Positions 1-64,000 of a stretch of DNA of 64,000 bases are shown one piece after another. Made by a program: the position numbers and the translations under genes. Each line of letters begins with the position of its first letter. Position 1 is the first letter of the stretch. The notes beneath the pieces were generated by a model. It had not been told where the DNA came from. It saw only the letters and a list, made by a program, of their open reading frames with translations, and searched no databases. The DNA comes from Candidatus Cryptobacteroides sp. (lineage in GTDB: Bacteria > Bacteroidota > Bacteroidia > Bacteroidales > UBA932): NCBI GenBank assembly GCA_045643085.1, contig JAZUKB010000008.1, positions 13,137 through 77,136 of the forward strand, written 5' to 3'.

Positions 1-737
1 CTCAGATTGTCGGCGTGGAAGTCGGCTGCCTTGTCGTCCAGATGGTATGTGAACACCTTTGTATTCATCAACCCGAGTTTCAAACCCAGTTTGAGAATGA
101 TGGTTTCGGATATCTGGGACGCGAATTCACGGAATGCTTCGCGCATTGTCTCAACGTCCCCGTAAATGTCAAGATGGTCAGGGTCCATAGCAGTTATCGC
201 CGCGATAGAAGGCCTGAGCTGAAGGAATGACCTGTCGTATTCGTCAGCCTCCGCAACTATCGTCCTGTTCCTGCTGACAAGCAGGTTGGTGCCGTAATTC
301 TTGGATATTCCCCCGAGAAAGGCGGAGCATCCGTCACCTCCTTCTGTAAGGATGTGCGCAACCATCGTGGAAGTGGTGGTCTTTCCGTGGGTTCCCGCGA
401 CTGCCAGACAGGTCTGACCCTGTGCGATTTCTCCCAGCATTTCCGAACGCTTCAATATGCGGTATCCGTTGGCTGCGACATATTGCCTTTCATTGAGGGA
501 TGCAGGGACTGCAGGAGTATATATGACGAGCGTGTTCTCAATGTCCTGTGGTATGAGGTCAGGCCTGTCGTCATAATGAACCTTGATCCCTTCGCTGACA
601 AGAGCCCTTGTCAGGTTGGATTCGGTGCGGTCGTACCCACTCACATTCTTTCCCTTGAAGTTGTAGTATCGGGCAATGGCGCTCATTCCGATGCCGCCGA
701 TGCCGATCAGATAAATGTTTTCGTACTCTTTCCTCAT
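1..737 (-). CDS. murC: UDP-N-acetylmuramate--L-alanine ligase (partial, runs off window start)
   Basis: Not in ORF track. Manual translation from ATG 737 gives MRKEYENIYLIGIGGIGMSAIARYY...GYDRT, the MurC N-terminal motif. ATGA overlap with the murG stop. Confidence 0.95.
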   Translation of the reverse strand, partial: MRKEYENIYLIGIGGIGMSAIARYYNFKGKNVSGYDRTESNLTRALVSEGIKVHYDDRPDLIPQDIENTLVIYTPAVPASLNERQYVAANGYRILKRSEMLGEIAQGQTCLAVAGTHGKTTTSTMVAHILTEGGDGCSAFLGGISKNYGTNLLVSRNRTIVAEADEYDRSFLQLRPSIAAITAMDPDHLDIYGDVETMREAFREFASQISETIILKLGLKLGLMNTKVFTYHLDDKAADFHADNL

Positions 738-1858
738 ACCAGTTTGTATATCTCGTCAACTATGCTGCCGGCTGCGTCCGGGCGTGCCAGCGGCTTGATA
801 TTTTTTATTATTTCATTTATTCTCCCTTCGTCGTGAATCAACGACATAGCTGTAGAAAGCAGTTTGACCCCGGCCTCGCTGTCCCGTACCATCAGCGCCG
901 CTCCTTTGTTCACGAGGGCCATAGCATTGTGTGTCTGATGGTCTTCTGCAACGTTCGGGGAAGGGACGAACACCGCCGCTCTGTTTACAGCACATATCTC
1001 GGAAATGGACGAAGCACCGCTTCTGGATATTATTACATCTGCGGCTGCGTAAGCATAATCCATCCTTGAGATGAAATCGCTGTACCGGATATTCTGCAGA
1101 TTCCGGCCCTCCATAAATTCATCTGTGCTTTTCTTGTAATAGCGTCCGCACTGCCACAGGACCTCGACATCTTCTCCACCGGGACAGCCGTCATCAATCC
1201 ACTTTCTCATAGCTTTGTTGAGGGTGCCGCTTCCGAGGCTTCCTCCCACTACCAGCAGATGTTTCTTGCCCTGGTGCATCCCATAGAATGAAAGCGCCTG
1301 ACGGACTTCATCTTCGGAATACGGATGCATCTCGGACCGGATAGGGTTGCCGGTGAGGACAATCTTTTCCGCAGGGAAGAACCGTTCCATATTCTCGTAT
1401 GCCACACAGACCTTTCCAACCCTGCTTCCCAGAAGCTTGTTCGTCAGGCCTGCAAAGCCGTTCTGCTCCTGAATCAGGGATGGGATGCCTTTCCTGGTGG
1501 CTGCGAACAGCAGGGGAGCGCTGGCATATCCGCCGACTCCTACCGCTACGTCCGGTTTGAATTCATCTATTATTCTGCCTGCCATTTTGATGCTCCTGCA
1601 TATCTTTGCCGGAACCTGGACGTCATTGATGATATTCCTGACGCTCAATTTTCTCTGTAGTCCCACAATCGGCAGCCCGACAATACGGTATCCCGCTGCC
1701 GGTACCTTGTCCATTTCCATCTTGCCTTCCGCTCCCACGAACAGTATCTCGGTCTCCGGATTGAGTTCCTTGAGCTTCCCCGCAATGGACACGGCCGGGA
1801 AGATATGACCTCCTGTGCCGCCTCCACTTATTATCACTCTCAGTTTTCTGTATTCCAT
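734..1858 (-). CDS. murG: Undecaprenyl-PP-MurNAc-pentapeptide GlcNAc transferase
   Basis: SGGGTGGHIFPA, GGYAS, QEQN, GGSLGS motifs. Start at 1858 (MEYRKL) chosen to avoid overlap with ftsW. Confidence 0.96.
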   Translation of the reverse strand: MEYRKLRVIISGGGTGGHIFPAVSIAGKLKELNPETEILFVGAEGKMEMDKVPAAGYRIVGLPIVGLQRKLSVRNIINDVQVPAKICRSIKMAGRIIDEFKPDVAVGVGGYASAPLLFAATRKGIPSLIQEQNGFAGLTNKLLGSRVGKVCVAYENMERFFPAEKIVLTGNPIRSEMHPYSEDEVRQALSFYGMHQGKKHLLVVGGSLGSGTLNKAMRKWIDDGCPGGEDVEVLWQCGRYYKKSTDEFMEGRNLQNIRYSDFISRMDYAYAAADVIISRSGASSISEICAVNRAAVFVPSPNVAEDHQTHNAMALVNKGAALMVRDSEAGVKLLSTAMSLIHDEGRINEIIKNIKPLARPDAAGSIVDEIYKLV

Positions 1859-1859
1859 A

Positions 1860-3188
1860 TTATTCTTCTGATTCAAATTCATCCAGACTGTCAAGCCTCT
1901 CGGAGACGTCTTCGCTTGTGCCGATCAGCGAGCCTGCATTCTGCTGTTCCTTCACCATTTCCCTGTTTGCGATACGGCTTATCGAAAGGATGAGCCCGAA
2001 AGCAAGGGAGAAGCAGAGGAAGGCTGAGTTTCCGTGACTTATCATAGGCAGTGTCTGCCCGGTGAGGAAGCCTATATCCGAATTGATGATCATATGCATG
2101 AACGCCTGGCCTGTGATCAACAGGGACAGTCCGGCCACAAGCACTTTCCCGTAGTAGTCGCTGCAGTTTCTGACTATCAGGGATCCCCTTGCAAGCAGAC
2201 TTACGTACAGGAGGATAATCAGGATGCCCCCTATCAGTCCGTATTCTTCTATTATAAAACTATAGACATAGTCTTCCGAATATATCGGCACCACGTATCT
2301 CTGTGTGCTCTGGCCCGGGCCTTTCCCGAGCAGACCACCTTCGTGGATTGCAATCTTGGCGCTGTTCATCTGTCGGATTTCGTCCAGCATCGCATAATAT
2401 TCCAGGGAACCTTCCTTGCTGGCGATGAACTTCTCTTCGTAGTTTTCCTTCGCTCCGCCGAGACGGCTCTTGACTGTTTCGAAACGGTCAAAATATTCGC
2501 CGCCGCTGATGAGGAATATCCCGAATGCCAGACCAAGTCCCGCCACGCCTGTCAACAGCAGAATCTGTGCGTCCCTTCGGTCCGGGCTGCCGATGGCTAC
2601 GGTAAGGAACATTATTCCTCCCAGGAAGATGGCGCTGGAGGTGCCTCCGCACCATATCATACACAGACATATTGCAGCAAAGGGAGCGTAGATGAACAAG
2701 GTGTTGCGCACCCATTTGTTATGGATGAAATCCAATTTGTGTTTTTTCCTTGCCGTCATCACCCAGGCCATATATGCCACCATTGCAATCTTGCTTATCT
2801 CAAACACGTGTATCTGCACTCCAGCGACGTAAAGCGTACGGGTTGCGTAATTGATGGTCTGAGCCTTGATGAGCGGGGTGTCAATCTTGAGCGCCAGCAT
2901 AAGCAGGAGGGCAAGCGAGACAGGAAATCCCCACGCGGAGAAGAATTTGAAGAAGTTTATATTCTTTATATTGTAGCACAGCACTATCAGTCCGAGGCCG
3001 GCGGCAACGATTTTCAGCTGCTCCTTCACCAGGTCGAGACGTGTCTCTCCCGGTTGCAGCAACTGGGATGTCGAGGAGAATATCACGACGATGGAGAACA
3101 GTATCAGAAGCAGTGCAATGATCCACACCACCTTGTCGCCTTCCATATCATCTATGAAATTCCAGAATGTACGTCTCTTTCCGGTCAT
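1860..3188 (-). CDS. ftsW: SEDS peptidoglycan glycosyltransferase FtsW/RodA
   Basis: Multi-TM protein with GGLLGKGPGQS, SEDYVYSFIIEEYG and TGQTLPMISHG; dcw position. Confidence 0.92.
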   Translation of the reverse strand: MTGKRRTFWNFIDDMEGDKVVWIIALLLILFSIVVIFSSTSQLLQPGETRLDLVKEQLKIVAAGLGLIVLCYNIKNINFFKFFSAWGFPVSLALLLMLALKIDTPLIKAQTINYATRTLYVAGVQIHVFEISKIAMVAYMAWVMTARKKHKLDFIHNKWVRNTLFIYAPFAAICLCMIWCGGTSSAIFLGGIMFLTVAIGSPDRRDAQILLLTGVAGLGLAFGIFLISGGEYFDRFETVKSRLGGAKENYEEKFIASKEGSLEYYAMLDEIRQMNSAKIAIHEGGLLGKGPGQSTQRYVVPIYSEDYVYSFIIEEYGLIGGILIILLYVSLLARGSLIVRNCSDYYGKVLVAGLSLLITGQAFMHMIINSDIGFLTGQTLPMISHGNSAFLCFSLAFGLILSISRIANREMVKEQQNAGSLIGTSEDVSERLDSLDEFESEE

Positions 3189-3193
3189 ATTGT

Positions 3194-4534
3194 CTAAAGT
3201 CTTCTTACAGCTTCCTTGAACTGTTCCCCTCTGTCCTCATAGCAGGTGAAAAGGTCAAAACTTGCGCAGCAGGGACTGAGAAGTACAACGTCTCCCGCTT
3301 CCGCCATCCCGCTGGCTGCCTTTACCGCCTCGACGGCGGATTTTGTGTCCACCATCCTGTCCGCTCCCACTATAGGTTCGAAAGCGGAATGTATCTTGGT
3401 GTTGTCCACACCGAGACAGACGATGCCTTTTACCTTGTTCTTTACAAGGTCATTCAGGACTGAGTAATCGTTCCCTTTGTCCGTCCCGCCGACAATCCAT
3501 ACGACAGGCCTTGTTTGGCATTCCAATGCATACCAGGCCGCATCGACGTTCGTGGCCTTCGAATCATTGATGTACAGCACATCCTTGATGCTGAGCACCG
3601 GTTCAAGCCTGTGCTCGATCGGCTGGAAAGTCTTGAGGCTTGACCTTATCACACTGTCATCAATGCCCGTCGCCTTTGCTGCAAGCGCTGCAGCCATAGA
3701 GTTGTAGATATTGTGCCTGCCTCCGAGTGCCAGCTCCTCAATGAAAATTTCGCTTTCGCTTTTTTCGTATTTCACGACAATCCTGTCGTTGTCCAGATAT
3801 GCTCCCTGCTCGACCTTTCCCTGTTGTGTGAAAGGCAGCATCTTGGCCTTCATTACGATTTTGCTGAGATGGTCTATCGTTATCGCGTCGTCTGAGTCGA
3901 AAATGAAACAGTCTTCCGGTCGCAGGTTCCTGGTGATTCTGAACTTGGCTGCGGCATATTTGTCTATGTCATATTCGTAACGGTCCAGATGATCGGGGGT
4001 GATGTTCGTTATGACAGCTATGTCCGGCCGGAAATCATAGCAGTTGTCCAGCTGGAAACTGCTTATTTCCAGCACATAATAGTCGTGCTGCTCTGTAGCT
4101 ACCTGGAGTGCGTAACTCTTGCCGATGTTGCCGCCGAGTCCGACGTTGAGACCAGCCTGCTGGAGAAGGTAGTATATCACCGAGGTCGTGGTCGTCTTTC
4201 CGTTAGATCCCGTGATACATATCTTTTTCGCGCTGTCATAACGGGAAGCGAACTCGATTTCCGAGATGACGTGGGTGCCCTGCTCGGTCAGCCGCCTTAT
4301 CATAGGGGCGCTGGAAGGTATGCCGGGGCTTTTGACTATTTCATCCGCGTTAAGGATAAGTTCCGGGGTGTGCCCTCCCTGCTCGAAAGGGATGTCCCAC
4401 TTCCGCAGCATACCGGCATATTCGTCCTTTATCCTGCCGTTGTCTGACAGGAAGACGTCAAATCCCTTCACTTTAGCGAGCACGGCGGCTCCGACACCGC
4501 TCTCAGCTCCACCCAAAACAACAATTCTTGACAT
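3194..4534 (-). CDS. murD: UDP-MurNAc-L-Ala--D-Glu ligase
   Basis: ITGSNGKTTT, EISSFQL, NDSKATN, LLSPCCASFD motifs. Confidence 0.97.
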   Translation of the reverse strand: MSRIVVLGGAESGVGAAVLAKVKGFDVFLSDNGRIKDEYAGMLRKWDIPFEQGGHTPELILNADEIVKSPGIPSSAPMIRRLTEQGTHVISEIEFASRYDSAKKICITGSNGKTTTTSVIYYLLQQAGLNVGLGGNIGKSYALQVATEQHDYYVLEISSFQLDNCYDFRPDIAVITNITPDHLDRYEYDIDKYAAAKFRITRNLRPEDCFIFDSDDAITIDHLSKIVMKAKMLPFTQQGKVEQGAYLDNDRIVVKYEKSESEIFIEELALGGRHNIYNSMAAALAAKATGIDDSVIRSSLKTFQPIEHRLEPVLSIKDVLYINDSKATNVDAAWYALECQTRPVVWIVGGTDKGNDYSVLNDLVKNKVKGIVCLGVDNTKIHSAFEPIVGADRMVDTKSAVEAVKAASGMAEAGDVVLLSPCCASFDLFTCYEDRGEQFKEAVRRL

Positions 4535-4548
4535 ATCTGTAATCTGTT

Positions 4549-5700
4549 TTATCTAAGTTTCAACATCGCGAGCGAACCGACTGCCAGAAGTATGGCCACC
4601 AGCCAGAATCTGACCACAATCATCGGCTCCGGGATTCCCATCTTCTGGTAATGGTGGTGGATGGGAGCCATAAGGAATATCCTTCTTCCTTCCCCGTATT
4701 TTTTCTTAGTGCGTCTGTAATGAGTTTTCTGTATGATTACGGACAGACTTTCGATAAGGAATATCCCGCAGATGATTGGAAGGAGCAGTTCCTTTCGGAT
4801 CAGTACGGCGCTTACTCCTATGATGCCTCCGATGGTAAGGCTCCCGGTGTCTCCCATAAACACCTTTGCCGGATATGTGTTGTACCACAGGAACCCCAGC
4901 AGAGCACCTACGAAGGCTGACATAAATATTGCCACTTCTCCGGATCCCGGTATGTACATTATGTTCAAGTAATTGGAATTCAGTAAATTACCTCCCAGGT
5001 ATGCCAGCACGCCTATGCAGATTCCTACAATTGCGGAAGTTCCTGCCGCGAGTCCGTCCATACCGTCGGTAAGATTGGCGCCGTTGGAGCAGGCTGCAAT
5101 CACAATGATGATCATTATCATATAGATACCCCAGCTGCAGTAGGACCCCCACTGGCCGCTGAACGGGGAGAGCCAGGAGTAGTCGAACTCGTGCGCCTTC
5201 ACGAACGGAATGGTGGTGACTATGTTGTCCAGGTGTACGGCCGGGCTGAAACATACCGTAAGTGCGATAAGCAGTCCCAACGAACACTGGCCGATCAGCT
5301 TGACTTTGGGACTCAGTCCGTCCTTGTTGTGCTTTATCACCTTGATGTAGTCATCGGCGAAACCCAGGGAGCCGCACCATATAGTCGTAAGTATAAGCAA
5401 CTGGACATATCTGTTCGTCAAGTCGCATACAAGCAGCACTGAAACAAGCAGCGCCAGGATGATGATGATTCCGCCCATCGTCGGGGTTCCCTTCTTCTGC
5501 GCCTCTCCCTCCAGTCCCAGATTCCGGACGGTCTCACCGATCTGATGGCTCTGGAGCTTGCGGATTATGCCTTTACCCGCGAAGAAGGCTATCAACATGC
5601 TTATTATGTTGGCAAGGATTGCCCTGAAAGACAGATATCCCATCAATCCCTGTCCCGGGAAATCGTAATCCTTTATCAAGTTAAACAAATGGTACAGCAT
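4549..5700 (-). CDS. mraY: Phospho-N-acetylmuramoyl-pentapeptide transferase
   Basis: KKGTPTMGG, NLTDGMDGL, FMGDTGS, MAPIHHHY motifs. Confidence 0.97.
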   Translation of the reverse strand: MLYHLFNLIKDYDFPGQGLMGYLSFRAILANIISMLIAFFAGKGIIRKLQSHQIGETVRNLGLEGEAQKKGTPTMGGIIIILALLVSVLLVCDLTNRYVQLLILTTIWCGSLGFADDYIKVIKHNKDGLSPKVKLIGQCSLGLLIALTVCFSPAVHLDNIVTTIPFVKAHEFDYSWLSPFSGQWGSYCSWGIYMIMIIIVIAACSNGANLTDGMDGLAAGTSAIVGICIGVLAYLGGNLLNSNYLNIMYIPGSGEVAIFMSAFVGALLGFLWYNTYPAKVFMGDTGSLTIGGIIGVSAVLIRKELLLPIICGIFLIESLSVIIQKTHYRRTKKKYGEGRRIFLMAPIHHHYQKMGIPEPMIVVRFWLVAILLAVGSLAMLKLR

Positions 5701-5705
5701 AGGTC

Positions 5706-7112
5706 TTAGTCTGATATAGAGTCAAATACTTCTTTTACTATTTCTTTTTCATCGAAATGGAACTTCTCCTTGCCGATGATCTGGTATGTCTCGTGTCCTT
5801 TCCCTGCAAGCAGAATAGTGGATCCGGCAGGGGAGAACATTATTGCCGTCCGTATGGCTTCCCTTCGGTCGGGTATGCATACGGCTTTTGCAAGGCCGGC
5901 TGCGGAAAATCCCTTCTTGATATCCTCGATGATGTCTTCTGTCCGTTCCGTCCTGCTGTTGTCGGACGTGACGAATATTCTGTCCGCGAATTTCTCGCAT
6001 ATCGCCGCCATTTCAGGACGTTTGGTCCTGTCCCTGTCTCCTCCGCATCCGAACAGGCATACAAGTTCACGCTCCGGAGCTATGCCCCTGAGCGTCTTGA
6101 GCACGTTCTCCAATGCGTCAGGGGTGTGCGCGTAATCAATGACGGCATTCAATCCTCTCGGACCCGCTATCGTCTCGAGCCTGCCGGGTGCCGATTCGAG
6201 TTTGGATATGGCTACGAGGGTCTCTTCCGTGCCTGCTCCCAGAGCGATGGCCGTGCTGTAAATGGCCAGTATGTTGTATGCGTTGTGGGCTCCGGTCAGC
6301 CTTGTCCACGCTTCCGTCCCGTCAATCTTGAGAAGCATTCCCTCAAAGCTTTCCTCCATTATCCGGCAATTGTGGTCAGCCAGGGTTCGGCAGGAGTATG
6401 TGATGACCTTCGCTCCGGTATTCTGGACCATAATGTCCCCGTTCCTGTCATCGATGTTGGTGATGGCAACGGCGTCAGGCCCCAGATCGTCAAAGAATTT
6501 TTTCTTGCATCTGAGATATTCTGCAAATGTCTTGTGATAATCAAGGTGGTCGTGGGTCAGATTGGAGAAGATGCCTACCTTGAATTCAAGTCCGGCCACT
6601 CTCTGTTGCTCCACTCCTATGGAGCTGACTTCCATAAAACAGAACTCGCACCCCGCTTCCACCATTTCGCTCAGTAGGGAATTGATGGTAATCGGATCAG
6701 CCGTGGTGTTCTCCGTCTCGCTCCTGCGTGAACCGACAAAGTTTGCTATTGTGGACAGCAGGCCGCATTCATATCCGAGACTCCGGAACAGGTTGTAAAG
6801 GAGGGTGACGGTAGTCGTCTTGCCGTTGGTGCCCGTTATTCCGACAAGCCTGAGCTTCCCTGACGGATGGGAGTAGAAATTGTCGGCGCACAGGGCAAGG
6901 GCCTTCCTGTCGGCATCGATTATCGCCGAAGCCCCGTTGGACAAGGCTGCATCGATATAATCGTGTCCGTCTCCGGCATACCCTTTCACCGCGATGAAAG
7001 CGGATCCTTTGCAGGCCTTTCGAGAATCACAGCAGATTGAAGTGATCTCGTCTCCGGCGTGCCCCGATATGATGGAGGCTCCTGTGTTCCTAATTATCTG
7101 TTCCAGCTTCAT
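5706..7112 (-). CDS. murE: UDP-MurNAc-dipeptide--meso-DAP ligase
   Basis: ITGTNGKTT, MEVSS, DYAHTPDAL, FGCGGDRD, AGKGHETYQ; DNSR variant of the DNPR motif. Confidence 0.96.
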   Translation of the reverse strand: MKLEQIIRNTGASIISGHAGDEITSICCDSRKACKGSAFIAVKGYAGDGHDYIDAALSNGASAIIDADRKALALCADNFYSHPSGKLRLVGITGTNGKTTTVTLLYNLFRSLGYECGLLSTIANFVGSRRSETENTTADPITINSLLSEMVEAGCEFCFMEVSSIGVEQQRVAGLEFKVGIFSNLTHDHLDYHKTFAEYLRCKKKFFDDLGPDAVAITNIDDRNGDIMVQNTGAKVITYSCRTLADHNCRIMEESFEGMLLKIDGTEAWTRLTGAHNAYNILAIYSTAIALGAGTEETLVAISKLESAPGRLETIAGPRGLNAVIDYAHTPDALENVLKTLRGIAPERELVCLFGCGGDRDRTKRPEMAAICEKFADRIFVTSDNSRTERTEDIIEDIKKGFSAAGLAKAVCIPDRREAIRTAIMFSPAGSTILLAGKGHETYQIIGKEKFHFDEKEIVKEVFDSISD

Positions 7113-9003
7113 TGCTATGGCCTTTGATTTCTTTTCTCCAATACGGATCTATTCTATACAGTTCGTCGATAATGGTCTTCACCGTCTTTGCCGGATATCC
7201 CGACCCGTAGAAACTCCTGTTGGAAAGTTTTGAATATACAACCGTGATTATCGAATACTGCGGGTCTTCCACCGGGAAGAATCCCACGAATGTTCCCTGA
7301 TTCTTCTTTCTGCCGTCAGGCATTTCGTACTTCCCGTTGGAAAGCACGACTCTGGATGTCCCGGTCTTGCCTGCGACTGAGACCTTCGCATCCTTCAGTA
7401 TTTTCGCCGTACCTTCTGACGTTACGGCTTTGAGACCTCTGGTAATGGTGTCTGCGGTGGCTTTTGAGCATATTGCCGAATCCAACAGGCTTTGTCCGAA
7501 CGCTGTGATGACCTTTCCGTCCTTCTCGATGTCTTCAACTATATAAGGCTTCATCATCTTCCCTTTTCCGGCGATTGCGTTGTAGAAATTGATAATATGC
7601 AGCGGCGTCTCCGTGATACTGTATCCCATTGCCACGGATCCCAGGTCGTGCTTGTTCCAGTATTTGGAATCCGGCTCGGTGAAGTTCGGCCTTGCAAAAC
7701 CCTCCAGGTCGAAGTCGAACGCATCTGCAAGGTGATACTTGCGGAGATGATTGTAGAAATCCTCCTTGTGGCTTGCATAATTCTTTATTGCCAGATAACG
7801 GAAAGCGTAGTTCGCCGAGACTTCCACACAATACAGCAGAGGAATCTGATTCGTTCTGTGAGCCCGCTCGTAATCCGTTATGTGCACGTCGGCTGCGTAC
7901 CTGTAACCGTCTATCACTCCGTGGTTGCCCGGTATGCATTCGTCAAGCGAATGGACGTAGCCGTCCTCCAGCGCAGACATAAGGGTGCTTATCTTGAATA
8001 CCGAACCCGGTTCTCCCATCCTTCCGATGGCAAGATTGTATGTTTCGTCCAGCACTCCCTTCTCATCCCTCAGCAGGTTAACCATCGCCCTGATGGCCCC
8101 GGTGTGGACCTCCATAAGTATCACGCATCCGCCCTCTATCTCCGGGTCACCGCTTATCTGCTCCCTGAGAGCCTTGTCTGCAATCTCCTGATATTCTATG
8201 TTGAGGGTCGTCCTGACATCATTTCCGTCCGTTGCGGCTATGGAAAGGCTGTCGAAATCCTGTACGCGTCCCAGGTCGGATACTCTCAGCCATTCCTCAC
8301 CGGCCTTTCCCGAGAGTACGTCATCGAATTTTCCCTCTATTCCCACATATCTGTTACCGACACCGTTGTCTTCATCCCTGATGAAGCCTATGGCTCTGGC
8401 CCCCAATCTTCCGTAAGGATAACGCCGGACGTTTTTGTTGATGTCCCTCTTTCTCAGGATCAATCCTCCCTTGTTGGTGCCTTCCCTAAACAGAGGAAAT
8501 TCCTTAACCTGCTCGAAAGTCTGCTTGTCCACAGGATGCCCGAACTGCACGAATCCGTTGCCTTTGTCCCTGTTCTTCCGGATTGTACTGTAATACCACA
8601 TTGCGTTGTGCTCAGGGAACAGGGAAGCCAGGCAGATGGAAAGTTCCCTGGCCTTTGATATCCAGTCGGCCTCAAGGGAGTCCCTGCGGTGCTCGTCCTT
8701 TATGCTGGCAAACTCTTTCTTCCGTACGGAGCAGTCCATACATACTTTGTATCTCCTTACGGTCAGCGCGAGTGTGCGCCCGTTGCAGTCAATGATGTCC
8801 CCTCTGGCCGCTTCGATTTCCTTTCTGGTGCTCTGCGGTGTAAGGGCCCGTTCAATCTTCGGGTTCGGCTCGAAGAAGAACTGGATATAGACAAGGCGTG
8901 CTATCAGCCATACTGAGACCAATAGCAGAATCACGTAGAACACGTACAGGATTACTCCTATGCGGTCACGTTTCTTTTGTATGCCACCCTGTCGTCCGTT
9001 CAT
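7090..9003 (-). CDS. ftsI: Class B penicillin-binding protein (FtsI/PBP3)
   Basis: N-terminal TM, EPGSVFK (SxxK), SAN (SxN) and GKTGT (KTG) motifs; dcw position. Confidence 0.88.
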   Translation of the reverse strand: MNGRQGGIQKKRDRIGVILYVFYVILLLVSVWLIARLVYIQFFFEPNPKIERALTPQSTRKEIEAARGDIIDCNGRTLALTVRRYKVCMDCSVRKKEFASIKDEHRRDSLEADWISKARELSICLASLFPEHNAMWYYSTIRKNRDKGNGFVQFGHPVDKQTFEQVKEFPLFREGTNKGGLILRKRDINKNVRRYPYGRLGARAIGFIRDEDNGVGNRYVGIEGKFDDVLSGKAGEEWLRVSDLGRVQDFDSLSIAATDGNDVRTTLNIEYQEIADKALREQISGDPEIEGGCVILMEVHTGAIRAMVNLLRDEKGVLDETYNLAIGRMGEPGSVFKISTLMSALEDGYVHSLDECIPGNHGVIDGYRYAADVHITDYERAHRTNQIPLLYCVEVSANYAFRYLAIKNYASHKEDFYNHLRKYHLADAFDFDLEGFARPNFTEPDSKYWNKHDLGSVAMGYSITETPLHIINFYNAIAGKGKMMKPYIVEDIEKDGKVITAFGQSLLDSAICSKATADTITRGLKAVTSEGTAKILKDAKVSVAGKTGTSRVVLSNGKYEMPDGRKKNQGTFVGFFPVEDPQYSIITVVYSKLSNRSFYGSGYPAKTVKTIIDELYRIDPYWRKEIKGHSNEAGTDN

Positions 9004-9007
9004 TCTT

Positions 9008-9349
9008 CTATCTTATTGTTATGGCCGGTTCCTCGGCATCGTGGAGAGAGGATCCCATCTCTGACAGCCTTTTCTCGACACCGCCCCGGCGATACAACTC
9101 TTCCAGTTCGTATCTGTATTGCGCATTGACCATCTGAAGGTCATCGATGGTCTCGTAGTTTTCCTCCACCTTATGAAGCGTGATATCCATCATAAGGCTG
9201 ATCCATATCGCCAAGCTGAACATAAAGAAGCAGAAAATGATATGGACCATATATTTCCCGACGTTGAGCTTGAGCAGGAATTTCCCCTGAAGGATAGCTA
9301 TCAAGCTGTTCTTCAGGAAAACCAGTACCTTTTTCAACACCGACATCAT
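9008..9349 (-). CDS. ftsL: FtsL-like cell division protein
   Basis: Small single-TM plus coiled-coil protein between rsmH and ftsI. Confidence 0.7.
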   Translation of the reverse strand: MMSVLKKVLVFLKNSLIAILQGKFLLKLNVGKYMVHIIFCFFMFSLAIWISLMMDITLHKVEENYETIDDLQMVNAQYRYELEELYRRGGVEKRLSEMGSSLHDAEEPAITIR

Positions 9350-9355
9350 GATTCT

Positions 9356-10258
9356 CTATATCTTTTCTGCAACTCTGAGCTTCGCGCTCCTGGCCCGTGT
9401 GTTTGTTTCAATCTCCTGCTCCCGGGGGAGGATGGGCTTGCGGTTCACGGCACGCAGGGGAGTGTCACTGCGCCCGAAAATATCCTTGCTCTCGATACCT
9501 TCCGTGTTGCCGGTCCTGATGAAATTCTTTACCATCCTGTCCTCAAGGGAGTGGTATGTGATGACAACCAGCCTCCCGCCCTTTTTCAATGATTTCGCGG
9601 CTCCTTCCAGAAATTTCTCCAGTGACCGCATCTCTCCGTTCACTTCTATTCTGAGTGCCTGGTAGATCTTTGCCAGATATTTATGCTCGGCGAAAGACGG
9701 CAGGGCGGCAGAGATGGCATTGTCGAGGTCGTCCGTGGTGTCAAGTGAAGATTGGGACCGGGCTTCAGCGATGAGCTGGGCCACGCGTCTGGAATTTTCC
9801 ACTTCTCCATAGATTCTAAAAATCCTTTCCAATTCTTCTTGCGTATAAGAATTGACAATGTCTGCTGCTGTCGTATTGCCCTGCACGTTCATTCGCATAT
9901 CGAGCGGAGCGCTGTAGCGGAAGGAGAATCCCCTGTCCGCAGTGTCAAACTGATGGGACGACACCCCGAGGTCCGCGAGGATGCCGTCGAACCCTTCCGC
10001 AGCTTCCAGAAGGGAGTAGTTGTGTATAAATCTGAAATTGTTGTGTATCAATGCGAAACGGGAATCGTCGATGGCATTGGCCAATGCATCTTCGTCCCGG
10101 TCGAAAGCTATGAGACGTCCCTCGGGATTGAGTCTCCCGACAATCTCGCGGCTGTGCCCGCCGCCTCCGAACGTGGCGTCGGCATAGGTTCCCCCCGGAT
10201 TCTGAATCAGGGCGTCAATGCTTTCCTTGAGTAAGACGGGATTGTGGTATTCGCTCAT
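9356..10258 (-). CDS. rsmH: 16S rRNA C1402 N4-methyltransferase
   Basis: HNPVLL, DATFGGGGHS, DLGVSSHQ, YHSLEDR, RARSAKLR motifs. Confidence 0.97.
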   Translation of the reverse strand: MSEYHNPVLLKESIDALIQNPGGTYADATFGGGGHSREIVGRLNPEGRLIAFDRDEDALANAIDDSRFALIHNNFRFIHNYSLLEAAEGFDGILADLGVSSHQFDTADRGFSFRYSAPLDMRMNVQGNTTAADIVNSYTQEELERIFRIYGEVENSRRVAQLIAEARSQSSLDTTDDLDNAISAALPSFAEHKYLAKIYQALRIEVNGEMRSLEKFLEGAAKSLKKGGRLVVITYHSLEDRMVKNFIRTGNTEGIESKDIFGRSDTPLRAVNRKPILPREQEIETNTRARSAKLRVAEKI

Positions 10259-10269
10259 TTGCCGACCTT

Positions 10270-10719
10270 CTACTTGCGTGACAGGCTTTTGGCAATGGCG
10301 ACATAATCTTCTTTAGAAACTTTGGATCCCTCGAATTTCTCCGCAGCCCAGATTTCTATCTTGAAGTTGACGCCAAAGAAAACCACGTCTTTGGTTACAC
10401 TTATTGCGTCAAGAAGATACCGGGATATGGATATACGCCCGAGTTTGGCGTCAGGTTCAACTATATCGCAGTCACGCATATATTCTCTCCAGAACTGGAC
10501 GTGCTGCGGGTTGAAGAAATCGAGCCCCTCTCTGATTTTCTCCGTCTCGCGTTCCCATTCGTCGTAGGACCACATCTCGAGACAATCATCGTAAAGACTC
10601 TTTTTTATGACAAACCTCAGGTCACCGCCAGGGGGAACGACACCTTTGAACGGCGCAGGGAAAACAAGTCTTCCCTTGTCGTCAACCTTTGAGGTGTATT
10701 TTCCGATGAATGTGACCAT
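10270..10719 (-). CDS. mraZ: Division/cell-wall cluster transcriptional repressor
   Basis: DDKGR and DAKLGR (DxxxR) repeats; first gene of the dcw cluster. Confidence 0.92.
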   Translation of the reverse strand: MVTFIGKYTSKVDDKGRLVFPAPFKGVVPPGGDLRFVIKKSLYDDCLEMWSYDEWERETEKIREGLDFFNPQHVQFWREYMRDCDIVEPDAKLGRISISRYLLDAISVTKDVVFFGVNFKIEIWAAEKFEGSKVSKEDYVAIAKSLSRK

Positions 10720-10737
10720 TTTTCTTATACGCAGTCA

Positions 10738-10745
10738 CAAAGATA
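10738..10745 (-). promoter_or_regulatory. Bacteroidota sigma-A -7 element (TATCTTTG) for the dcw operon
   Basis: Exact TAnnTTTG match 18 nt upstream of the mraZ ATG. Confidence 0.75.
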
Positions 10746-10749
10746 GATA

Positions 10750-10810
10750 AAATTTTTCCACTTTATTACACCCGATTACAAATTTTTCCACAGTTTGTCA
10801 ACATTTTGCA
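10750..10810 (-). repeat. 10-bp-periodic direct repeats, putative MraZ operator
   Basis: Six consecutive 10-mers end TTCCA/TTACA/TTACA/TTCCA/TGTCA/TTGCA on the + strand. AAATTTTTCCAC is repeated exactly 30 bp apart. Confidence 0.65.
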
Positions 10811-10835
10811 TTTTCCAAGGAATCGTATAACTTTG
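10805..10835 (+). promoter_or_regulatory. -33/-7 promoter of the TetR-efflux operon
   Basis: TTTG (10805-10808), 19 nt spacer, TAACTTTG (10828-10835). Confidence 0.75.
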
Positions 10836-10841
10836 CGTTCA

Positions 10842-10870
10842 TTAACAACACTGTTAAACAAAACTGTTAA
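10842..10870. promoter_or_regulatory. Putative TetR operator (two overlapping TTAACA-N4-TGTTAA palindromes)
   Basis: TTAACAacacTGTTAA (10842-10857) and TAAACAaaacTGTTAA (10855-10870) just downstream of the promoter. Confidence 0.65.
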
Positions 10871-10878
10871 TATTGTTT

Positions 10879-11502
10879 ATGAACAGAAAAGACAACAAGG
10901 AAGCAGACATCCTCAAAGCTGCGGAAAAACTTTTTGCCCAGAAGGGATATAAAGAGTCTACGACCACACTGATCGCTTCCGAAGCCGGAGTCACACACGC
11001 GATGCTCCACTATTATTTCAGGACAAAGGAGCAGATCTTTCTCAAGGTGCTTGACCTGTACGTCAATGAGATTATCGCGGACCTGAAGGCCATTATGGTA
11101 CCTGAATCGTACGACATCGGCTTGATACGCAAGGTTACCGAGGTATGCTTCGACTTTTTCTCCCGTCATCGCGGACATCTGACGCTTCTAATGGAAATGT
11201 CCGGGGATAAGCCCCAGATACTGGAAGAGAACATTTCCAGGATCAGCCTTTTCCTCGGCAGTTCGATGAACTCTCATCGGGAAAGGATCGAAAAGGCGGT
11301 GCGTGACGGAAAAATAAAGGAAATTACCTTTCACGAACTGCTTGTGGATATCGTCAGCGTCTGTGCGACTCCGTTTGTGTTCGGCCCGATGATTTCAAAC
11401 CTTGCCGGGATGGATGAAGCCCAGCTGGAAGCCTTTATGGAAAGGCGGAAAAGGGAAGCTGTGGAGATGATTTCCGGCAGACTTCAACCGAATGAAAAAT
11501 AA
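10879..11502 (+). CDS. TetR/AcrR family transcriptional regulator
   Basis: ILKAAEKLFAQKGY...IASEAGVTHAMLHYYFRTKE helix-turn-helix. Confidence 0.93.
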   Translation: MNRKDNKEADILKAAEKLFAQKGYKESTTTLIASEAGVTHAMLHYYFRTKEQIFLKVLDLYVNEIIADLKAIMVPESYDIGLIRKVTEVCFDFFSRHRGHLTLLMEMSGDKPQILEENISRISLFLGSSMNSHRERIEKAVRDGKIKEITFHELLVDIVSVCATPFVFGPMISNLAGMDEAQLEAFMERRKREAVEMISGRLQPNEK

Positions 11503-12778
11503 AAACAATATGATAAAAAGGAGACATAAGTTCATTTTAGCTCTTTTCCTGACTGCGTCCCAGGCAGGGTTTGCCACCGATATCGATGAATGCATACGGA
11601 TGGCTTATGACAATTATCCCCAGATAAAGGAGTATGACCTGATAGAGATGTCGAGGAAATATGATCTCGGCAATGCAGCCCTGGCGTGGGTTCCTCAGCT
11701 ATCCGTATCGGGAAAGGCCAGCTGGCAGTCCACGGTGGTGGAGATGCCTTTCGATATTCCAGGGTTCAAGTTTGACATTCCTCACGATCAGTACGGGCTG
11801 ACAGCAGATGTCAGTCAGCAGATATGGGACGGTGGTGCAAGCCACGCTAAACGCAATCTTACAGATGCCGGAGCCGAGGTCAAGAACAGGCAGCTTGAGG
11901 TGAATATGTATTCTATCCGCTCGCGTGTCCAGAATATCTATTTGAGCATAATGCTGATCGACAGGCAGCTCGGTTTGAATGACGTGCTCTGCGAAAATTT
12001 GAGAAGAAACCTCCGTGAGCTTGATGCAATGGTGGAGGGAGGTGTAGCGTATGAGTCGGACCGAGACCAGATAAAAGTGAGCATACTTTCGTGCGAGCAG
12101 CAGAAAGTGGGGCTGGAGACAGACCGCAGGGCCTATGTCCGAATGCTTAGCCTGCTGACTGGAAAGGACCTGGAAGGGGAGGCCCTGGCCGAGCCGTCGG
12201 TTGACGTGAGACCGGATGCAAACTCAGAGATATTGCGTCCTGAAATAGCTTTGTACGATGCTCAGGCTCTTCAGATCCAAAGGCAGAAAGAACAGCTTTC
12301 GACGGCCATTTCTCCGCGTCTGAACCTGAACCTTCAGGCTGGTTACGGACGTCCGGGACTGAATATGCTGTCAAAGGAGTTTGATCCATATTTCATGGCC
12401 GCCCTCAAGTTGCAGTGGAATTTCGGCTCGTTGTACACTCTCGGAAACGACCGCAGGAAAGCGGATGCCGATGCCATGAAGGTTGAACTCAGCAGAAAGA
12501 CCTTCCTGCTGAACACTTCAATAGAAGCACTGCAGAAGCAGAGTGAGGTGGAAAAGGCTGCGGACGTGCTTGAACGCGATGATGACATAATCAGTCTCAG
12601 AAGAAAAATCACGGAAACCGCCGAGCAGCAGTACAAGGAAGGGATAATCAAGATGAACGATTATCTGAGTTTGCTGGATGAAGAGTACAAGGCTCGCCTG
12701 AACTACAATATCCACGGTGTGCAGTACACAATGGCGGTTCTGGACCTTCAGAATACACTTGGAATTGAAAACGAATAA
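11492..12778 (+). CDS. TolC-family outer membrane efflux protein
   Basis: Signal peptide, helical OEP repeats (QQIWDGG, QWNFGSLY); operon context. Confidence 0.88.
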   Translation: MKNKNNMIKRRHKFILALFLTASQAGFATDIDECIRMAYDNYPQIKEYDLIEMSRKYDLGNAALAWVPQLSVSGKASWQSTVVEMPFDIPGFKFDIPHDQYGLTADVSQQIWDGGASHAKRNLTDAGAEVKNRQLEVNMYSIRSRVQNIYLSIMLIDRQLGLNDVLCENLRRNLRELDAMVEGGVAYESDRDQIKVSILSCEQQKVGLETDRRAYVRMLSLLTGKDLEGEALAEPSVDVRPDANSEILRPEIALYDAQALQIQRQKEQLSTAISPRLNLNLQAGYGRPGLNMLSKEFDPYFMAALKLQWNFGSLYTLGNDRRKADADAMKVELSRKTFLLNTSIEALQKQSEVEKAADVLERDDDIISLRRKITETAEQQYKEGIIKMNDYLSLLDEEYKARLNYNIHGVQYTMAVLDLQNTLGIENE

Positions 12779-12791
12779 AAAGTAAACCGAT

Positions 12792-13691
12792 ATGAAAAGA
12801 AAAATACTATTCTTTGTGTCAGCCGCTGCTGCATTCATGGCTGTCCAGTCCTGCAGCGGGGAGATTGATTTTGACGCCTGTGGCCAGATTGACGCCACTC
12901 AGGTGACTGTATCTGCGGAGAGCAACGGGAAGATTCTCGAGCTTGATATCGAGGAGGGTGACAGGCTGAGTGAAGGCCAGATGGTCGGCTGTATCGACAC
13001 TGTCCAGATATCCCTTCAGATTCAAGAGTTGAAACAGCGTATCGAAGGATCCGAATCACGGCTTGTCGACATCAGGACACAGAAGGAACCTGACGTAAAC
13101 CAGCTGGAAAGTCTGGAAAACGATTTGGCCCGTTATTCCAAACTGCTGCAGAGCAATGCGGCTACGCAGAAACAGGTGGATGATATCAAGGATAAGATCG
13201 CTGTCCTCAAGGCACAGATTGCCGCCAAGGATCAGAGCTGGTCAAGAGGCAACTCCACGGTGCAGTCCGACATAAGGATGTATGAGATTCAGCTTGCCCA
13301 GAAAGAGGATCAGCTTTCAAAGTGCCATATCTCCGCCCCAGTGTCGGGTACGGTGCTGGCGAAATATGCGGAGACCGGCGAGAATGTGACCTCGGGGAAA
13401 CCTCTTTTCAAGATAGCGGATATGGAGAACACATACGTGCGTGCCTATTTCACTACTGTCCAGCTCTCGGGACTCAGGCTCGGAGATACTGTAACCGTGA
13501 TTCCGGATGACGGCAGTCAGTCTCCTAAGAAATACGAAGGACGCATCAGCTGGATATCGGATCAGGCTGAGTTTACTCCGAAAAACATCCAGACGCGCGA
13601 CGAACGTGCCGATATGGTATATGCCGTCAAGGTTATGGTCCCCAATGACGGAAACCTCCGCCTGGGAATGTACGCCTACATCAAAAGGTAG
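12792..13691 (+). CDS. HlyD/YbhG-type efflux periplasmic adaptor lipoprotein
   Basis: Lipobox VQSC, ISAPVSGTV, AEFTPKNIQT motifs. Confidence 0.92.
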   Translation: MKRKILFFVSAAAAFMAVQSCSGEIDFDACGQIDATQVTVSAESNGKILELDIEEGDRLSEGQMVGCIDTVQISLQIQELKQRIEGSESRLVDIRTQKEPDVNQLESLENDLARYSKLLQSNAATQKQVDDIKDKIAVLKAQIAAKDQSWSRGNSTVQSDIRMYEIQLAQKEDQLSKCHISAPVSGTVLAKYAETGENVTSGKPLFKIADMENTYVRAYFTTVQLSGLRLGDTVTVIPDDGSQSPKKYEGRISWISDQAEFTPKNIQTRDERADMVYAVKVMVPNDGNLRLGMYAYIKR

Positions 13692-13694
13692 AAT

Positions 13695-14606
13695 ATGCAG
13701 GAGAGGTCGGCAATCAGGGTCGAAGGTATCTGCAAATCATATAAGGATACCAAGGCGCTTCAGGACGTCAGTCTGGATATCCGCCGGGGCGAGATTTTCG
13801 GACTGATAGGCCCGGACGGCGCCGGGAAAACCACCCTCTTCAGGATATTGACTACGTTGACACTCCCGGATGAGGGACACGCGGAAGTCAACGGAAACGA
13901 TGTGGTCAGCGGCTATGAGGCAATACGCAGGACTATCGGCTATATGCCGGGACATTTCGCCCTGTATCAGGACCTCAGTGTAGCAGAGAATCTGGATTTC
14001 TACGCAACGGTGTTCGGCACCACGGTGGAAGCCAACTACGATACCATCAAGGAGATATATTCGCAGATAGAGATGTTCAGGGACAGAAAGGCGAAGAATC
14101 TGTCCGGAGGAATGAAACAGAAGTTGGCTCTCTGTTGCGCATTGGTGCACAAGCCGGACGTGCTGTTTCTGGATGAGCCTACGACCGGAGTGGATGCGGT
14201 CAGCCGGAAAGAATTCTGGGCAATGCTCGCCAGGATCAAGGCTTCCGGGGTTACTATATTCGTATCGACCCCGTATATGGACGAAGCCGGACTGTGCGAC
14301 AGGATAGCCCTGATTCACGAAGGGAGAATAATCGACCGTGGGACGCCAACAGAGATCGTATCCCGTTATCCGGACAGGCTGTATTCAGTCAGAGGTGACA
14401 ACATGTTCAGGATATTGAATGTGCTCAGGCCCATCGATGGAGTGCTTCGCTGCAGCTCTTTTGGCTGCGAGTGTCACGTTGCCGTGCCACAGGACGGTCC
14501 TGACGCAAAGCATCTGCTCGATGCGCTCGAAAATGCCGGCCTTCACGGCTGCAGCGTGGAGGAGGCGGAGCCCGGAATAGAAGACTGCTTCATCAGACTC
14601 TCATAA
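13695..14606 (+). CDS. ABC transporter ATP-binding protein (YbhF N-half-like)
   Basis: GPDGAGKT, LSGGMKQK, FLDEPTTGVD. Confidence 0.94.
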   Translation: MQERSAIRVEGICKSYKDTKALQDVSLDIRRGEIFGLIGPDGAGKTTLFRILTTLTLPDEGHAEVNGNDVVSGYEAIRRTIGYMPGHFALYQDLSVAENLDFYATVFGTTVEANYDTIKEIYSQIEMFRDRKAKNLSGGMKQKLALCCALVHKPDVLFLDEPTTGVDAVSRKEFWAMLARIKASGVTIFVSTPYMDEAGLCDRIALIHEGRIIDRGTPTEIVSRYPDRLYSVRGDNMFRILNVLRPIDGVLRCSSFGCECHVAVPQDGPDAKHLLDALENAGLHGCSVEEAEPGIEDCFIRLS

Positions 14607-14609
14607 TTT

Positions 14610-15353
14610 ATGGACAGCGACAGCAAATCAGTAGTAATCAGGAACCTGGTCAAAAAATTCGGTGACTTCACGGCCGTCGACAATATTTCCTTCGAGGTGG
14701 CGAAAGGGGAGATTTTCGGCTTCCTCGGGGCTAACGGTGCCGGAAAGACGACAGCTATGCGTATCCTCTGCGGCCTCAGTCGGCCTACCTCAGGGGAGGG
14801 GACTGTGGCGGGATACAGCATAAACGGAGAGCAGGAAAAGATAAAGAGACACATAGGCTATATGAGCCAGAAATTCTCCCTTTATCCTGATTTGAAAGTA
14901 TTTGAAAACATTGAACTTTTCGGTGGAATCTATGGCCTGACAGACAAGCAGATAGCTACAAAGACAGATGATATGCTCAAGGCCCTTTCAATGGAAAACG
15001 CCCGCAATATGTTCGTCCGTGACATGCCGCTCGGCTGGAAGCAGAAGTTGGCGTTCAGCATCGCTATGGTGCACGACCCGCAGATAGTGTTTCTGGACGA
15101 GCCGACCGGAGGCGTGGATCCCGTGACCCGCAGGAACTTCTGGGAGATGATATACAAGGCGGCTTCGGAAGGCATTACAGTGTTTGTGACCACACATTAT
15201 ATGGATGAAGCCGAATACTGTGACCGCGTGTCCGTGATGGTTGACGGAAGGATAGAGGCCATAGGATCGCCTGCTAGCCTTAAAGAAAGGTACGGAGCCT
15301 CGGATATGGACGGAGTCTTCACAAAAATAGCCGGAAGGGCTGAAAGAGAATAA
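14610..15353 (+). CDS. ABC transporter ATP-binding protein (YbhF C-half-like)
   Basis: GANGAGKT, degenerate signature MPLGWKQK, FLDEPTGGVD, THYMDEAE. Confidence 0.94.
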   Translation: MDSDSKSVVIRNLVKKFGDFTAVDNISFEVAKGEIFGFLGANGAGKTTAMRILCGLSRPTSGEGTVAGYSINGEQEKIKRHIGYMSQKFSLYPDLKVFENIELFGGIYGLTDKQIATKTDDMLKALSMENARNMFVRDMPLGWKQKLAFSIAMVHDPQIVFLDEPTGGVDPVTRRNFWEMIYKAASEGITVFVTTHYMDEAEYCDRVSVMVDGRIEAIGSPASLKERYGASDMDGVFTKIAGRAERE

Positions 15354-16465
15354 TGAAAGAGATATCAGCATTCATACTCAAGGAGTTCAGGCATATCTTC
15401 CGCGACCGGAGGACGACACTTATCGTGCTTGTGATGCCGGTCGTCCAGATTGTGCTGTTCGGCTTCGCCATAAGTACCGAGGTCCACAACGCCGTGATAG
15501 ATGTGGTGGGCGATATGTCGGATCAGGAGGTCAGAAAGATAGTGGAGCGCATCGATAACAACGAGTACCTCGAGACAGGAGAATTCCTTCATTCGATATC
15601 CGAGGTGGAGACGAGACTTCGTAAGGGCAAGGCGAAGGCGGCGGTATGCTTCGAGAACAACTTCGAGGACAGACTTCTCTCAGACGGCAGGGGAGTCGTG
15701 TCCATAATAAGCGACGGTGCCGACCCGAACACGGCCCAGATAGTGACCAATTACGTGAAGGGCGTCATTCAGTCGGAGCAGACGGAAATCAACGCCTCCA
15801 TGACAGCGGCCACGGGAAGCGTATCGATGCGCCCCAACGTGCAGCTGATGTACAACCCTGCGATGAATTCATCGTACAATTTCGTGCCCGGGGTCATGGG
15901 ACTCGTCTTGATGCTCATTTGCACTATGATGACTTCCGTATCGATAGTCAAGGAAAAGGAACTCGGCACTATGGAACTTGTGCTGGTCTCTCCGGTAAAG
16001 CCTTTCTGGATAATCCTCAGCAAACTGATACCGTACCTGGTGCTGTCCATCGTCAACTTCGTCAGCGTCCTTCTGCTGGCCGTGTATGTGATGGGCGTGC
16101 CGATAAACGGAAGCATTGCCCTGCTCTCCCTCGTGTCCGTAGTGTTCGTAGGTTCGTCGCTCGGACTCGGCCTGCTGGTATCCGTCATATCTTCGACCCA
16201 GCAGACTGCGATGCTGCTCTGCGGGATGGGTCTTACGATGCCTACGATGATGCTCTCCGGCATCATATTCCCTTGTGAAAGTATGCCGGTGGCCCTTCAG
16301 ATATTCTCGGACATCATCCCGGCCAAATGGTTCATCATTATGGTCAAGAAGATAATGATCCAGGGTGCGGGCTTTCAGGCAATTATCAAGGAATTCTGTG
16401 TGCTCGGCGGTATGATGGTACTGCTCCTCTGGGTTAGTATAAGAAAATTCAAGACAAGACTCTGA
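15353..16465 (+). CDS. ABC-2 type permease (YbhS-like)
   Basis: KEFRHIFRDRR, KEKELGTME, LSGIIFP; multi-TM. Confidence 0.92.
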   Translation: MKEISAFILKEFRHIFRDRRTTLIVLVMPVVQIVLFGFAISTEVHNAVIDVVGDMSDQEVRKIVERIDNNEYLETGEFLHSISEVETRLRKGKAKAAVCFENNFEDRLLSDGRGVVSIISDGADPNTAQIVTNYVKGVIQSEQTEINASMTAATGSVSMRPNVQLMYNPAMNSSYNFVPGVMGLVLMLICTMMTSVSIVKEKELGTMELVLVSPVKPFWIILSKLIPYLVLSIVNFVSVLLLAVYVMGVPINGSIALLSLVSVVFVGSSLGLGLLVSVISSTQQTAMLLCGMGLTMPTMMLSGIIFPCESMPVALQIFSDIIPAKWFIIMVKKIMIQGAGFQAIIKEFCVLGGMMVLLLWVSIRKFKTRL

Positions 16466-16470
16466 CGGCT

Positions 16471-17580
16471 ATGTGGAAGTATCTTTTGAAAAAGGAATTC
16501 AGACAATTCCTCAGGGATCCGGGAATGCCGCGGATGGTGATGATGTTCCCGTTTCTCATCATTCTTGTTTTCCCGTACGCGGCCAATATGGAGGTGCGGA
16601 ACATAAAGCTTGCGATGGTCGACAATGATTGTTCCGACCAGTCCCGACTTCTTATGGAGAAGTGCGCGTCATCCGGATATTTCGAGCTGGAGTCCGTCTC
16701 GGCTTCGCCCGAAGAGGCTCGTAGAATGATGGACGACGGGAGGATAGACGCCATACTGACCATAGACACCGGTTTCGAAAAGTACCTGGAGGGTTCCGGA
16801 CCGATGCAGGATGCGATGCCTGTCGGAATCAAGGTCAACACTGTCAACGGTACCCGTGGCAATATCGGTTCCCAGTATCTCAATGCCTGTATCACCGGTT
16901 TCGTTATGTCGGCGAAGGGGATGGATTCTGTACCGTCTTCCCAGGTGGAGATAAGGGAGAGCTACTTGTACAATCAGTTCATGGACTACAAACTGTTCAT
17001 GATACCGGCTCTGATAGTGATTGCCATCACAATGATGTGCGGCTTCCTGCCGGCACTCAACATCGTATCCGAAAAGGAGAAGGGAACCATCGAACAGATC
17101 AATGTAACGCCGGTCAGCAAGACGGCCTTCATAGTGTGCAAGATGGTGCCATACATAGCCGTGGCCTATTTTATGGTCTTCTCCTGCCTGCTTCTCGCCA
17201 AGATTGTCTTCGGCTACGGATGTGCGGGCAGCATATTCAGCATAACAGTCTTCACCTTTGCCCATATATTGGTAATGTCCTCTTTCGGGCTCCTGGTATC
17301 CAATTATAGCGAGAACGCGCAGCAGGCCATGTTCATAATCTGGTTTTTCAGTATGGTGTTCATGCTTATGAGCGGAATATTCACTCCGATAGAATCGATG
17401 CCTGCGTGGGCGAAGGCGGTAACCTATGCCAATCCGCTTACTTATTATGCCGATGCCATGCGTGGCATCTGTCTCAAGGGAAGTACGCTGGCCGATACCT
17501 GGTTCGATCTGGTATGTCTGCTGGGAATAGGAGGCTTGACAACCACCTGGGCCGTGCTCAGTTACCATAAGACCAACTGA
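16471..17580 (+). CDS. ABC-2 type permease (YbhR-like)
   Basis: KEFRQFLRD, SEKEKGTIEQ, SGIFTPIESMP. Confidence 0.92.
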   Translation: MWKYLLKKEFRQFLRDPGMPRMVMMFPFLIILVFPYAANMEVRNIKLAMVDNDCSDQSRLLMEKCASSGYFELESVSASPEEARRMMDDGRIDAILTIDTGFEKYLEGSGPMQDAMPVGIKVNTVNGTRGNIGSQYLNACITGFVMSAKGMDSVPSSQVEIRESYLYNQFMDYKLFMIPALIVIAITMMCGFLPALNIVSEKEKGTIEQINVTPVSKTAFIVCKMVPYIAVAYFMVFSCLLLAKIVFGYGCAGSIFSITVFTFAHILVMSSFGLLVSNYSENAQQAMFIIWFFSMVFMLMSGIFTPIESMPAWAKAVTYANPLTYYADAMRGICLKGSTLADTWFDLVCLLGIGGLTTTWAVLSYHKTN

Positions 17581-17596
17581 TCTATCGGGCTTTCTG

Positions 17597-17633
17597 AAAA
17601 AAATAAGAGGATGACTTATCGGCCATCCTCTTT
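17597..17633 (-). terminator. Intrinsic terminator after tRNA-His (possibly bidirectional)
   Basis: AAGAGGATG / CATCCTCTT stem with a T-tract on the minus strand. Confidence 0.65.
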
Positions 17634-17710
17634 GGGGGTGAGATGTGGGGCTCGAACCCACGACACCCAGAACCACAATCTGGTGCTCTACCAACTGAAC
17701 TAATCTCACC
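17634..17710 (-). tRNA. tRNA-His (GTG)
   Basis: Reverse complement GGTGAGATTAGTTCAGTTGGTAGAGCACCAGATTGTGGTTCTGGGTGTCGTGGGTTCGAGCCCCACATCTCACC folds as a cloverleaf with anticodon GTG. Promoter TACATTTG at 17723-17730. Confidence 0.96.
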
Positions 17711-17802
17711 GTGTTGGGAGTGCAAATGTACAAATAATTTTAGAGCTTGCAAGCCGCGGGCTGAAAAATTATGTTATCTTTGTTTCACTACAATCGTAAG
17801 TT

Positions 17803-19587
17803 ATGGCAAAAGAAATCAAGTTCTCTCTGGTTTACAGGGATATGTGGCAGTCTTCCGGCAAGTACGTTCCGAGAGTGGACCAGCTTGTAAGAGTGGCTCC
17901 GGCAATAATCGATATGGGATGTTTCGACAGGGTTGAGACCAACGGAGGCGCGTTCGAGCAGGTCAACCTGCTGTTCGGAGAGAACCCGAACCGTGCAGTC
18001 CGGGAGTGGACGGCGCCTTTCCATAAGGCCGGTATCCAGACACATATGCTTGAGAGAGGATTGAACGCCCTGCGTATGAACCCTGTACCTGCGGATGTCA
18101 GGGAGCTTATGTTCAAGGTCAAGAAGGCCCAGGGGACGGACATCGCAAGAAGTTTCTGCGGACTCAATGACCATCGCAACCTTCGCCTGAGCGTGGAGTA
18201 TGCCAAGAAGGCCGGGATGATTTCGCAGGCTTCGCTCTCCATTACCAATTCTCCTGTCCACACTGTGGAATATTATATGGGAGTTGTTGCCAAGTTGGCG
18301 GAATATGGCGCGGATGAGATATGCCTGAAGGATATGGCAGGAGTGGGACGACCTACCTTCCTTGCGAAACTGGTTTCGGAGATCAAGAAGAAATATCCTG
18401 AGCTGAAGGTGCAGTATCACGGTCACAGCGGTCCTGGTTTTGCTCCGGCTTCGATGCTGGAAGTGGCCCGTGCCGGTGCTGATTACATCGACGTTGCCGT
18501 GGAGCCTCTGAGTTGGGGTAAGGTGCATCCCGATGTCATCACCATACAGCAGATGCTGAAAGCCGACGGATTCCTCGTGAAAGATATCAATATGGATGCT
18601 TATATGCAGGTGCGTGCGCTTACGCAGGAGTTCATTGACGATTTCCTCGGGTATTGGATCAATCCTTCCAATTCAAAGATGACATCCCTTCTGGTGGGTT
18701 GCGGCCTTCCTGGAGGAATGATGGGTTCGATGATGGCGGACCTCAAGGGCTTCCAGGCAGCCATCAATGCGTCCGAAAGGGCAAACGGCAAGCCGGTCAG
18801 CAGCCTTGACAGCCTTATGGTGCAGCTTTTCAACGAGGTTGAATATGTCTGGCCACCTTTGGGATATCCTCCTCTTGTCACGCCGTTCAGCCAGTATGTC
18901 AAGAATACGGCACTTATGAACCTGCTTGCTCTCAGTCAGGGCAAGCCTCGTTTCTCAACGATAGACAAGGACACCTGGGGAATGATTCTGGGCAGGATGG
19001 GAACACTTCCCGGAAAGCTTGCCCCTGAGATTGTCGACCTTGCCAGGGAGAAAGGATTCGAGTTCTACACAGGAAACCCGCAGGATGAGTATCCGAACGA
19101 GTTGCCTAAGTTCCGCCAGATGATGAAGGACGAGGGCTGGGATTGCGGACAGGATGATGAGGAACTCTTCGAACTGGCTATGCACGAACGCCAGTACCGT
19201 GATTATCGCAGCGGTATTGCTAAGGAGCGCTTCAATGCCGAGCTTGAAGACTTCAGACAGAAGGCCGGAGCTCCGGTTGTCATAAAGCGCCCTGTCGTGG
19301 AGATGCCTGAGTTCGATATCGCATCCCTGACTTCAAATCATCCTGATGCTCTGCCGCTGCAGGCCCCTGCCAAGGGCAAAATGCTGTGGCAGGTCGATGT
19401 AATCGATGATTCCAAGGCTCCGGCTGCCGGTACTGCGGTCAAAGCCGGAGAGGCGGTGGGGTATGTTCAGACATCCTATGGGATGGTGGAGATCATCCCT
19501 GCCGTTGACGGAAGGATAATCGCTGCTACGGCGGCACAGGGCAAGGACGTGGCAAAGAACGAAATAGTCGCTCTCATAGGCAGATAG
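17803..19587 (+). CDS. Oxaloacetate decarboxylase alpha / pyruvate carboxylase subunit B-like carboxyltransferase
   Basis: RDMWQS, CLKDMAG, HGH, GYPPLVTPFSQ (HMGL-like plus PYC_OADA), C-terminal biotinyl-like domain. Promoter TATCTTTG at 17775-17782. Confidence 0.9.
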   Translation: MAKEIKFSLVYRDMWQSSGKYVPRVDQLVRVAPAIIDMGCFDRVETNGGAFEQVNLLFGENPNRAVREWTAPFHKAGIQTHMLERGLNALRMNPVPADVRELMFKVKKAQGTDIARSFCGLNDHRNLRLSVEYAKKAGMISQASLSITNSPVHTVEYYMGVVAKLAEYGADEICLKDMAGVGRPTFLAKLVSEIKKKYPELKVQYHGHSGPGFAPASMLEVARAGADYIDVAVEPLSWGKVHPDVITIQQMLKADGFLVKDINMDAYMQVRALTQEFIDDFLGYWINPSNSKMTSLLVGCGLPGGMMGSMMADLKGFQAAINASERANGKPVSSLDSLMVQLFNEVEYVWPPLGYPPLVTPFSQYVKNTALMNLLALSQGKPRFSTIDKDTWGMILGRMGTLPGKLAPEIVDLAREKGFEFYTGNPQDEYPNELPKFRQMMKDEGWDCGQDDEELFELAMHERQYRDYRSGIAKERFNAELEDFRQKAGAPVVIKRPVVEMPEFDIASLTSNHPDALPLQAPAKGKMLWQVDVIDDSKAPAAGTAVKAGEAVGYVQTSYGMVEIIPAVDGRIIAATAAQGKDVAKNEIVALIGR

Positions 19588-19590
19588 TCC

Positions 19591-20277
19591 TTACCGGTCT
19601 CTCACCCTTCCTTCATCGAAGCTGTAGAAGCTGTCGTCACATATTATAACGTGGTCGAGAAGGTCTATCTTCATAGTCTTCAGGGCCTTGTGCAGTGATT
19701 CCGTCTGTTTGACATCCTCCGGGCTCGGACGGGGACTGCCTCCCGGGTGGTTGTGCACAAGGATGACTCCGGATGCGCTTTTTTCCAAGGCTATCCTGGT
19801 CACGAGCCGTATGTCCATTACCGTGGAATCCTGTCCTCCTGCCGAAATCCGGCATTTACCTATGAGGTGATTCGAACCGGAAAGGCACAGCAGCCAGCAC
19901 TCCTCGTGCCTTAGCGCCTTCAGCGATGGGATCATAAGGTCATATACCGCTCTGGCGCATACCACCGGCCTTCGGAGGGAATATGACTGCTCCGAGAGGA
20001 ACCTTCTGCCCAGCTCCAGCGCGGCGGCAACGACAGCTGCCTTACATCGTCCCATACCGGGGATGCGGCATACACTTTCCATAGGAAGGTCGAACAGGTT
20101 CCCGAGTTTCCCTTCCGATGCCTGCAAAAGGCTGCGGGCGACATCCAGCGCACTGGCGCCGCGTGTGCCGCTTCTCAAAAGTACAGCCAGGAGTTCCCCG
20201 TCGCTCAGGCTCCCGGGTCCCTTGGACAGAAGTCTCTCCCTCGGCCTCTCATCCAGGCTCAATTCCTTCATTCTCAT
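19591..20277 (-). CDS. radC: RadC/JAB-domain protein
   Basis: RPRERL, ELLAVLLRSG, HNHPGG.P.PS.ED, LLDHVII. Confidence 0.94.
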   Translation of the reverse strand: MRMKELSLDERPRERLLSKGPGSLSDGELLAVLLRSGTRGASALDVARSLLQASEGKLGNLFDLPMESVCRIPGMGRCKAAVVAAALELGRRFLSEQSYSLRRPVVCARAVYDLMIPSLKALRHEECWLLCLSGSNHLIGKCRISAGGQDSTVMDIRLVTRIALEKSASGVILVHNHPGGSPRPSPEDVKQTESLHKALKTMKIDLLDHVIICDDSFYSFDEGRVRDR

Positions 20278-20302
20278 AGCTGCAAGTTATGGAGGATATG
20301 TC

Positions 20303-20340
20303 AAAAAAAGCCGTCACGGAAAAACTCCGGTGACGGCTTT
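20303..20340 (-). terminator. Intrinsic terminator after miaB
   Basis: AAAGCCGTCAC...GTGACGGCTTT stem followed by a T-run on the minus strand. Confidence 0.8.
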
Positions 20341-20365
20341 ATACGTTTTCGAAAGGAATTGCTGT

Positions 20366-21673
20366 TTATAGCTTCTTCTCCCGGCAGATCAAAGTGGCCG
20401 ACGTGCAGTCGACGACTTCTACGGTGACATAGTCCCCGGCTTTGTGCACGCTGTCCGGCCATACGCACATCTTGTTGTTGGACGCACGTCCGCACAGGTC
20501 GGACGCTGTCCTCTTCGAAGGTCCTTCGACAAGGACTTCAAAGGTCTTGCCTATGTCCTGTCTGTAGCTTTTGAGGCTCATCCTGCCCTGCAGTTCTATT
20601 ATTTCATTCAGCCTTCTGGTCTTCGTCCCCAGGTCAACGTCGTCCGGATATTTCCTTGCAGCGAGCGTTCCGGGCCTCTCCGAATAATAGAACATAAAAG
20701 CCGTGTCGAACACCACTTCTTCGAACAGGCTCAAGGTCTGTTTGTGGTCCTCTTCGGTCTCGGAGCAGAACCCGGCTATGACATCCGTGGTCAGGCCGCA
20801 ACCCGGGAGGACTTCGCGGATCTTCGCCACCCTGTCCAGATACCATTCACGAGTGTATCTGCGACGCATCTTTTCCAGTATGCGGTTGGATCCGGATTGT
20901 ACGGGGAGGTGGATATGCTTGCAGATGTTGTCGTATTTTGCCATCGTGTTGATGACGTCATCTGAAATATCCTGCGGATTCGACGTGGAGAATCGGACTC
21001 TCAACTTCGGGTCTATCTTTGCCACGCGCTCAAGAAGTTGTGCGAAAGTCGTTCCTTCGTAATTGTATGAGTCCACGTTCTGTCCAAGAAGAGTGACCTC
21101 CTTGTAGCCCTTGCTGAAGCAGTCGCACGCTTCCCGCACGATGGTGTCCGCATCCCTGCTCCTTTCCGCTCCGCGGGTGTACGGGACCACGCAATATGAA
21201 CAGACGTTGTTGCATCCTCTCATTATGGATATGAATGCGCTGACTCCGTTGGTGTCAATGCGGACAGGGGAGATATCCCCGTAGGTCTCTTCTCTTGACA
21301 GTTCGACATTTATCTGAGGGTGTCCTTCAGATGCAGCTTCCAGAAGCGACGGGAGGCTTCTGTAGGCATCCGGACCGGCAACGATGTCGACCTTCCCGGA
21401 TTCCAGGAGCTTTTCCTTGAGCCTCTCAGCCATACAACCCAAGATTCCGACAAGCACGGGCCGTTTCCCCTTCTGGATATTGAACTGGTCGATACGGCCC
21501 CAGATACGCTGTTCTGCATTATCCCTTATGGAGCAGGTATTTGCCATAATCACATCCGCCTCTTCAATGGACTCTGTCCTTGAATATCCGTGGCCCGCCA
21601 GAATGGAAAAAATCACTTCGGTGTCATTCACGTTCATCTGACAACCGTATGTTTCAATATAAAGCTTGCGCAT
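20366..21673 (-). CDS. miaB: tRNA-i6A37 methylthiotransferase
   Basis: ETYGCQMN, NTCSIR, CNNVCSYC radical-SAM motif, C-terminal TRAM domain. Start at MRKLYIET (21673). Confidence 0.96.
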   Translation of the reverse strand: MRKLYIETYGCQMNVNDTEVIFSILAGHGYSRTESIEEADVIMANTCSIRDNAEQRIWGRIDQFNIQKGKRPVLVGILGCMAERLKEKLLESGKVDIVAGPDAYRSLPSLLEAASEGHPQINVELSREETYGDISPVRIDTNGVSAFISIMRGCNNVCSYCVVPYTRGAERSRDADTIVREACDCFSKGYKEVTLLGQNVDSYNYEGTTFAQLLERVAKIDPKLRVRFSTSNPQDISDDVINTMAKYDNICKHIHLPVQSGSNRILEKMRRRYTREWYLDRVAKIREVLPGCGLTTDVIAGFCSETEEDHKQTLSLFEEVVFDTAFMFYYSERPGTLAARKYPDDVDLGTKTRRLNEIIELQGRMSLKSYRQDIGKTFEVLVEGPSKRTASDLCGRASNNKMCVWPDSVHKAGDYVTVEVVDCTSATLICREKKL

Positions 21674-21681
21674 ACCGGCCG

Positions 21682-21710
21682 CAAAGATAGACAGTTTTTT
21701 CTTATCTTTG
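21682..21710. promoter_or_regulatory. Back-to-back divergent -7 promoter elements (miaB / LEA_2-SPOR-rpoN)
   Basis: CAAAGATA (21682-21689) and TATCTTTG (21703-21710), both TAnnTTTG on their own strand. Confidence 0.7.
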
Positions 21711-21716
21711 TCCAAT

Positions 21717-22193
21717 ATGGAAAGACGTAAGTCATATATCCCGATACTGCTTCTGTCAGTGGCCCTGTCATTGTCATTGCAGTCGTGTACGCAGTGGAAA
21801 GGTTTCGAAATCAAATCGGTGTCTGTGCGTACGCTGTCCCCTCACGGACTCAAGTCAGCTGACCTGACTGTCAGCGTGACAGTAATGAATCCTGGCAAGT
21901 CGATACAGGTTGACAGTATCTTTGGTGAAATAAAGGTTGCGGACAGTCCGATGTTCCTCCTGCGGGCGGAGGATTTTGTGTTGGAGCAGAATTCGGAGAA
22001 GGAATATCTGCTGCCGGTACAGGGATATGTGACTGAAGGTTTGAATGTGTTCTATGTGCTTGGAGCGCTTACAGATGGCTCTCCGGAGTCGATAAAAATG
22101 GATGTCAGGGCTTATGTCCGCGTTTCCGGGACAAACTTTGGCAGGACTATTGAATATAAGGATATACCGTTAGCTTCCCTGGTGGGAATATAG
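21717..22193 (+). CDS. Putative lipoprotein, LEA_2/WHy-like domain
   Basis: Lipobox LQSC, V.NP motif (VTVMNPG), beta-rich. Confidence 0.6.
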   Translation: MERRKSYIPILLLSVALSLSLQSCTQWKGFEIKSVSVRTLSPHGLKSADLTVSVTVMNPGKSIQVDSIFGEIKVADSPMFLLRAEDFVLEQNSEKEYLLPVQGYVTEGLNVFYVLGALTDGSPESIKMDVRAYVRVSGTNFGRTIEYKDIPLASLVGI

Positions 22194-22194
22194 T

Positions 22195-22752
22195 ATGAAA
22201 AGGATAATAATGATTTTGTCTGCCATAATGGCAGCGGGATTCGGTGTGGCGGCTCAGGACATTGTCATTCCTGAAGGGTACGAATACGTCGATTCTGTAA
22301 TTTACATTCCGGTTTCCGCCGTTGACCGGTCACTTGAAGGGAGAGACATCTATTCCGTGCTTCCGCCGCAGGTTACGGTCAGTCAGACGGAGTCGATGCG
22401 ACAGGCGCTGGAGAACCATATCGGGAAGAATTCGGAAAAGCAGTATTCCGGCTACAGGATACGCATATATTTCGACAACAAGCAGGTGTCACGTTCGGAG
22501 TCGGAGTCGGAGATGGCGAGATTCAAGGCAAAATACCCCGGGATACAGGCATACAGGACTTATTCCAACCCGTTCTTCAAGGTCACTGTCGGAGATTTCC
22601 GGACGAAAGCCGAGGCGCAGGAGCTGCTGAAGGAGATACAGAGAGATTTTCCTGCCGCATTTGTAGTGCGTGAGAAATTCAGATACCCTGTATTGGAGGC
22701 TGGATCATATCAGACCGATACAGTCAGATATCTCAGGCCCATAGACGGATAA
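22195..22752 (+). CDS. SPOR domain-containing exported protein
   Basis: Signal peptide; GYRIRIY...PFFKVTVGDF.T..EA...FPAAFVV. Confidence 0.85.
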   Translation: MKRIIMILSAIMAAGFGVAAQDIVIPEGYEYVDSVIYIPVSAVDRSLEGRDIYSVLPPQVTVSQTESMRQALENHIGKNSEKQYSGYRIRIYFDNKQVSRSESESEMARFKAKYPGIQAYRTYSNPFFKVTVGDFRTKAEAQELLKEIQRDFPAAFVVREKFRYPVLEAGSYQTDTVRYLRPIDG

Positions 22753-22759
22753 AAGAGTT

Positions 22760-24169
22760 ATGAAACAGGGATTAGAGCTCAAGCAGACCCAGAAACTTTC
22801 TCCCCTCCAGATTCAGACTATCAAGCTCATCGAGCTTCCTGTCCAGGAACTGGAGCAGAGGGTTCGTGCCGAGCTTGAGGACAACCCTGTCCTGGATGAT
22901 ACTCCTGACCCGGACGCATCCCGGGATGACGATTCTCAGAAGGACATATCCATAGACGAGATTAAGGAGGATGATTATATTCCTTCTTATAAGTTGAAGG
23001 TAAACAACTGGGGAAAGGATCCGCGTCCGGAGTACAGCACTTTCTCTGTAAGGGAGAGTTTCACGCAGAGTCTTTCGGAACAGCTCGGATACAGGAATCT
23101 TGATGACAGACAGTTCCAGATCGGTTCTTTCATCATAGGGAGCCTTGATGAGGACGGTTATCTGCGCAGGGATATAGATTCTTTGGTGGATGACCTGGCC
23201 TTCAGGGCGAATATCGAGACTGATTCCGACGAGGTGCTGAAGATTTTGAAGGTAATCCAGGAGTTCGAACCTGCCGGAGTAGGTGCCAGAGATTTGCGTG
23301 AATGCCTGCTGCTGCAGTTGGACAACTGCAAGCAGACTCCCGACGTAATAACGGCGAAGAGGATATTGAAGGAGGAATTCTCCGAATTCTCCAACAAGCA
23401 TTTCCATAAGATTATTTCCCATCTGGGAATAACGGAGGATGAGCTGAAATCCGCAATGGCGCGTATAGTGAAGTTGAATCCGGCCCCCGGCGGAATGATT
23501 GATGACAGCTACAATGATCAGGCTCAGCAGATTGTGCCGGATTTCATCCTTGAAGAGAATGACGGCGAACTGACGTTCTCAATGCCAAGGTTCTCCATCC
23601 CGGAGTTGAGGGTCAACAAGAAATATGCGGATCTGCTTATGGAGGCGAAGGGCTCATCCGAGCGCGCCAGAAAGGAAGCCGCCTCGTTCGTCAAGCAGAA
23701 GCTCGATTCGGCAAAGTGGTTCGTCGAGGCATTGAAACAGCGGCACAATACGCTCCAAAAGACGATGCAGGCCATCCTCGATTATCAGCACGACTATTTC
23801 CTGGACGGGGATGACTCGCACCTGAAACCGATGGTACTCAAGGATATCGCCGCCGTAACCGGCTTTGATATTTCGACGATATCGCGTGTCGTTAACAGCA
23901 AATACATCGAAACACATTTCGGAATATTCCCGCTCAAATATTTCTTCTCCGAAGGAATGGAAAACAGCGAAGGTGAGGAGGTGTCTACCAGGGAGCTCAA
24001 GAAGGCCCTTCAGGATTGTGTGGATGCGGAGAACAAGAAGAAACCTCTTACTGATGAGCAGCTTGTCGTGGAGATGGAGAAGAAAGGATATAAAGTTGCC
24101 AGGCGTACGATTGCGAAATATCGCGGTCAACTGGGCATACCTCTCGCCCGGTGGCGCAAGGAGCTATGA
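22760..24169 (+). CDS. rpoN: RNA polymerase sigma-54 factor
   Basis: Q-rich N-terminus, GVGARDLRECL, STISRVV, RpoN box ARRTIAKYR. Confidence 0.97.
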   Translation: MKQGLELKQTQKLSPLQIQTIKLIELPVQELEQRVRAELEDNPVLDDTPDPDASRDDDSQKDISIDEIKEDDYIPSYKLKVNNWGKDPRPEYSTFSVRESFTQSLSEQLGYRNLDDRQFQIGSFIIGSLDEDGYLRRDIDSLVDDLAFRANIETDSDEVLKILKVIQEFEPAGVGARDLRECLLLQLDNCKQTPDVITAKRILKEEFSEFSNKHFHKIISHLGITEDELKSAMARIVKLNPAPGGMIDDSYNDQAQQIVPDFILEENDGELTFSMPRFSIPELRVNKKYADLLMEAKGSSERARKEAASFVKQKLDSAKWFVEALKQRHNTLQKTMQAILDYQHDYFLDGDDSHLKPMVLKDIAAVTGFDISTISRVVNSKYIETHFGIFPLKYFFSEGMENSEGEEVSTRELKKALQDCVDAENKKKPLTDEQLVVEMEKKGYKVARRTIAKYRGQLGIPLARWRKEL

Positions 24170-24171
24170 TG

Positions 24172-24621
24172 TCAATCCTTCTTGGGACGTCTGGTGGAGT
24201 GGCAGATTATCTGTAAGTCCAGGTCGTCTATCTTGTATCCCCTGAACCGCCTTCCCTTGAAATGGGATTCTATCAGTTCCATCAGTTCGTCGTCCTGGAC
24301 GTCCTTATATTCGTTCCTTTTCGTGTCATATAGATGAAGATGCCTGCCGGTGTTGACATCGAAGTACATCTTATTGTTGGAACTGAACCTCTTTTTGTAG
24401 ATTCCGAGATCATTCAGCTGGGAAAGCACATTGTAAACGGACGCGGCAGAAATACTGGTGCCTCCTTCCTTTGAGATATGCTCGCACACCGTATCTGCGC
24501 TTGCGTGTCCGAGCTCCATCATCGCCTTGTGCACGGCAATCCTCTGGGCAGTGGCCTTGAGACCGCGGTCCTTGAGTATCTGCTTGAATCTTTCTATGTC
24601 AGGAACCTGCCCTTTACGCAT
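24172..24621 (-). CDS. Fur/PerR family transcriptional regulator
   Basis: GLKATAQR, H.SA, SAASVYNVL winged helix; HLH motif. Confidence 0.85.
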   Translation of the reverse strand: MRKGQVPDIERFKQILKDRGLKATAQRIAVHKAMMELGHASADTVCEHISKEGGTSISAASVYNVLSQLNDLGIYKKRFSSNNKMYFDVNTGRHLHLYDTKRNEYKDVQDDELMELIESHFKGRRFRGYKIDDLDLQIICHSTRRPKKD

Positions 24622-26263
24622 TGTGGCCGATAAGTGATTTTGCGTTAGCGATGGCTTCCGGAGTAATTGTGGAACCGCTCAGAAGCCGGGCTATCTCTAG
24701 GATGCGCTCATCTCCACAGACACAGTGGATGCCCGAAACAGTCTTTCCGTCTTCAACTTTTTTGGTGACAACATAATGGGCGTCACCCTTGGCAGCCACT
24801 TGCGGAAGATGTGTTATGGAAAATACCTGCATCTTGTGCCCCATATCGCATATCATCGAACCCATCCTGTCCGCAACGCTCCCGCTTACTCCAGTATCTA
24901 TTTCATCGAAAATCAAGGTCGGCATATCGGAGAACCCTGCCATCATAGCCTTGAGGCAAAGCATTATCCTGGAAATCTCACCGCCAGACGCGCATTTCTC
25001 GACTTCAACCGGATCCGTGCTGTTTGCTGAAAATTTGAAGACAATATTGTCGGAACCCGTTCCGTCCGGTTTTGACGGTTCCACGTCAACCACGAACTTT
25101 GCATTGTCAAGTTCGAGATAATGAAGGGACTCAAGGATAGACCCGGCGAATTTCGGAGCGGCGGCGGCTCTGCTTTCGTGAAGGTCAAGGCAAAGTTTCC
25201 GGTGAATTTCAGATTCCTTGTTGACAGCCTCCGACAACTCCCCGATCCGTCCGGATAACGTGTCTGAATCAAACAGGGCATTACCGTAACGTTCCCTGAC
25301 TGCGATGAGTTCGGCAACGGTGCTGCAGGAATGCTTTTTCATAAGACTGTACAACAGTGACATCCTGTCTTCCACCGTCTGCAGTCTCTCCGGAGACATA
25401 TCCACTTTGGAGTCCAAATCCTCGAGCTCGGACCGGATGTCGTCAAGCTCTATCCTGGCGGATTCAATCCTCTGACACAGGTCATCCAGAGACGGGATGA
25501 ATCTGCTGATATGTTCCAGTGACCTGCGCACGTCCTTCAGGGATGAAAAACTGTCCATCGCATCGCAGGCTGCACCCAGCCCTTCCTTGATGCTTTCTGC
25601 ATTGGAAAGACGCTTCTGCTCCTCCTCCAGTTCTTCCAGTTCCCCTTCCTGAAGCTTTGCTGCATCAAGCTGATGAAATTGGGCTTCGTTGTATTCCCGA
25701 TCCGCAGACATCCTTTCGGTCTGTTCCAGAAGTTTGTCCAGTTCCGCCCTGCAGTGTTGAAGCCTCATCCAGCTTTCCTTGCAGCTCTTGAGTTTCTCGC
25801 CGTTGCCGGCAAAACTGTCAAGCATTGACAACTGGAACTTCCGGTCTGTCAGCAGCAGGCTCTTGTGTTGGGAATGGATATCGATCAGATGGGAGGCAAT
25901 CCCTCCGAGGACTCCCGTCTGTACGGGTGAGTCGTTGATGAAACATCGGGTTCTTCCGGAGCTGCTCACGACACGGCGCACTATGAGATGCCCTTCGTCC
26001 CACTCGACGTCATTTTCGGACAGTATCTCCCGTATCGCACTGTCATTGTCCGGTACGTCGAATTCCGCTTCCACTACGCAATTCTCCGCTCCCTGGGATA
26101 TCACGGATGCATCCGTCTTTGCTCCAGTCAAGAGCGACAGCGCTCCCAGAAGTATGGATTTGCCGGCACCGGTCTGACCTGTAATAATGACTAAACCCTC
26201 CGGAAAAGAGATATCCAGAGAGTCTATCAGTACGTAATTCCTAATATGGAGGCTGCTGAGCAT
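24614..26263 (-). CDS. recN: DNA repair protein RecN
   Basis: TGQTGAGKS, SGGEISR, FDEIDTGVSG, ITHLPQVA. Confidence 0.97.
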   Translation of the reverse strand: MLSSLHIRNYVLIDSLDISFPEGLVIITGQTGAGKSILLGALSLLTGAKTDASVISQGAENCVVEAEFDVPDNDSAIREILSENDVEWDEGHLIVRRVVSSSGRTRCFINDSPVQTGVLGGIASHLIDIHSQHKSLLLTDRKFQLSMLDSFAGNGEKLKSCKESWMRLQHCRAELDKLLEQTERMSADREYNEAQFHQLDAAKLQEGELEELEEEQKRLSNAESIKEGLGAACDAMDSFSSLKDVRRSLEHISRFIPSLDDLCQRIESARIELDDIRSELEDLDSKVDMSPERLQTVEDRMSLLYSLMKKHSCSTVAELIAVRERYGNALFDSDTLSGRIGELSEAVNKESEIHRKLCLDLHESRAAAAPKFAGSILESLHYLELDNAKFVVDVEPSKPDGTGSDNIVFKFSANSTDPVEVEKCASGGEISRIMLCLKAMMAGFSDMPTLIFDEIDTGVSGSVADRMGSMICDMGHKMQVFSITHLPQVAAKGDAHYVVTKKVEDGKTVSGIHCVCGDERILEIARLLSGSTITPEAIANAKSLIGHNA

Positions 26264-26274
26264 CGTGCGGGTCG

Positions 26275-26604
26275 TCAGTTCTCCGCCTTGCCCTCGTCAG
26301 TCTGTGCCTTCCTGTAAAAGAGTTCTTCGTTCTCGAATTCGCTGATGGCCACGAGATCCGGCTTAGGCTGCCTTTCGTAGTATTTTGAGATTTCGATCTG
26401 CTCCTTGTTCTCGAACACCTCTTCCATCGTATCGCGTTCGTTGCGGAAATCTTCCAGCTTCTTGGCAAGCTCCTTCTTTTCTGCAAGGGCTATCTGGTTT
26501 GCTCTCTTGGAGAGAATGACTACAGTTTCATAGATGTTTCCTGTAGGCCGTGCGAGGTACTTGATGTCCCTCGTGATAGTGTTTGTAGGTATCTTCTTTT
26601 CCAT
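26275..26604 (-). CDS. rpoZ: RNA polymerase omega subunit (Bacteroidota type)
   Basis: TGNIYETVVILSKRANQI...EQIEISKYYE..PKP; follows bamD as in Bacteroidota. Confidence 0.88.
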   Translation of the reverse strand: MEKKIPTNTITRDIKYLARPTGNIYETVVILSKRANQIALAEKKELAKKLEDFRNERDTMEEVFENKEQIEISKYYERQPKPDLVAISEFENEELFYRKAQTDEGKAEN

Positions 26605-26640
26605 ACTCTATTTACGGGAGTGGTCTCACCGTAAGTTTCA

Positions 26641-27426
26641 TTATTTTTCTCTTACTTTATTGTAAAGCGCGTCAAGCTCCTTACGGTATTTTGATTCCTC
26701 ATATTCTCCGATGAAATTGAGATAATCATCAACGAACAGCAGGTATCTTTCTCTCTGTTTCTCGGGGACGCTCATAGCAGCGTATTTGTAGGAGGACATA
26801 GCCGTGTAATACAGGATGTCTTCCCGGTAGATGTTGTCCGCATCCTCCTTCAGGATGTTTCTGAAGGCAACCTTGGCAGCCTTGTAGTCTTCCATCTTGT
26901 AATAGAGCTTGGCATTCTCAAGGGCTTTTTTGTCAAGTCTTTCCTCGAGGTTGGACAACATCGAGTAGCATATTTCACGCTTGTCGGTGTCAGGATAGTC
27001 CAGGAGGAACTGGTTGATGGCGGCCATACAGGTGTATGTAGGAGTCTGGTCCAACTCGTATCTGAGTGTGCTTCTGAAAAGACAGTCGAGACGCAGGAAT
27101 GAGGCATATTCGGTGAACGGGCTGCGCGGATAGTTGCTTATGAACTTGTCAAAATTCGTCTGCGCCGTGTAGTAATCCGTATCCCTGTAATTGCTCAATC
27201 CCCAGTAGAACTGGACGGTGTCATCCCTTTCCGTACCGCTTGTCAGCATTGAGAGGGATTCGAACATATTGGCGGCCTTGTTGAACTTGCCGTTGTTGAA
27301 AAGCTCGAATGCAAGTTCGTATTTGGCCTCTGCGTCATAACCCTCCAAAACCAGATCGTACTGGGTCTTGCAGGCGACTGCAGATATTATTGTGAGCGCT
27401 ATGCCAATCAGTGTTGATCTTTTCAT
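26641..27426 (-). CDS. bamD: Outer membrane protein assembly lipoprotein BamD
   Basis: Lipobox AVAC, TPR repeats, YELDQTPT. Start MKRSTL overlaps the trxB stop. Confidence 0.88.
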   Translation of the reverse strand: MKRSTLIGIALTIISAVACKTQYDLVLEGYDAEAKYELAFELFNNGKFNKAANMFESLSMLTSGTERDDTVQFYWGLSNYRDTDYYTAQTNFDKFISNYPRSPFTEYASFLRLDCLFRSTLRYELDQTPTYTCMAAINQFLLDYPDTDKREICYSMLSNLEERLDKKALENAKLYYKMEDYKAAKVAFRNILKEDADNIYREDILYYTAMSSYKYAAMSVPEKQRERYLLFVDDYLNFIGEYEESKYRKELDALYNKVREK

Positions 27427-28343
27427 TCCGATAAAAATTTTTCTGCATCCATTGCGGCCCTGCACCCCGATGCCGCCGCGTTGATTGCCTGACGATATTG
27501 CGGGTCCTGAACGTCTCCGGCCGCGAAAACTCCGGGAACATTGGTTCTGGACGTCTTGCCTTCAGTGACGATATAGCCGTTTTCGTCGGTCTGTATCCAC
27601 TTTGAAAACAGCTCGGAAACGGGATGATGTCCTATCGCAAGGAAGAACCCGTCCACATTTATATCAAAAACCTCGCCATTGTTCCGGACGAGCCGGGCAC
27701 CGGTGACCCCGGCGTCATTTCCGAGGATCTCCTGCGTATTGCAGTTCCAGAGTATTTCTATATTCGGTGCGTTCTTGACTCGTTCCTGCATTGCAGCCGA
27801 GGCCCTCAGGACGTCACGTCTGACTATCATATAGACTTTGCGGCACATACCGGCCAGATAGCTCGCTTCTTCGCAGGCTGTATCTCCGCCTCCCACCACG
27901 GCAACGTCCTTGCGCCTGTAGAAGAACCCGTCACAGGTTGCGCAAGCGGATACGCCGAGACCGCGGAACTTCTTTTCCGAAGGCAGTCCGAGATACCTGG
28001 CTGTCGCGCCTGTCGCTATGATCACCGTATCCGCGCTGACTTCATCCCCGTTTTCAGTCTTGACGAGAAACGGCCTTTCTGAAAAGTCGACTTCGGATAT
28101 GACACCCCTTCTGATATCGGCTCCGAGTCTGACGGCCTGCTCGCGCATATCCGCCATAAGGCTGTTCGCGTCAACGCCTTTCGGAAAACCCGGGAAATTC
28201 TCGACGATCGTAGTCGTGGTCAGCTGTCCTCCAGGCTCGTTCCCTTCATATAGTACCGGGCTGAGAGCTGCCCTTGAAGCATATATCGCTGCAGTATAAC
28301 CGGCAGGTCCTCCGCCGATTATTAGACATTTTGTTTTTTCCAT
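27423..28343 (-). CDS. trxB: Thioredoxin-disulfide reductase
   Basis: GGGPAGYTAA, CATCDG, GGGDTA, FAAGDV. Confidence 0.97.
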   Translation of the reverse strand: MEKTKCLIIGGGPAGYTAAIYASRAALSPVLYEGNEPGGQLTTTTIVENFPGFPKGVDANSLMADMREQAVRLGADIRRGVISEVDFSERPFLVKTENGDEVSADTVIIATGATARYLGLPSEKKFRGLGVSACATCDGFFYRRKDVAVVGGGDTACEEASYLAGMCRKVYMIVRRDVLRASAAMQERVKNAPNIEILWNCNTQEILGNDAGVTGARLVRNNGEVFDINVDGFFLAIGHHPVSELFSKWIQTDENGYIVTEGKTSRTNVPGVFAAGDVQDPQYRQAINAAASGCRAAMDAEKFLSE

Positions 28344-29572
28344 TATTGGACAGTGATTGAATGGTCGGGGTTATATGATATTCTTCTGACGGCCTTGTTG
28401 ACATTAGCGGGCTCCAGCTCGGTGAAACGGAAATTCTCCTGCAGCCCGTATTCTTCGAATTCCTGCAGCTTCGCGGACCAGGCGCGGCCATATTTCGCGC
28501 AAATGTTCACGAAATAATGCATTATGTCATATCCGCTGAAAGAGTATGCGTTAGGCTCGGCTTGGAAGAGCGCCCTGTAAGTCAGGATGAAATCCTTGAC
28601 GGCCTGATTCCCGTAATCGATGTCGTATGAGGCGGTGAGCTTGAGGGATATGCTGTACAGGTCCTCCTGCTCCAGTGACTCGAACGACTTGATCCTGGAA
28701 GTCCCGTATGCCGTCAGTTTTGCTCCCTTGTATTTCATCATCGCCAGGTTTCTAATGACATCACCTACGAATGCTTCATTGTCGGACGCAATCACATAGC
28801 GTCTGTGCGTCAAGGTGTCTGTAACATTGAAGAACCTGTCAGCGGCAGTCAGACCTTCCAGAAGTCCGTAGCTGACAGTGTCGCAGGCGATACCATATTC
28901 TCCGAGCTTTTCTGTCAGATACCGGAACATCTCTCCTCCTTCGATGCCTTTTTCCTTGAGGAGCGTCACCTTACCGTATTCGGATTCCTGGTCTTCCGCA
29001 ATCCATTTCACCAGTTCTTCAGCTTGAGCCTCGGATGAAGATGCCGCGTGGATGACATTGTGCGTGGAGGCAAGTAATGCGGCTCTCTGGTCAAGAGGGG
29101 AGATTACCCACTTGTCTTCCGGGCAGACGTCCAGTTCGGAGAGGATATCTGCGGGAGAAACGGGCCCTATGATGACATCGCCTTCCTGCAGCTTCCCTGC
29201 GAATCTGCTGAAATCCTCATTGAAGCAATCAAAGACGTCCAGTTCGATCTTTATGCCGGAATTGCCAAGATCCCTTGCGGCCAGAAGGGCTCCGCTGTAG
29301 AAATCAAGAAGATTCGAGCCCTGAGACCTCGCCTCCAGGCTGAAAGGCATTGCGAGGCAAACCTTGACGGTTTCCGGGATGTCAGGGACAAACTCCTGTT
29401 CGAGGCTGTCTGCAACAACACTGAGAACGGTGTCGGCTTCCATCCTGGCTGAAGATACGGAAACCGTATCCGGGCGGGATTTTCTCCTGCTCGGAAAAAG
29501 ATACCACTGGGCCGTCGCATCAATGCAGGCGAGACCCAGTAGTATAAGGATTATGAAAATGCGGCGCTTCAA
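28343..29572 (-). CDS. Exported protein with periplasmic-binding (type 1, LppC/LpoA-like) fold
   Basis: Signal peptide; VCLAMPF...DFYSGALLAA, DVIIGP, ...SGYDIMHYF resemble the C-terminal domain of Bacteroidota LysM-PBP1 proteins. Confidence 0.6.
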   Translation of the reverse strand: MKRRIFIILILLGLACIDATAQWYLFPSRRKSRPDTVSVSSARMEADTVLSVVADSLEQEFVPDIPETVKVCLAMPFSLEARSQGSNLLDFYSGALLAARDLGNSGIKIELDVFDCFNEDFSRFAGKLQEGDVIIGPVSPADILSELDVCPEDKWVISPLDQRAALLASTHNVIHAASSSEAQAEELVKWIAEDQESEYGKVTLLKEKGIEGGEMFRYLTEKLGEYGIACDTVSYGLLEGLTAADRFFNVTDTLTHRRYVIASDNEAFVGDVIRNLAMMKYKGAKLTAYGTSRIKSFESLEQEDLYSISLKLTASYDIDYGNQAVKDFILTYRALFQAEPNAYSFSGYDIMHYFVNICAKYGRAWSAKLQEFEEYGLQENFRFTELEPANVNKAVRRISYNPDHSITVQ

Positions 29573-29578
29573 CGCCTG

Positions 29579-30184
29579 TTATTTTTTACTTTTAACGTAT
29601 TCTGCGTTCAGACCATCGAGGATGTCATCTGTGATGTCGAGAGCTTCGTCGGCAGTCACGATTGGAGCCGGAAGGATGTCGCCCTGGGTGGTGAGAATCA
29701 TTGCGTACTGCTTCTCTGCATTGTATGCGTCCACGAAAGTCTTGATGGCATCTGCCAGCTGGTTCATCATCACTGATTCCTCTTCTGCAATCTCCTGCTG
29801 CTTCTGGGCTGCATAGTTCTGGAAATCAGCCTGCTGCTCCTGCAGTTTCTGGTACTGGGCCTCTGCAACGCTGCGTGTAAGGAGCCCCTTGTCCATCTTG
29901 TCCTGGAATGCCTTTGCGTCGGAGTCAAGCTTGTTGCCCCTGCGGGTCACTTCCTGGTTGATGCTTTCAACCTTGGTCTCCACTACGGAACGGAGATCGT
30001 TTGCCATATCGTATTCGGCGAGAACTCTGTCGAGATTGAAATAAACGATGGTGCCTGCTTCAGGGGAAGCTTCCGTGCCTGCTACGGCCTTGCTCTTGCC
30101 CGGATGGGCCACTATTGTTGCGATTGCAAGCGCGATGACGCCCGCGAGGGCGATGATGCTGAGAATTAGCGGTGTCTTTTTCAT
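29579..30184 (-). CDS. OmpH/Skp family chaperone
   Basis: IVYFNLDRVL, Q/E-rich coiled coil, DITDDILDGLN. Confidence 0.88.
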   Translation of the reverse strand: MKKTPLILSIIALAGVIALAIATIVAHPGKSKAVAGTEASPEAGTIVYFNLDRVLAEYDMANDLRSVVETKVESINQEVTRRGNKLDSDAKAFQDKMDKGLLTRSVAEAQYQKLQEQQADFQNYAAQKQQEIAEEESVMMNQLADAIKTFVDAYNAEKQYAMILTTQGDILPAPIVTADEALDITDDILDGLNAEYVKSKK

Positions 30185-30232
30185 TGTATGATACTTAAAA
30201 TATTATTATCAGATGACAGTCTGCAAAAATAG

Positions 30233-30952
30233 TTAAAAATTCTGAATCTGCTCAAGATAGGACCATATAGTCTTTTCGAGCCCCAGATACAGGGCGTCAC
30301 ATATCAGTGCGTGTCCTATGGAAACTTCATCAGTCCACGGAATCGTCTTTATGAAGAAGGACAGGTTCTGCAGATTGAGATCGTGTCCTGCATTGAGCCC
30401 CAGACCACATTCTCTGGTCGCCTCGGCTGCGATGAGATAAGGTCTTACCGCCTCTTCCGGCCCTTTCGGGAAATCCTCGGCGTAGGCCGCCGTATAAAGT
30501 TCCACCCGGTCGGCTCCGCATAGTTTTGCGCCTTCGACCATCTTCGGGTCCGGATTGACGAAGATAGAGGTCCTTATGCCCTTCTCCTTGAATGAAGAGC
30601 AGACTTCCGTCAGGAAGATACGGTTCCTCAGGGTGTCCCATCCCGCATTGGAAGTGATGGCATCCCTGGCATCGGGAACCAGCGTCACCTGGTCCGGACG
30701 CACTTCGCCTACAAGGGCGATGAAACTTCCCGTCGGATTCCCCTCTATGTTGAATTCCGTCGTTATGACCGGACGTATTTCACGTACGTCCGAATACCTT
30801 ATATGCCGCTCGTCGGGGCGTGGATGGACCGTGATGCCCTCTGCTCCGAACCTTTCGCAGTCCTTCGCGGCCTGCAGGACGTCAGGCATATTGCCTCCTC
30901 TTGCATTGCGGATGGTCGCGATTTTGTTGATATTGACTGATAATCTTGTCAT
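30233..30952 (-). CDS. pdxJ: Pyridoxine 5'-phosphate synthase
   Basis: [39 protein letters not shown]. Confidence 0.97.
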
Positions 30953-31013
30953 CGGTACAAAAGTATGAAATATTAAGCACTTTTACGCAAATTTACTAAA
31001 TTTGGAATCTGAT

Positions 31014-31820
31014 ATGAAAATCGCCTATTATATTCGAAAGAGCGAATTGAGGTCCGATGCCAGGGTGTTGTCCCTTCTGGGAATTCTGGAACATTCCGGC
31101 TGCGAGATCTATTCCGTATCGTGCAGCGCCGATGTAAGGCCGCAGACCGACATCCTGTTGAGTTTCGGGGGAGACGGGACTTTCCTGTCAGCATCCCATA
31201 TAATCGCTTCCCAGGGTATACCGGTGCTCGGTGTCAATATGGGCCGGCTTGGCTTTCTTTCCGAGAACGGGCCGGAAAGTGTCGCCGATGCAATCCTGAA
31301 AGGTGAATATGAGATAGAAGAACGGGAACTCCTGCAGGTCGGCGGGCTTGACGGAGACTATCCGTTTGCTCTCAACGAGGTCAGCGTGGCGAGGGTCAGT
31401 GCGGCAATGCTCGGGGTGGATGTCAAATTGAACGGGGAACCGCTCCCGACCTTCTGGGCCGACGGTTTGCTCGTGTCCACAAGCTCCGGGTCGACGGCTT
31501 ATTCCCTGAGCGTCGGAGGGCCGATCTGCACTCCTGACGCCAGAGTTATGATCATCGCCCCGATATCCCCGCACAATCTGAATCTCAGGCCGCTTGTGGT
31601 ACCGCAGGATTCGATTGTGACCATATCCCTGAAGGCGAGGGACAGCCGGGCTTCATTGTCGATAGACAACCATACTTATCCGCTTCCGTCAGAAAGTGAG
31701 ATTACCGTCGGTGCTGCGCCGGTTTGCCTGCGCAAGGTCCGTCTCAACAGATCCAATTTCATAGACGCATTGCGGACCAGGCTGTTCTGGGGTGAGGATG
31801 TGAGAAATACAGAGAGATGA
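31014..31820 (+). CDS. nadK: NAD(+) kinase
   Basis: GGDGTFL, GRLGFL, NE, DGLLVST.SGSTAYSLS.GGP. Confidence 0.95.
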   Translation: MKIAYYIRKSELRSDARVLSLLGILEHSGCEIYSVSCSADVRPQTDILLSFGGDGTFLSASHIIASQGIPVLGVNMGRLGFLSENGPESVADAILKGEYEIEERELLQVGGLDGDYPFALNEVSVARVSAAMLGVDVKLNGEPLPTFWADGLLVSTSSGSTAYSLSVGGPICTPDARVMIIAPISPHNLNLRPLVVPQDSIVTISLKARDSRASLSIDNHTYPLPSESEITVGAAPVCLRKVRLNRSNFIDALRTRLFWGEDVRNTER

Positions 31821-32506
31821 TGAATAGACAGATTCCTTCAAAGATTCCGGTACACGTGTCGTTCATAATGGATGGCAACGGACGATGGGCCACAAGGCGT
31901 GGTAAAGAAAGGGTTTTCGGACATTACGAGGGTGTGGAGAGCGTCAGGGCCGTATTGGAGGCCAGCGTGGAATGGGGCATCAGGTATGCCTCTTTCTTTG
32001 CTTTTTCAGAAGAGAACTGGAATCGTCCGGAAGGGGAGGTGCTCGCGTTGATGGAACTGATGATGAAGTCGATGAAGCGTGAACTCCCCACCTTTATGGA
32101 CAACGGGATCCGGTTTCTTGTCCTCGGAAACAGGGAAAGGCTTTCCGACAGTCTCAATGCCACGATAGATGAGATGCAGGACAGGACGGCTTCAAATGAC
32201 GTCCTTACGATGATAATCTTCCTGAGTTACAGCGGCAAATGGGATATACGCCAGGCGGCCCGGAAGATGGCCGAGGCCGGGGACGACGACATAGAGAAGT
32301 ATCTTGTCACCGCCGGAATCCCCGACCCGGACCTGATGATCCGTACTTCAGGGGAGGAAAGAATCAGCAATTATATGCTCTGGCAGCTCGCCTATACGGA
32401 ATTCGTGTTCACCGATACACTTTGGCCTGATTTTAGAAAGGAACAGTTCCGTGCTGCGCTGGAGGAATATGCTATGCGGGACAGACGTTTCGGAAAAGTC
32501 AAATAA
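31817..32506 (+). CDS. uppS: Undecaprenyl diphosphate synthase
   Basis: IMDGNGRWA, FSEENW.R, DLMIRTSGE.RISN, RRFG. Confidence 0.96.
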   Translation: MMNRQIPSKIPVHVSFIMDGNGRWATRRGKERVFGHYEGVESVRAVLEASVEWGIRYASFFAFSEENWNRPEGEVLALMELMMKSMKRELPTFMDNGIRFLVLGNRERLSDSLNATIDEMQDRTASNDVLTMIIFLSYSGKWDIRQAARKMAEAGDDDIEKYLVTAGIPDPDLMIRTSGEERISNYMLWQLAYTEFVFTDTLWPDFRKEQFRAALEEYAMRDRRFGKVK

Positions 32507-32537
32507 TTCAGTATATTTGCACATTTGTCATTTGAAG

Positions 32538-35150
32538 ATGAGAATAATCAGAATAATCACGTCCCTGGTTCTGGCCCTTATGCCTGTCCTTGCGTCAGCG
32601 CAGGAGACCGGAGAAGGCGTGGAAATTGATTATAACCACCCGCGGACATATCTGATCGGCGGTGTCTCAGTGGAGGGAAACAGCTATTTCAGCCAGCAGC
32701 AGATAATCCAGCTTACGGGTATGGCTCCAGGTATGGAAATCACGGTTCCGGGAGAAGACATCTCCGGCATCGTGAAGCGCCTGTGGATGCAGAGGTTCTT
32801 CAGCGACGTTGCGCTCAGCATAGACCATCTCAGTGCCGATGGAGATTCGGCATATTTCAAGATATCCATCAAGGAAAGGCCGAGAGTGTCCAGATGGACC
32901 TTCTCCGGCGTGAAGAATGCCGATAAGAAGGACCTGCAGGAGCAGCTGAACCTGCGAAGGGGAGGGGAATTCTCCGAATATGTGGAGAAGAACGCGACCG
33001 ACATCATCAAGAAATTCTATGCCGAAAAGGGTTATCAGCTGTGTGAAGTCAAGACCGAAGTCCAGAAGGATAGTATGGTCAGCAATGCCATCAGGGTGAA
33101 TTTTGCCGTAGACAGGGGCCCGAAGGTCAGAATCAAGGACATCAACTTCATAGGTAACGATCACGTCAAGGAGTATAAGCTGGCCCGTTCGATGAAGAAG
33201 ACCAAGTCCAACAAGTGGTACAATTTCTTCAGCAGCAAGAAATTCGACAGCAAGGAATATCCGAATGACCTCAAGGGCGCCCTCAGTGCGTTCAATGAGG
33301 CCGGATACAGGGATGCCAGGATAGTAAGGGACTCTATCTACTACCTTGAGCCCGAACCGGGGAAGAAATCAAATACGAGGAAGCTCGCCATCGACCTTGA
33401 ATTCGAGGAAGGCGAACAGTATTATTTCAGGGACATCACCTGGACAGGAAACTCCGTATTCAGTTCAGAGGACCTCAATTCTATACTTGCAATCAACAAG
33501 GGAGATGTTTACGATGTGGTTTCAATGCAGAAGAAACTCTTCGGTGGCGGAAAGCAGACGGATTATGACGTTTCCAAGCTATACAGGGACAACGGCTACC
33601 TTTTCTTCTCCCTGACTCCGGTCGAGACAAATATCGAGAATGACTCCGTGGACGTTGAACTTCGTATCTCCGAAGGCAAGCAGGCTACGCTCAACAACAT
33701 CATCATCATCGGAAACGACCTGACGAACGAGAAGGTCGTACGTCGTCAGATATTCACCCGCCCGGGCTATCTTTTCAGCCAGTCGGATTTCGAGAGGTCC
33801 GTAAGGGAAATCGCATCACTCGGACAGTTCGATTCTGAGGCGATAATGGATCCGTCCACCGGATGGTCCCTCATACCGAATCAGCTCAACAATACCGTGG
33901 ATATAACTTACAACGTCACGGAGAAGCCTTCCAGCCAGCTTGAGCTTTCCGGCGGATGGGGCGGCAATACCTTCGTAGCCACCGTCGGTGTCAGCTTCAA
34001 CAACTTCTCCACGCACAGGTTCTTTGACAAGAGTGCCTGGAGGCCGGTGCCTCTTGGAGATGCCCAGAACCTTGCCTTCCGTTTCCAGACCAACGGTACT
34101 TACTATACGGCGATTTCGGCAAATTTCACGGAGCCGTGGCTGACCGGAAAGAAACCTACTTCACTGAATCTTTCTGCCTACTATACAAGACAGACCAATT
34201 CTTATCTGGCTCTGAACATTCTCAGCAATGACCGCCAGATGGAGGTGTTCGGCTTCTCCGCATCACTGGGTTCAAGATTGAAATGGCCTGACAACTATTT
34301 CGTGCTTTATCACGGATTCAGCTGGCAGACATACAAGTTGACGAACTGGTATTCCGGGTATTTCATCTTTGACGACGGTATATCCAACAACATAAGCTAT
34401 TCCATAACTTTGATGAGGAACTCCACGGACCAGCAGCTCTATCCGCGTCAGGGTACCGAGTTCTCAGCTTCACTTCAGCTTACTCCTCCGTTCTCGCTGT
34501 TCCGCAAATACGACTACGACGCCAAGGGGAACAAGATTCCTGTGGCCAGTTGGAGGGATGTCAATTATGACAGCGGGAACTGGACGGCTCAGAACCGTTA
34601 CCGTTGGATAGAATACCACAAGTGGAAATTCTCCGCAGCAACATACTCGAAGCTTATCGGGGACCTCGTGCTTATGACACGTGCACAGTTCGGTTATCTG
34701 GGATATTACAACAGGAACTGGGGCTATTCTCCATTCGAGGGATTCCTTGTCGGAGGTGACGGAATGTCCGGCTACAGCACCTACGGTTCCGAAGTCATTT
34801 CCTTGAGAGGATATGAGAACTATTCATTGACTCCTTATCAGGTTTCCACATACAATACCAACGGATATGCATATGCCGGTAACGTTTACGACAAGTTCAC
34901 CGTCGAACTCCGTTATCCGGTAATACTTCAGCCACAGTCCACGATATACGTGCTCGGATTCCTCGAAGGAGGTAACTGCTGGGCTGACATCAGGGAGTTC
35001 AATCCTTTCCAGATTAAGCGTTCCGCCGGCGTGGGCGTGAGAATATTCCTTCCAATGGTCGGACTGCTAGGTGTGGACTGGGGTTATGGATTTGACGATC
35101 CGACTAGAGGAAAAAGCCAGTTCCATTTCGTGATAGGACAACAATTTTAA
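32538..35150 (+). CDS. bamA: Outer membrane protein assembly factor BamA
   Basis: POTRA repeats, LRGY motif, C-terminal FVIGQQF. Start MRIIRII follows TATATTTG (32512-32519). Confidence 0.95.
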   Translation: MRIIRIITSLVLALMPVLASAQETGEGVEIDYNHPRTYLIGGVSVEGNSYFSQQQIIQLTGMAPGMEITVPGEDISGIVKRLWMQRFFSDVALSIDHLSADGDSAYFKISIKERPRVSRWTFSGVKNADKKDLQEQLNLRRGGEFSEYVEKNATDIIKKFYAEKGYQLCEVKTEVQKDSMVSNAIRVNFAVDRGPKVRIKDINFIGNDHVKEYKLARSMKKTKSNKWYNFFSSKKFDSKEYPNDLKGALSAFNEAGYRDARIVRDSIYYLEPEPGKKSNTRKLAIDLEFEEGEQYYFRDITWTGNSVFSSEDLNSILAINKGDVYDVVSMQKKLFGGGKQTDYDVSKLYRDNGYLFFSLTPVETNIENDSVDVELRISEGKQATLNNIIIIGNDLTNEKVVRRQIFTRPGYLFSQSDFERSVREIASLGQFDSEAIMDPSTGWSLIPNQLNNTVDITYNVTEKPSSQLELSGGWGGNTFVATVGVSFNNFSTHRFFDKSAWRPVPLGDAQNLAFRFQTNGTYYTAISANFTEPWLTGKKPTSLNLSAYYTRQTNSYLALNILSNDRQMEVFGFSASLGSRLKWPDNYFVLYHGFSWQTYKLTNWYSGYFIFDDGISNNISYSITLMRNSTDQQLYPRQGTEFSASLQLTPPFSLFRKYDYDAKGNKIPVASWRDVNYDSGNWTAQNRYRWIEYHKWKFSAATYSKLIGDLVLMTRAQFGYLGYYNRNWGYSPFEGFLVGGDGMSGYSTYGSEVISLRGYENYSLTPYQVSTYNTNGYAYAGNVYDKFTVELRYPVILQPQSTIYVLGFLEGGNCWADIREFNPFQIKRSAGVGVRIFLPMVGLLGVDWGYGFDDPTRGKSQFHFVIGQQF

Positions 35151-35160
35151 ATGATTTGAT

Positions 35161-35733
35161 ATGAAAAGATTTTTTGTTATTGCCGCAATGGCATTAATCT
35201 GTACTGCGGCTATGGCTCAGCCAAAGTTCGCGCACGTCAATTTCTCAGAGCTCGTACAGCTTGCTCCGGAAGCTGATCAGGCACGCGCTGCAATGAACGC
35301 TTCAAGCCAGGAGGCTCAGGAAACATACCAGGCTATGGTTGAGGAGTTCCAGACCAAGTATCAGCAGTACCAGTCAAAGGCCAGCACCTGGACACAGGCC
35401 ATCCTTGAGAGCAAGGAGAAGGAGCTTACCGAGATACAGCAGCGCATCCAGGAATTCGAGCAGTCCGTACAGGCAGAGCTCCAGCAGCAACAGCAGCAGC
35501 TTATGGCTCCTATCTATGACAAGGCGCAGAAGGTTGTGACCGATCTCGCAAAGGAAGGCGGATACATCTATGTATTCGATATGGGCACTGCACTCTACAT
35601 TGATGATTCACAGAGTGTGGATTTGACAAAGGCTGCCAGAAAGGCACTTGGAATCGCCGACGACAGGACTTTGGAAGCCCTGCAGGCAGAGCTTCAGGCT
35701 CAGGCCGAAGCTCAGGCCGCACAGCAGCAGTAG
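35161..35733 (+). CDS. skp: OmpH/Skp family chaperone
   Basis: KFAHVN, Q-rich coiled coil, GYIYVFD; directly downstream of bamA. Confidence 0.9.
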   Translation: MKRFFVIAAMALICTAAMAQPKFAHVNFSELVQLAPEADQARAAMNASSQEAQETYQAMVEEFQTKYQQYQSKASTWTQAILESKEKELTEIQQRIQEFEQSVQAELQQQQQQLMAPIYDKAQKVVTDLAKEGGYIYVFDMGTALYIDDSQSVDLTKAARKALGIADDRTLEALQAELQAQAEAQAAQQQ

Positions 35734-35751
35734 AGACAAAGACGGGAATTC

Positions 35752-35782
35752 GGGAGGTGCCGTGGCACCTCCCTTTAATTTT
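35752..35782 (+). terminator. Intrinsic terminator after skp
   Basis: GGGAGGTGCC-GT-GGCACCTCCC followed by TTTAATTTT. Confidence 0.85.
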
Positions 35783-35791
35783 ATCTGATAG

Positions 35792-37639
35792 ATGCAACAT
35801 AAGGTTATCGACGCAAAAGACGTCGTAATAAGGTTTGCGGGTGATTCGGGTGACGGTATGCAGTTGACGGGCTCCCTCTTTGCCGATATGTCAGCCATAT
35901 ACGGCAACGGGCTGTCGACGTTCCCGGACTATCCCGCTGAAATCAGGGCTCCTCACGGAACCGTTTCAGGAGTCTCAGGCTTCCAGGTGCATATCGGAAG
36001 TGACGAGGTCAACACTCCAGGTGACTTCTGCGATATGCTCATCGCGATGAATCCCGCTGCCCTGAAGGCGAATGCGAAATGGTGCAAGCGCCACGCAATG
36101 ATACTCGTGGACGAAGATTCGTTCGATGAGGCGGGAATGAAAAAGGCAGGTTTCAAGACCGGGAATCCTTTTGTGGAACTTGGGGTTGAGGATAGGGCCC
36201 TCATCATTGCCCCTATCACCACGATGACGAAGGAAAGTCTCAAAGACAGCGGAATGGATCAGAAGTCCATTCTCAAGTGCAAGAACATGTTCACTCTCGG
36301 AATAGCCTGCTATATTTACAACAGGCCTCTGGATCCTATATATCAGTATCTGGAGAAGAAATTCTCCAAGAAGCATCCGGAAGTGATTGCACCGAACAGG
36401 AAGGTCCTCGACGACGGCTTCAATTATGCAGCCAACGTCCAGGCAATCCCCAATACATACACGATAGAGCCTGTAAAGTCAGCCAAGAAGGGAACATACA
36501 GGAATGTCACCGGCAACCAGGCCATCGCGTGGGGACTCCTGGCAGCATCCGAGAAGTCCGGCCTGCCATTGTTCTGCGGGTCATATCCTATCACGCCGGC
36601 TACGGCTATCCTGGAAGAGCTCGCGATACACAAGAGCCTTGGAGCAAAGACACTTCAGGCCGAAGATGAAATTGCCGGTATATGTACGGCCATAGGCGCC
36701 GCCTTTGCCGGGAACCTTGCGGTGACCACGACTTCTGGTCCGGGTCTCTCCCTCAAGAGCGAGGCGATGGGACTCGCGGTGATGACGGAACTGCCTCTGG
36801 TCATAATTGACGTGCAGAGAGGCGGTCCTTCGACTGGACTTCCGACAAAGACAGAACAGACAGACCTCAATCAGGCCCTGTATGGACGGAATGGAGAGTG
36901 CCCTATCCCGGTGATGTCTGCACATTCCCCGGCAAACTGCTTCTGGGCGGCTTTCACTGCAGCAAAGATTGCCCTTGAACATATGACTCCGGTCCTGCTC
37001 CTTTCAGAAGGATTCCTTGGAAACGGCAGTGAGCCTTGGCTCATCCCGTCGATGAAGGATTATCCGGAAATCAAACCTCCGTTTGCAACGGGGGCGGTGG
37101 CGGAAGGTGAGAAATTCCATCCGTTCGACAGAGATCCTCAGACGATGGTCCGCAGGTGGGCCGTTCCCGGACAGAAGGGATTCGAGCACAGGGTCGGCGG
37201 TCTCGAAAAGACACACGCCGGAGTGCTTTCGACCGATCCTTTGAACCACGCGGAGATGGTGGCGGAACGCGAGGCCAAGGTGGAGCTTATCGCAAACGAG
37301 ATTCCTGAACTCGTGGTCCAGGGTTCAAAGAGCGGCAAGCTGCTCGTAATTGGTTGGGGAGGCACGTACGGGCATATTGCAAGTGCAATGCATGATCTTT
37401 GGGATGAAGGCGTGGATGTGTCATACACTCATTTCGATTTCATCAAGCCTCTTCCGAAGAATACCGAGGCAGTGCTCTCCTCATTCGAGAAGATACTCGT
37501 GTGTGAGCTCAACAGCGGACAGTTCGCAAGATATCTGCGCGGACGGTATCCAAAATTCAGGTTTGAATCCTATGGAAAGGTACAGGGACAGCCGTTCCTC
37601 GTACAGGAACTCGTGGATGCAATCAAAAAGGAACTGTAA
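35792..37639 (+). CDS. korA: 2-oxoacid:ferredoxin oxidoreductase alpha (gamma-alpha fusion)
   Basis: FAGDSGDGMQ, YPITPA, AEDEIA, TTSGPG, QRGGPSTGLPT. Confidence 0.93.
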   Translation: MQHKVIDAKDVVIRFAGDSGDGMQLTGSLFADMSAIYGNGLSTFPDYPAEIRAPHGTVSGVSGFQVHIGSDEVNTPGDFCDMLIAMNPAALKANAKWCKRHAMILVDEDSFDEAGMKKAGFKTGNPFVELGVEDRALIIAPITTMTKESLKDSGMDQKSILKCKNMFTLGIACYIYNRPLDPIYQYLEKKFSKKHPEVIAPNRKVLDDGFNYAANVQAIPNTYTIEPVKSAKKGTYRNVTGNQAIAWGLLAASEKSGLPLFCGSYPITPATAILEELAIHKSLGAKTLQAEDEIAGICTAIGAAFAGNLAVTTTSGPGLSLKSEAMGLAVMTELPLVIIDVQRGGPSTGLPTKTEQTDLNQALYGRNGECPIPVMSAHSPANCFWAAFTAAKIALEHMTPVLLLSEGFLGNGSEPWLIPSMKDYPEIKPPFATGAVAEGEKFHPFDRDPQTMVRRWAVPGQKGFEHRVGGLEKTHAGVLSTDPLNHAEMVAEREAKVELIANEIPELVVQGSKSGKLLVIGWGGTYGHIASAMHDLWDEGVDVSYTHFDFIKPLPKNTEAVLSSFEKILVCELNSGQFARYLRGRYPKFRFESYGKVQGQPFLVQELVDAIKKEL

Positions 37640-37641
37640 TT

Positions 37642-38661
37642 ATGGCAACACTTACAGCAAAGGATTTCAAGAGCGACCAGGAAGTGCGCTGGTGCCCCGG
37701 ATGCGGGGACCACGCCGTGCTTGCGTCACTCCAGAGGGCGCTTCCAAAGGTAAGCCAGGCCCTCAATTATGATAAGGAAAGATATGTCATCGTTTCCGGT
37801 ATCGGGTGCTCGTCCAGACTTCCGTACTATATGGATACCTACGGATTCCACAGTATCCACGGACGTGCCACGGCCATAAGCACCGGAATCAAGGTGGCCA
37901 ATCCGTGGCTTACGGTATGGCAGGTCTGCGGGGATGGTGATGCGCTGGCAATCGGTGGCAACCATTTCATACACGCCATCCGCAGGAATATAGACATCAA
38001 CGTCATCCTGTTCAACAATCAGATATACGGTTTGACCAAGGGACAATACAGCCCTACTTCCAAGTTCGGAGCCATTACTAAGACATCCCCGTACGGAACC
38101 GTGGAGCATCCTTTCAATCCGGGATCGCTTGTCCTAGGTGCGAAGGGGACTTTCTTCGCGAGAAGCCTGGACGTGGAACTTGCCCTCAATGAGGAGATTA
38201 TGACGGCGGCTGCACTTCACGACGGATGCTCTGTTATGGAGATGCTTACCAACTGTGTGATTTTCAATGATGGAGCACATAAGAATCTGTCAGATCCTGC
38301 CGTAAGGGCGGACCATACGATTGTCCTCAGACACGGGGAGAAGATGATATTCGGAAAGGAAAGGGACCGTGGCCTCGTGTACGACGGCAAGAAGATCCGT
38401 GCAGTCCGCATCGGGGAAGGAGGATATACCGAGGATGATATACTCGTCCACGATGCCCATACGGACAACATCGGCATACATATGGCTCTGGCTGATATGA
38501 AAGGACCGGATTACCCTGTCGCCCTCGGTGTCATCAGGGACGTCAAGAGCATCACTTATGATGACGGAGTCCGCGATCAGGTCAAGGACGTGATGGCCAA
38601 GTCATCAATACACAGCGTTGACGATCTGCTTCACAGCGGATCCACTTGGGAAGTGAAATAA
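37642..38661 (+). CDS. korB: 2-oxoacid:ferredoxin oxidoreductase beta
   Basis: WCPGCGD, SGIGCSSR, GDGD TPP motif, YGLTKGQ.SPT. Confidence 0.93.
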   Translation: MATLTAKDFKSDQEVRWCPGCGDHAVLASLQRALPKVSQALNYDKERYVIVSGIGCSSRLPYYMDTYGFHSIHGRATAISTGIKVANPWLTVWQVCGDGDALAIGGNHFIHAIRRNIDINVILFNNQIYGLTKGQYSPTSKFGAITKTSPYGTVEHPFNPGSLVLGAKGTFFARSLDVELALNEEIMTAAALHDGCSVMEMLTNCVIFNDGAHKNLSDPAVRADHTIVLRHGEKMIFGKERDRGLVYDGKKIRAVRIGEGGYTEDDILVHDAHTDNIGIHMALADMKGPDYPVALGVIRDVKSITYDDGVRDQVKDVMAKSSIHSVDDLLHSGSTWEVK

Positions 38662-38675
38662 ACATTTATTTCTAT

Positions 38676-40019
38676 ATGAAAACTCAACAAATAATGGCCG
38701 GACTCCAGGCCAAGTACCCTGGCGAGAATGAGTATCTCCAGGCCGTACAGGAGGTTTTGGAATCAATCGAGGATGTGTATAACCAGCATCCTGAGTATGA
38801 GAAGGCAAAGATTGTCGAAAGGATGGTCGAGCCTGACCGCATCTTCACATTCCGCGTGACCTGGGTGGACGACAAGGGCGAAGTTCAGACAAACCTTGGA
38901 TACCGTATCCAGTTCAACAGTGCAATCGGACCTTACAAGGGTGGACTTCGTTTCCATAAGGCTGTTACCCCTTCAATGTTGAAGTTCCTTGGTTTTGAGC
39001 AGACATTCAAGAATGCGCTCACCACTCTCCCTATGGGTGGAGCCAAGGGCGGTTCTGATTTTGACCCTGTCGGCAAGAGCAATGATGAGATAATGCGCTT
39101 CTGCCAGGCGTTTATGTGGGAACTTTGGAACTGCATAGGACCTGATCAGGATATCCCGGCAGGTGATGTTGGCGTGGGTGGCCGAGAAATCGGTTATTTG
39201 TACGGAATGTACAAGAAACTAGCCCGGGAATACAATACGGGAGTGCTTACAGGAAAGGGCGGCACCTGGGGTGGTTCCATCCTTCGCCCGGAAGCTACCG
39301 GTTTCGGTGCACTTTATTTTACGCAGAACCTTCTTCACAAGGCGGGAAAGGACATAAAGGGCTGTAAGGTCGCCATTTCAGGTTTCGGAAACGTCGCCTG
39401 GGGGGCCTGCACCAAGGCTACTCAGCTCGGCGCCAAGGTGGTTGCCATCTCCGGTCCGGACGGAGTGTGCGAGATCCCTGACGGCATTACCCCTGAGATG
39501 ATAGCATATATGCTTGAGATGCGTGCCTCCAACCGTAACAAGGTCGAGGATATGGCCACAAAGTTCCCGGAAAAGACGAAGTTCACCGCCGGCAAGAAGG
39601 CCTGGAGTGTAAAGTGCGATATCGCGCTCCCTTGTGCATTCCAGAACGAACTTTCAGAGGATGATGCTAAGGAACTCAAGTCAAATGGAACCTGGTGCTG
39701 CTGCGAAGTCAGCAATATGGGCTGCCAGCCTGGCGCCATCCACTATTTCCAGAACAACGGAGTGCTTTTCGCCCCTGGTAAGGCAGTCAATGCCGGTGGA
39801 GTTGCGACATCCGGACTCGAGATGACCCAGAATGCCAGCCATATCAGCTGGAGCGCCCAGGAGGTCGATGATAAGCTGCATTTCATTATGGATTCCATCC
39901 ACGAACAGTGCGTCAAGTTCGGTACACAGCCGGACGGACACGTCGATTATGTGAAGGGAGCCAACATCGCAGGGTTCATGAAGGTGGCTCAGGCTATGCT
40001 TGAGCAGGGTATCGTCTAA
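38676..40019 (+). CDS. gdhA: Glutamate dehydrogenase (NAD(P))
   Basis: GPYKGGLRF, GGAKGGSDF, PAGDVGVG, RPEATG, SGFGNV, NAGGVA. Confidence 0.96.
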   Translation: MKTQQIMAGLQAKYPGENEYLQAVQEVLESIEDVYNQHPEYEKAKIVERMVEPDRIFTFRVTWVDDKGEVQTNLGYRIQFNSAIGPYKGGLRFHKAVTPSMLKFLGFEQTFKNALTTLPMGGAKGGSDFDPVGKSNDEIMRFCQAFMWELWNCIGPDQDIPAGDVGVGGREIGYLYGMYKKLAREYNTGVLTGKGGTWGGSILRPEATGFGALYFTQNLLHKAGKDIKGCKVAISGFGNVAWGACTKATQLGAKVVAISGPDGVCEIPDGITPEMIAYMLEMRASNRNKVEDMATKFPEKTKFTAGKKAWSVKCDIALPCAFQNELSEDDAKELKSNGTWCCCEVSNMGCQPGAIHYFQNNGVLFAPGKAVNAGGVATSGLEMTQNASHISWSAQEVDDKLHFIMDSIHEQCVKFGTQPDGHVDYVKGANIAGFMKVAQAMLEQGIV

Positions 40020-40047
40020 TCGTTTCAAACAAACAGTATACTGCAAG

Positions 40048-40084
40048 GAGGGCATCGGTCAGCCGACCGATGCCCTCGCTTTTG
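40048..40084 (+). terminator. Intrinsic terminator after gdhA
   Basis: Perfect 13-bp stem GAGGGCATCGGTC-AGCC-GACCGATGCCCTC, then GCTTTT. Confidence 0.8.
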
Positions 40085-40132
40085 CTCGGAAAGGCCTCCC
40101 TTGAGTCCTTCCTTGCCGCCATATTCTGATGC

Positions 40133-42142
40133 TTAGAACTCGAATGATTCCGGCGAGTAGTCCAGCTCTCTGCCCGGCTCTTCGAACTTCATCCTCGCAT
40201 TCTCCTCGCGTACGTCATCGACGGAATAGGTGATGGTCCAGATGTCGGATGCCAGCATCTCTTCAATCCTTTCGGTGGTCATAGGCTCGGCATACCTGAT
40301 CTGGATTGACGGAACCAGTTCGGAATTGAGTCTCAGATATGTCCCGATGACCCCTTCCTGTGAGGAAAGATAGTTGCTCAGATAAGGAAGGGCTCTCTTG
40401 ATGATAGGTTTCTCATAGTTCTGGTCCGAGAGCTCGTAAACCTTCTGCGGCTTGCCTTCGTACACTTCCACGCGTTTGCGGATGACTGTGCTGTCGCCCT
40501 CCTCATATCTTCCGTTGTATTCTGCGGTGAATTCGTCCAGCATATTGTGGAGATACGTGCTGATGTCAATAGTGCCGACGCTCTTCTCCAACCTGACAAA
40601 TTCAAAATCCACAGGGGTCGATTTGACTCCGCCGCCGTGTACCGGCATATCCAGGGACTTCTTTTCCGTAATTTCCCTCCACCAATCTTCAGAGAACTCC
40701 TCGTTTGGAGATACATATACCTTGACGATCAGAGGACAGTCATATTCGGATTCGACACCGAATATGCTCCTTCCGGTGTTACGCAGCTGAAGACCGAAAT
40801 AATTCAGGTCCAGCTTGTCATACATATTCTCCGTGCGGATGGTGATTATCTTGAGCTCGCTGAGCTGGTTCGGATCAGGACTCCATACTCTGAAATGGGA
40901 AGGGGTGAATACCTCTTCTCGTATCTTCTCTTCACTCGTGGCCTTCGGGTCGTATGTGATGATGACGGTATGGCTGCCTACATATGTCTTGACTCCGTGT
41001 ACTCCTCTCACGTTCTCCATCCTTGCCTTGAATGCCATCGAACTGCCGTAACACTTGACTGATTTGAGATTCTCGATTTTTACGGTCTCCGTCTGCATCT
41101 CTTCTGTCAGTCCCCAGGTCTCGTTGATGGTAGGAAGTTCCCATTTCCTGCCGATGATGATGGCTGCGGCAAGAAGCACTACTATGATTATCGCAGGCAG
41201 GAACCGGCACCCCTTGCTCTTGCTGCAGGAGGCTATCCGGAGCGCATTTGTAGGACAGGCTGCAACGCACTCCCCGCAAAGCGTGCAGTCAACGGAAGTG
41301 ATTCTGCCGTCGAATGCTGGTGCGTCTATGTTGTAAGGACATTTCTTCTGGCAACTGTGGCAGGTTTTGCCGCACTTTTCGTCATCTCTGATCACATAGA
41401 GAAGCTGTGTTTGCGGATTGCTGTGAAAGATTTCCAGCAGGTAGCCGAGCAGACAGGCCGCAAACAGGACTGCAGGCCAGTGGATATGTACTCCAATCAG
41501 GCTCAGCACCCAGTAAGCCAGGCCCAGGATCAGAAACCACATCCAGAACTTCAAGGAGTTGGATGCCGCTCCGAGAGGGCAGATATACCGGCACCAGAAC
41601 CGCTTTATGAAAAATCCTCCTATCAGGACAAGGCCTACCGTGACGATGGCCATCCACAGGGTTATCTCTCCCTTGAATCCCGTTGCTGCGGCATAATATG
41701 GGTCGAAGTTCTTGCAGAACAGCTCGCTGGCGGTTGCCGTAGTATAGAAAAGGACGAATAGAAGTGCGTATTTGACAATGCGGAGAAGTTTGTCCGCAAT
41801 GGATCCGGCTTTGATCTCCGCTCCTTTGACGTGCAGTTTGCAGCGCAGTTTGATCAGCAGGTCCTCCACCGTGCCGATCGGGCAGATGAATGCGCAGAAC
41901 AGCTTGCTGAACAGGATGACCGCCGCTGCCAGGGCGAAGCCCATCAATATCTGAAGCGTTGTCATACTGCACGGAAGCGAACCGTTCACTATGTATGTTA
42001 CAAATGCCTGCAGACCACCCATAGGGCAATATTTCTCAGGGTCAGTCCCCATCAGGGCAATCATCACGATGATTGCAATCAGTACGCCCCATTGCAGGAC
42101 GAATTTCGGCCAGTTGCGGCAGATGTCGTTGTTCTTTCTCAT
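40133..42142 (-). CDS. Membrane 4Fe-4S protein (NapH/FixG/NosR-like) with C-terminal HMA-like repeats
   Basis: Two CxxxCP motifs (CAFICP, CRYICP), two ferredoxin motifs, multiple TMs, and three beta-alpha-beta repeats starting VKIENLKSVKCYGSS. Confidence 0.8.
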   Translation of the reverse strand: MRKNNDICRNWPKFVLQWGVLIAIIVMIALMGTDPEKYCPMGGLQAFVTYIVNGSLPCSMTTLQILMGFALAAAVILFSKLFCAFICPIGTVEDLLIKLRCKLHVKGAEIKAGSIADKLLRIVKYALLFVLFYTTATASELFCKNFDPYYAAATGFKGEITLWMAIVTVGLVLIGGFFIKRFWCRYICPLGAASNSLKFWMWFLILGLAYWVLSLIGVHIHWPAVLFAACLLGYLLEIFHSNPQTQLLYVIRDDEKCGKTCHSCQKKCPYNIDAPAFDGRITSVDCTLCGECVAACPTNALRIASCSKSKGCRFLPAIIIVVLLAAAIIIGRKWELPTINETWGLTEEMQTETVKIENLKSVKCYGSSMAFKARMENVRGVHGVKTYVGSHTVIITYDPKATSEEKIREEVFTPSHFRVWSPDPNQLSELKIITIRTENMYDKLDLNYFGLQLRNTGRSIFGVESEYDCPLIVKVYVSPNEEFSEDWWREITEKKSLDMPVHGGGVKSTPVDFEFVRLEKSVGTIDISTYLHNMLDEFTAEYNGRYEEGDSTVIRKRVEVYEGKPQKVYELSDQNYEKPIIKRALPYLSNYLSSQEGVIGTYLRLNSELVPSIQIRYAEPMTTERIEEMLASDIWTITYSVDDVREENARMKFEEPGRELDYSPESFEF

Positions 42143-42152
42143 ATCTTCTGTA

Positions 42153-44141
42153 TTATCTGTTTATTTCATCGATTACCCGGGACATCCCGGCATACTCCTT
42201 CAAGGTCCAGAGGACAAACCTGATATCTACGCATACGCAACGGTTGTATTTGTCTGTGAATGCCTTGTCTGAAGCCAGAGACTCTTTGTTCCCGTCGAAA
42301 GCCAGACCGATCAGCTCCCCGTCGGCATTCAGGACCGGACTTCCGGAATTGCCTCCGGTGATGTCGTTGTCCGTTATGAAGTTGACCGGAAGGGGATCCG
42401 TCTGTGAGGCAAGCATCCTTTTCCATTCGGGAATAAGGTGGAATTCGTATGACGTGCTGTCCTCTTTTGCAAGAATCTCGTCACTGAACGTCTGCCAAGG
42501 CATTGCGCGCCCGTCTCTCCGGAAAGATCGTACCCTTCCGTAAGTGAGTCTCATCGTGGAGTTGGCATCAGGATATTGGGTCAGACCGTGTGAGTGCCTG
42601 CTTCTGTACATCGCGTGGGTGTACTCCTTGCCGAGTGTGCTGACAGTCGTTTCTCCCTCAAGTTTATCGGAAACGGAATTGAAATCCCGGATAGACACGT
42701 CATTGAAGAACCGGCAGAGATTGCAGTCCAAAGTGATGATCCCGTCGGTCCACAGGTAGTCCATAATTGCATCATAATCAGTACCCAGCGAGTCTTTCAG
42801 ATGCTTTTGGAAAGGTCCCCAGTACGAACTGTCGACATTCTCGAAATATGTCTCCATACTGTACCGGAACAGGTCCTTCTCCACTCTGAGATCGATTGCG
42901 GCGTATTCCTTGACAGGGTCGGCGGCCCTGTTGTTCTTCATCCGTGACGCTATGGTAGCTAGCTGTGTGCCGCGGACGAGCGTCTCCCTATAATAGATGG
43001 TGTTTCTCCGCGCATCGCTGATTGCATCATATTTACAGTCCAGCTCCGAGAGAAGTCCCTTATATGCCCCGAGAAGTTTTTTCTCTTCGCGGCGCTTGTG
43101 CCTGGCCACACCGTATCTCCCGTAACATAGCACTTCCCCTTCGTTGAGCTCCTGCACGTTGCTCAGGGAAAAATACCGGTCGGAATACTTGAGCCTGATT
43201 TCCGGATCCTCGTTCATCCAGCGGTTGATTATTGCCATCTGGTCGGCGCGGACCTTGTTCGAAACCGGCAGACTGACGTTCTGTTCGAACGCAATCTTTG
43301 CCGAAGATGCATACCGGTCCGTGCTTCCCGGATAGCCCAATATCATAGCGTAGTCTCCGGGTGCGTATCCCTGGGTGCTGATATGCAGCCTGCGTTTCGG
43401 AGAAAGAGGAACGTTGTGCCCGGAATATTCAGCCGGGTTGCCGTTCTCGTCGGCATAGATACGGTATAGCGCGAAGTCGCATTTCTGCTGCGGCCATTCC
43501 CAGTTGTCTATGTCCCCTCCGAATGCGGCGATGCTCACGGGCGGGGCTGCAACCAGTCGTATGTCCTTGTATGTCCTGTACAGGGCCAGATAATATCTCT
43601 CGCCGGCCCACATAGACGAAAGGGAAGCTTCCAGCCCGGTTTCAGCACTGTACTTCTTCTCAATCAGATAGCTTATCCTGCGCATTCCGTAACCCTTTCC
43701 GGCAGCCTTCTCTTCCTCGATTGTCGCGTTGACTTCATCGGTTACATCAAGTATCTTTTCCAGGAACTGTACGCTCTTGCCCGGGATATGCAATTCTTCT
43801 TCCGGGGTTTTTGCCCAGAATCCGTCCTCCAGATAGTTGTGCTCGTTGGTGCTCAGGGCGTGAACGTCTCCGTAGGCGCAGTGATGGTTCGTTATCAGCA
43901 GGCCCTGGTCGGAAATTATGCTTCCGGTACAGGCGAAATCAAGGGACACGATTGCGTCACTCAAGCTGACTGCATCCTCGTTGTAGATCTCACCGCTGTC
44001 CATCCGGAGCCCGCGTGTCTCCATCTGCCTTGCAAGTGACTTGGAAATGGCATTGACCATCCACATTCCTTCATCTGCCCGGACCGGCATCGGGAGGATG
44101 GCCAGTAAAATGGTGATTGATACTGAATACCTTAGTTTCAT
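42153..44141 (-). CDS. S46 family dipeptidyl peptidase
   Basis: ADEGMW, TNHHC, DNWEWP, GYPGST, PDANSTMRLTYG, DITGGNSGSP; signal peptide. Confidence 0.93.
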   Translation of the reverse strand: MKLRYSVSITILLAILPMPVRADEGMWMVNAISKSLARQMETRGLRMDSGEIYNEDAVSLSDAIVSLDFACTGSIISDQGLLITNHHCAYGDVHALSTNEHNYLEDGFWAKTPEEELHIPGKSVQFLEKILDVTDEVNATIEEEKAAGKGYGMRRISYLIEKKYSAETGLEASLSSMWAGERYYLALYRTYKDIRLVAAPPVSIAAFGGDIDNWEWPQQKCDFALYRIYADENGNPAEYSGHNVPLSPKRRLHISTQGYAPGDYAMILGYPGSTDRYASSAKIAFEQNVSLPVSNKVRADQMAIINRWMNEDPEIRLKYSDRYFSLSNVQELNEGEVLCYGRYGVARHKRREEKKLLGAYKGLLSELDCKYDAISDARRNTIYYRETLVRGTQLATIASRMKNNRAADPVKEYAAIDLRVEKDLFRYSMETYFENVDSSYWGPFQKHLKDSLGTDYDAIMDYLWTDGIITLDCNLCRFFNDVSIRDFNSVSDKLEGETTVSTLGKEYTHAMYRSRHSHGLTQYPDANSTMRLTYGRVRSFRRDGRAMPWQTFSDEILAKEDSTSYEFHLIPEWKRMLASQTDPLPVNFITDNDITGGNSGSPVLNADGELIGLAFDGNKESLASDKAFTDKYNRCVCVDIRFVLWTLKEYAGMSRVIDEINR

Positions 44142-44232
44142 AGCACAAAAATAATAATTTTATTTTTCAGAAAAATTACGATATTTGCGTATAATGCATT
44201 AGTTTTTGAATCTGATAATAATTTTGATTGAT

Positions 44233-45570
44233 ATGAAAAAATTACTTTTAGCCGTTGCGGCTATTGTGCTCGTGTCGTGTACCGCTGCACAGATTGAAGT
44301 GGAGAAAAATTATGTGAATGCCGAATTTGAAGGAGGCTCCTATACAGTGAACGTCCAGGCCAATGCTGCTTGGAACGTGGTCTCCGACGGCAAGATCGCA
44401 GGTCTCACCATTTCACCTTCAACCGGGTCCGGGAACGGGTCTTTCACTGTGAATGTCCCCGCCAACAATACAAAGGAGGAGAGACAGAGTACCCTCGACA
44501 TCAAGTGTGACAACGGATCATCGTATGCAACGACCCAGGTGATTGTCTTTCAGGATGCATTCTTTGCGTCCATTGACATAAACAAGACATCGATGATCAA
44601 ATCCAACGCCGGCGTATATCTCAAGCAGACTGTGACTTCCAATTTCCCTTGGACCGTGACAGTGACTCCTTCCGAGGGCGTGGAATTGAGCAGGACATCA
44701 GCTCCTAAGGGAGAGAACGAGATCGAGATTATCTTCCCTGCAAATCAGACCAGTGAGGATATCGATTACAAGGTTGTCTACAAGACAAATTGCGGTATTC
44801 CTGAGCTGGATGCGGAAAAGACTGTCGAGGTGACTGTCGAGGCCATCAAGTCGATTGTTTATGCAGGCGAGGAATATGACATCGCCTGGATGAAGGACGG
44901 CAGATGCTGGATGACCGAGAATCTCCGATATGTTCCGGAGGGGAAGGAAGCGTCAGCTAATCCGGCGGACAAGAGTGGTGTCTGGTATCCATATAACTCG
45001 GATGGTACCAATGTGGATGCCTTGACCGACAAGGAATCCGTAAGGAAATACGGCTTGCTTTATTCAGTAGAAACAGCGTTCGGAATTGACGGACTGACTC
45101 CGGAGAATGTCCACGATTTTGAAGGGATACGTGGTATCTGCCCGGAAGGCTGGCATATTCCTACGAGGGCTGAATATATTGCTCTTTGCGGCTATTCCAA
45201 CAAGAATGAAAGCGAGTCCGCTCCTGTTACGGACGAAACCGCTATATTCTATGACAGTGAATACAAGTCAGGAAAAATCACGACATTCAATGAAGGAGGA
45301 TGGAACTTCAGCCTTGTCGGCAGTAACAATAACGGTAAGTATCTGGCAAACGTGATCAAGAGCGACAACTGCGATGTTGAGGAGTTTCTGGGACGTCCGG
45401 CCCTCACATACTATTTCTCGTCAACAGGATATATGGGCAGTTCTGCTACTGCCAAGCCGCAGGTCTTTGCGATGATGTCCACATTCAGCAAAAACTATAT
45501 GAAAGGTAGAGCAACCGTGGCATATTGCAACTCAAATATCGGCGGATCCGTTCGCTGCGTAAAGGACTAA
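44233..45570 (+). CDS. Lipoprotein with BACON-like repeats and FISUMP (Fib_succ_major) domain
   Basis: Lipobox LVSC; WMTENLRY, YGLLY, GICPEGWHIPT..E, GGSVRCVKD. Confidence 0.85.
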   Translation: MKKLLLAVAAIVLVSCTAAQIEVEKNYVNAEFEGGSYTVNVQANAAWNVVSDGKIAGLTISPSTGSGNGSFTVNVPANNTKEERQSTLDIKCDNGSSYATTQVIVFQDAFFASIDINKTSMIKSNAGVYLKQTVTSNFPWTVTVTPSEGVELSRTSAPKGENEIEIIFPANQTSEDIDYKVVYKTNCGIPELDAEKTVEVTVEAIKSIVYAGEEYDIAWMKDGRCWMTENLRYVPEGKEASANPADKSGVWYPYNSDGTNVDALTDKESVRKYGLLYSVETAFGIDGLTPENVHDFEGIRGICPEGWHIPTRAEYIALCGYSNKNESESAPVTDETAIFYDSEYKSGKITTFNEGGWNFSLVGSNNNGKYLANVIKSDNCDVEEFLGRPALTYYFSSTGYMGSSATAKPQVFAMMSTFSKNYMKGRATVAYCNSNIGGSVRCVKD

Positions 45571-45577
45571 AAATACA

Positions 45578-48325
45578 TTGAGGAAACTAATCCTCATATT
45601 GGTTTCATTATTGGTCGGGGTGGCAGCGTTTGCGGCTCCGACCAAGTTTTCGCTGTCCGGTACTGTTCTTGACAATGGCACCGGTGAACCGCTTTCTGGA
45701 GTCGTGTTGAGCCTCGGGGAAGATTACCTGTGGGCCGTGACCGATGCAGATGGACGGTTTGTGATAAGCGGAGCGGACAAGGGAAGCTATATCTTGAAGT
45801 GCTCGTACCTCGGATATGTGGAGAACCAGAGTGAGGTCGTCGTGGATAGGAACGTTTCCGGACTCGAGATCAGGCTGCAGGAGAGTTCCCTTGCCCTCAG
45901 TGAGGCTGTCGTTACGGCAAAGCGGACGGACGGTATCAGTACTTCGCACACGCTGGGACGTGATGCGCTGAATCATCTTCAGATGTCCAATATGGCCGAT
46001 ATGTCGGCACTGCTCCCTGGAGGAAAGACCATAAATCCCGACCTGACCAATGCACAGTCCATTTCATTGCGCTCCGGAGGGATTTCCGCCGGCAATGCGG
46101 CTTTCGGTACCGCCGTCGAGGTTGATGGCGTGCGTCTTGGAAACAATGCCGGATTCGGTGAACCTTCAGGAATCGACACGAGGAGCATCAGCGTCGACAA
46201 TGTGGAAAGTATCGAGGTAATCACGGGCGTCCCTTCTGCGGAATACGGAGATCTCAACAGCGGTATGGTCAAGGTGCATACCAGGAAGGGAAGAACGCCT
46301 TTGAACGTCGTGTTTTCGGTCAATCCGCGCACCTATCAGGCTTCCGTCTCCAAAGGCTTCGACCTAGGTAGGGACAGGGGTGTAGTGAACCTCAGCGGAG
46401 AGTGGGCTCGCGCGACTAGGAAACTTTCTTCCCCTTATGAATCCTACACCAGAAGGGGAATCACCGCAGGATATTCCAACACTTTTGCGAAAGTGCTCAG
46501 ATTCGAGGCCGGAATTACCGGCAATCTGGGAGGGATGAATACAGTGGATGATCCGGATGCTTTTTCGGGAGCATATTCCAAGGCCAATGACAATGTGATT
46601 CGAGCAAATACGTCCCTGACCTGGCAGCTGAACAGATCCTGGATCACGAACATCAGATTCGAGGCATCCGTCAACTACAACGATAACCTCACCCACGAAC
46701 ACTCTTACAAGTCATTCTCCACCCAATTGCCTGCCGTACATAGTACTTATGAGGGTTATTATCTTGCGGACAGGCTCCCGGAGAAATATTATGCCGACAG
46801 GATTGTCGATTCGAAGGAACTTGATGCGGCTGCGTCCTTGAGATACACCTGGGCCAGACGCTGGAATGATATCAAGAGCAATCTCAAGGCGGGTGTACAA
46901 TGGAAGGCAAGCGGAAATCTGGGGCAGGGGGAGTATTATCTCGACAACGCCCTTGCTGCTGACGGATACCGACCGAGGCCATATAAGGATTATCCTTTTA
47001 TGCACAATCTGTCCGTCTATGCCGAGGAGGCATTGTCATTTCCGCTCGGAGAGACTACGTTTGAGATGACGGCCGGATTGCGTCTGGAGAACGTGTTCAT
47101 ACGCGGGACACGTTACAAGAATATGAACACCCTTTCCCCACGTCTGAATGCGAGGTGGAAACTTTCGGAATATCTTTCAATCAGGGGCGGATGGGGCATC
47201 ACCGAGAAACTCCCTTCTTTCTATATCCTTTATCCTGAGCAGGAATATTTTGACAGACAGACTTTCAGCGTATCCCACGGGGATGGAGGTTCGTCCTATG
47301 TGTATTATACCCGTCCGTACAGCATCGAGTACAATCCGGACCTGCGCTGGCAGCGCAACTCCAATTCCGAAATAGGTATTGACTTCGAAAAGAACGACTG
47401 GCGGATATCACTTGTCGGATTCTATAATGTCACACAGATGCCGTACCGCATTTCCGCCCGTTACACACCGTTCACGTACAGCATATATTCTCTCCCGGAA
47501 GGATATGTCATTCCGTACAGTCCGGAGATAAGGGTGGACCATCAGAGCGGGGCCGTATACCTCAGGGGTGCGTCTTCCGAGGCTTGGCAGCCGATGTCGG
47601 TTAAGGTTACCGACCGGTCTTTTGTCCGTACCACGCGTCAGGAAAACGGTGCGGACGTATATCGGGCGGGAGCCGAGTTGACGGTCGAAACTCCGGAAGT
47701 GAGGACTGTCAGGACATCGTTCCGTTTGGATGCAAGCTACACCAGGACTACCAATATCGACTGTGCGGAATCCTATTATTACCAGAATGGATGGTCGCAT
47801 ACAAGTCTCCCGAACCGGTCATATCAGTTCGTGGGCATTTATGCCAATGGCACCGGTGGCAATTCTGTCACCTGCGGAAGGATTTCAAGCGGAATGAATG
47901 CCAATCTTACATCTATTACAAGAATCCCCGAGGCCAGACTGGTGATAACCTGCAGGCTGGAGATGTCACTGCTGACAAGATGGATAAACATTCCGGCCGG
48001 TACCAGAGAATGCCTGTATCCGACGGCGTATCTCGACCTGGATGGGAACAGGCATCCTTTCACCGAAAGAGAAGCCGGCGATCCCCAGTTCTCCCAGCTG
48101 ATATTGAGACCGGGGAACGATTATATGTTCGATCAGGACGGTTACGGTCCTTATATGTCAGCCAATCTCAGCATAACGAAGGAAATCGGGGACCACGTGA
48201 GCCTTTCGTTCTTCGCGAACAATTTCACCAATTCCCGCCCTACCGTATATTCGATGGCCACCGGTGTCGGCGCAATATTCACCCCGGATTTTTATTACGG
48301 ACTTACCTGCAGACTGAAATTCTAG
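45578..48325 (+). CDS. TonB-dependent receptor (carboxypeptidase-regulatory-like N-domain, plug, barrel)
   Basis: SYLGY, L.EAVVTA TonB box, IEVITGVPSAEYGDL.SG, terminal RLKF; TTG start. Confidence 0.92.
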   Translation: MRKLILILVSLLVGVAAFAAPTKFSLSGTVLDNGTGEPLSGVVLSLGEDYLWAVTDADGRFVISGADKGSYILKCSYLGYVENQSEVVVDRNVSGLEIRLQESSLALSEAVVTAKRTDGISTSHTLGRDALNHLQMSNMADMSALLPGGKTINPDLTNAQSISLRSGGISAGNAAFGTAVEVDGVRLGNNAGFGEPSGIDTRSISVDNVESIEVITGVPSAEYGDLNSGMVKVHTRKGRTPLNVVFSVNPRTYQASVSKGFDLGRDRGVVNLSGEWARATRKLSSPYESYTRRGITAGYSNTFAKVLRFEAGITGNLGGMNTVDDPDAFSGAYSKANDNVIRANTSLTWQLNRSWITNIRFEASVNYNDNLTHEHSYKSFSTQLPAVHSTYEGYYLADRLPEKYYADRIVDSKELDAAASLRYTWARRWNDIKSNLKAGVQWKASGNLGQGEYYLDNALAADGYRPRPYKDYPFMHNLSVYAEEALSFPLGETTFEMTAGLRLENVFIRGTRYKNMNTLSPRLNARWKLSEYLSIRGGWGITEKLPSFYILYPEQEYFDRQTFSVSHGDGGSSYVYYTRPYSIEYNPDLRWQRNSNSEIGIDFEKNDWRISLVGFYNVTQMPYRISARYTPFTYSIYSLPEGYVIPYSPEIRVDHQSGAVYLRGASSEAWQPMSVKVTDRSFVRTTRQENGADVYRAGAELTVETPEVRTVRTSFRLDASYTRTTNIDCAESYYYQNGWSHTSLPNRSYQFVGIYANGTGGNSVTCGRISSGMNANLTSITRIPEARLVITCRLEMSLLTRWINIPAGTRECLYPTAYLDLDGNRHPFTEREAGDPQFSQLILRPGNDYMFDQDGYGPYMSANLSITKEIGDHVSLSFFANNFTNSRPTVYSMATGVGAIFTPDFYYGLTCRLKF

Positions 48326-48326
48326 T

Positions 48327-49526
48327 ATGAAGAGATTCTATATCATATTCCTTCTGATTCTTTCCGTTGCAGGATGCACGCGGCTGGACCGTGTAAATCC
48401 GTACGACGAGGAACTGCACGCCTTCACGGTTCAGGCCATTTATCCGGCAGGATACGAGCCTGGTGCGCAGGGTATGGGAAAGATTACGGTCGAAGATATA
48501 AATCAGGGGTCGTCATACGTGTTGACGCCTGATTCCGGAGGACGGGCCGTATTCCTTGTGCCCGACGGATTGTACAGGATAAGCGTAAGCGATGTCGGCC
48601 CTGAATGTGTGTTCAACGGCTCCGTGGACAGGGTGCGGGTTACCGGTGACAGGATTCTTGAGGTAGAGATGATGGCATCCAGAACGGGAACGATAATTAT
48701 CAAGGAAATATATTGTGGAGGCTGTATGAAGTATCCCGAACAGGGGACATATCAGTCGGACCAGTATGTCATACTCCACAACAATCATCAAATGGTGCAG
48801 TACCTGGACGGGATTTGTTTCGGAACGTTGTCTCCGTACAATTCCAATTCAAACAATCCTTACGGTACTCTGCCGGAATTCGTCCCGATAATCCAGGCAG
48901 TATGGCAGTTCCCTGGTGACGGGGATGACTTCCCTCTCAACCCGGGGGAGGATGCGGTGCTCTGTCTGCGTGGAGCAGTCGATCACAGCGCCCAGTATCC
49001 GCTTTCCGTAAATCTAAACAAACCGGATTATTTCGTATGCTATAATCCTACATACTTCACCAACGTGACCTATCACCCCGTTCCCGGGAACAATATCTCC
49101 GGATCCAGGTGGCTTGAAGTCGTCATAAAGACGGGACAGGCAAATGCCTATACATATTCCATCAATTCCCCTGCGACTGTGATATTCAAGGCCCCGAAAG
49201 GTGTGTCTATGAGGGAATGGGTGCAGACGGAAGGGGCCGTAGAGCAACTGCCGGGCAGCAGTATCGACCGCGTGGTCAAGATAGACCCAACCTGGGTGAT
49301 GGATGCCGTGGAAGTCTTCAACGGAGCGTCTACATCCAATTCAAAACGTCTGCTGCCGACACTTGATGCCGGATATGTCACGCTTTCCGGGACATTCCTC
49401 GGGCACACGCTTCACAGATATGTGGACGAGGAACAGTCCGCGCAGAAAGGGTATGAAGTGCTGATGGACAGCAACAACTCGTCCGAGGACTTTTATGAAC
49501 GTGAAACACAGAGCTTGCATGAATAG
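48327..49526 (+). CDS. DUF4876-type lipoprotein
   Basis: Lipobox VAGC; IIKEIYCGG, DQYVILHNN, YLDG, DAVE, DAG, MDSNNSSEDF. Confidence 0.8.
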   Translation: MKRFYIIFLLILSVAGCTRLDRVNPYDEELHAFTVQAIYPAGYEPGAQGMGKITVEDINQGSSYVLTPDSGGRAVFLVPDGLYRISVSDVGPECVFNGSVDRVRVTGDRILEVEMMASRTGTIIIKEIYCGGCMKYPEQGTYQSDQYVILHNNHQMVQYLDGICFGTLSPYNSNSNNPYGTLPEFVPIIQAVWQFPGDGDDFPLNPGEDAVLCLRGAVDHSAQYPLSVNLNKPDYFVCYNPTYFTNVTYHPVPGNNISGSRWLEVVIKTGQANAYTYSINSPATVIFKAPKGVSMREWVQTEGAVEQLPGSSIDRVVKIDPTWVMDAVEVFNGASTSNSKRLLPTLDAGYVTLSGTFLGHTLHRYVDEEQSAQKGYEVLMDSNNSSEDFYERETQSLHE

Positions 49527-51021
49527 GAGATTGTACATAATCGCCGCGATGCTCTGTGCGTCGCTTGCCGCTTCCGGCCAATCATATCAGAGGGCGATCA
49601 AACGCAACTTCTGGAATGAGGGCACCAATGTCGTCGGTATACGTCAGGATACCCTGTCCGCATCGAATGCGGAAATCTACGGCAACTACATTACGGGTGA
49701 GCTGAGGGCTTCAAGTGATGCCAAATCTGCCTGGACCGCCGGCGTAAGGGCTTCGGCCATCAGACATCTGAAAAAATTCTCAATGAAGGGCTCCTTCGGC
49801 TTCGAACAGATGGAAGGGCAGGGGATGGCCGGCTCCATGTTCGTCAAGCAGGGCTATTATCCGATCAACGTTTATGAATTCACCCCGGGGTCCAAGACTC
49901 TCCAGACATACTCCTTCACGGGAGGTATTTCCGTGGATATTTCACCTGAATGGAGATTGGGAGGTCAGATGCTTTTCGAATCCTCAAACTATGCAAAAAG
50001 AAAGGATCTCAGGCACACCACTTACAGGATGGATATGACGGTTTCACCGGGAGTGCAGTATCACAATGGCGACCTTGCAATAGGCTTGAATTACATATTC
50101 TCCAAAAACAGTGAGTCCGTCAGCGCCGAGCAGATTGGAAGCAGCGTTGCTTCCTATGATGTTTTCTTTGACAAGGGACTGTACTATGGTGTACGTCAGA
50201 TATGGACCGGAAGCGGTGTGCATCTCAGCGAACCGGGCGTCAACGGCTTGCCTTTGAGGGAGATTATCAACGGCGTTTCCGTTCAGGCTTCTTACGGCAG
50301 GGCGTATGCGGATGTCAGCTGGAGGGCGAGATATGGTACCGTAGGCGAGAAACAGTTCATTTGGTTCAGGTTCCCGGGGTGGGACCTGACAGCACATGCC
50401 GGATTTGCGTTTTCGGGAGACAGAGGATCCCACCGGATACTTGCCACGGCGGAGTATTTCTCACAGGACAATGAGGAGACTTCCCTGGAGAAGGTCAGCT
50501 CCGGCGGTGTCACCACCGTGGAGGAATTCGGGGCCTGTCGTATCTTCTCCCGAAGGAATATGAAAGCATCGCTTACCTATGACTACGCGTCCCGTATGCT
50601 GAACTTTTCAGCATTGCTGTCGATGACCGACCAGCAGGGTCTGGTGTCCAATATGTATCCGTATCTGATGTATCAGAGGCTGCTGCAGCCTTATGTGGAG
50701 GCCAAGGCTACCGGGCACTTCGGACGTCTGGACGTGACTTTGATGCTGTCATACAGGCAGGGATGGATGGATGATACGATGCGTGAGGTCAGTCCGTCCA
50801 CAGGTGTGACATCGGAGCCTGAGCGTCTGGAGAGTTATTTCCTGAAGTACCGTGAACATATGACTTGCCGGAATATCACCGTTGCCCCTGCTGTGAAGTA
50901 CAACTTCGGGAAGGGATTCTACGCGGAGGCCTCCGTCCGTTGGAACAGAGGTTTCAATCTGGTGTATTTCGCAGGCCCGGACAGAACGTCCGCTACGCTG
51001 CGGTTGGGATACGATTTCTAG
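49519..51021 (+). CDS. Outer membrane beta-barrel protein (DUF6850-like)
   Basis: Signal peptide, alternating beta strands, AKRKDLR motif, C-terminal LGYDF; typical position after DUF4876. Confidence 0.7.
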   Translation: MNRRLYIIAAMLCASLAASGQSYQRAIKRNFWNEGTNVVGIRQDTLSASNAEIYGNYITGELRASSDAKSAWTAGVRASAIRHLKKFSMKGSFGFEQMEGQGMAGSMFVKQGYYPINVYEFTPGSKTLQTYSFTGGISVDISPEWRLGGQMLFESSNYAKRKDLRHTTYRMDMTVSPGVQYHNGDLAIGLNYIFSKNSESVSAEQIGSSVASYDVFFDKGLYYGVRQIWTGSGVHLSEPGVNGLPLREIINGVSVQASYGRAYADVSWRARYGTVGEKQFIWFRFPGWDLTAHAGFAFSGDRGSHRILATAEYFSQDNEETSLEKVSSGGVTTVEEFGACRIFSRRNMKASLTYDYASRMLNFSALLSMTDQQGLVSNMYPYLMYQRLLQPYVEAKATGHFGRLDVTLMLSYRQGWMDDTMREVSPSTGVTSEPERLESYFLKYREHMTCRNITVAPAVKYNFGKGFYAEASVRWNRGFNLVYFAGPDRTSATLRLGYDF

Positions 51022-52073
51022 AAAGGAAAGAGCTTGGTCACCCAGAAGAATCCGAGGACAAGCCCGACGACTCCGATTACTATACCAACTTTCGTCATAT
51101 CCTTTGTCTCGACAAGACCGGTGGATGCGGCAATTGCATTCGGAGGTGTAGAAATAGGCAGGACCATAGCAAGTGAAGCACAGACTGCGACGAAAATTGC
51201 AAGCCCCTGCTGTCCGCCCCAGGCAAGGAATGAGGATGCGTTGCCGCTGGCAAGAAGTCCCTTGCCCATTGCTACCATAATAGGAATCAGGAGAGCGGCA
51301 GCTGCTGAATTGCTGATGAAATTGCTGAGGAGGTAGCAGATGAGACCTGCCACGACAAATATCACAACGATGTCCATCGCATCGAAATTGATGGATGTGA
51401 CCATCGTTTCTGCAAGCCCGGTACCCTCAAGAGCATATCCGAGAGCGAAACCTCCGGCTACCAGCCAGAGGACACTCCAGTTGATATCTTTTATGTCGTC
51501 CTTGGTGAACACTCCGGTCGCAGTGTAGACAGCAAGCGGGATGAGTGCTACGATGTTGGAGCTGATGCCGTGAAGTTGTTCGGTTATCCAGAGAAGAATC
51601 GTTACGGCGAAAGTTGTCCAGGCGATGTGGTCCTTCCAGCCCTTCTTGTGGTCGTCCTTCTTGATCTCAAGTATGATTCCCTTTGACTTGAATGGATAAA
51701 GCAACATAAGGAGAACCCAGGCGAAAAGTATCATTATGATGACGAAAGGAATCATACGGACAGCCCAGTCCCCGAATGTGATGTCCATACCGTTGTTCTC
51801 CAGGATGCCTTTTGCCGTGGCGTTGGGAGGGGTCCCTATAGGAGTCCCGATACCGCCTATGTTGGCGGCGATAGGAATTGCGAGACAGAGGCCCACCTTG
51901 CCTTTCTTGTCATCCTCCGGGAGGGATGCGAACACCGGGGCGAGGAATGCAAGGAACATCGCGGCTGTTGCCGTATTGCTCATAAACATGGAGAAGATGG
52001 CAATTACCATCAGTACTCCGAGAAGCACAGTCTTGGGGTTCTTGCCGAAAGGTTTGAGCAGGATGCGCGCCAT
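51018..52073 (-). CDS. SLC13/DASS family transporter, apparently N-terminally truncated (possible pseudogene)
   Basis: MSNTAT, GTPIGTPPN, ISNSA, PISTPPNA motifs. Only 351 aa and starts mid-domain. Confidence 0.75.
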   Translation of the reverse strand: MARILLKPFGKNPKTVLLGVLMVIAIFSMFMSNTATAAMFLAFLAPVFASLPEDDKKGKVGLCLAIPIAANIGGIGTPIGTPPNATAKGILENNGMDITFGDWAVRMIPFVIIMILFAWVLLMLLYPFKSKGIILEIKKDDHKKGWKDHIAWTTFAVTILLWITEQLHGISSNIVALIPLAVYTATGVFTKDDIKDINWSVLWLVAGGFALGYALEGTGLAETMVTSINFDAMDIVVIFVVAGLICYLLSNFISNSAAAALLIPIMVAMGKGLLASGNASSFLAWGGQQGLAIFVAVCASLAMVLPISTPPNAIAASTGLVETKDMTKVGIVIGVVGLVLGFFWVTKLFPF

Positions 52074-52199
52074 AGTGACTATTATCCATTATGTCCAATC
52101 CTATGCCGCAATTTAGCCAAATCTCCCGTTAAAAGCAAAGTTGCAGGCGATTGTATAATTTTTCTTATATTTACACGCTAATACCAAGAACAATCGAGA

Positions 52200-53669
52200 A
52201 TGAGTAGACAGTCAATGCGGGGTAGTAACTGGCCGAAAACCGTACTGCAGTGGGTTTCGTTGCTGGTTTTTATCTTTCTTGCAACCGGCCTCGCGCAAAA
52301 ATATCTGCCAGGTTCCGTGTCAGAGCTGCAGCAGCGCGTGTCCGCTTCCGGTGATTTCATCGTCAGTCTTCCGACAATGCGTCTGGCTATAGTCGTCGCG
52401 GTGTTTCTGTTTGCCGTATTCTTCACCAGATTCTTCTGCGGATACATCTGTCCAGTGGGCACCGTTCAGGATTTTCTTATGAGTCTGCGTAACGGGTTCG
52501 GAATCAGTCAGGTGAATGTGCGTCCAGGAAGGGTGTTGGATAATGTCCTGCGTCTGTTCAAGTATCTCATCCTCTTTGCGTTGACATATGTATTGATCAA
52601 TGGGATTGGGGTTCCGTATGCCCGATGGATGTTGATAGCGGTCGCCGTGATAATTGTAGTCGGAGGACTGCTGGTAGACAGATTCTGGTGCAAATATATA
52701 TGCCCGATAGGAGCATCGGTGAATACGGTCAGGTTCTGGGTGCTGTTTGTCGCTCTCACGGCGGCATTCTGGGCTTTGAATACTTTCCTGAACCTTGGAA
52801 TTGACTGGATATGGCTGCTGGCGGCATATTGCGTTTTCGGATACCTGCAGGAGATTATCCTCAGGAATACAAGGCTCCACCTGTTCCGTATCGTCAAGGA
52901 AGAGGACCGCTGTACTCATTGCGGTGATTGTGGAAGAGCCTGTCCATATTCCCTGAATGTCCAGAACTGCGGGAACAGGCTCAATGACGTGGATTGTACT
53001 CTGTGCGGAGAATGTGTTGCAGTCTGCAGGCGTAAGGCGCTTGGCGTGGGAATCGTGCGCAAGACAAGCGTGAACAGGGGTGTCGCCCGTTTCCTTCCTC
53101 CTGTATTTGCGATCCTTTTCGTCCTGGCAATCCTGTTTGTCCCAGGGATGGTCGCCCCGGAGGCATACGGTACGTCTGCGGTTGCGGAAGAGCCGGTATC
53201 CGTGGAAGAATCGGCAGACGATGTCTTGATGGAGACCCCTGAAGATACGGTGGTCCTGGTTGCCGAGCCGGAAATCATCGAGCCGGCAGGGTTCCACGAA
53301 GCGGGTATTGAGATCAAGGACCGTCGCTCCGTTTATGGCAATAACGAATGGTGGGTGCTTGAATATGTTTCGGATACTTTTGCCAATCTGGATGTCGATA
53401 CCGCCCTGCCTGTGCTTGCGGCATATTTGGGCAAATACAATGGAGCAATCGGCGTGTACAGTAGATATGATGCGGAGAACGTTCCGGTGATTGATATCTT
53501 ATACGCCAATCCTTTGCGTAAAGCTGCCATATATGAGGCAGTCGCTAAAGATACCTGGAGCTATAAGGGTGATGACGGTGTCAGTGTCTCCGTTCCGGCA
53601 GCGATAATATTCCCCGAAAAGGGCGTCGGACGCTCATACAAGGAGCATAAGGACGAATTCGGCTTCTAA
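52200..53669 (+). CDS. Membrane 4Fe-4S protein, diverged paralog of 40133..42142
   Basis: NWPK.VLQW, CGYICP, CKYICP, CTHCGDCGRACP, CTLCGECVAVC; shares the last C-terminal domain. Confidence 0.8.
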   Translation: MSRQSMRGSNWPKTVLQWVSLLVFIFLATGLAQKYLPGSVSELQQRVSASGDFIVSLPTMRLAIVVAVFLFAVFFTRFFCGYICPVGTVQDFLMSLRNGFGISQVNVRPGRVLDNVLRLFKYLILFALTYVLINGIGVPYARWMLIAVAVIIVVGGLLVDRFWCKYICPIGASVNTVRFWVLFVALTAAFWALNTFLNLGIDWIWLLAAYCVFGYLQEIILRNTRLHLFRIVKEEDRCTHCGDCGRACPYSLNVQNCGNRLNDVDCTLCGECVAVCRRKALGVGIVRKTSVNRGVARFLPPVFAILFVLAILFVPGMVAPEAYGTSAVAEEPVSVEESADDVLMETPEDTVVLVAEPEIIEPAGFHEAGIEIKDRRSVYGNNEWWVLEYVSDTFANLDVDTALPVLAAYLGKYNGAIGVYSRYDAENVPVIDILYANPLRKAAIYEAVAKDTWSYKGDDGVSVSVPAAIIFPEKGVGRSYKEHKDEFGF

Positions 53670-53688
53670 AATACCCATTATTGAGGAT

Positions 53689-53730
53689 TGCGGGACAAGA
53701 TTGCGCTGAGTAATTTTGTCCCGTATTTTT
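53689..53730 (+). terminator. Hairpin plus U-tract directly before the feoAB start codon
   Basis: 16-bp stem with G-U pairs (TGCGGGACAAGATTGC / GTAATTTTGTCCCGTA), then TTTTT, then ATG. Confidence 0.65.
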
Positions 53731-56085
53731 ATGACTGTAAATGACCTGAAAATAGGCCAGTCGGCCATTATCCGAACGGTTGGCGGGAGTGGCACTCTCC
53801 GACGCCGGCTTCTGGATATGGGAGTAATCCCCGGTGCGGAGTTCAAACTTGTCAAACGGGCCCCGATGGGCGATCCTGTCGAACTTTTCATACGCGGGTA
53901 TAACCTGTCGCTCAGGATATCGGAAGCCGGATGCGTGGATGTGGAACCTGTTGAAGAAGAAAGTGCCGCCCCGGTAACGGCGGGCGGTTTCGGGTACAAC
54001 CTCTCCCTGCACGATGTGGACTCTCATCCGGGACTTGGTGAAGGGGGAGTATATCATTCGAAAGACCACGGGAATCCATTGCCCAAAGGTACGCCATTGA
54101 ATCTGGCCCTGGTGGGCCAGCACAACTGTGGCAAGACGGCTCTTTTCAACAGGCTCACAGGCAGTAACCTGCACGTAGGCAATTTCCCCGGAGTCACTAT
54201 GGAGCGGGCGGACGGAGCTGTCAGAGGTTATGCCGATGTGACAGCCACTGATTTGCCCGGAATCTATTCCCTGTCAGCCTATTCGGATGAAGAGCAGTTG
54301 ACGCGTGACTATATTCTGACCCGGAAACCGGAATGCCTTATAAATGTGGTGGATGCCAACAATATAGAGCGGAACCTGTACCTGACTATCCAGCTTATGG
54401 AATTGGGTATCCCGATGGTGTTGGCTCTCAATATGATGGATGAGGTGCGCGGAAACGGGGGTTCTGTCGATGTCAACGGGATGGAGAATGCCTTGGGTAT
54501 CCCGGTGGTGCCTGTTGCCGCCTCCCGCGGGGAGGGTATATCCGAACTGCTTGAACACGCAGTGCACGTGGCCAGATACAGGGAGACTCCGGTAAGGCAG
54601 GATTTCTGTGATCCTGAAGATTGCGGGGGTGCAGTCCACCGCTGCCTTCACGGGATAGCGCACCTGGTGGAAGATCACGCCTTTTCTGTCGGACTTCAGC
54701 CGCGTTTCGTCGCGGAAAGGCTGACTGAAGGCGATGATGAAATCAAGAGCCGACTCGCATTGACACCGGATGAAAGTGATACGGTGGAGAAAATAATCCT
54801 GCAGATGGAAAAGGAAACGTCAATGGACAGGAATGCGGCGATGGCCCGGATGCGTTTCGAATTCATTCACCGGCTGTGCTCCAGGACCGTCAGCCGTCCC
54901 GGCGAGACAAAGGAGCAGCATAGAAGCATAAAGATTGACAGGATACTCACGGGCAAATATACGGCGATACCGGCTTTCCTGTTGATAATCGCCCTTGTCT
55001 TCATCCTGACCTTCGACGTGATAGGCTTCAAGTTGCAGAAACTGTTCCTGTCCGGCTTGGATGCCGTTTCCCTGGCTTTGTCATCAGCCTTTGAACGATG
55101 GTCGGTGTCCGCTCCGGTGCGGTCACTTGTGATTGATGCCGTTCTGGGCGGGGTCGGCAGTGTAGTGAGCTTTATACCGATAATTCTCGTCCTGTTCTTC
55201 TTCCTGTCGCTGCTTGAGGATAGCGGATATATGGCTCGGATAGCTTTTGTATCCGACAAGCTGCTCCGCAGGATAGGCCTGTCCGGCAGAAGTGTGGTCC
55301 CGATGCTGATCGGTTTCGGATGTTCTGTGCCTGCAGTGATGTCTACCAGGACCCTGCCTTCCGCCAGGGACAGGAAACTCACTATCCTCCTCATACCATA
55401 TATGAGCTGCTCCACCAAGACCACCATATACGGCTTCTTCGCCTCCGCGTTCTTCCCTGGAAAGGCCGGTCTTGTTATGATTTGTCTGTATATCCTTGGG
55501 GTCGTGGTTGGCCTGCTTGTGGCTGTCGCGATAAAACTTGTCAGCCATAATTCTGAAGCTGCGCCTTTTGTGATGGAGATGCCTACATACAGGCTCCCTG
55601 TGACGAAGAATGTCCTTCACCTCCTATGGGACAAGACCAGGGATTTCATCCAGATGGCATTCACGGTGATTTTTGTGGCGACGATAATAATATGGATGTT
55701 GCGCTCGTTCAATTTCCGCTTTGAATTCGTTCCTGACGGGAGTGACAGTATTCTGGCCGGGCTTGCCGGATTGCTGGCGCCGTTGTTCAATCCGCTGGGG
55801 TTGGGGGACTGGCGCATTGTCACGGCCCTCATCTCGGGACTAATGGCCAAAGAAAGTGTTGTTTCGACGTTGAATGTCCTCGGCGCCGGGTCTGCATTCA
55901 CTGCGCTGACGTCAGTTCCAATGCTTGTATTCTGTCTGCTCTATACCCCTTGCGTGGCAGCCATTTCTGCAATCAGACGAGAGTTGGGCGGGAAATGGGC
56001 GGCTTCAATAGTCATCGGTCAGTGCGTCGTGGCTTGGGTGTGTGCCTGGATAGCGTACCTGATTGCCGGCTTGTTTATGATTTGA
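53731..56085 (+). CDS. feoB: Fused FeoA-FeoB ferrous iron transporter
   Basis: FeoA: RRRLLDMG..PG, APMGDP. FeoB: GQHNCGKT, GNFPGVT, DLPG, NMMD, LEDSGY, GFGCSVP, LYTPCV. Confidence 0.95.
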   Translation: MTVNDLKIGQSAIIRTVGGSGTLRRRLLDMGVIPGAEFKLVKRAPMGDPVELFIRGYNLSLRISEAGCVDVEPVEEESAAPVTAGGFGYNLSLHDVDSHPGLGEGGVYHSKDHGNPLPKGTPLNLALVGQHNCGKTALFNRLTGSNLHVGNFPGVTMERADGAVRGYADVTATDLPGIYSLSAYSDEEQLTRDYILTRKPECLINVVDANNIERNLYLTIQLMELGIPMVLALNMMDEVRGNGGSVDVNGMENALGIPVVPVAASRGEGISELLEHAVHVARYRETPVRQDFCDPEDCGGAVHRCLHGIAHLVEDHAFSVGLQPRFVAERLTEGDDEIKSRLALTPDESDTVEKIILQMEKETSMDRNAAMARMRFEFIHRLCSRTVSRPGETKEQHRSIKIDRILTGKYTAIPAFLLIIALVFILTFDVIGFKLQKLFLSGLDAVSLALSSAFERWSVSAPVRSLVIDAVLGGVGSVVSFIPIILVLFFFLSLLEDSGYMARIAFVSDKLLRRIGLSGRSVVPMLIGFGCSVPAVMSTRTLPSARDRKLTILLIPYMSCSTKTTIYGFFASAFFPGKAGLVMICLYILGVVVGLLVAVAIKLVSHNSEAAPFVMEMPTYRLPVTKNVLHLLWDKTRDFIQMAFTVIFVATIIIWMLRSFNFRFEFVPDGSDSILAGLAGLLAPLFNPLGLGDWRIVTALISGLMAKESVVSTLNVLGAGSAFTALTSVPMLVFCLLYTPCVAAISAIRRELGGKWAASIVIGQCVVAWVCAWIAYLIAGLFMI

Positions 56086-56086
56086 T

Positions 56087-56221
56087 ATGAATACGGTAAG
56101 TATCATAATAGCGCTCCTTGTCCTTGTTGCATTCGCGGTTGCCCTCATACATATTCTCAGAAGCCGCAGTGTCGGCCGCTGCGCCGGCTGCCCCAAGAAC
56201 GCCTGCCCTTTCAGAAAATAA
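56087..56221 (+). CDS. FeoB-associated Cys-rich membrane peptide (44 aa)
   Basis: Not in ORF track. MNTVSIIIALLVLVAFAVALIHILRSRSVGRCAGCPKNACPFRK*, 1 nt after the feoB stop. Confidence 0.8.
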   Translation: MNTVSIIIALLVLVAFAVALIHILRSRSVGRCAGCPKNACPFRK

Positions 56222-56247
56222 AAAAGAGCACACTTTCCGTGTGCTCC
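56221..56247 (-). terminator. Terminator after tRNA-Pro (likely bidirectional with the feo operon)
   Basis: GAGCACAC-GGAAA-GTGTGCTC followed by a T-run on the minus strand. Confidence 0.75.
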
Positions 56248-56252
56248 TCTAG

Positions 56253-56326
56253 TCGAGAAGAGGCGACTCGAACGCCCGACCCCCACGTCCCGAACGTGGT
56301 GCGCTAGCCAACTGCGCTACTTCTCG
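56253..56326 (-). tRNA. tRNA-Pro (CGG)
   Basis: Reverse complement CGAGAAGTAGCGCAGTTGGCTAGCGCACCACGTTCGGGACGTGGGGGTCGGGCGTTCGAGTCGCCTCTTCTCGA; anticodon CGG. Confidence 0.95.
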
Positions 56327-56357
56327 AAAACTGAGGCCGCGAATCTCGCGGCCTCAG
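56327..56357 (-). terminator. Hairpin after rpsT, immediately upstream of tRNA-Pro
   Basis: CTGAGGCCGCGA / TCGCGGCCTCAG perfect 12-bp stem, then TTTT on the minus strand. Confidence 0.6.
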
Positions 56358-56367
56358 AGTCAATTCC

Positions 56368-56622
56368 TTAGGCGAGTTTATTGATATAAACCTGGATTCC
56401 GCTCTTGAGGTTGGATGCCTTGTTCTTGTGGATGAGACCGATCTTGGCAAGTTTGTCGATCATTGCAAAAACCTTTGGTGCATTTGCCTCTGCGGCTTTC
56501 TTGTCTGTAGTGTTACGTATATCGCGGATCGCGTTACGTGTAGTCTTTGCATAATACTTGTTATGCAATCTGTGCCTTTCGCTCTGGCGATTGGCCTTCT
56601 CTGCTGAAGCTGTATTTGCCAT
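56368..56622 (-). CDS. rpsT: 30S ribosomal protein S20
   Basis: MAN..SA.K..RQ, IDKLAK.G.IHKNKA. Confidence 0.96.
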   Translation of the reverse strand: MANTASAEKANRQSERHRLHNKYYAKTTRNAIRDIRNTTDKKAAEANAPKVFAMIDKLAKIGLIHKNKASNLKSGIQVYINKLA

Positions 56623-56643
56623 TATTGTTTATTTTTAATATTT

Positions 56644-56718
56644 TGGTAGTGGGTAGGAGAATCGAACTCCTATTGCAAGAATGAAAATCTTGAGTACTAG
56701 CCGTTATACGAACCCACC
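56644..56718 (-). tRNA. tRNA-Glu (TTC), CCA encoded
   Basis: Reverse complement GGTGGGTTCGTATAACGGCTAGTACTCAAGATTTTCATTCTTGCAATAGGAGTTCGATTCTCCTACCCACTACCA. Promoter TATCTTTG at 56757-56764. Confidence 0.95.
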
Positions 56719-56787
56719 AGGCTACCCAAAATGCGCAGTTCGCGAATTTGGGACTGCAAAGATAAAAATATTTTCCAATAAGTCAAA

Positions 56788-57774
56788 TTATTTTTTGTCC
56801 TTATTCCATTCCCAGGAATAAATAATGGACTCTACCTGCCTCAGATAGTGCCTTTTGTCATATCTTGGGGCATACACGAATGCATCCAGTACTATGATGT
56901 CCTTTCCGTCCTGACTGTAAAAGGAATGGGAAACGAACGGACCGCCCATAAAGTCATTCTCCACCTCCCACAGTCCGCGGGTCTGGGCGAAATCCCTTCC
57001 GTTGTACTTGATGTACTCCACAGAAGGGGCATAGAATGTCCCTGTCGTCATATATGTATTGTCGAACATACCGGGTACGTTGTCCTTGAGTATCTCGTTC
57101 CTGTGTGCAATGATATTGTCCACAGAAAGGTCGTTCTGGCCGGTAGCGGGATATTTGTAGATGAGGATTCCCTGGTTCGTGTACTGCTTCTCGTCAGCTA
57201 TCCAGATGAAGTCGTCGGTCTTCTTGCGGAGTTTGTAACCGGAAGGAAAATGAGGTGACCCGCCGAATACTTCGGATACCTGCGGCGCGATGGAACGTTC
57301 CTCATAGAGGATAGAGTTGTGAATGATCCTGTCGCGCTCGGCCTGCTCGATTGTGCTGATTATCTGCCTGCCGTTCTCGCGCAGCATTTCGATTGCGCTC
57401 CCGCTGTCCGCTGCGCATATCTGGATTACACACTGCGGGCTTGCCCATACATCCTTGAAGTATTTCACTCCGAAGGATGCGGCCTGCGGCGCGATGTCGA
57501 TCTTTACGATGTTGCGATGCACCTTGAACAGGTCAGTGAATCCGGTCGGAATGACGTTGACCAGAGTGTACAGAGGTTCTTTCTGAGGAAGGAAAGGGCA
57601 GTCGGAAGCCAGGAGCGACCGTACCTCATCCCCGAGGCTGCCTTCCCAATCGGCTTTTTCAACCACAACAATCACCTCCCCGGCTTTTCCGCTTACGTTC
57701 GGAAGGAGTGCCTTTGTTCCCTTGCAGGATACTGCGGCCAGCACAATGGCCAGCAATGTGACGATTCTTTTCAT
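56788..57774 (-). CDS. DUF4837-type lipoprotein
   Basis: Lipobox AVSC; SGKAGEV.VV, LPQ.EP, RGLWE...DFMGGPFVS, VYAP..DKR. Confidence 0.75.
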   Translation of the reverse strand: MKRIVTLLAIVLAAVSCKGTKALLPNVSGKAGEVIVVVEKADWEGSLGDEVRSLLASDCPFLPQKEPLYTLVNVIPTGFTDLFKVHRNIVKIDIAPQAASFGVKYFKDVWASPQCVIQICAADSGSAIEMLRENGRQIISTIEQAERDRIIHNSILYEERSIAPQVSEVFGGSPHFPSGYKLRKKTDDFIWIADEKQYTNQGILIYKYPATGQNDLSVDNIIAHRNEILKDNVPGMFDNTYMTTGTFYAPSVEYIKYNGRDFAQTRGLWEVENDFMGGPFVSHSFYSQDGKDIIVLDAFVYAPRYDKRHYLRQVESIIYSWEWNKDKK

Positions 57775-57781
57775 ATCTTTA

Positions 57782-59086
57782 TCAATGTATCAGTTTTCCT
57801 ATGTCATTGCCGAATGCCAGAAGCATCAGCATCAACAGCAGTAAAAAGCCTATGGACTGGGCTATAACGAGGAATTTTTCGCTTGGCTTCCTGCCGGTGA
57901 CCATCTCGTAGAGTACAAACAGGATATGTCCTCCGTCAAGCCCGGGAATGGGCAGCAGATTCATTATGCCGAGCATAATTGAAAGCAATGCCAGGATATT
58001 CAGGAACCTGTACCAGTCCCAGACGCTTGGAAATACCTGCCCTATGGCAATGAAACTGCCCACGGACTTGTACGCCCCGGTGGAAGGCCTGGCCAGCAAC
58101 CGGAGATCTCCAAGATAGCCCCTGATTGTCTCCATCGCAAGATTCCATCCGGCCGGAATGGCAGAGATGAAATCGTATTTTTCAACTCGGATGCCGGGAT
58201 TGCTTATGGCGACGCCAATCATAGCGGCCGTATCGACGGGAACGACTATGTCGACGGCTTCCTCCTCGCCAACCCTGCATACAGATACGATAGCCGTGTC
58301 ACCTGCAGCTTCTTTGAACAAAGGCCTGGCCTGGTGGACGAACTCCACTTCGGTGCCGTTCACGGCACATATCCTGTCTCCCTTCTTCAGCCCGGCCCCG
58401 GATGCTGTCGGGGAAGTGACGGAATCGATAATGAAAGGGAGCGCCAGATCAAACATCAACGGAGAGTTCAGGACCTCACCGATTCTGGCGTGGTCGATGT
58501 AAAGGACGACCGTATCCCTTCCTCTGAGGACCGTGGCCGTGCTTGAATTGCGTCTTGCCAGGTCTGCCTGCAGCATACCGAAATCCTCCGGCCTGTAGTC
58601 GTCGAAGCTTATGATGTGGTCACCGTCCCTGAAGCCCATATCATAGGCCAGAGAGTTGACCACGATACGGGAATCCTCATTGCTGATGTATGCTTTCCCC
58701 CAGATTCCCATTATCGCGCAGTAGGTGATGATCGCGAAAATGAAGTTGTACAGCACTCCGCCTGCCATCACCAGCAGACGCTGCCAGGCAGGATGTGTCC
58801 GGAACTCCCATCTTTGCGGCTCCTTCTTGAGGGCTTCCAGGTCCATCGACTCGTCAACCATCCCCGCTATCTTGCAGTAACCTCCCAGCGGCAGCCATCC
58901 GATGCCGTATTCTGTCTCGCCTATCCTGAATTTCAGTAGGCTGTGTCCGCCTATGTCGAAGAACAGGTAGAATTTCTCCACCCGTATGTGGAAGATCTTG
59001 GCGAATGTGAAGTGCCCGAATTCGTGAAGTATTATCAGAATCGACAGAGCAAGTATCACTTGCAGTGCTTTAATCAACGCAACCAT
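57782..59086 (-). CDS. rseP: RIP metalloprotease RseP
   Basis: HEFGH, LPLGGY, PDZ-like region, NLLPIPGLDGG. Confidence 0.95.
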   Translation of the reverse strand: MVALIKALQVILALSILIILHEFGHFTFAKIFHIRVEKFYLFFDIGGHSLLKFRIGETEYGIGWLPLGGYCKIAGMVDESMDLEALKKEPQRWEFRTHPAWQRLLVMAGGVLYNFIFAIITYCAIMGIWGKAYISNEDSRIVVNSLAYDMGFRDGDHIISFDDYRPEDFGMLQADLARRNSSTATVLRGRDTVVLYIDHARIGEVLNSPLMFDLALPFIIDSVTSPTASGAGLKKGDRICAVNGTEVEFVHQARPLFKEAAGDTAIVSVCRVGEEEAVDIVVPVDTAAMIGVAISNPGIRVEKYDFISAIPAGWNLAMETIRGYLGDLRLLARPSTGAYKSVGSFIAIGQVFPSVWDWYRFLNILALLSIMLGIMNLLPIPGLDGGHILFVLYEMVTGRKPSEKFLVIAQSIGFLLLLMLMLLAFGNDIGKLIH

Positions 59087-60224
59087 CGGCGATAACGGCT
59101 ATTTCCTTGTTTGTCTCAAAAATGTCCTCAAGACTCGGGTTTGCTACAAAATTCAGGCCCTTGAGACATTTTTCGTTGATTGCGGCGATATCAAAGTATG
59201 AAATCTCGTTTCTGAGGTATTTGGCGACGGCCACCTCATTCGCAGCGTTGAGTGCGCAGGGCGCATTCCCTCCGCGCTCAATGGCTTCGTATGCCAACCG
59301 GAGGCAGGGAAATCTGTTCAGGTCGGGTTCGCTGAAATTGATTGATCCCAATTCGGCGAAATTTATCCTTTTGTTGCCTATGGACAACCTTGCCGGGAAC
59401 CCCAGGGCGAAACCGATAGGCTCCCTCATATCCGGACAGCCCATCTGCGCCATGATGGCTCCGTCCACAAACTCGACCATCGAGTGGATGATGGATTCAG
59501 GCTGTATGACGACGTTTATGCGGTCAGGCTCCACGTCAAACAACCATTTCGCCTCGATCACTTCAAACCCCTTGTTCATCATCGTGGCCGAATCTATTGT
59601 TACCTTGGCCCCCATGTTCCAATTGGGGTGCTTCAATGCTTGAGCGGCGGTCGCCGAGGCCATCTGCTCCCGGCTCCAGGTCCTGAACGGGCCGCCTGAC
59701 GCTGTGAGATGAATCTTCTCGATTTCGTTGCCCTGAGCTGCCAGAAGGCACTGGAAGATAGCCGAATGCTCGGAATCGACAGGAAGAATCAGGGCTTTGT
59801 GCCGCCTCATCGTTTCTGTGACGATACTGCCTGCAGCCACCAGGGTTTCCTTGTTTGCCAGAGCTACGATTTTACCGGCTTCCAGCGCGGCAATAGTCGG
59901 TCTCAGACCACTGAATCCCACCATTGCCCCAACCACGATATCGACATCATCGGATTTCACGAGGCTGCAGAGACTGTCCACTCCTTCCCAGACTTTAGAG
60001 CCGCTGTCCTTCAGGGCTTCACACAGCGGGGCGTATTTCTCTTCGTTGCAGATTACGACATTGTTGACGTCGAATTCCAAAGCCTGCTTCACCAGCAGCT
60101 CGACACTGCTCCTGGCGCTTATCATAACGACCTCGAAAAGGTCCCTGTGCTGCCTGATTACATCCAGCGTCTGGGTGCCGATGGATCCTGTAGAGCCAAG
60201 AATAGCTATTCTTCTCTTCTGCAT
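59070..60224 (-). CDS. dxr: 1-deoxy-D-xylulose-5-phosphate reductoisomerase
   Basis: GSTGSIG, LANKE, PVDSEHSAI, TASGGPF, HPNW.MG; start MQKRRIAIL at 60224. Confidence 0.97.
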   Translation of the reverse strand: MQKRRIAILGSTGSIGTQTLDVIRQHRDLFEVVMISARSSVELLVKQALEFDVNNVVICNEEKYAPLCEALKDSGSKVWEGVDSLCSLVKSDDVDIVVGAMVGFSGLRPTIAALEAGKIVALANKETLVAAGSIVTETMRRHKALILPVDSEHSAIFQCLLAAQGNEIEKIHLTASGGPFRTWSREQMASATAAQALKHPNWNMGAKVTIDSATMMNKGFEVIEAKWLFDVEPDRINVVIQPESIIHSMVEFVDGAIMAQMGCPDMREPIGFALGFPARLSIGNKRINFAELGSINFSEPDLNRFPCLRLAYEAIERGGNAPCALNAANEVAVAKYLRNEISYFDIAAINEKCLKGLNFVANPSLEDIFETNKEIAVIADGCVD

Positions 60225-60229
60225 TTCAA

Positions 60230-61078
60230 TTAAAAACTGATGTAAAGTGTCGGATCGACCGCCTGCCCGTCGTGCCATAGCTCGAAGTGGAGATGCTCTC
60301 CAGTGGTCAGTGCACCGGTGTTCCCGACGAGAGCAATGGGCGTTCCTGCAGTGACCTTCTCTCCGACATTCTTGAGTAGTTTCATATTGTGCCTGTATGA
60401 AGATACGAGGTCTCCCGGATGCTGTATCTGTATTGTGTACCCGGACTCTTCGCTCCATCCGGAGAATATGACTGTTCCGTCAAGGACGGATTTCACTACC
60501 GAGCTTGCGGGGGCGGATATATCGACTGCGGGGTGGTTCACTCTGTCGAAACCCTTGGAGAGGACGCCCACAAGAGGCGTGAAGAAATGTCTTCCTTCGA
60601 TAGGGAGATTCCTCGTCTGTCCGACCAGTGTGAACTGCTCTTCATCCAAAACCATCTCACGGAGAATTGAATCCTGACGGTTCAACTCTTCCAGAGGTTT
60701 GTTGCTGATGAAGTTGATTCTGCCCTCGGAAACAAGGCTGTCCAGGCTGATTATCTCATCTCCGGCAATCACTCTGGCGAGATTCTCGGAATAAAGTTCC
60801 CATCTGGTTATCTGGTTCTCGAGCGAGTCTATCTTGATGGCGTTGCTGATAGCCTCCCTCTTCGTATGGGAATTGGGATACCCCGGAATCGCGGCCCTTA
60901 TGGGCGTGAACGCGATAAGGCAGTAAATGGTGCCGATGATCACCACACCGGCCGTAATGGCGGCCACGATGAATGCAATCCTTGAAAACCTGTAGGAGCG
61001 TATCTGCTTGTGCGACTCGTCATCAGTGAGGGTGAGCCTGAATATTTTGTTCCAGTCGGTGGAATTTTGTCTTCCCAT
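60230..61078 (-). CDS. M23 family metallopeptidase
   Basis: H.AVD (HxxxD), Y.H, HLHFE; N-terminal TM. Confidence 0.9.
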   Translation of the reverse strand: MGRQNSTDWNKIFRLTLTDDESHKQIRSYRFSRIAFIVAAITAGVVIIGTIYCLIAFTPIRAAIPGYPNSHTKREAISNAIKIDSLENQITRWELYSENLARVIAGDEIISLDSLVSEGRINFISNKPLEELNRQDSILREMVLDEEQFTLVGQTRNLPIEGRHFFTPLVGVLSKGFDRVNHPAVDISAPASSVVKSVLDGTVIFSGWSEESGYTIQIQHPGDLVSSYRHNMKLLKNVGEKVTAGTPIALVGNTGALTTGEHLHFELWHDGQAVDPTLYISF

Positions 61079-61103
61079 ACTTTTGAATTAAATTTGCAGG
61101 AAT

Positions 61104-61514
61104 ATGGACAGGACCATCGGAATAGATTACGGAAGAGCCAGAGTCGGTGTCGCGGTAAGTGATCCGCTTGGCATTTTCGCATCCCCTCTGGAGACGGTAC
61201 CTGCTGCAAATATAATAGAATATCTCCAAAATTATGCCCGCACGGAGACTATTGTCCGCTTTGTGGTGGGTTATCCGATGAATCTCAACGGGGCTCCTTC
61301 GGAGGCTGCGGCTGACGTCGATGTCTTCCTCAAGCAGCTCGGGGCGAAGTTTCCGCAGATTCCGGTCACACTTGAAGATGAACGTTTCACTTCCGTGCTT
61401 GCCCACAGGGCAATGATAGACGGCGGGATGAAGAAGAGCGACCGCAGGGACAAGAATTCAGTGGACAGGATAAGCGCGGCAATAATTTTGCAAAGTTTTT
61501 TGGATAGAAAATGA
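61104..61514 (+). CDS. ruvX: YqgF/RuvX pre-16S rRNA nuclease
   Basis: GIDYG..RVGVAVSD, VVG.P, DERFTS, D.ISA.IILQ. Confidence 0.95.
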   Translation: MDRTIGIDYGRARVGVAVSDPLGIFASPLETVPAANIIEYLQNYARTETIVRFVVGYPMNLNGAPSEAAADVDVFLKQLGAKFPQIPVTLEDERFTSVLAHRAMIDGGMKKSDRRDKNSVDRISAAIILQSFLDRK

Positions 61515-62065
61515 TCAGACCGATTTATCTGTACGGGTCCGATGTGCTTCGAAGGAAAGCGGATCCCGTTGACTTGTCAAGAAAAGATGACATCAAGGAC
61601 TTGATAGCTGACCTCAAGGAGACGCTTGTCAAGTCGGAGGGTTGTGGCCTCGCCGCTCCCCAGATCGGAGTGAGCTTGAGGGTGCTTGTTGTGGATGGAA
61701 ATGATATGACGGATGTCTATCCGTATCTGGAAGGCTTCAGCAGGGTGATGATAAATCCTGTGGTACTTGAGGAGGATGACAAAAAATGCGAATTTTCGGA
61801 GGGATGTCTCAGTATCCCCGGAGTGTATGCTGACATCGTGAGGCCGTCATCCATCAAGGTCGAGTATTACGATGAGAATTTTGAGAGGAAAGTCGAGGAC
61901 TTCGACAAGTTCGCCTGCCGTATGATCCAGCACGAGATGAGCCATCTCGACGGGGAACTGTTCACGGATCTCGCCGCCCCCATACGCAGGAAAATGATTG
62001 CCAAGAAGCTGCAGAACATTGCGAAAGGGAAAGTCTCAACTCACTATAACTCAAAGATAAAATAG
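61511..62065 (+). CDS. def: Peptide deformylase
   Basis: GCGLAAPQIG, EGCLS, QHE.SH motifs. Confidence 0.96.
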   Translation: MIRPIYLYGSDVLRRKADPVDLSRKDDIKDLIADLKETLVKSEGCGLAAPQIGVSLRVLVVDGNDMTDVYPYLEGFSRVMINPVVLEEDDKKCEFSEGCLSIPGVYADIVRPSSIKVEYYDENFERKVEDFDKFACRMIQHEMSHLDGELFTDLAAPIRRKMIAKKLQNIAKGKVSTHYNSKIK

Positions 62066-62066
62066 A

Positions 62067-63431
62067 ATGGGTGCATTTCATGCATACGATATAAGGGGCG
62101 TTTACAATGTCGATTTCGACAGCGATTTCGCTTATAAGGTCGGGTATTTCGTTCCATTGCTACTGAATACGGACAAGGTCCTTGTCGGGAGGGATTGCCG
62201 GACGTCGTCGGAAGAAATACACGACAGCCTGGTAAAGGGGATATGTGACGCCGGGGCCGACGTCTATGACCTTGGTCTGAGCTCCACTCCGCTGGTGTAT
62301 TTCGGGACAGCCAATTACGGATTCAAGGCATCGGTCCAGATTACGGCATCCCACAATCCTGCCGAATACAACGGAATGAAAGTCTCCCGGGAGAATGCCC
62401 TTCCGGTAGGTCTCGACAACGGACTCGGGCAGATAAAAGAGTGGATTGAATCCTCAAGGCCGACACCCGTGGCGGAAAAACGGGGCTCTGTCAGGGATTT
62501 CGACATACGCAAGGACTATCTGGACTTCCAGCGCCGTTTCCTGTGCGACCTGTCTTCCATCAAGGTTGCATTCGATCTGTCAAACGGGATGTCCTGCCTC
62601 TTTGCCAAGGAGATTTTCGGCGAGGAGCCTTCATACATCTTCGATGAAATTGACGGACGTTTCCCGAATCACGATCCGAATCCGTTGATACAAAAGAATG
62701 TTCAACCCCTCAAAGATCTCGTCCGCAGGACGGGAGCGGATGTCGGGGTGATATATGACGGTGATGCCGACAGAGTGATGTTCGTGGACGAGCAGTCACG
62801 ATTCGTCTCGCCTGATCTGGTCATAGCATTGATGAGCAGGTATTTCTGTGGGGAAAGAGGGGAGAAGAACCCGCGTGCCCTTCAGGAAATACGCAGCTCA
62901 AAGGCTGTAGGGGAGTATCTCTCCAGGTTTGGCGTCGATCTTCACACCTGGAAAGTGGGACGGGCGTATGCCGCCCCGAAACTGCGTGAGATAGACGGCC
63001 TGTGGGGAGGAGAGCTCGCCGGCCATTATTATTTCAAGGATTTCTTCTACTCCGACAGCGGAATACTTGCTTCCATAATAGTGCTCCGCATCGTGGTCGG
63101 ATTGAAAAAGGAAGGGAAGACCCTGGGAATGGCAATGGATGAGATTGCCGCGTACAGGAATTCCGGAGAGATAAATTTCAAAGTTGAGGACAAGAGCGGC
63201 GCAATGGATGCCCTCAAAGAGCATTTCACCGCATCGGAGCAGCCGGAGAAGGTGATGGATTTCGACGGGTACAGAGTCGAATTCCCTCTGTGGTGGTTCA
63301 ATATCCGTCCTTCCAATACGGAACCGTATCTTCGCTTCATCTGCGAAGCTACGACCGAAGATTTGTTGCAAAAGAAAGTAAAAGAGGCGCAGGATCTTCT
63401 TGAAAGCAGGTTCGGCGCAGTGCGAGCATAA
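62067..63431 (+). CDS. Phosphomannomutase/phosphoglucomutase
   Basis: AYDIRG, TASHNP, DGDADR, GE..GH, RPSNTEP. Confidence 0.94.
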   Translation: MGAFHAYDIRGVYNVDFDSDFAYKVGYFVPLLLNTDKVLVGRDCRTSSEEIHDSLVKGICDAGADVYDLGLSSTPLVYFGTANYGFKASVQITASHNPAEYNGMKVSRENALPVGLDNGLGQIKEWIESSRPTPVAEKRGSVRDFDIRKDYLDFQRRFLCDLSSIKVAFDLSNGMSCLFAKEIFGEEPSYIFDEIDGRFPNHDPNPLIQKNVQPLKDLVRRTGADVGVIYDGDADRVMFVDEQSRFVSPDLVIALMSRYFCGERGEKNPRALQEIRSSKAVGEYLSRFGVDLHTWKVGRAYAAPKLREIDGLWGGELAGHYYFKDFFYSDSGILASIIVLRIVVGLKKEGKTLGMAMDEIAAYRNSGEINFKVEDKSGAMDALKEHFTASEQPEKVMDFDGYRVEFPLWWFNIRPSNTEPYLRFICEATTEDLLQKKVKEAQDLLESRFGAVRA

Positions 63432-64000
63432 ATGAAAAGACTTATTTCCATAATTTGTATTGTGGCTGCCGTGGCTTTCCACGCGTCGGCCCAGCAGGCA
63501 GGACAGATGTCGATGAAGCGGGCTATGAGCCTTGTGCCGAGACCCAACATAGCACCGGTCAAATCAATGATCCCGACGCAGGAGCCGTTGAGCGTTGATA
63601 CGCTTGAAACTTCGGATCCCGGCATCAGGATGGTGCTCCGTTCGGACAATACCTGGGATTACATAAAGAACAGGGAGTGGATTGACAATGACGAGGTTTA
63701 CCGTCAGGTATGGGACCACAATGCGGCAAAGTGTTACGATGTCAAATATGAAGACCTCCCGTTCAGAGCAACCATCTGGCTTGCCGATTCTACTACCCGG
63801 TTTTATTGCCCGTACCAGACCAAGGTCTTTTCCAAATTCGGATGGAGACGCGGTCGGCAGCACACCGGAGTGGATCTTCCTTATCCGATGGGAACTCCTG
63901 TCGGGGCCGCATTCGAGGGTAAAGTCCGTTTCGCAAAGCGTTGTGGAGGTTATGGCAATCTTGTCATTATCAGACATCCTAACGGTCTTGAGACATTCTA
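63432..64000 (+). CDS. M23 family metallopeptidase (partial, runs off window end)
   Basis: Not in ORF track. MKRLISIICIVAAVAFHASAQ... continuing to FGWRRGRQHTGVDL...GYGNLVIIRH.NGLET. Confidence 0.88.
   Translation, partial: MKRLISIICIVAAVAFHASAQQAGQMSMKRAMSLVPRPNIAPVKSMIPTQEPLSVDTLETSDPGIRMVLRSDNTWDYIKNREWIDNDEVYRQVWDHNAAKCYDVKYEDLPFRATIWLADSTTRFYCPYQTKVFSKFGWRRGRQHTGVDLPYPMGTPVGAAFEGKVRFAKRCGGYGNLVIIRHPNGLETF

Follow-up and report, generated by a model that had tools for sequence, protein, structure and literature searches.

A possible protease- and reductase-associated TonB-dependent import system of Bacteroidales

Overview

Two tightly packed gene units, one encoding a TonB-dependent receptor (TBDR) with its outer-membrane partners and the other an exported S46 peptidase and a membrane polyferredoxin (polyFd), may together work as a TonB-dependent importer of Bacteroidales that is associated with a protease and a reductase, a reading that we hold at about even chances. 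The pairing of importer, peptidase and polyferredoxin recurs in many relatives, and the genes therefore probably import and dismantle a nutrient bound to a peptide or protein. This nutrient is most likely iron, which is favoured only because homologous TBDR-DUF4876 loci are induced by iron starvation in cultured relatives.

Organization of the two units

The window, the whole stretch of 64,000 nucleotides that was analysed, derives from a gut or rumen bacterium of the Bacteroidales that has not been cultured. The six genes of the two units were confirmed as ORFs with the domains first described. The minus strand unit comprises the S46 peptidase gene (42153-44141) and, 10 nt further on, the gene of the polyferredoxin polyFd1 (P0001; 40133-42142). 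The plus strand unit comprises the genes of a FISUMP lipoprotein (44233-45570), the TBDR (45578-48325), a DUF4876 lipoprotein (48327-49526) and a DUF6850 protein (49495-51021), which are separated by 7 nt and 1 nt and, between the last two, overlap by 32 nt. The S46 peptidase, the FISUMP protein, the TBDR, the DUF4876 protein and the DUF6850 protein all carry export signals.

The units diverge from a region of 91 bp (44142-44232; 80% A+T), which contains TAnnTTTG-like elements on either strand and a perfect 15-bp palindrome, ATTTTTCAGAAAAAT; when checked as a repeated genomic motif, the palindrome was found not to be one. A G+C-rich hairpin of 13 pairs, nine of them G-C, lies at 40048-40077 between the convergent GDH gene and polyFd1, and is likely the terminator bounding the S46-polyFd1 unit. 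The preliminary description of this DNA had reported six genes, tight packing (gaps of 10 nt or less, or overlap) and an AT-rich divergent region, all of which were verified, and its statement that SusD, glycosidase and dedicated regulator genes are absent holds for both units. This gene arrangement is not due to chance, since other genomes contain these gene sets as well.

Linkage across genomes

It had been set beforehand that the association of the two units should be judged by gene neighbourhoods elsewhere, and it withstood this comparison as a genuine one that recurs in several families. At least 5-7 GTDB families showed linkage of the S46 and Fe-S protein genes to DUF4876 loci, and the units were arranged collinearly, divergently or convergently. 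A polyFd gene was found within 12 kb of DUF4876 in seven of the ten other sampled genomes carrying both (seven GTDB families; ~0.05 expected), and ~10 of 104 S46 copies had DUF4876 no more than 15 kb away (~1.2 expected), enrichment statistics that overstate independence because the genomes are related. In the clade of the window polyFd, S46 and/or M16 peptidase genes accompanied 15 of 17 loci, the other two being short contigs.

The proposed pairing of cleavage with reduction was reinforced by the finding that S46 stands directly beside a membrane redox component in six of nine loci, this being polyFd in three and PepSY_TM/h195 in three others. M16, Met-zincin and S9 peptidases, as well as an exported FMN_bind protein, also occur at related loci. 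S46 was operonic in L041, L042 and L043, and the single-operon orders observed were TBDR-DUF4876-DUF6850-(lipoprotein-zincin)-S46-PepSY_TM and ...-DUF6850-S46-h195-M16, the genes being spaced by 3 to 37 bp. Close relatives keep the two units adjacent despite changed orientation (divergent, convergent or collinear). Moreover, polyFd and PepSY_TM_like_2/h195 were never found in one locus (0/7 versus 22/55; p ~0.02, uncorrected for relatedness).

With P0001 as the query, polyFd was not found in five of six genomes of the same genus, all of which retain TBDR-DUF4876-DUF6850-FISUMP and an S46 of the window's clade, and S46 was present in only 9-10 of the 55 DUF4876 loci (~1 in 6). Polyferredoxin and peptidase are thus accessories of the importer rather than its core. 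About 20 polyFd orthologs had no DUF4876 locus nearby and stood among housekeeping genes.

The importer

The TBDR, DUF4876 and DUF6850 constituted a near-invariant trio, present in 53 of 55 Bacteroidales loci, over which the TBDR forms one sequence cluster. The window receptor has a CarboxypepD_reg domain, a plug (PF07715) and a barrel (PF00593), as expected for a TBDR with its plug and 22-strand-type barrel, and no STN domain. A SusC/SusD-type pair was rejected, given that no SusC-family model was among the NCBIfam matches of the receptor and no SusD gene is present in the units.

The DUF4876 protein (PF16215, 124 bits) carries a lipobox with VAG/C cleavage and has a homolog of known structure (PDB 4q1z). 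Being encoded 1 nt after the TBDR, it fits the 'alternate lid' systems, in which DUF4876 has been proposed as the non-SusD lid of its receptor (bioRxiv 10.1101/2023.03.17.533168). The DUF6850 protein matched its family model (PF21012) at 101.5 bits, and its predicted structure was a plug-less, all-beta outer-membrane barrel (pLDDT 87), which Foldseek related to generic large outer-membrane barrels with a probability of 1.0 and TM values of 0.3-0.4.

The FISUMP lipoprotein (lipobox with LVS/C cleavage) exceeded the cut-offs of both FISUMP models, TIGR02145 / PF09603 (60.2 bits versus 41.65 and 71.6 versus 33.9), and a BACON domain occupies residues 67-116 of the extended ORF starting at 44206. 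This FISUMP/BACON surface lipoprotein may serve to capture cargo. Its occurrence with the module was restricted to the window and its nearest relatives, which are genomes of the same genus and a single locus resembling the window (L002, L003, L004, L006, L116), and the L006 homolog carries Mfa-like and FISUMP domains.

The S46 peptidase

Enzymes of the S46 family act on oligopeptides and not on folded proteins; no endopeptidase was found in the window. The window protein (662 aa) matched PF10459 at full length, with residues 22-661 aligned to positions 1-697 of the 698 of the model (571 bits, E 5e-171). Its mature N-terminus is DEGMW, and alignment to PgDPP11 (4xzy) showed that the His/Asp/Ser motifs TNHHCAY, CDFALYR and GGNSGSP are intact and that the motif recognizing the N-terminal amine, DNW, is present in DIDNWEWP. 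Because it shares the fold, catalytic triad, DEGMW and amine-recognition motif of DPP7, DPP11 and DAP BII (PDB 4xzy, 5jwf, 3woj), it should be a periplasmic dipeptidyl aminopeptidase. It differs from these enzymes in a helical domain that is ~60 residues shorter, in WPQQKCDF in place of WPRHTGDF, and in FDGNKE in place of FDGNWE.

The S1 specificity position is Gly (FDGNKE), as in DPP7. Assignment as a DPP7 equivalog was nevertheless rejected (NCBIfam NF053519, 427.5 bits against a cut-off of 1200), and despite the S1 Gly the protein falls in a separate clade. This divergent subclade (10 rows, support 99) consists of members adjoining polyFd, SOLO (standalone paralog), M16 or DUF4876 genes, and the S46 tree indicated that the peptidase was recruited from several independent lineages.

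The membrane polyferredoxin polyFd1

The polyFd1 protein (669 aa) has seven predicted transmembrane helices, with two CX3CP motifs and two [4Fe-4S] motifs (a 4Fe-4S dicluster) on the cytoplasmic side. Two stretches matched PF12801 (Fer4_5; 39 bits), which places it among the Fer4_5-type membrane polyferredoxins. The cysteines C83/C87, C184/C188, C257-268 and C286-296 were invariant in 45 of 45 sequences, and so were the periplasmic C39, C58, C143 and C364 together with their loop motifs.

The C-terminal part (residues 333-669) was modelled as three ferredoxin-fold domains (pLDDT 94) and is assigned to the periplasm because standalone paralogs of it are exported. Such exported paralogs lie directly upstream of S46 or M16 in eight loci, and in one locus this part is fused to M16. 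The three HMA-like repeats first described appear to be real as folds, but the CxxC metal site is lacking: the GMxCxxC loop is replaced by KCYGSS (CxxS), with one invariant Cys. Domains 1 and 2 aligned with HMA domains, which have a beta-alpha-beta-beta-alpha-beta fold, over 67-79 residues (Z 6.6-7.1, rmsd 2.2-3.3), Z below 8 denoting a common arrangement, and polyFd1 had no PF00403 match at E<=0.01.

Named families were tried and rejected, namely NapH/MauN (TIGR02163, 54.5 bits versus a cut-off of 213), NosR (NF046105, 46.1 versus 1000) and CcoG (TIGR02745, 16.4 versus 316.7, with no FixG_C domain). Judged by sequence, the similarity to NapH, NosR and CcoG is weak and limited to the common Fer4_5 core, in which a polytopic membrane part is combined with a pair of CX3CP-bearing Fer4_5 units and a ferredoxin domain of the 2x[4Fe-4S] type. 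Unlike those types, polyFd1 has neither FMN_bind nor FixG_C, it alone possesses the four invariant periplasmic cysteines and the three periplasmic ferredoxin-fold domains, and its genomic partners are peptidases and TBDRs instead of respiratory reductases. These cysteines, these domains, the standalone exported form beside S46 or M16 and the mutual exclusion of polyFd and the PepSY-type reductase are new findings of this analysis.

A paralog, polyFd2 (P0002; 489 aa), is encoded on the plus strand at 52200-53669, preceding a FeoA-FeoB fusion, a ferrous iron transporter (53716-56085, plus strand). It is lineage-specific, is devoid of the first HMA-like domain and has lost all four periplasmic cysteines together, and a search for relatives of its C-terminal part yielded none; this paralog is marginal to the system described here. 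The earlier suggestion that FeoAB is a partner of the system was not borne out, as the linkage was seen only in this genome: none of the ORFs in the other 54 DUF4876 loci fell into a cluster with the FeoAB ORF of the window, and 31 polyFd loci gave no FeoAB match.

Proposed function and alternatives

In the mechanism that we propose, cargo bound to a peptide or small protein would be captured by the surface lipoproteins and brought in by the receptor with TonB energy. The periplasmic S46 enzyme, helped in relatives by M16 or other peptidases, would then trim the peptide carrier from its N-terminus. Meanwhile, polyFd would carry electrons across the membrane, from its cytoplasmic face to a cysteine-ligated site that is turned outward and at which the metal, whether released or still bound and in all likelihood Fe(III), may be reduced, and its periplasmic ferredoxin-fold domains would probably dock to the peptidases or hand over to them. 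In this way, polyFd could stand in for the PepSY-type reductase of most sister loci; NapH-like and PepSY-like proteins have both been proposed as transmembrane electron conduits, and PepSY has been tied to iron reduction. The delivery of electrons outward by the Fer4_5 fold stays putative because CcoG, a cupric reductase and the sole biochemically characterised relative cited, is described as facing the cytoplasm. The preference of S46 enzymes for oligopeptides in a window that lacks an endopeptidase, the patchy presence of polyFd and S46 at DUF4876 loci, the polyFd orthologs in housekeeping surroundings, the missing CxxC and the unconserved FeoAB neighbour likewise speak against the proposed mechanism.

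A rather unlikely alternative is that host or dietary oligopeptides are imported as carbon and nitrogen sources, with no metal involved, and that polyFd is a periplasm-directed disulfide reductase whose four outward cysteines form a DsbD- or CcdA-like thiol relay, opening disulfide-linked peptides for S46, DPP-IV and M16. The invariance of the four periplasmic cysteines and the lack of a canonical metal motif agree with such a role, and polyFd, also where no TBDR is present, adjoins unrelated families of periplasmic peptidases, including S46 and M16 (clade I), DPP-IV (S9; six clade III loci of four families) and M20. The standalone domain paralogs, too, adjoin peptidases or are fused with them, and the window carries genes of amino-acid catabolism (GDH and 2-oxoacid:ferredoxin oxidoreductase) immediately upstream. 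However, the GDH/Kor synteny is not kept in relatives, a thioredoxin-fold partner is absent, the PepSY-type proteins that polyFd replaces have a link to iron reduction, and the homologous TBDR-DUF4876 loci answer to iron, not to peptides.

It is also unlikely that two separate functions merely lie side by side, with TBDR-DUF4876-DUF6850 importing a small iron chelate, S46 and polyFd (plus M16 in relatives) processing periplasmic peptides, and proximity reflecting shared regulation or envelope-gene clustering with no common substrate. This arrangement would account for the ~40 of 55 DUF4876 loci without an S46 or M16 peptidase, for the many clade I polyFd-S46-M16 clusters without a TBDR within 8 kb (L104-L108, L112, L118), and for the genus relatives that retain the module but in which P0001 found no polyFd. 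Against it stand the single-operon arrangements that include S46 with their short gaps, the fact that adjacency has survived three or more rearrangements in a single clade, and the recruitment of several independent S46 lineages.

Finally, acquisition or detoxification of copper or another thiophilic metal, with polyFd as a CcoG-like cupric reductase and the HMA-like domains as metallochaperone-like carriers, would suit the Fer4_5 core common with CcoG, the HMA domains of Cu/Zn-ATPases and chaperones that domains 1 and 2 match best in fold, the precomputed PF00403 hits or source name 'copper chaperone CopZ' of some homologs and the P1B-type ATPase adjoining one ortholog (L033), but it is improbable in view of the single-Cys CxxS site, the CcoG score of 16 bits versus 317, the absent FixG_C domain, the iron regulation of relatives and a copper ATPase neighbour that was met only once.

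Comparison with known systems

The protease- and reductase-associated import favoured here can be set against known systems. The preliminary description knew of no functional description of this gene combination, which holds for the combination in the literature searched, whereas its parts are known, namely iron induction, the lid proposal and protease-associated import.

Iron depletion induces the loci PG1019-22 of P. gingivalis and BT1933-39 and BT3625-33 of B. thetaiotaomicron 20- to 214-fold (PMC10434189), iron induction of DUF4876 loci having been reported for P. gingivalis, P. intermedia and B. thetaiotaomicron loci only. These three loci share with the window the TBDR subfamily and a DUF4876 gene directly downstream, and DUF6850 follows as the third gene in 53 of the 55 loci sampled. 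Genes for ABC, h223 and DUF4857 proteins, which BT3625-27 also encode, are present in about half of these 55 loci, and PepSY-type membrane proteins in 22 of them. Unlike the iron-induced loci, the window lacks ABC/DUF4857, PepSY and HEAT-repeat genes, and has polyFd, S46 and the FISUMP/BACON lipoprotein in place of their accessory genes.

The XusABC system of B. thetaiotaomicron, a strongly iron-regulated xenosiderophore system whose cargo is enterobactin or salmochelin, follows the same logic, combining a non-SusC TBDR with a lid lipoprotein at the surface and, in the inner membrane, a PepSY protein, whose family is reductase-like. Its lid is DUF4374 and not DUF4876, and it has no second barrel, peptidase or Fe-S protein, all of which the window encodes.

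Protease-associated import clusters are known from Proteobacteria as Fus (FusA/B/C/D) of Pectobacterium, which imports and proteolyses an iron-bearing protein, and YddB/PqqL of E. coli, in which PqqL is expressed under iron limitation (PMC6071955, PMC6042079, PMC6793856). Like the window locus, they encode a TonB-dependent outer-membrane transporter together with a periplasmic protease. The window has no FusC/PqqL-type M16 gene, so that the resemblance is in function only, but most relatives of the window locus have M16 peptidase genes along with the polyFd-S46 unit. The window receptor probably belongs to another subfamily than FusA and YddB, the peptidase is an S46 exopeptidase instead of an M16 enzyme, and a lid lipoprotein, a second barrel and, relative to Fus, a membrane redox protein are added. 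The locus would thus represent a Bacteroidales analogue of protease-associated import, equipped with a new redox component.

Architecture of the locus

The six ORFs, their tight spacing and the A+T-rich divergent gap were found as the preliminary description had stated. On the minus strand, a membrane polyferredoxin of 669 aa (polyFd1, 40133-42142), in which Pfam and NCBIfam models recognised two Fer4_5 units and a 4Fe-4S dicluster domain, was followed upstream by an S46 peptidase (42153-44141), a full-length match (E 5e-171) that did not reach the equivalog cut-off for DPP7. The plus strand encoded a BACON and FISUMP lipoprotein (44233-45570), a non-SusC TonB receptor (TBDR, 45578-48325), a DUF4876 protein (48327-49526) and a DUF6850 protein (49495-51021). 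Gaps of 10, 7 and 1 nt and one overlap were observed inside the two units, which were separated by 91 bp with 80% A+T, and every envelope protein of the locus presented a signal peptide or lipobox. The source genome is a 1.45-Mb MAG with a completeness of 75%.

A perfect 15-bp palindrome, ATTTTTCAGAAAAAT, was found inside the divergent promoter region (44162-44176), but it was rejected as a recognisable regulon motif since a whole-genome search revealed this single occurrence and just two 1-mismatch sites elsewhere. A scan for sigma-70-type promoters was uninformative for Bacteroidales. The polyFd1-S46 unit was parted by a 13-bp hairpin (40048-40077) from the convergent gene of glutamate dehydrogenase, which, together with 2-oxoacid:ferredoxin oxidoreductase alpha/beta-like genes, occupied the region immediately upstream (35792-40019), preceded by BamA and OmpH. 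These genes were not considered members of the unit, because their synteny was absent from related loci. At the other end, a CitMHS/DASS-type transporter ORF (51018-52073, minus strand) overlapped the DUF6850 stop convergently by 4 nt, and it looked N-terminally truncated, since the profile matches were partial (CitMHS positions 64-320 of 336; Na_sulph_symp 111-457 of 472).

The outer-membrane module

Of 55 DUF4876-centred loci, taken from an even sample of 300 genomes of the order and from genus relatives in addition, 53 had both the TBDR and DUF6850 beside DUF4876, and the trio is therefore a single machine. DUF6850 was modelled as an all-beta, plug-less outer-membrane barrel (pLDDT 87), for which Foldseek gave a probability of 1.0 against BtuB-barrel, FadL and AlgE-type barrels at low TM-scores. 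For DUF4876, the structure of an uncharacterised homolog is available (PDB 4q1z), and a role as a non-SusD lid was proposed (bioRxiv 10.1101/2023.03.17.533168). Iron starvation induces few genes of gut and oral Bacteroidota as strongly as those of TBDR-DUF4876 loci, and iron depletion raised the homologous PG1019-22, BT1933-39 and BT3625-33 by 20- to 214-fold (PMC10434189).

Several types of locus were distinguished by the accessory genes around this module: genes for ABC, h223 and DUF4857 in ~27 loci, the exported ~190-aa protein h195 with the PepSY-type redox protein PepSY_TM_like_2 in 22, a HEAT-repeat protein in 11 and, furthermore, ECF sigma factors with FecR or an anti-sigma factor, and T9SS propeller proteins. 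Apart from one close relative (L116), the FISUMP lipoprotein was placed beside the module in no locus outside the genus of the window, and a fimbrillin-like/FISUMP version was found in one genus relative.

Recruitment of peptidases and redox proteins

The module recruits two kinds of periplasmic partners, repeatedly and in several lineages. The first comprises peptidases (S46, M16 and a zincin) and the second, membrane redox proteins, either PepSY-type or the new polyFd. The recurrence of these two kinds narrowed the hypothesis to a cargo that is reducible and bound to a peptide or protein. The reading with the best support, to which we give an even chance, is that periplasmic proteolysis and a membrane redox protein are coupled at this locus to a TonB-dependent import machine, which would be built on the DUF4876 module that iron depletion induces in relatives, with the new polyFd replacing the PepSY-type reductase. 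The linkage of S46 and polyFd to the module retained this much of the capture-import-cleave-reduce pathway proposed in the preliminary description, while the participation of FeoAB in the uptake of released Fe(II) was abandoned, since the adjacency of feoAB is peculiar to this genome and FeoAB was found in none of the other loci compared.

Regarding the peptidase, 56 DUF4876-positive genomes had ~104 S46 copies, of which ~10, from five families, were found at 15 kb or less from DUF4876, while 1.2 were expected. These linked copies had low scores against the Pfam model and belonged to several S46 lineages; the well-supported clade of the window S46 (n=10) had polyFd, M16, DUF4876 or SOLO, a standalone exported paralog of the polyFd C-terminal region, as neighbours. 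S46 can be a true operon member, because the gaps were of just 3-37 bp in two arrangements: TBDR, DUF4876, DUF6850, lipoprotein, Met-zincin, S46 and PepSY_TM (L041, L042), and TBDR, DUF4876, DUF6850, S46, h195, M16 and an exported FMN_bind protein (L043). A redox component immediately adjoined S46 in 6/9 loci. An ECF sigma factor with FecR headed the operon of L041 and L042, in which a Calx-beta lipoprotein and a DUF4953 'Met-zincin' that also contains DUF5117/5118 were encoded between DUF6850 and S46 (L041, 10913-13204; L042, 9185-11482). With the FMN_bind-domain protein that closes the L043 operon (17141-17650, plus strand), the kinds of extracytoplasmic redox partner of the module rise to three. 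An alternative in which these peptidases and redox proteins would serve peptide nutrition with disulfide reduction was considered unlikely.

Full-length polyFd orthologs were detected in 30 of 300 other genomes, 10 of which also had DUF4876; in 7 of these 10, from seven GTDB families, the neighbourhood check placed both genes 2-11 kb apart (~0.05 expected), in agreement with the linkage previously suggested. In an eighth genome, the locus was apparently split by a contig break. It is doubtful that the peptidase-redox pair and the module are two independent units merely kept side by side. In the DUF4876-linked loci, polyFd took the place held elsewhere by PepSY_TM_like_2/h195, and they were never found together (0/7 versus 22/55; hypergeometric p 0.02, uncorrected for relatedness). 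In a published survey, PepSY-like and NapH-like proteins alike were interpreted as conduits that carry electrons across the membrane, the former being tied to assimilatory iron reduction and TonB receptors; this is the strongest ground for inferring that polyFd is the reductase of the system. Nevertheless, polyFd and the peptidase are optional additions to the module, since the polyFd1 query found no polyFd in 5/6 same-genus genomes keeping the module and the same S46 clade, and most DUF4876 loci lacked a peptidase.

The polyferredoxin-peptidase unit

A scan of genome contigs seeded with the standalone domain revealed 17 further loci. Within the clade of the window polyFd (17 rows, support 100), S46 and/or M16 were present in 15 cases, the remaining two being short contigs, typically in the order polyFd, [SOLO], S46 and M16, with a frequent divergent M16-S46 pair. 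The complete trio was also found in four loci of this clade, and a TBDR lay at the edge of two more. This unit and that of the trio diverge in the window, converge in L116 and point the same way in L009, L010 and L117, with adjacency kept throughout. Over 1,200 polyFd relatives were found in metagenomes. As for the more distant polyFd clades, some occurred in ECF, TBDR-DUF4876 and ABC loci and the others in housekeeping contexts. Among DUF4876-free distant polyFd, a DPP-IV (S9) gene was located just downstream in six loci of four GTDB families (L021, L026, L027, L029, L031 and L035), and an Exo_endo_phos_3 gene was divergently upstream in 11.

The SOLO proteins are exported, have 258-298 aa and are paralogous to polyFd residues ~425-660. 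In eight loci, two of which had no polyFd, the gene next downstream of SOLO was S46 or M16. In a sole case, SOLO and M16 were in frame in one 1176-aa ORF (L114, 8699-12229, plus strand), to be explained by a true fusion or by an assembly error of 1 nt, since the corresponding genes of L110 and L113 overlapped by 10 nt in different frames. A supposed fusion between the polyFd C-terminus and S46 in G158 (998-aa open frame) was discarded, as the ORF listing revealed two genes 10 bp apart, and the claim therefore became that of a standalone exported paralog. In this genome (L104/L040) and in L105, where the locus lacked a full-length polyFd, SOLO was flanked by S46 genes in divergent orientation and M16 came next; evidently, the SOLO domain is able to function when the membrane Fe-S core is missing.

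Anatomy of the polyferredoxin

Similarity of polyFd to NapH, NosR and CcoG was weak and far below the equivalog cut-offs. On the basis of hydropathy and of the exported paralogs, both CX3CP and both 4Fe-4S motifs were assigned to the cytoplasm, and a periplasmic location was assigned to residues 333-669, which were modelled as three ferredoxin-fold domains (pLDDT 94). Domains 1 and 2 resembled HMA domains (Z 6.6-7.1) and domain 3, ABM/eIF4E-like alpha+beta folds, all with Z <8. The motif at the HMA CxxC position, where C364 occupies the beta1-alpha1 loop, was CxxS. A copper-related function was judged very unlikely. The whole C-terminal region had no Foldseek match at E<=0.001 in the PDB, single-domain matches only (Z<8) VIA-wide and no usable match in the ESM Atlas.

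C39, C58, C143 and C364, as well as the loop motifs DxExxCPxGG and ELFCxxxDP, were invariant in 45/45 orthologs. The paralog polyFd2 (489 aa, 33% identity; 52200-53669, plus strand) lost all four periplasmic cysteines together with the first HMA-like domain, which suggests that the four cysteines work as one site, which may bind a cluster or a metal or serve as a thiol relay. Its C-terminal 190 residues had no relative but themselves among 5.8 billion proteins at the search sensitivity used, and the polyFd2 stretch (52200-53725) ends in a 16-bp hairpin touching the feoAB start codon.

Interpretation and comparison with known systems

A bolder and more tentative proposal, whose chance we place well short of even, makes polyFd the centre of a hitherto unrecognised station for 'reductive proteolysis' within the periplasm of Bacteroidales. 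The three loop cysteines and the CxxS cysteine of domain 1 would form an outward site, of redox or metal type, which the Fe-S clusters would feed through the membrane. The remaining ferredoxin-fold domains, which also occur in exported soluble paralogs and in one possible fusion with M16, would physically recruit the S46 and M16 peptidases. The cargo imported by the trio would therefore be reduced and degraded in one complex. If true, the proposal would add to the known classes of envelope redox enzymes and to the known ways in which proteins or peptides are utilised through TonB.

Full-text literature searches returned no paper on this gene combination, as had been anticipated, nor on DUF6850, nor any joining polyferredoxin, TonB-dependent, Bacteroid* and peptidase. 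The analysis defined a widespread, uncharacterised family of 4Fe-4S polyferredoxins, whose members combine three ferredoxin-fold domains with four invariant cysteines in the periplasm, and pointed to a candidate peptidase-partner domain. If the import machine is confirmed, protease-associated import, whose descriptions so far come from Proteobacteria, would be present in Bacteroidales as well, which may be of relevance to nutritional immunity and to the competition for iron in the gut and rumen. On this reading, the locus may be regarded as a Bacteroidales analogue of the Fus system of Pectobacterium and of YddB/PqqL of E. coli; the likeness is one of analogy, and the locus falls outside the Fus family, as no M16 gene occurs in the window.
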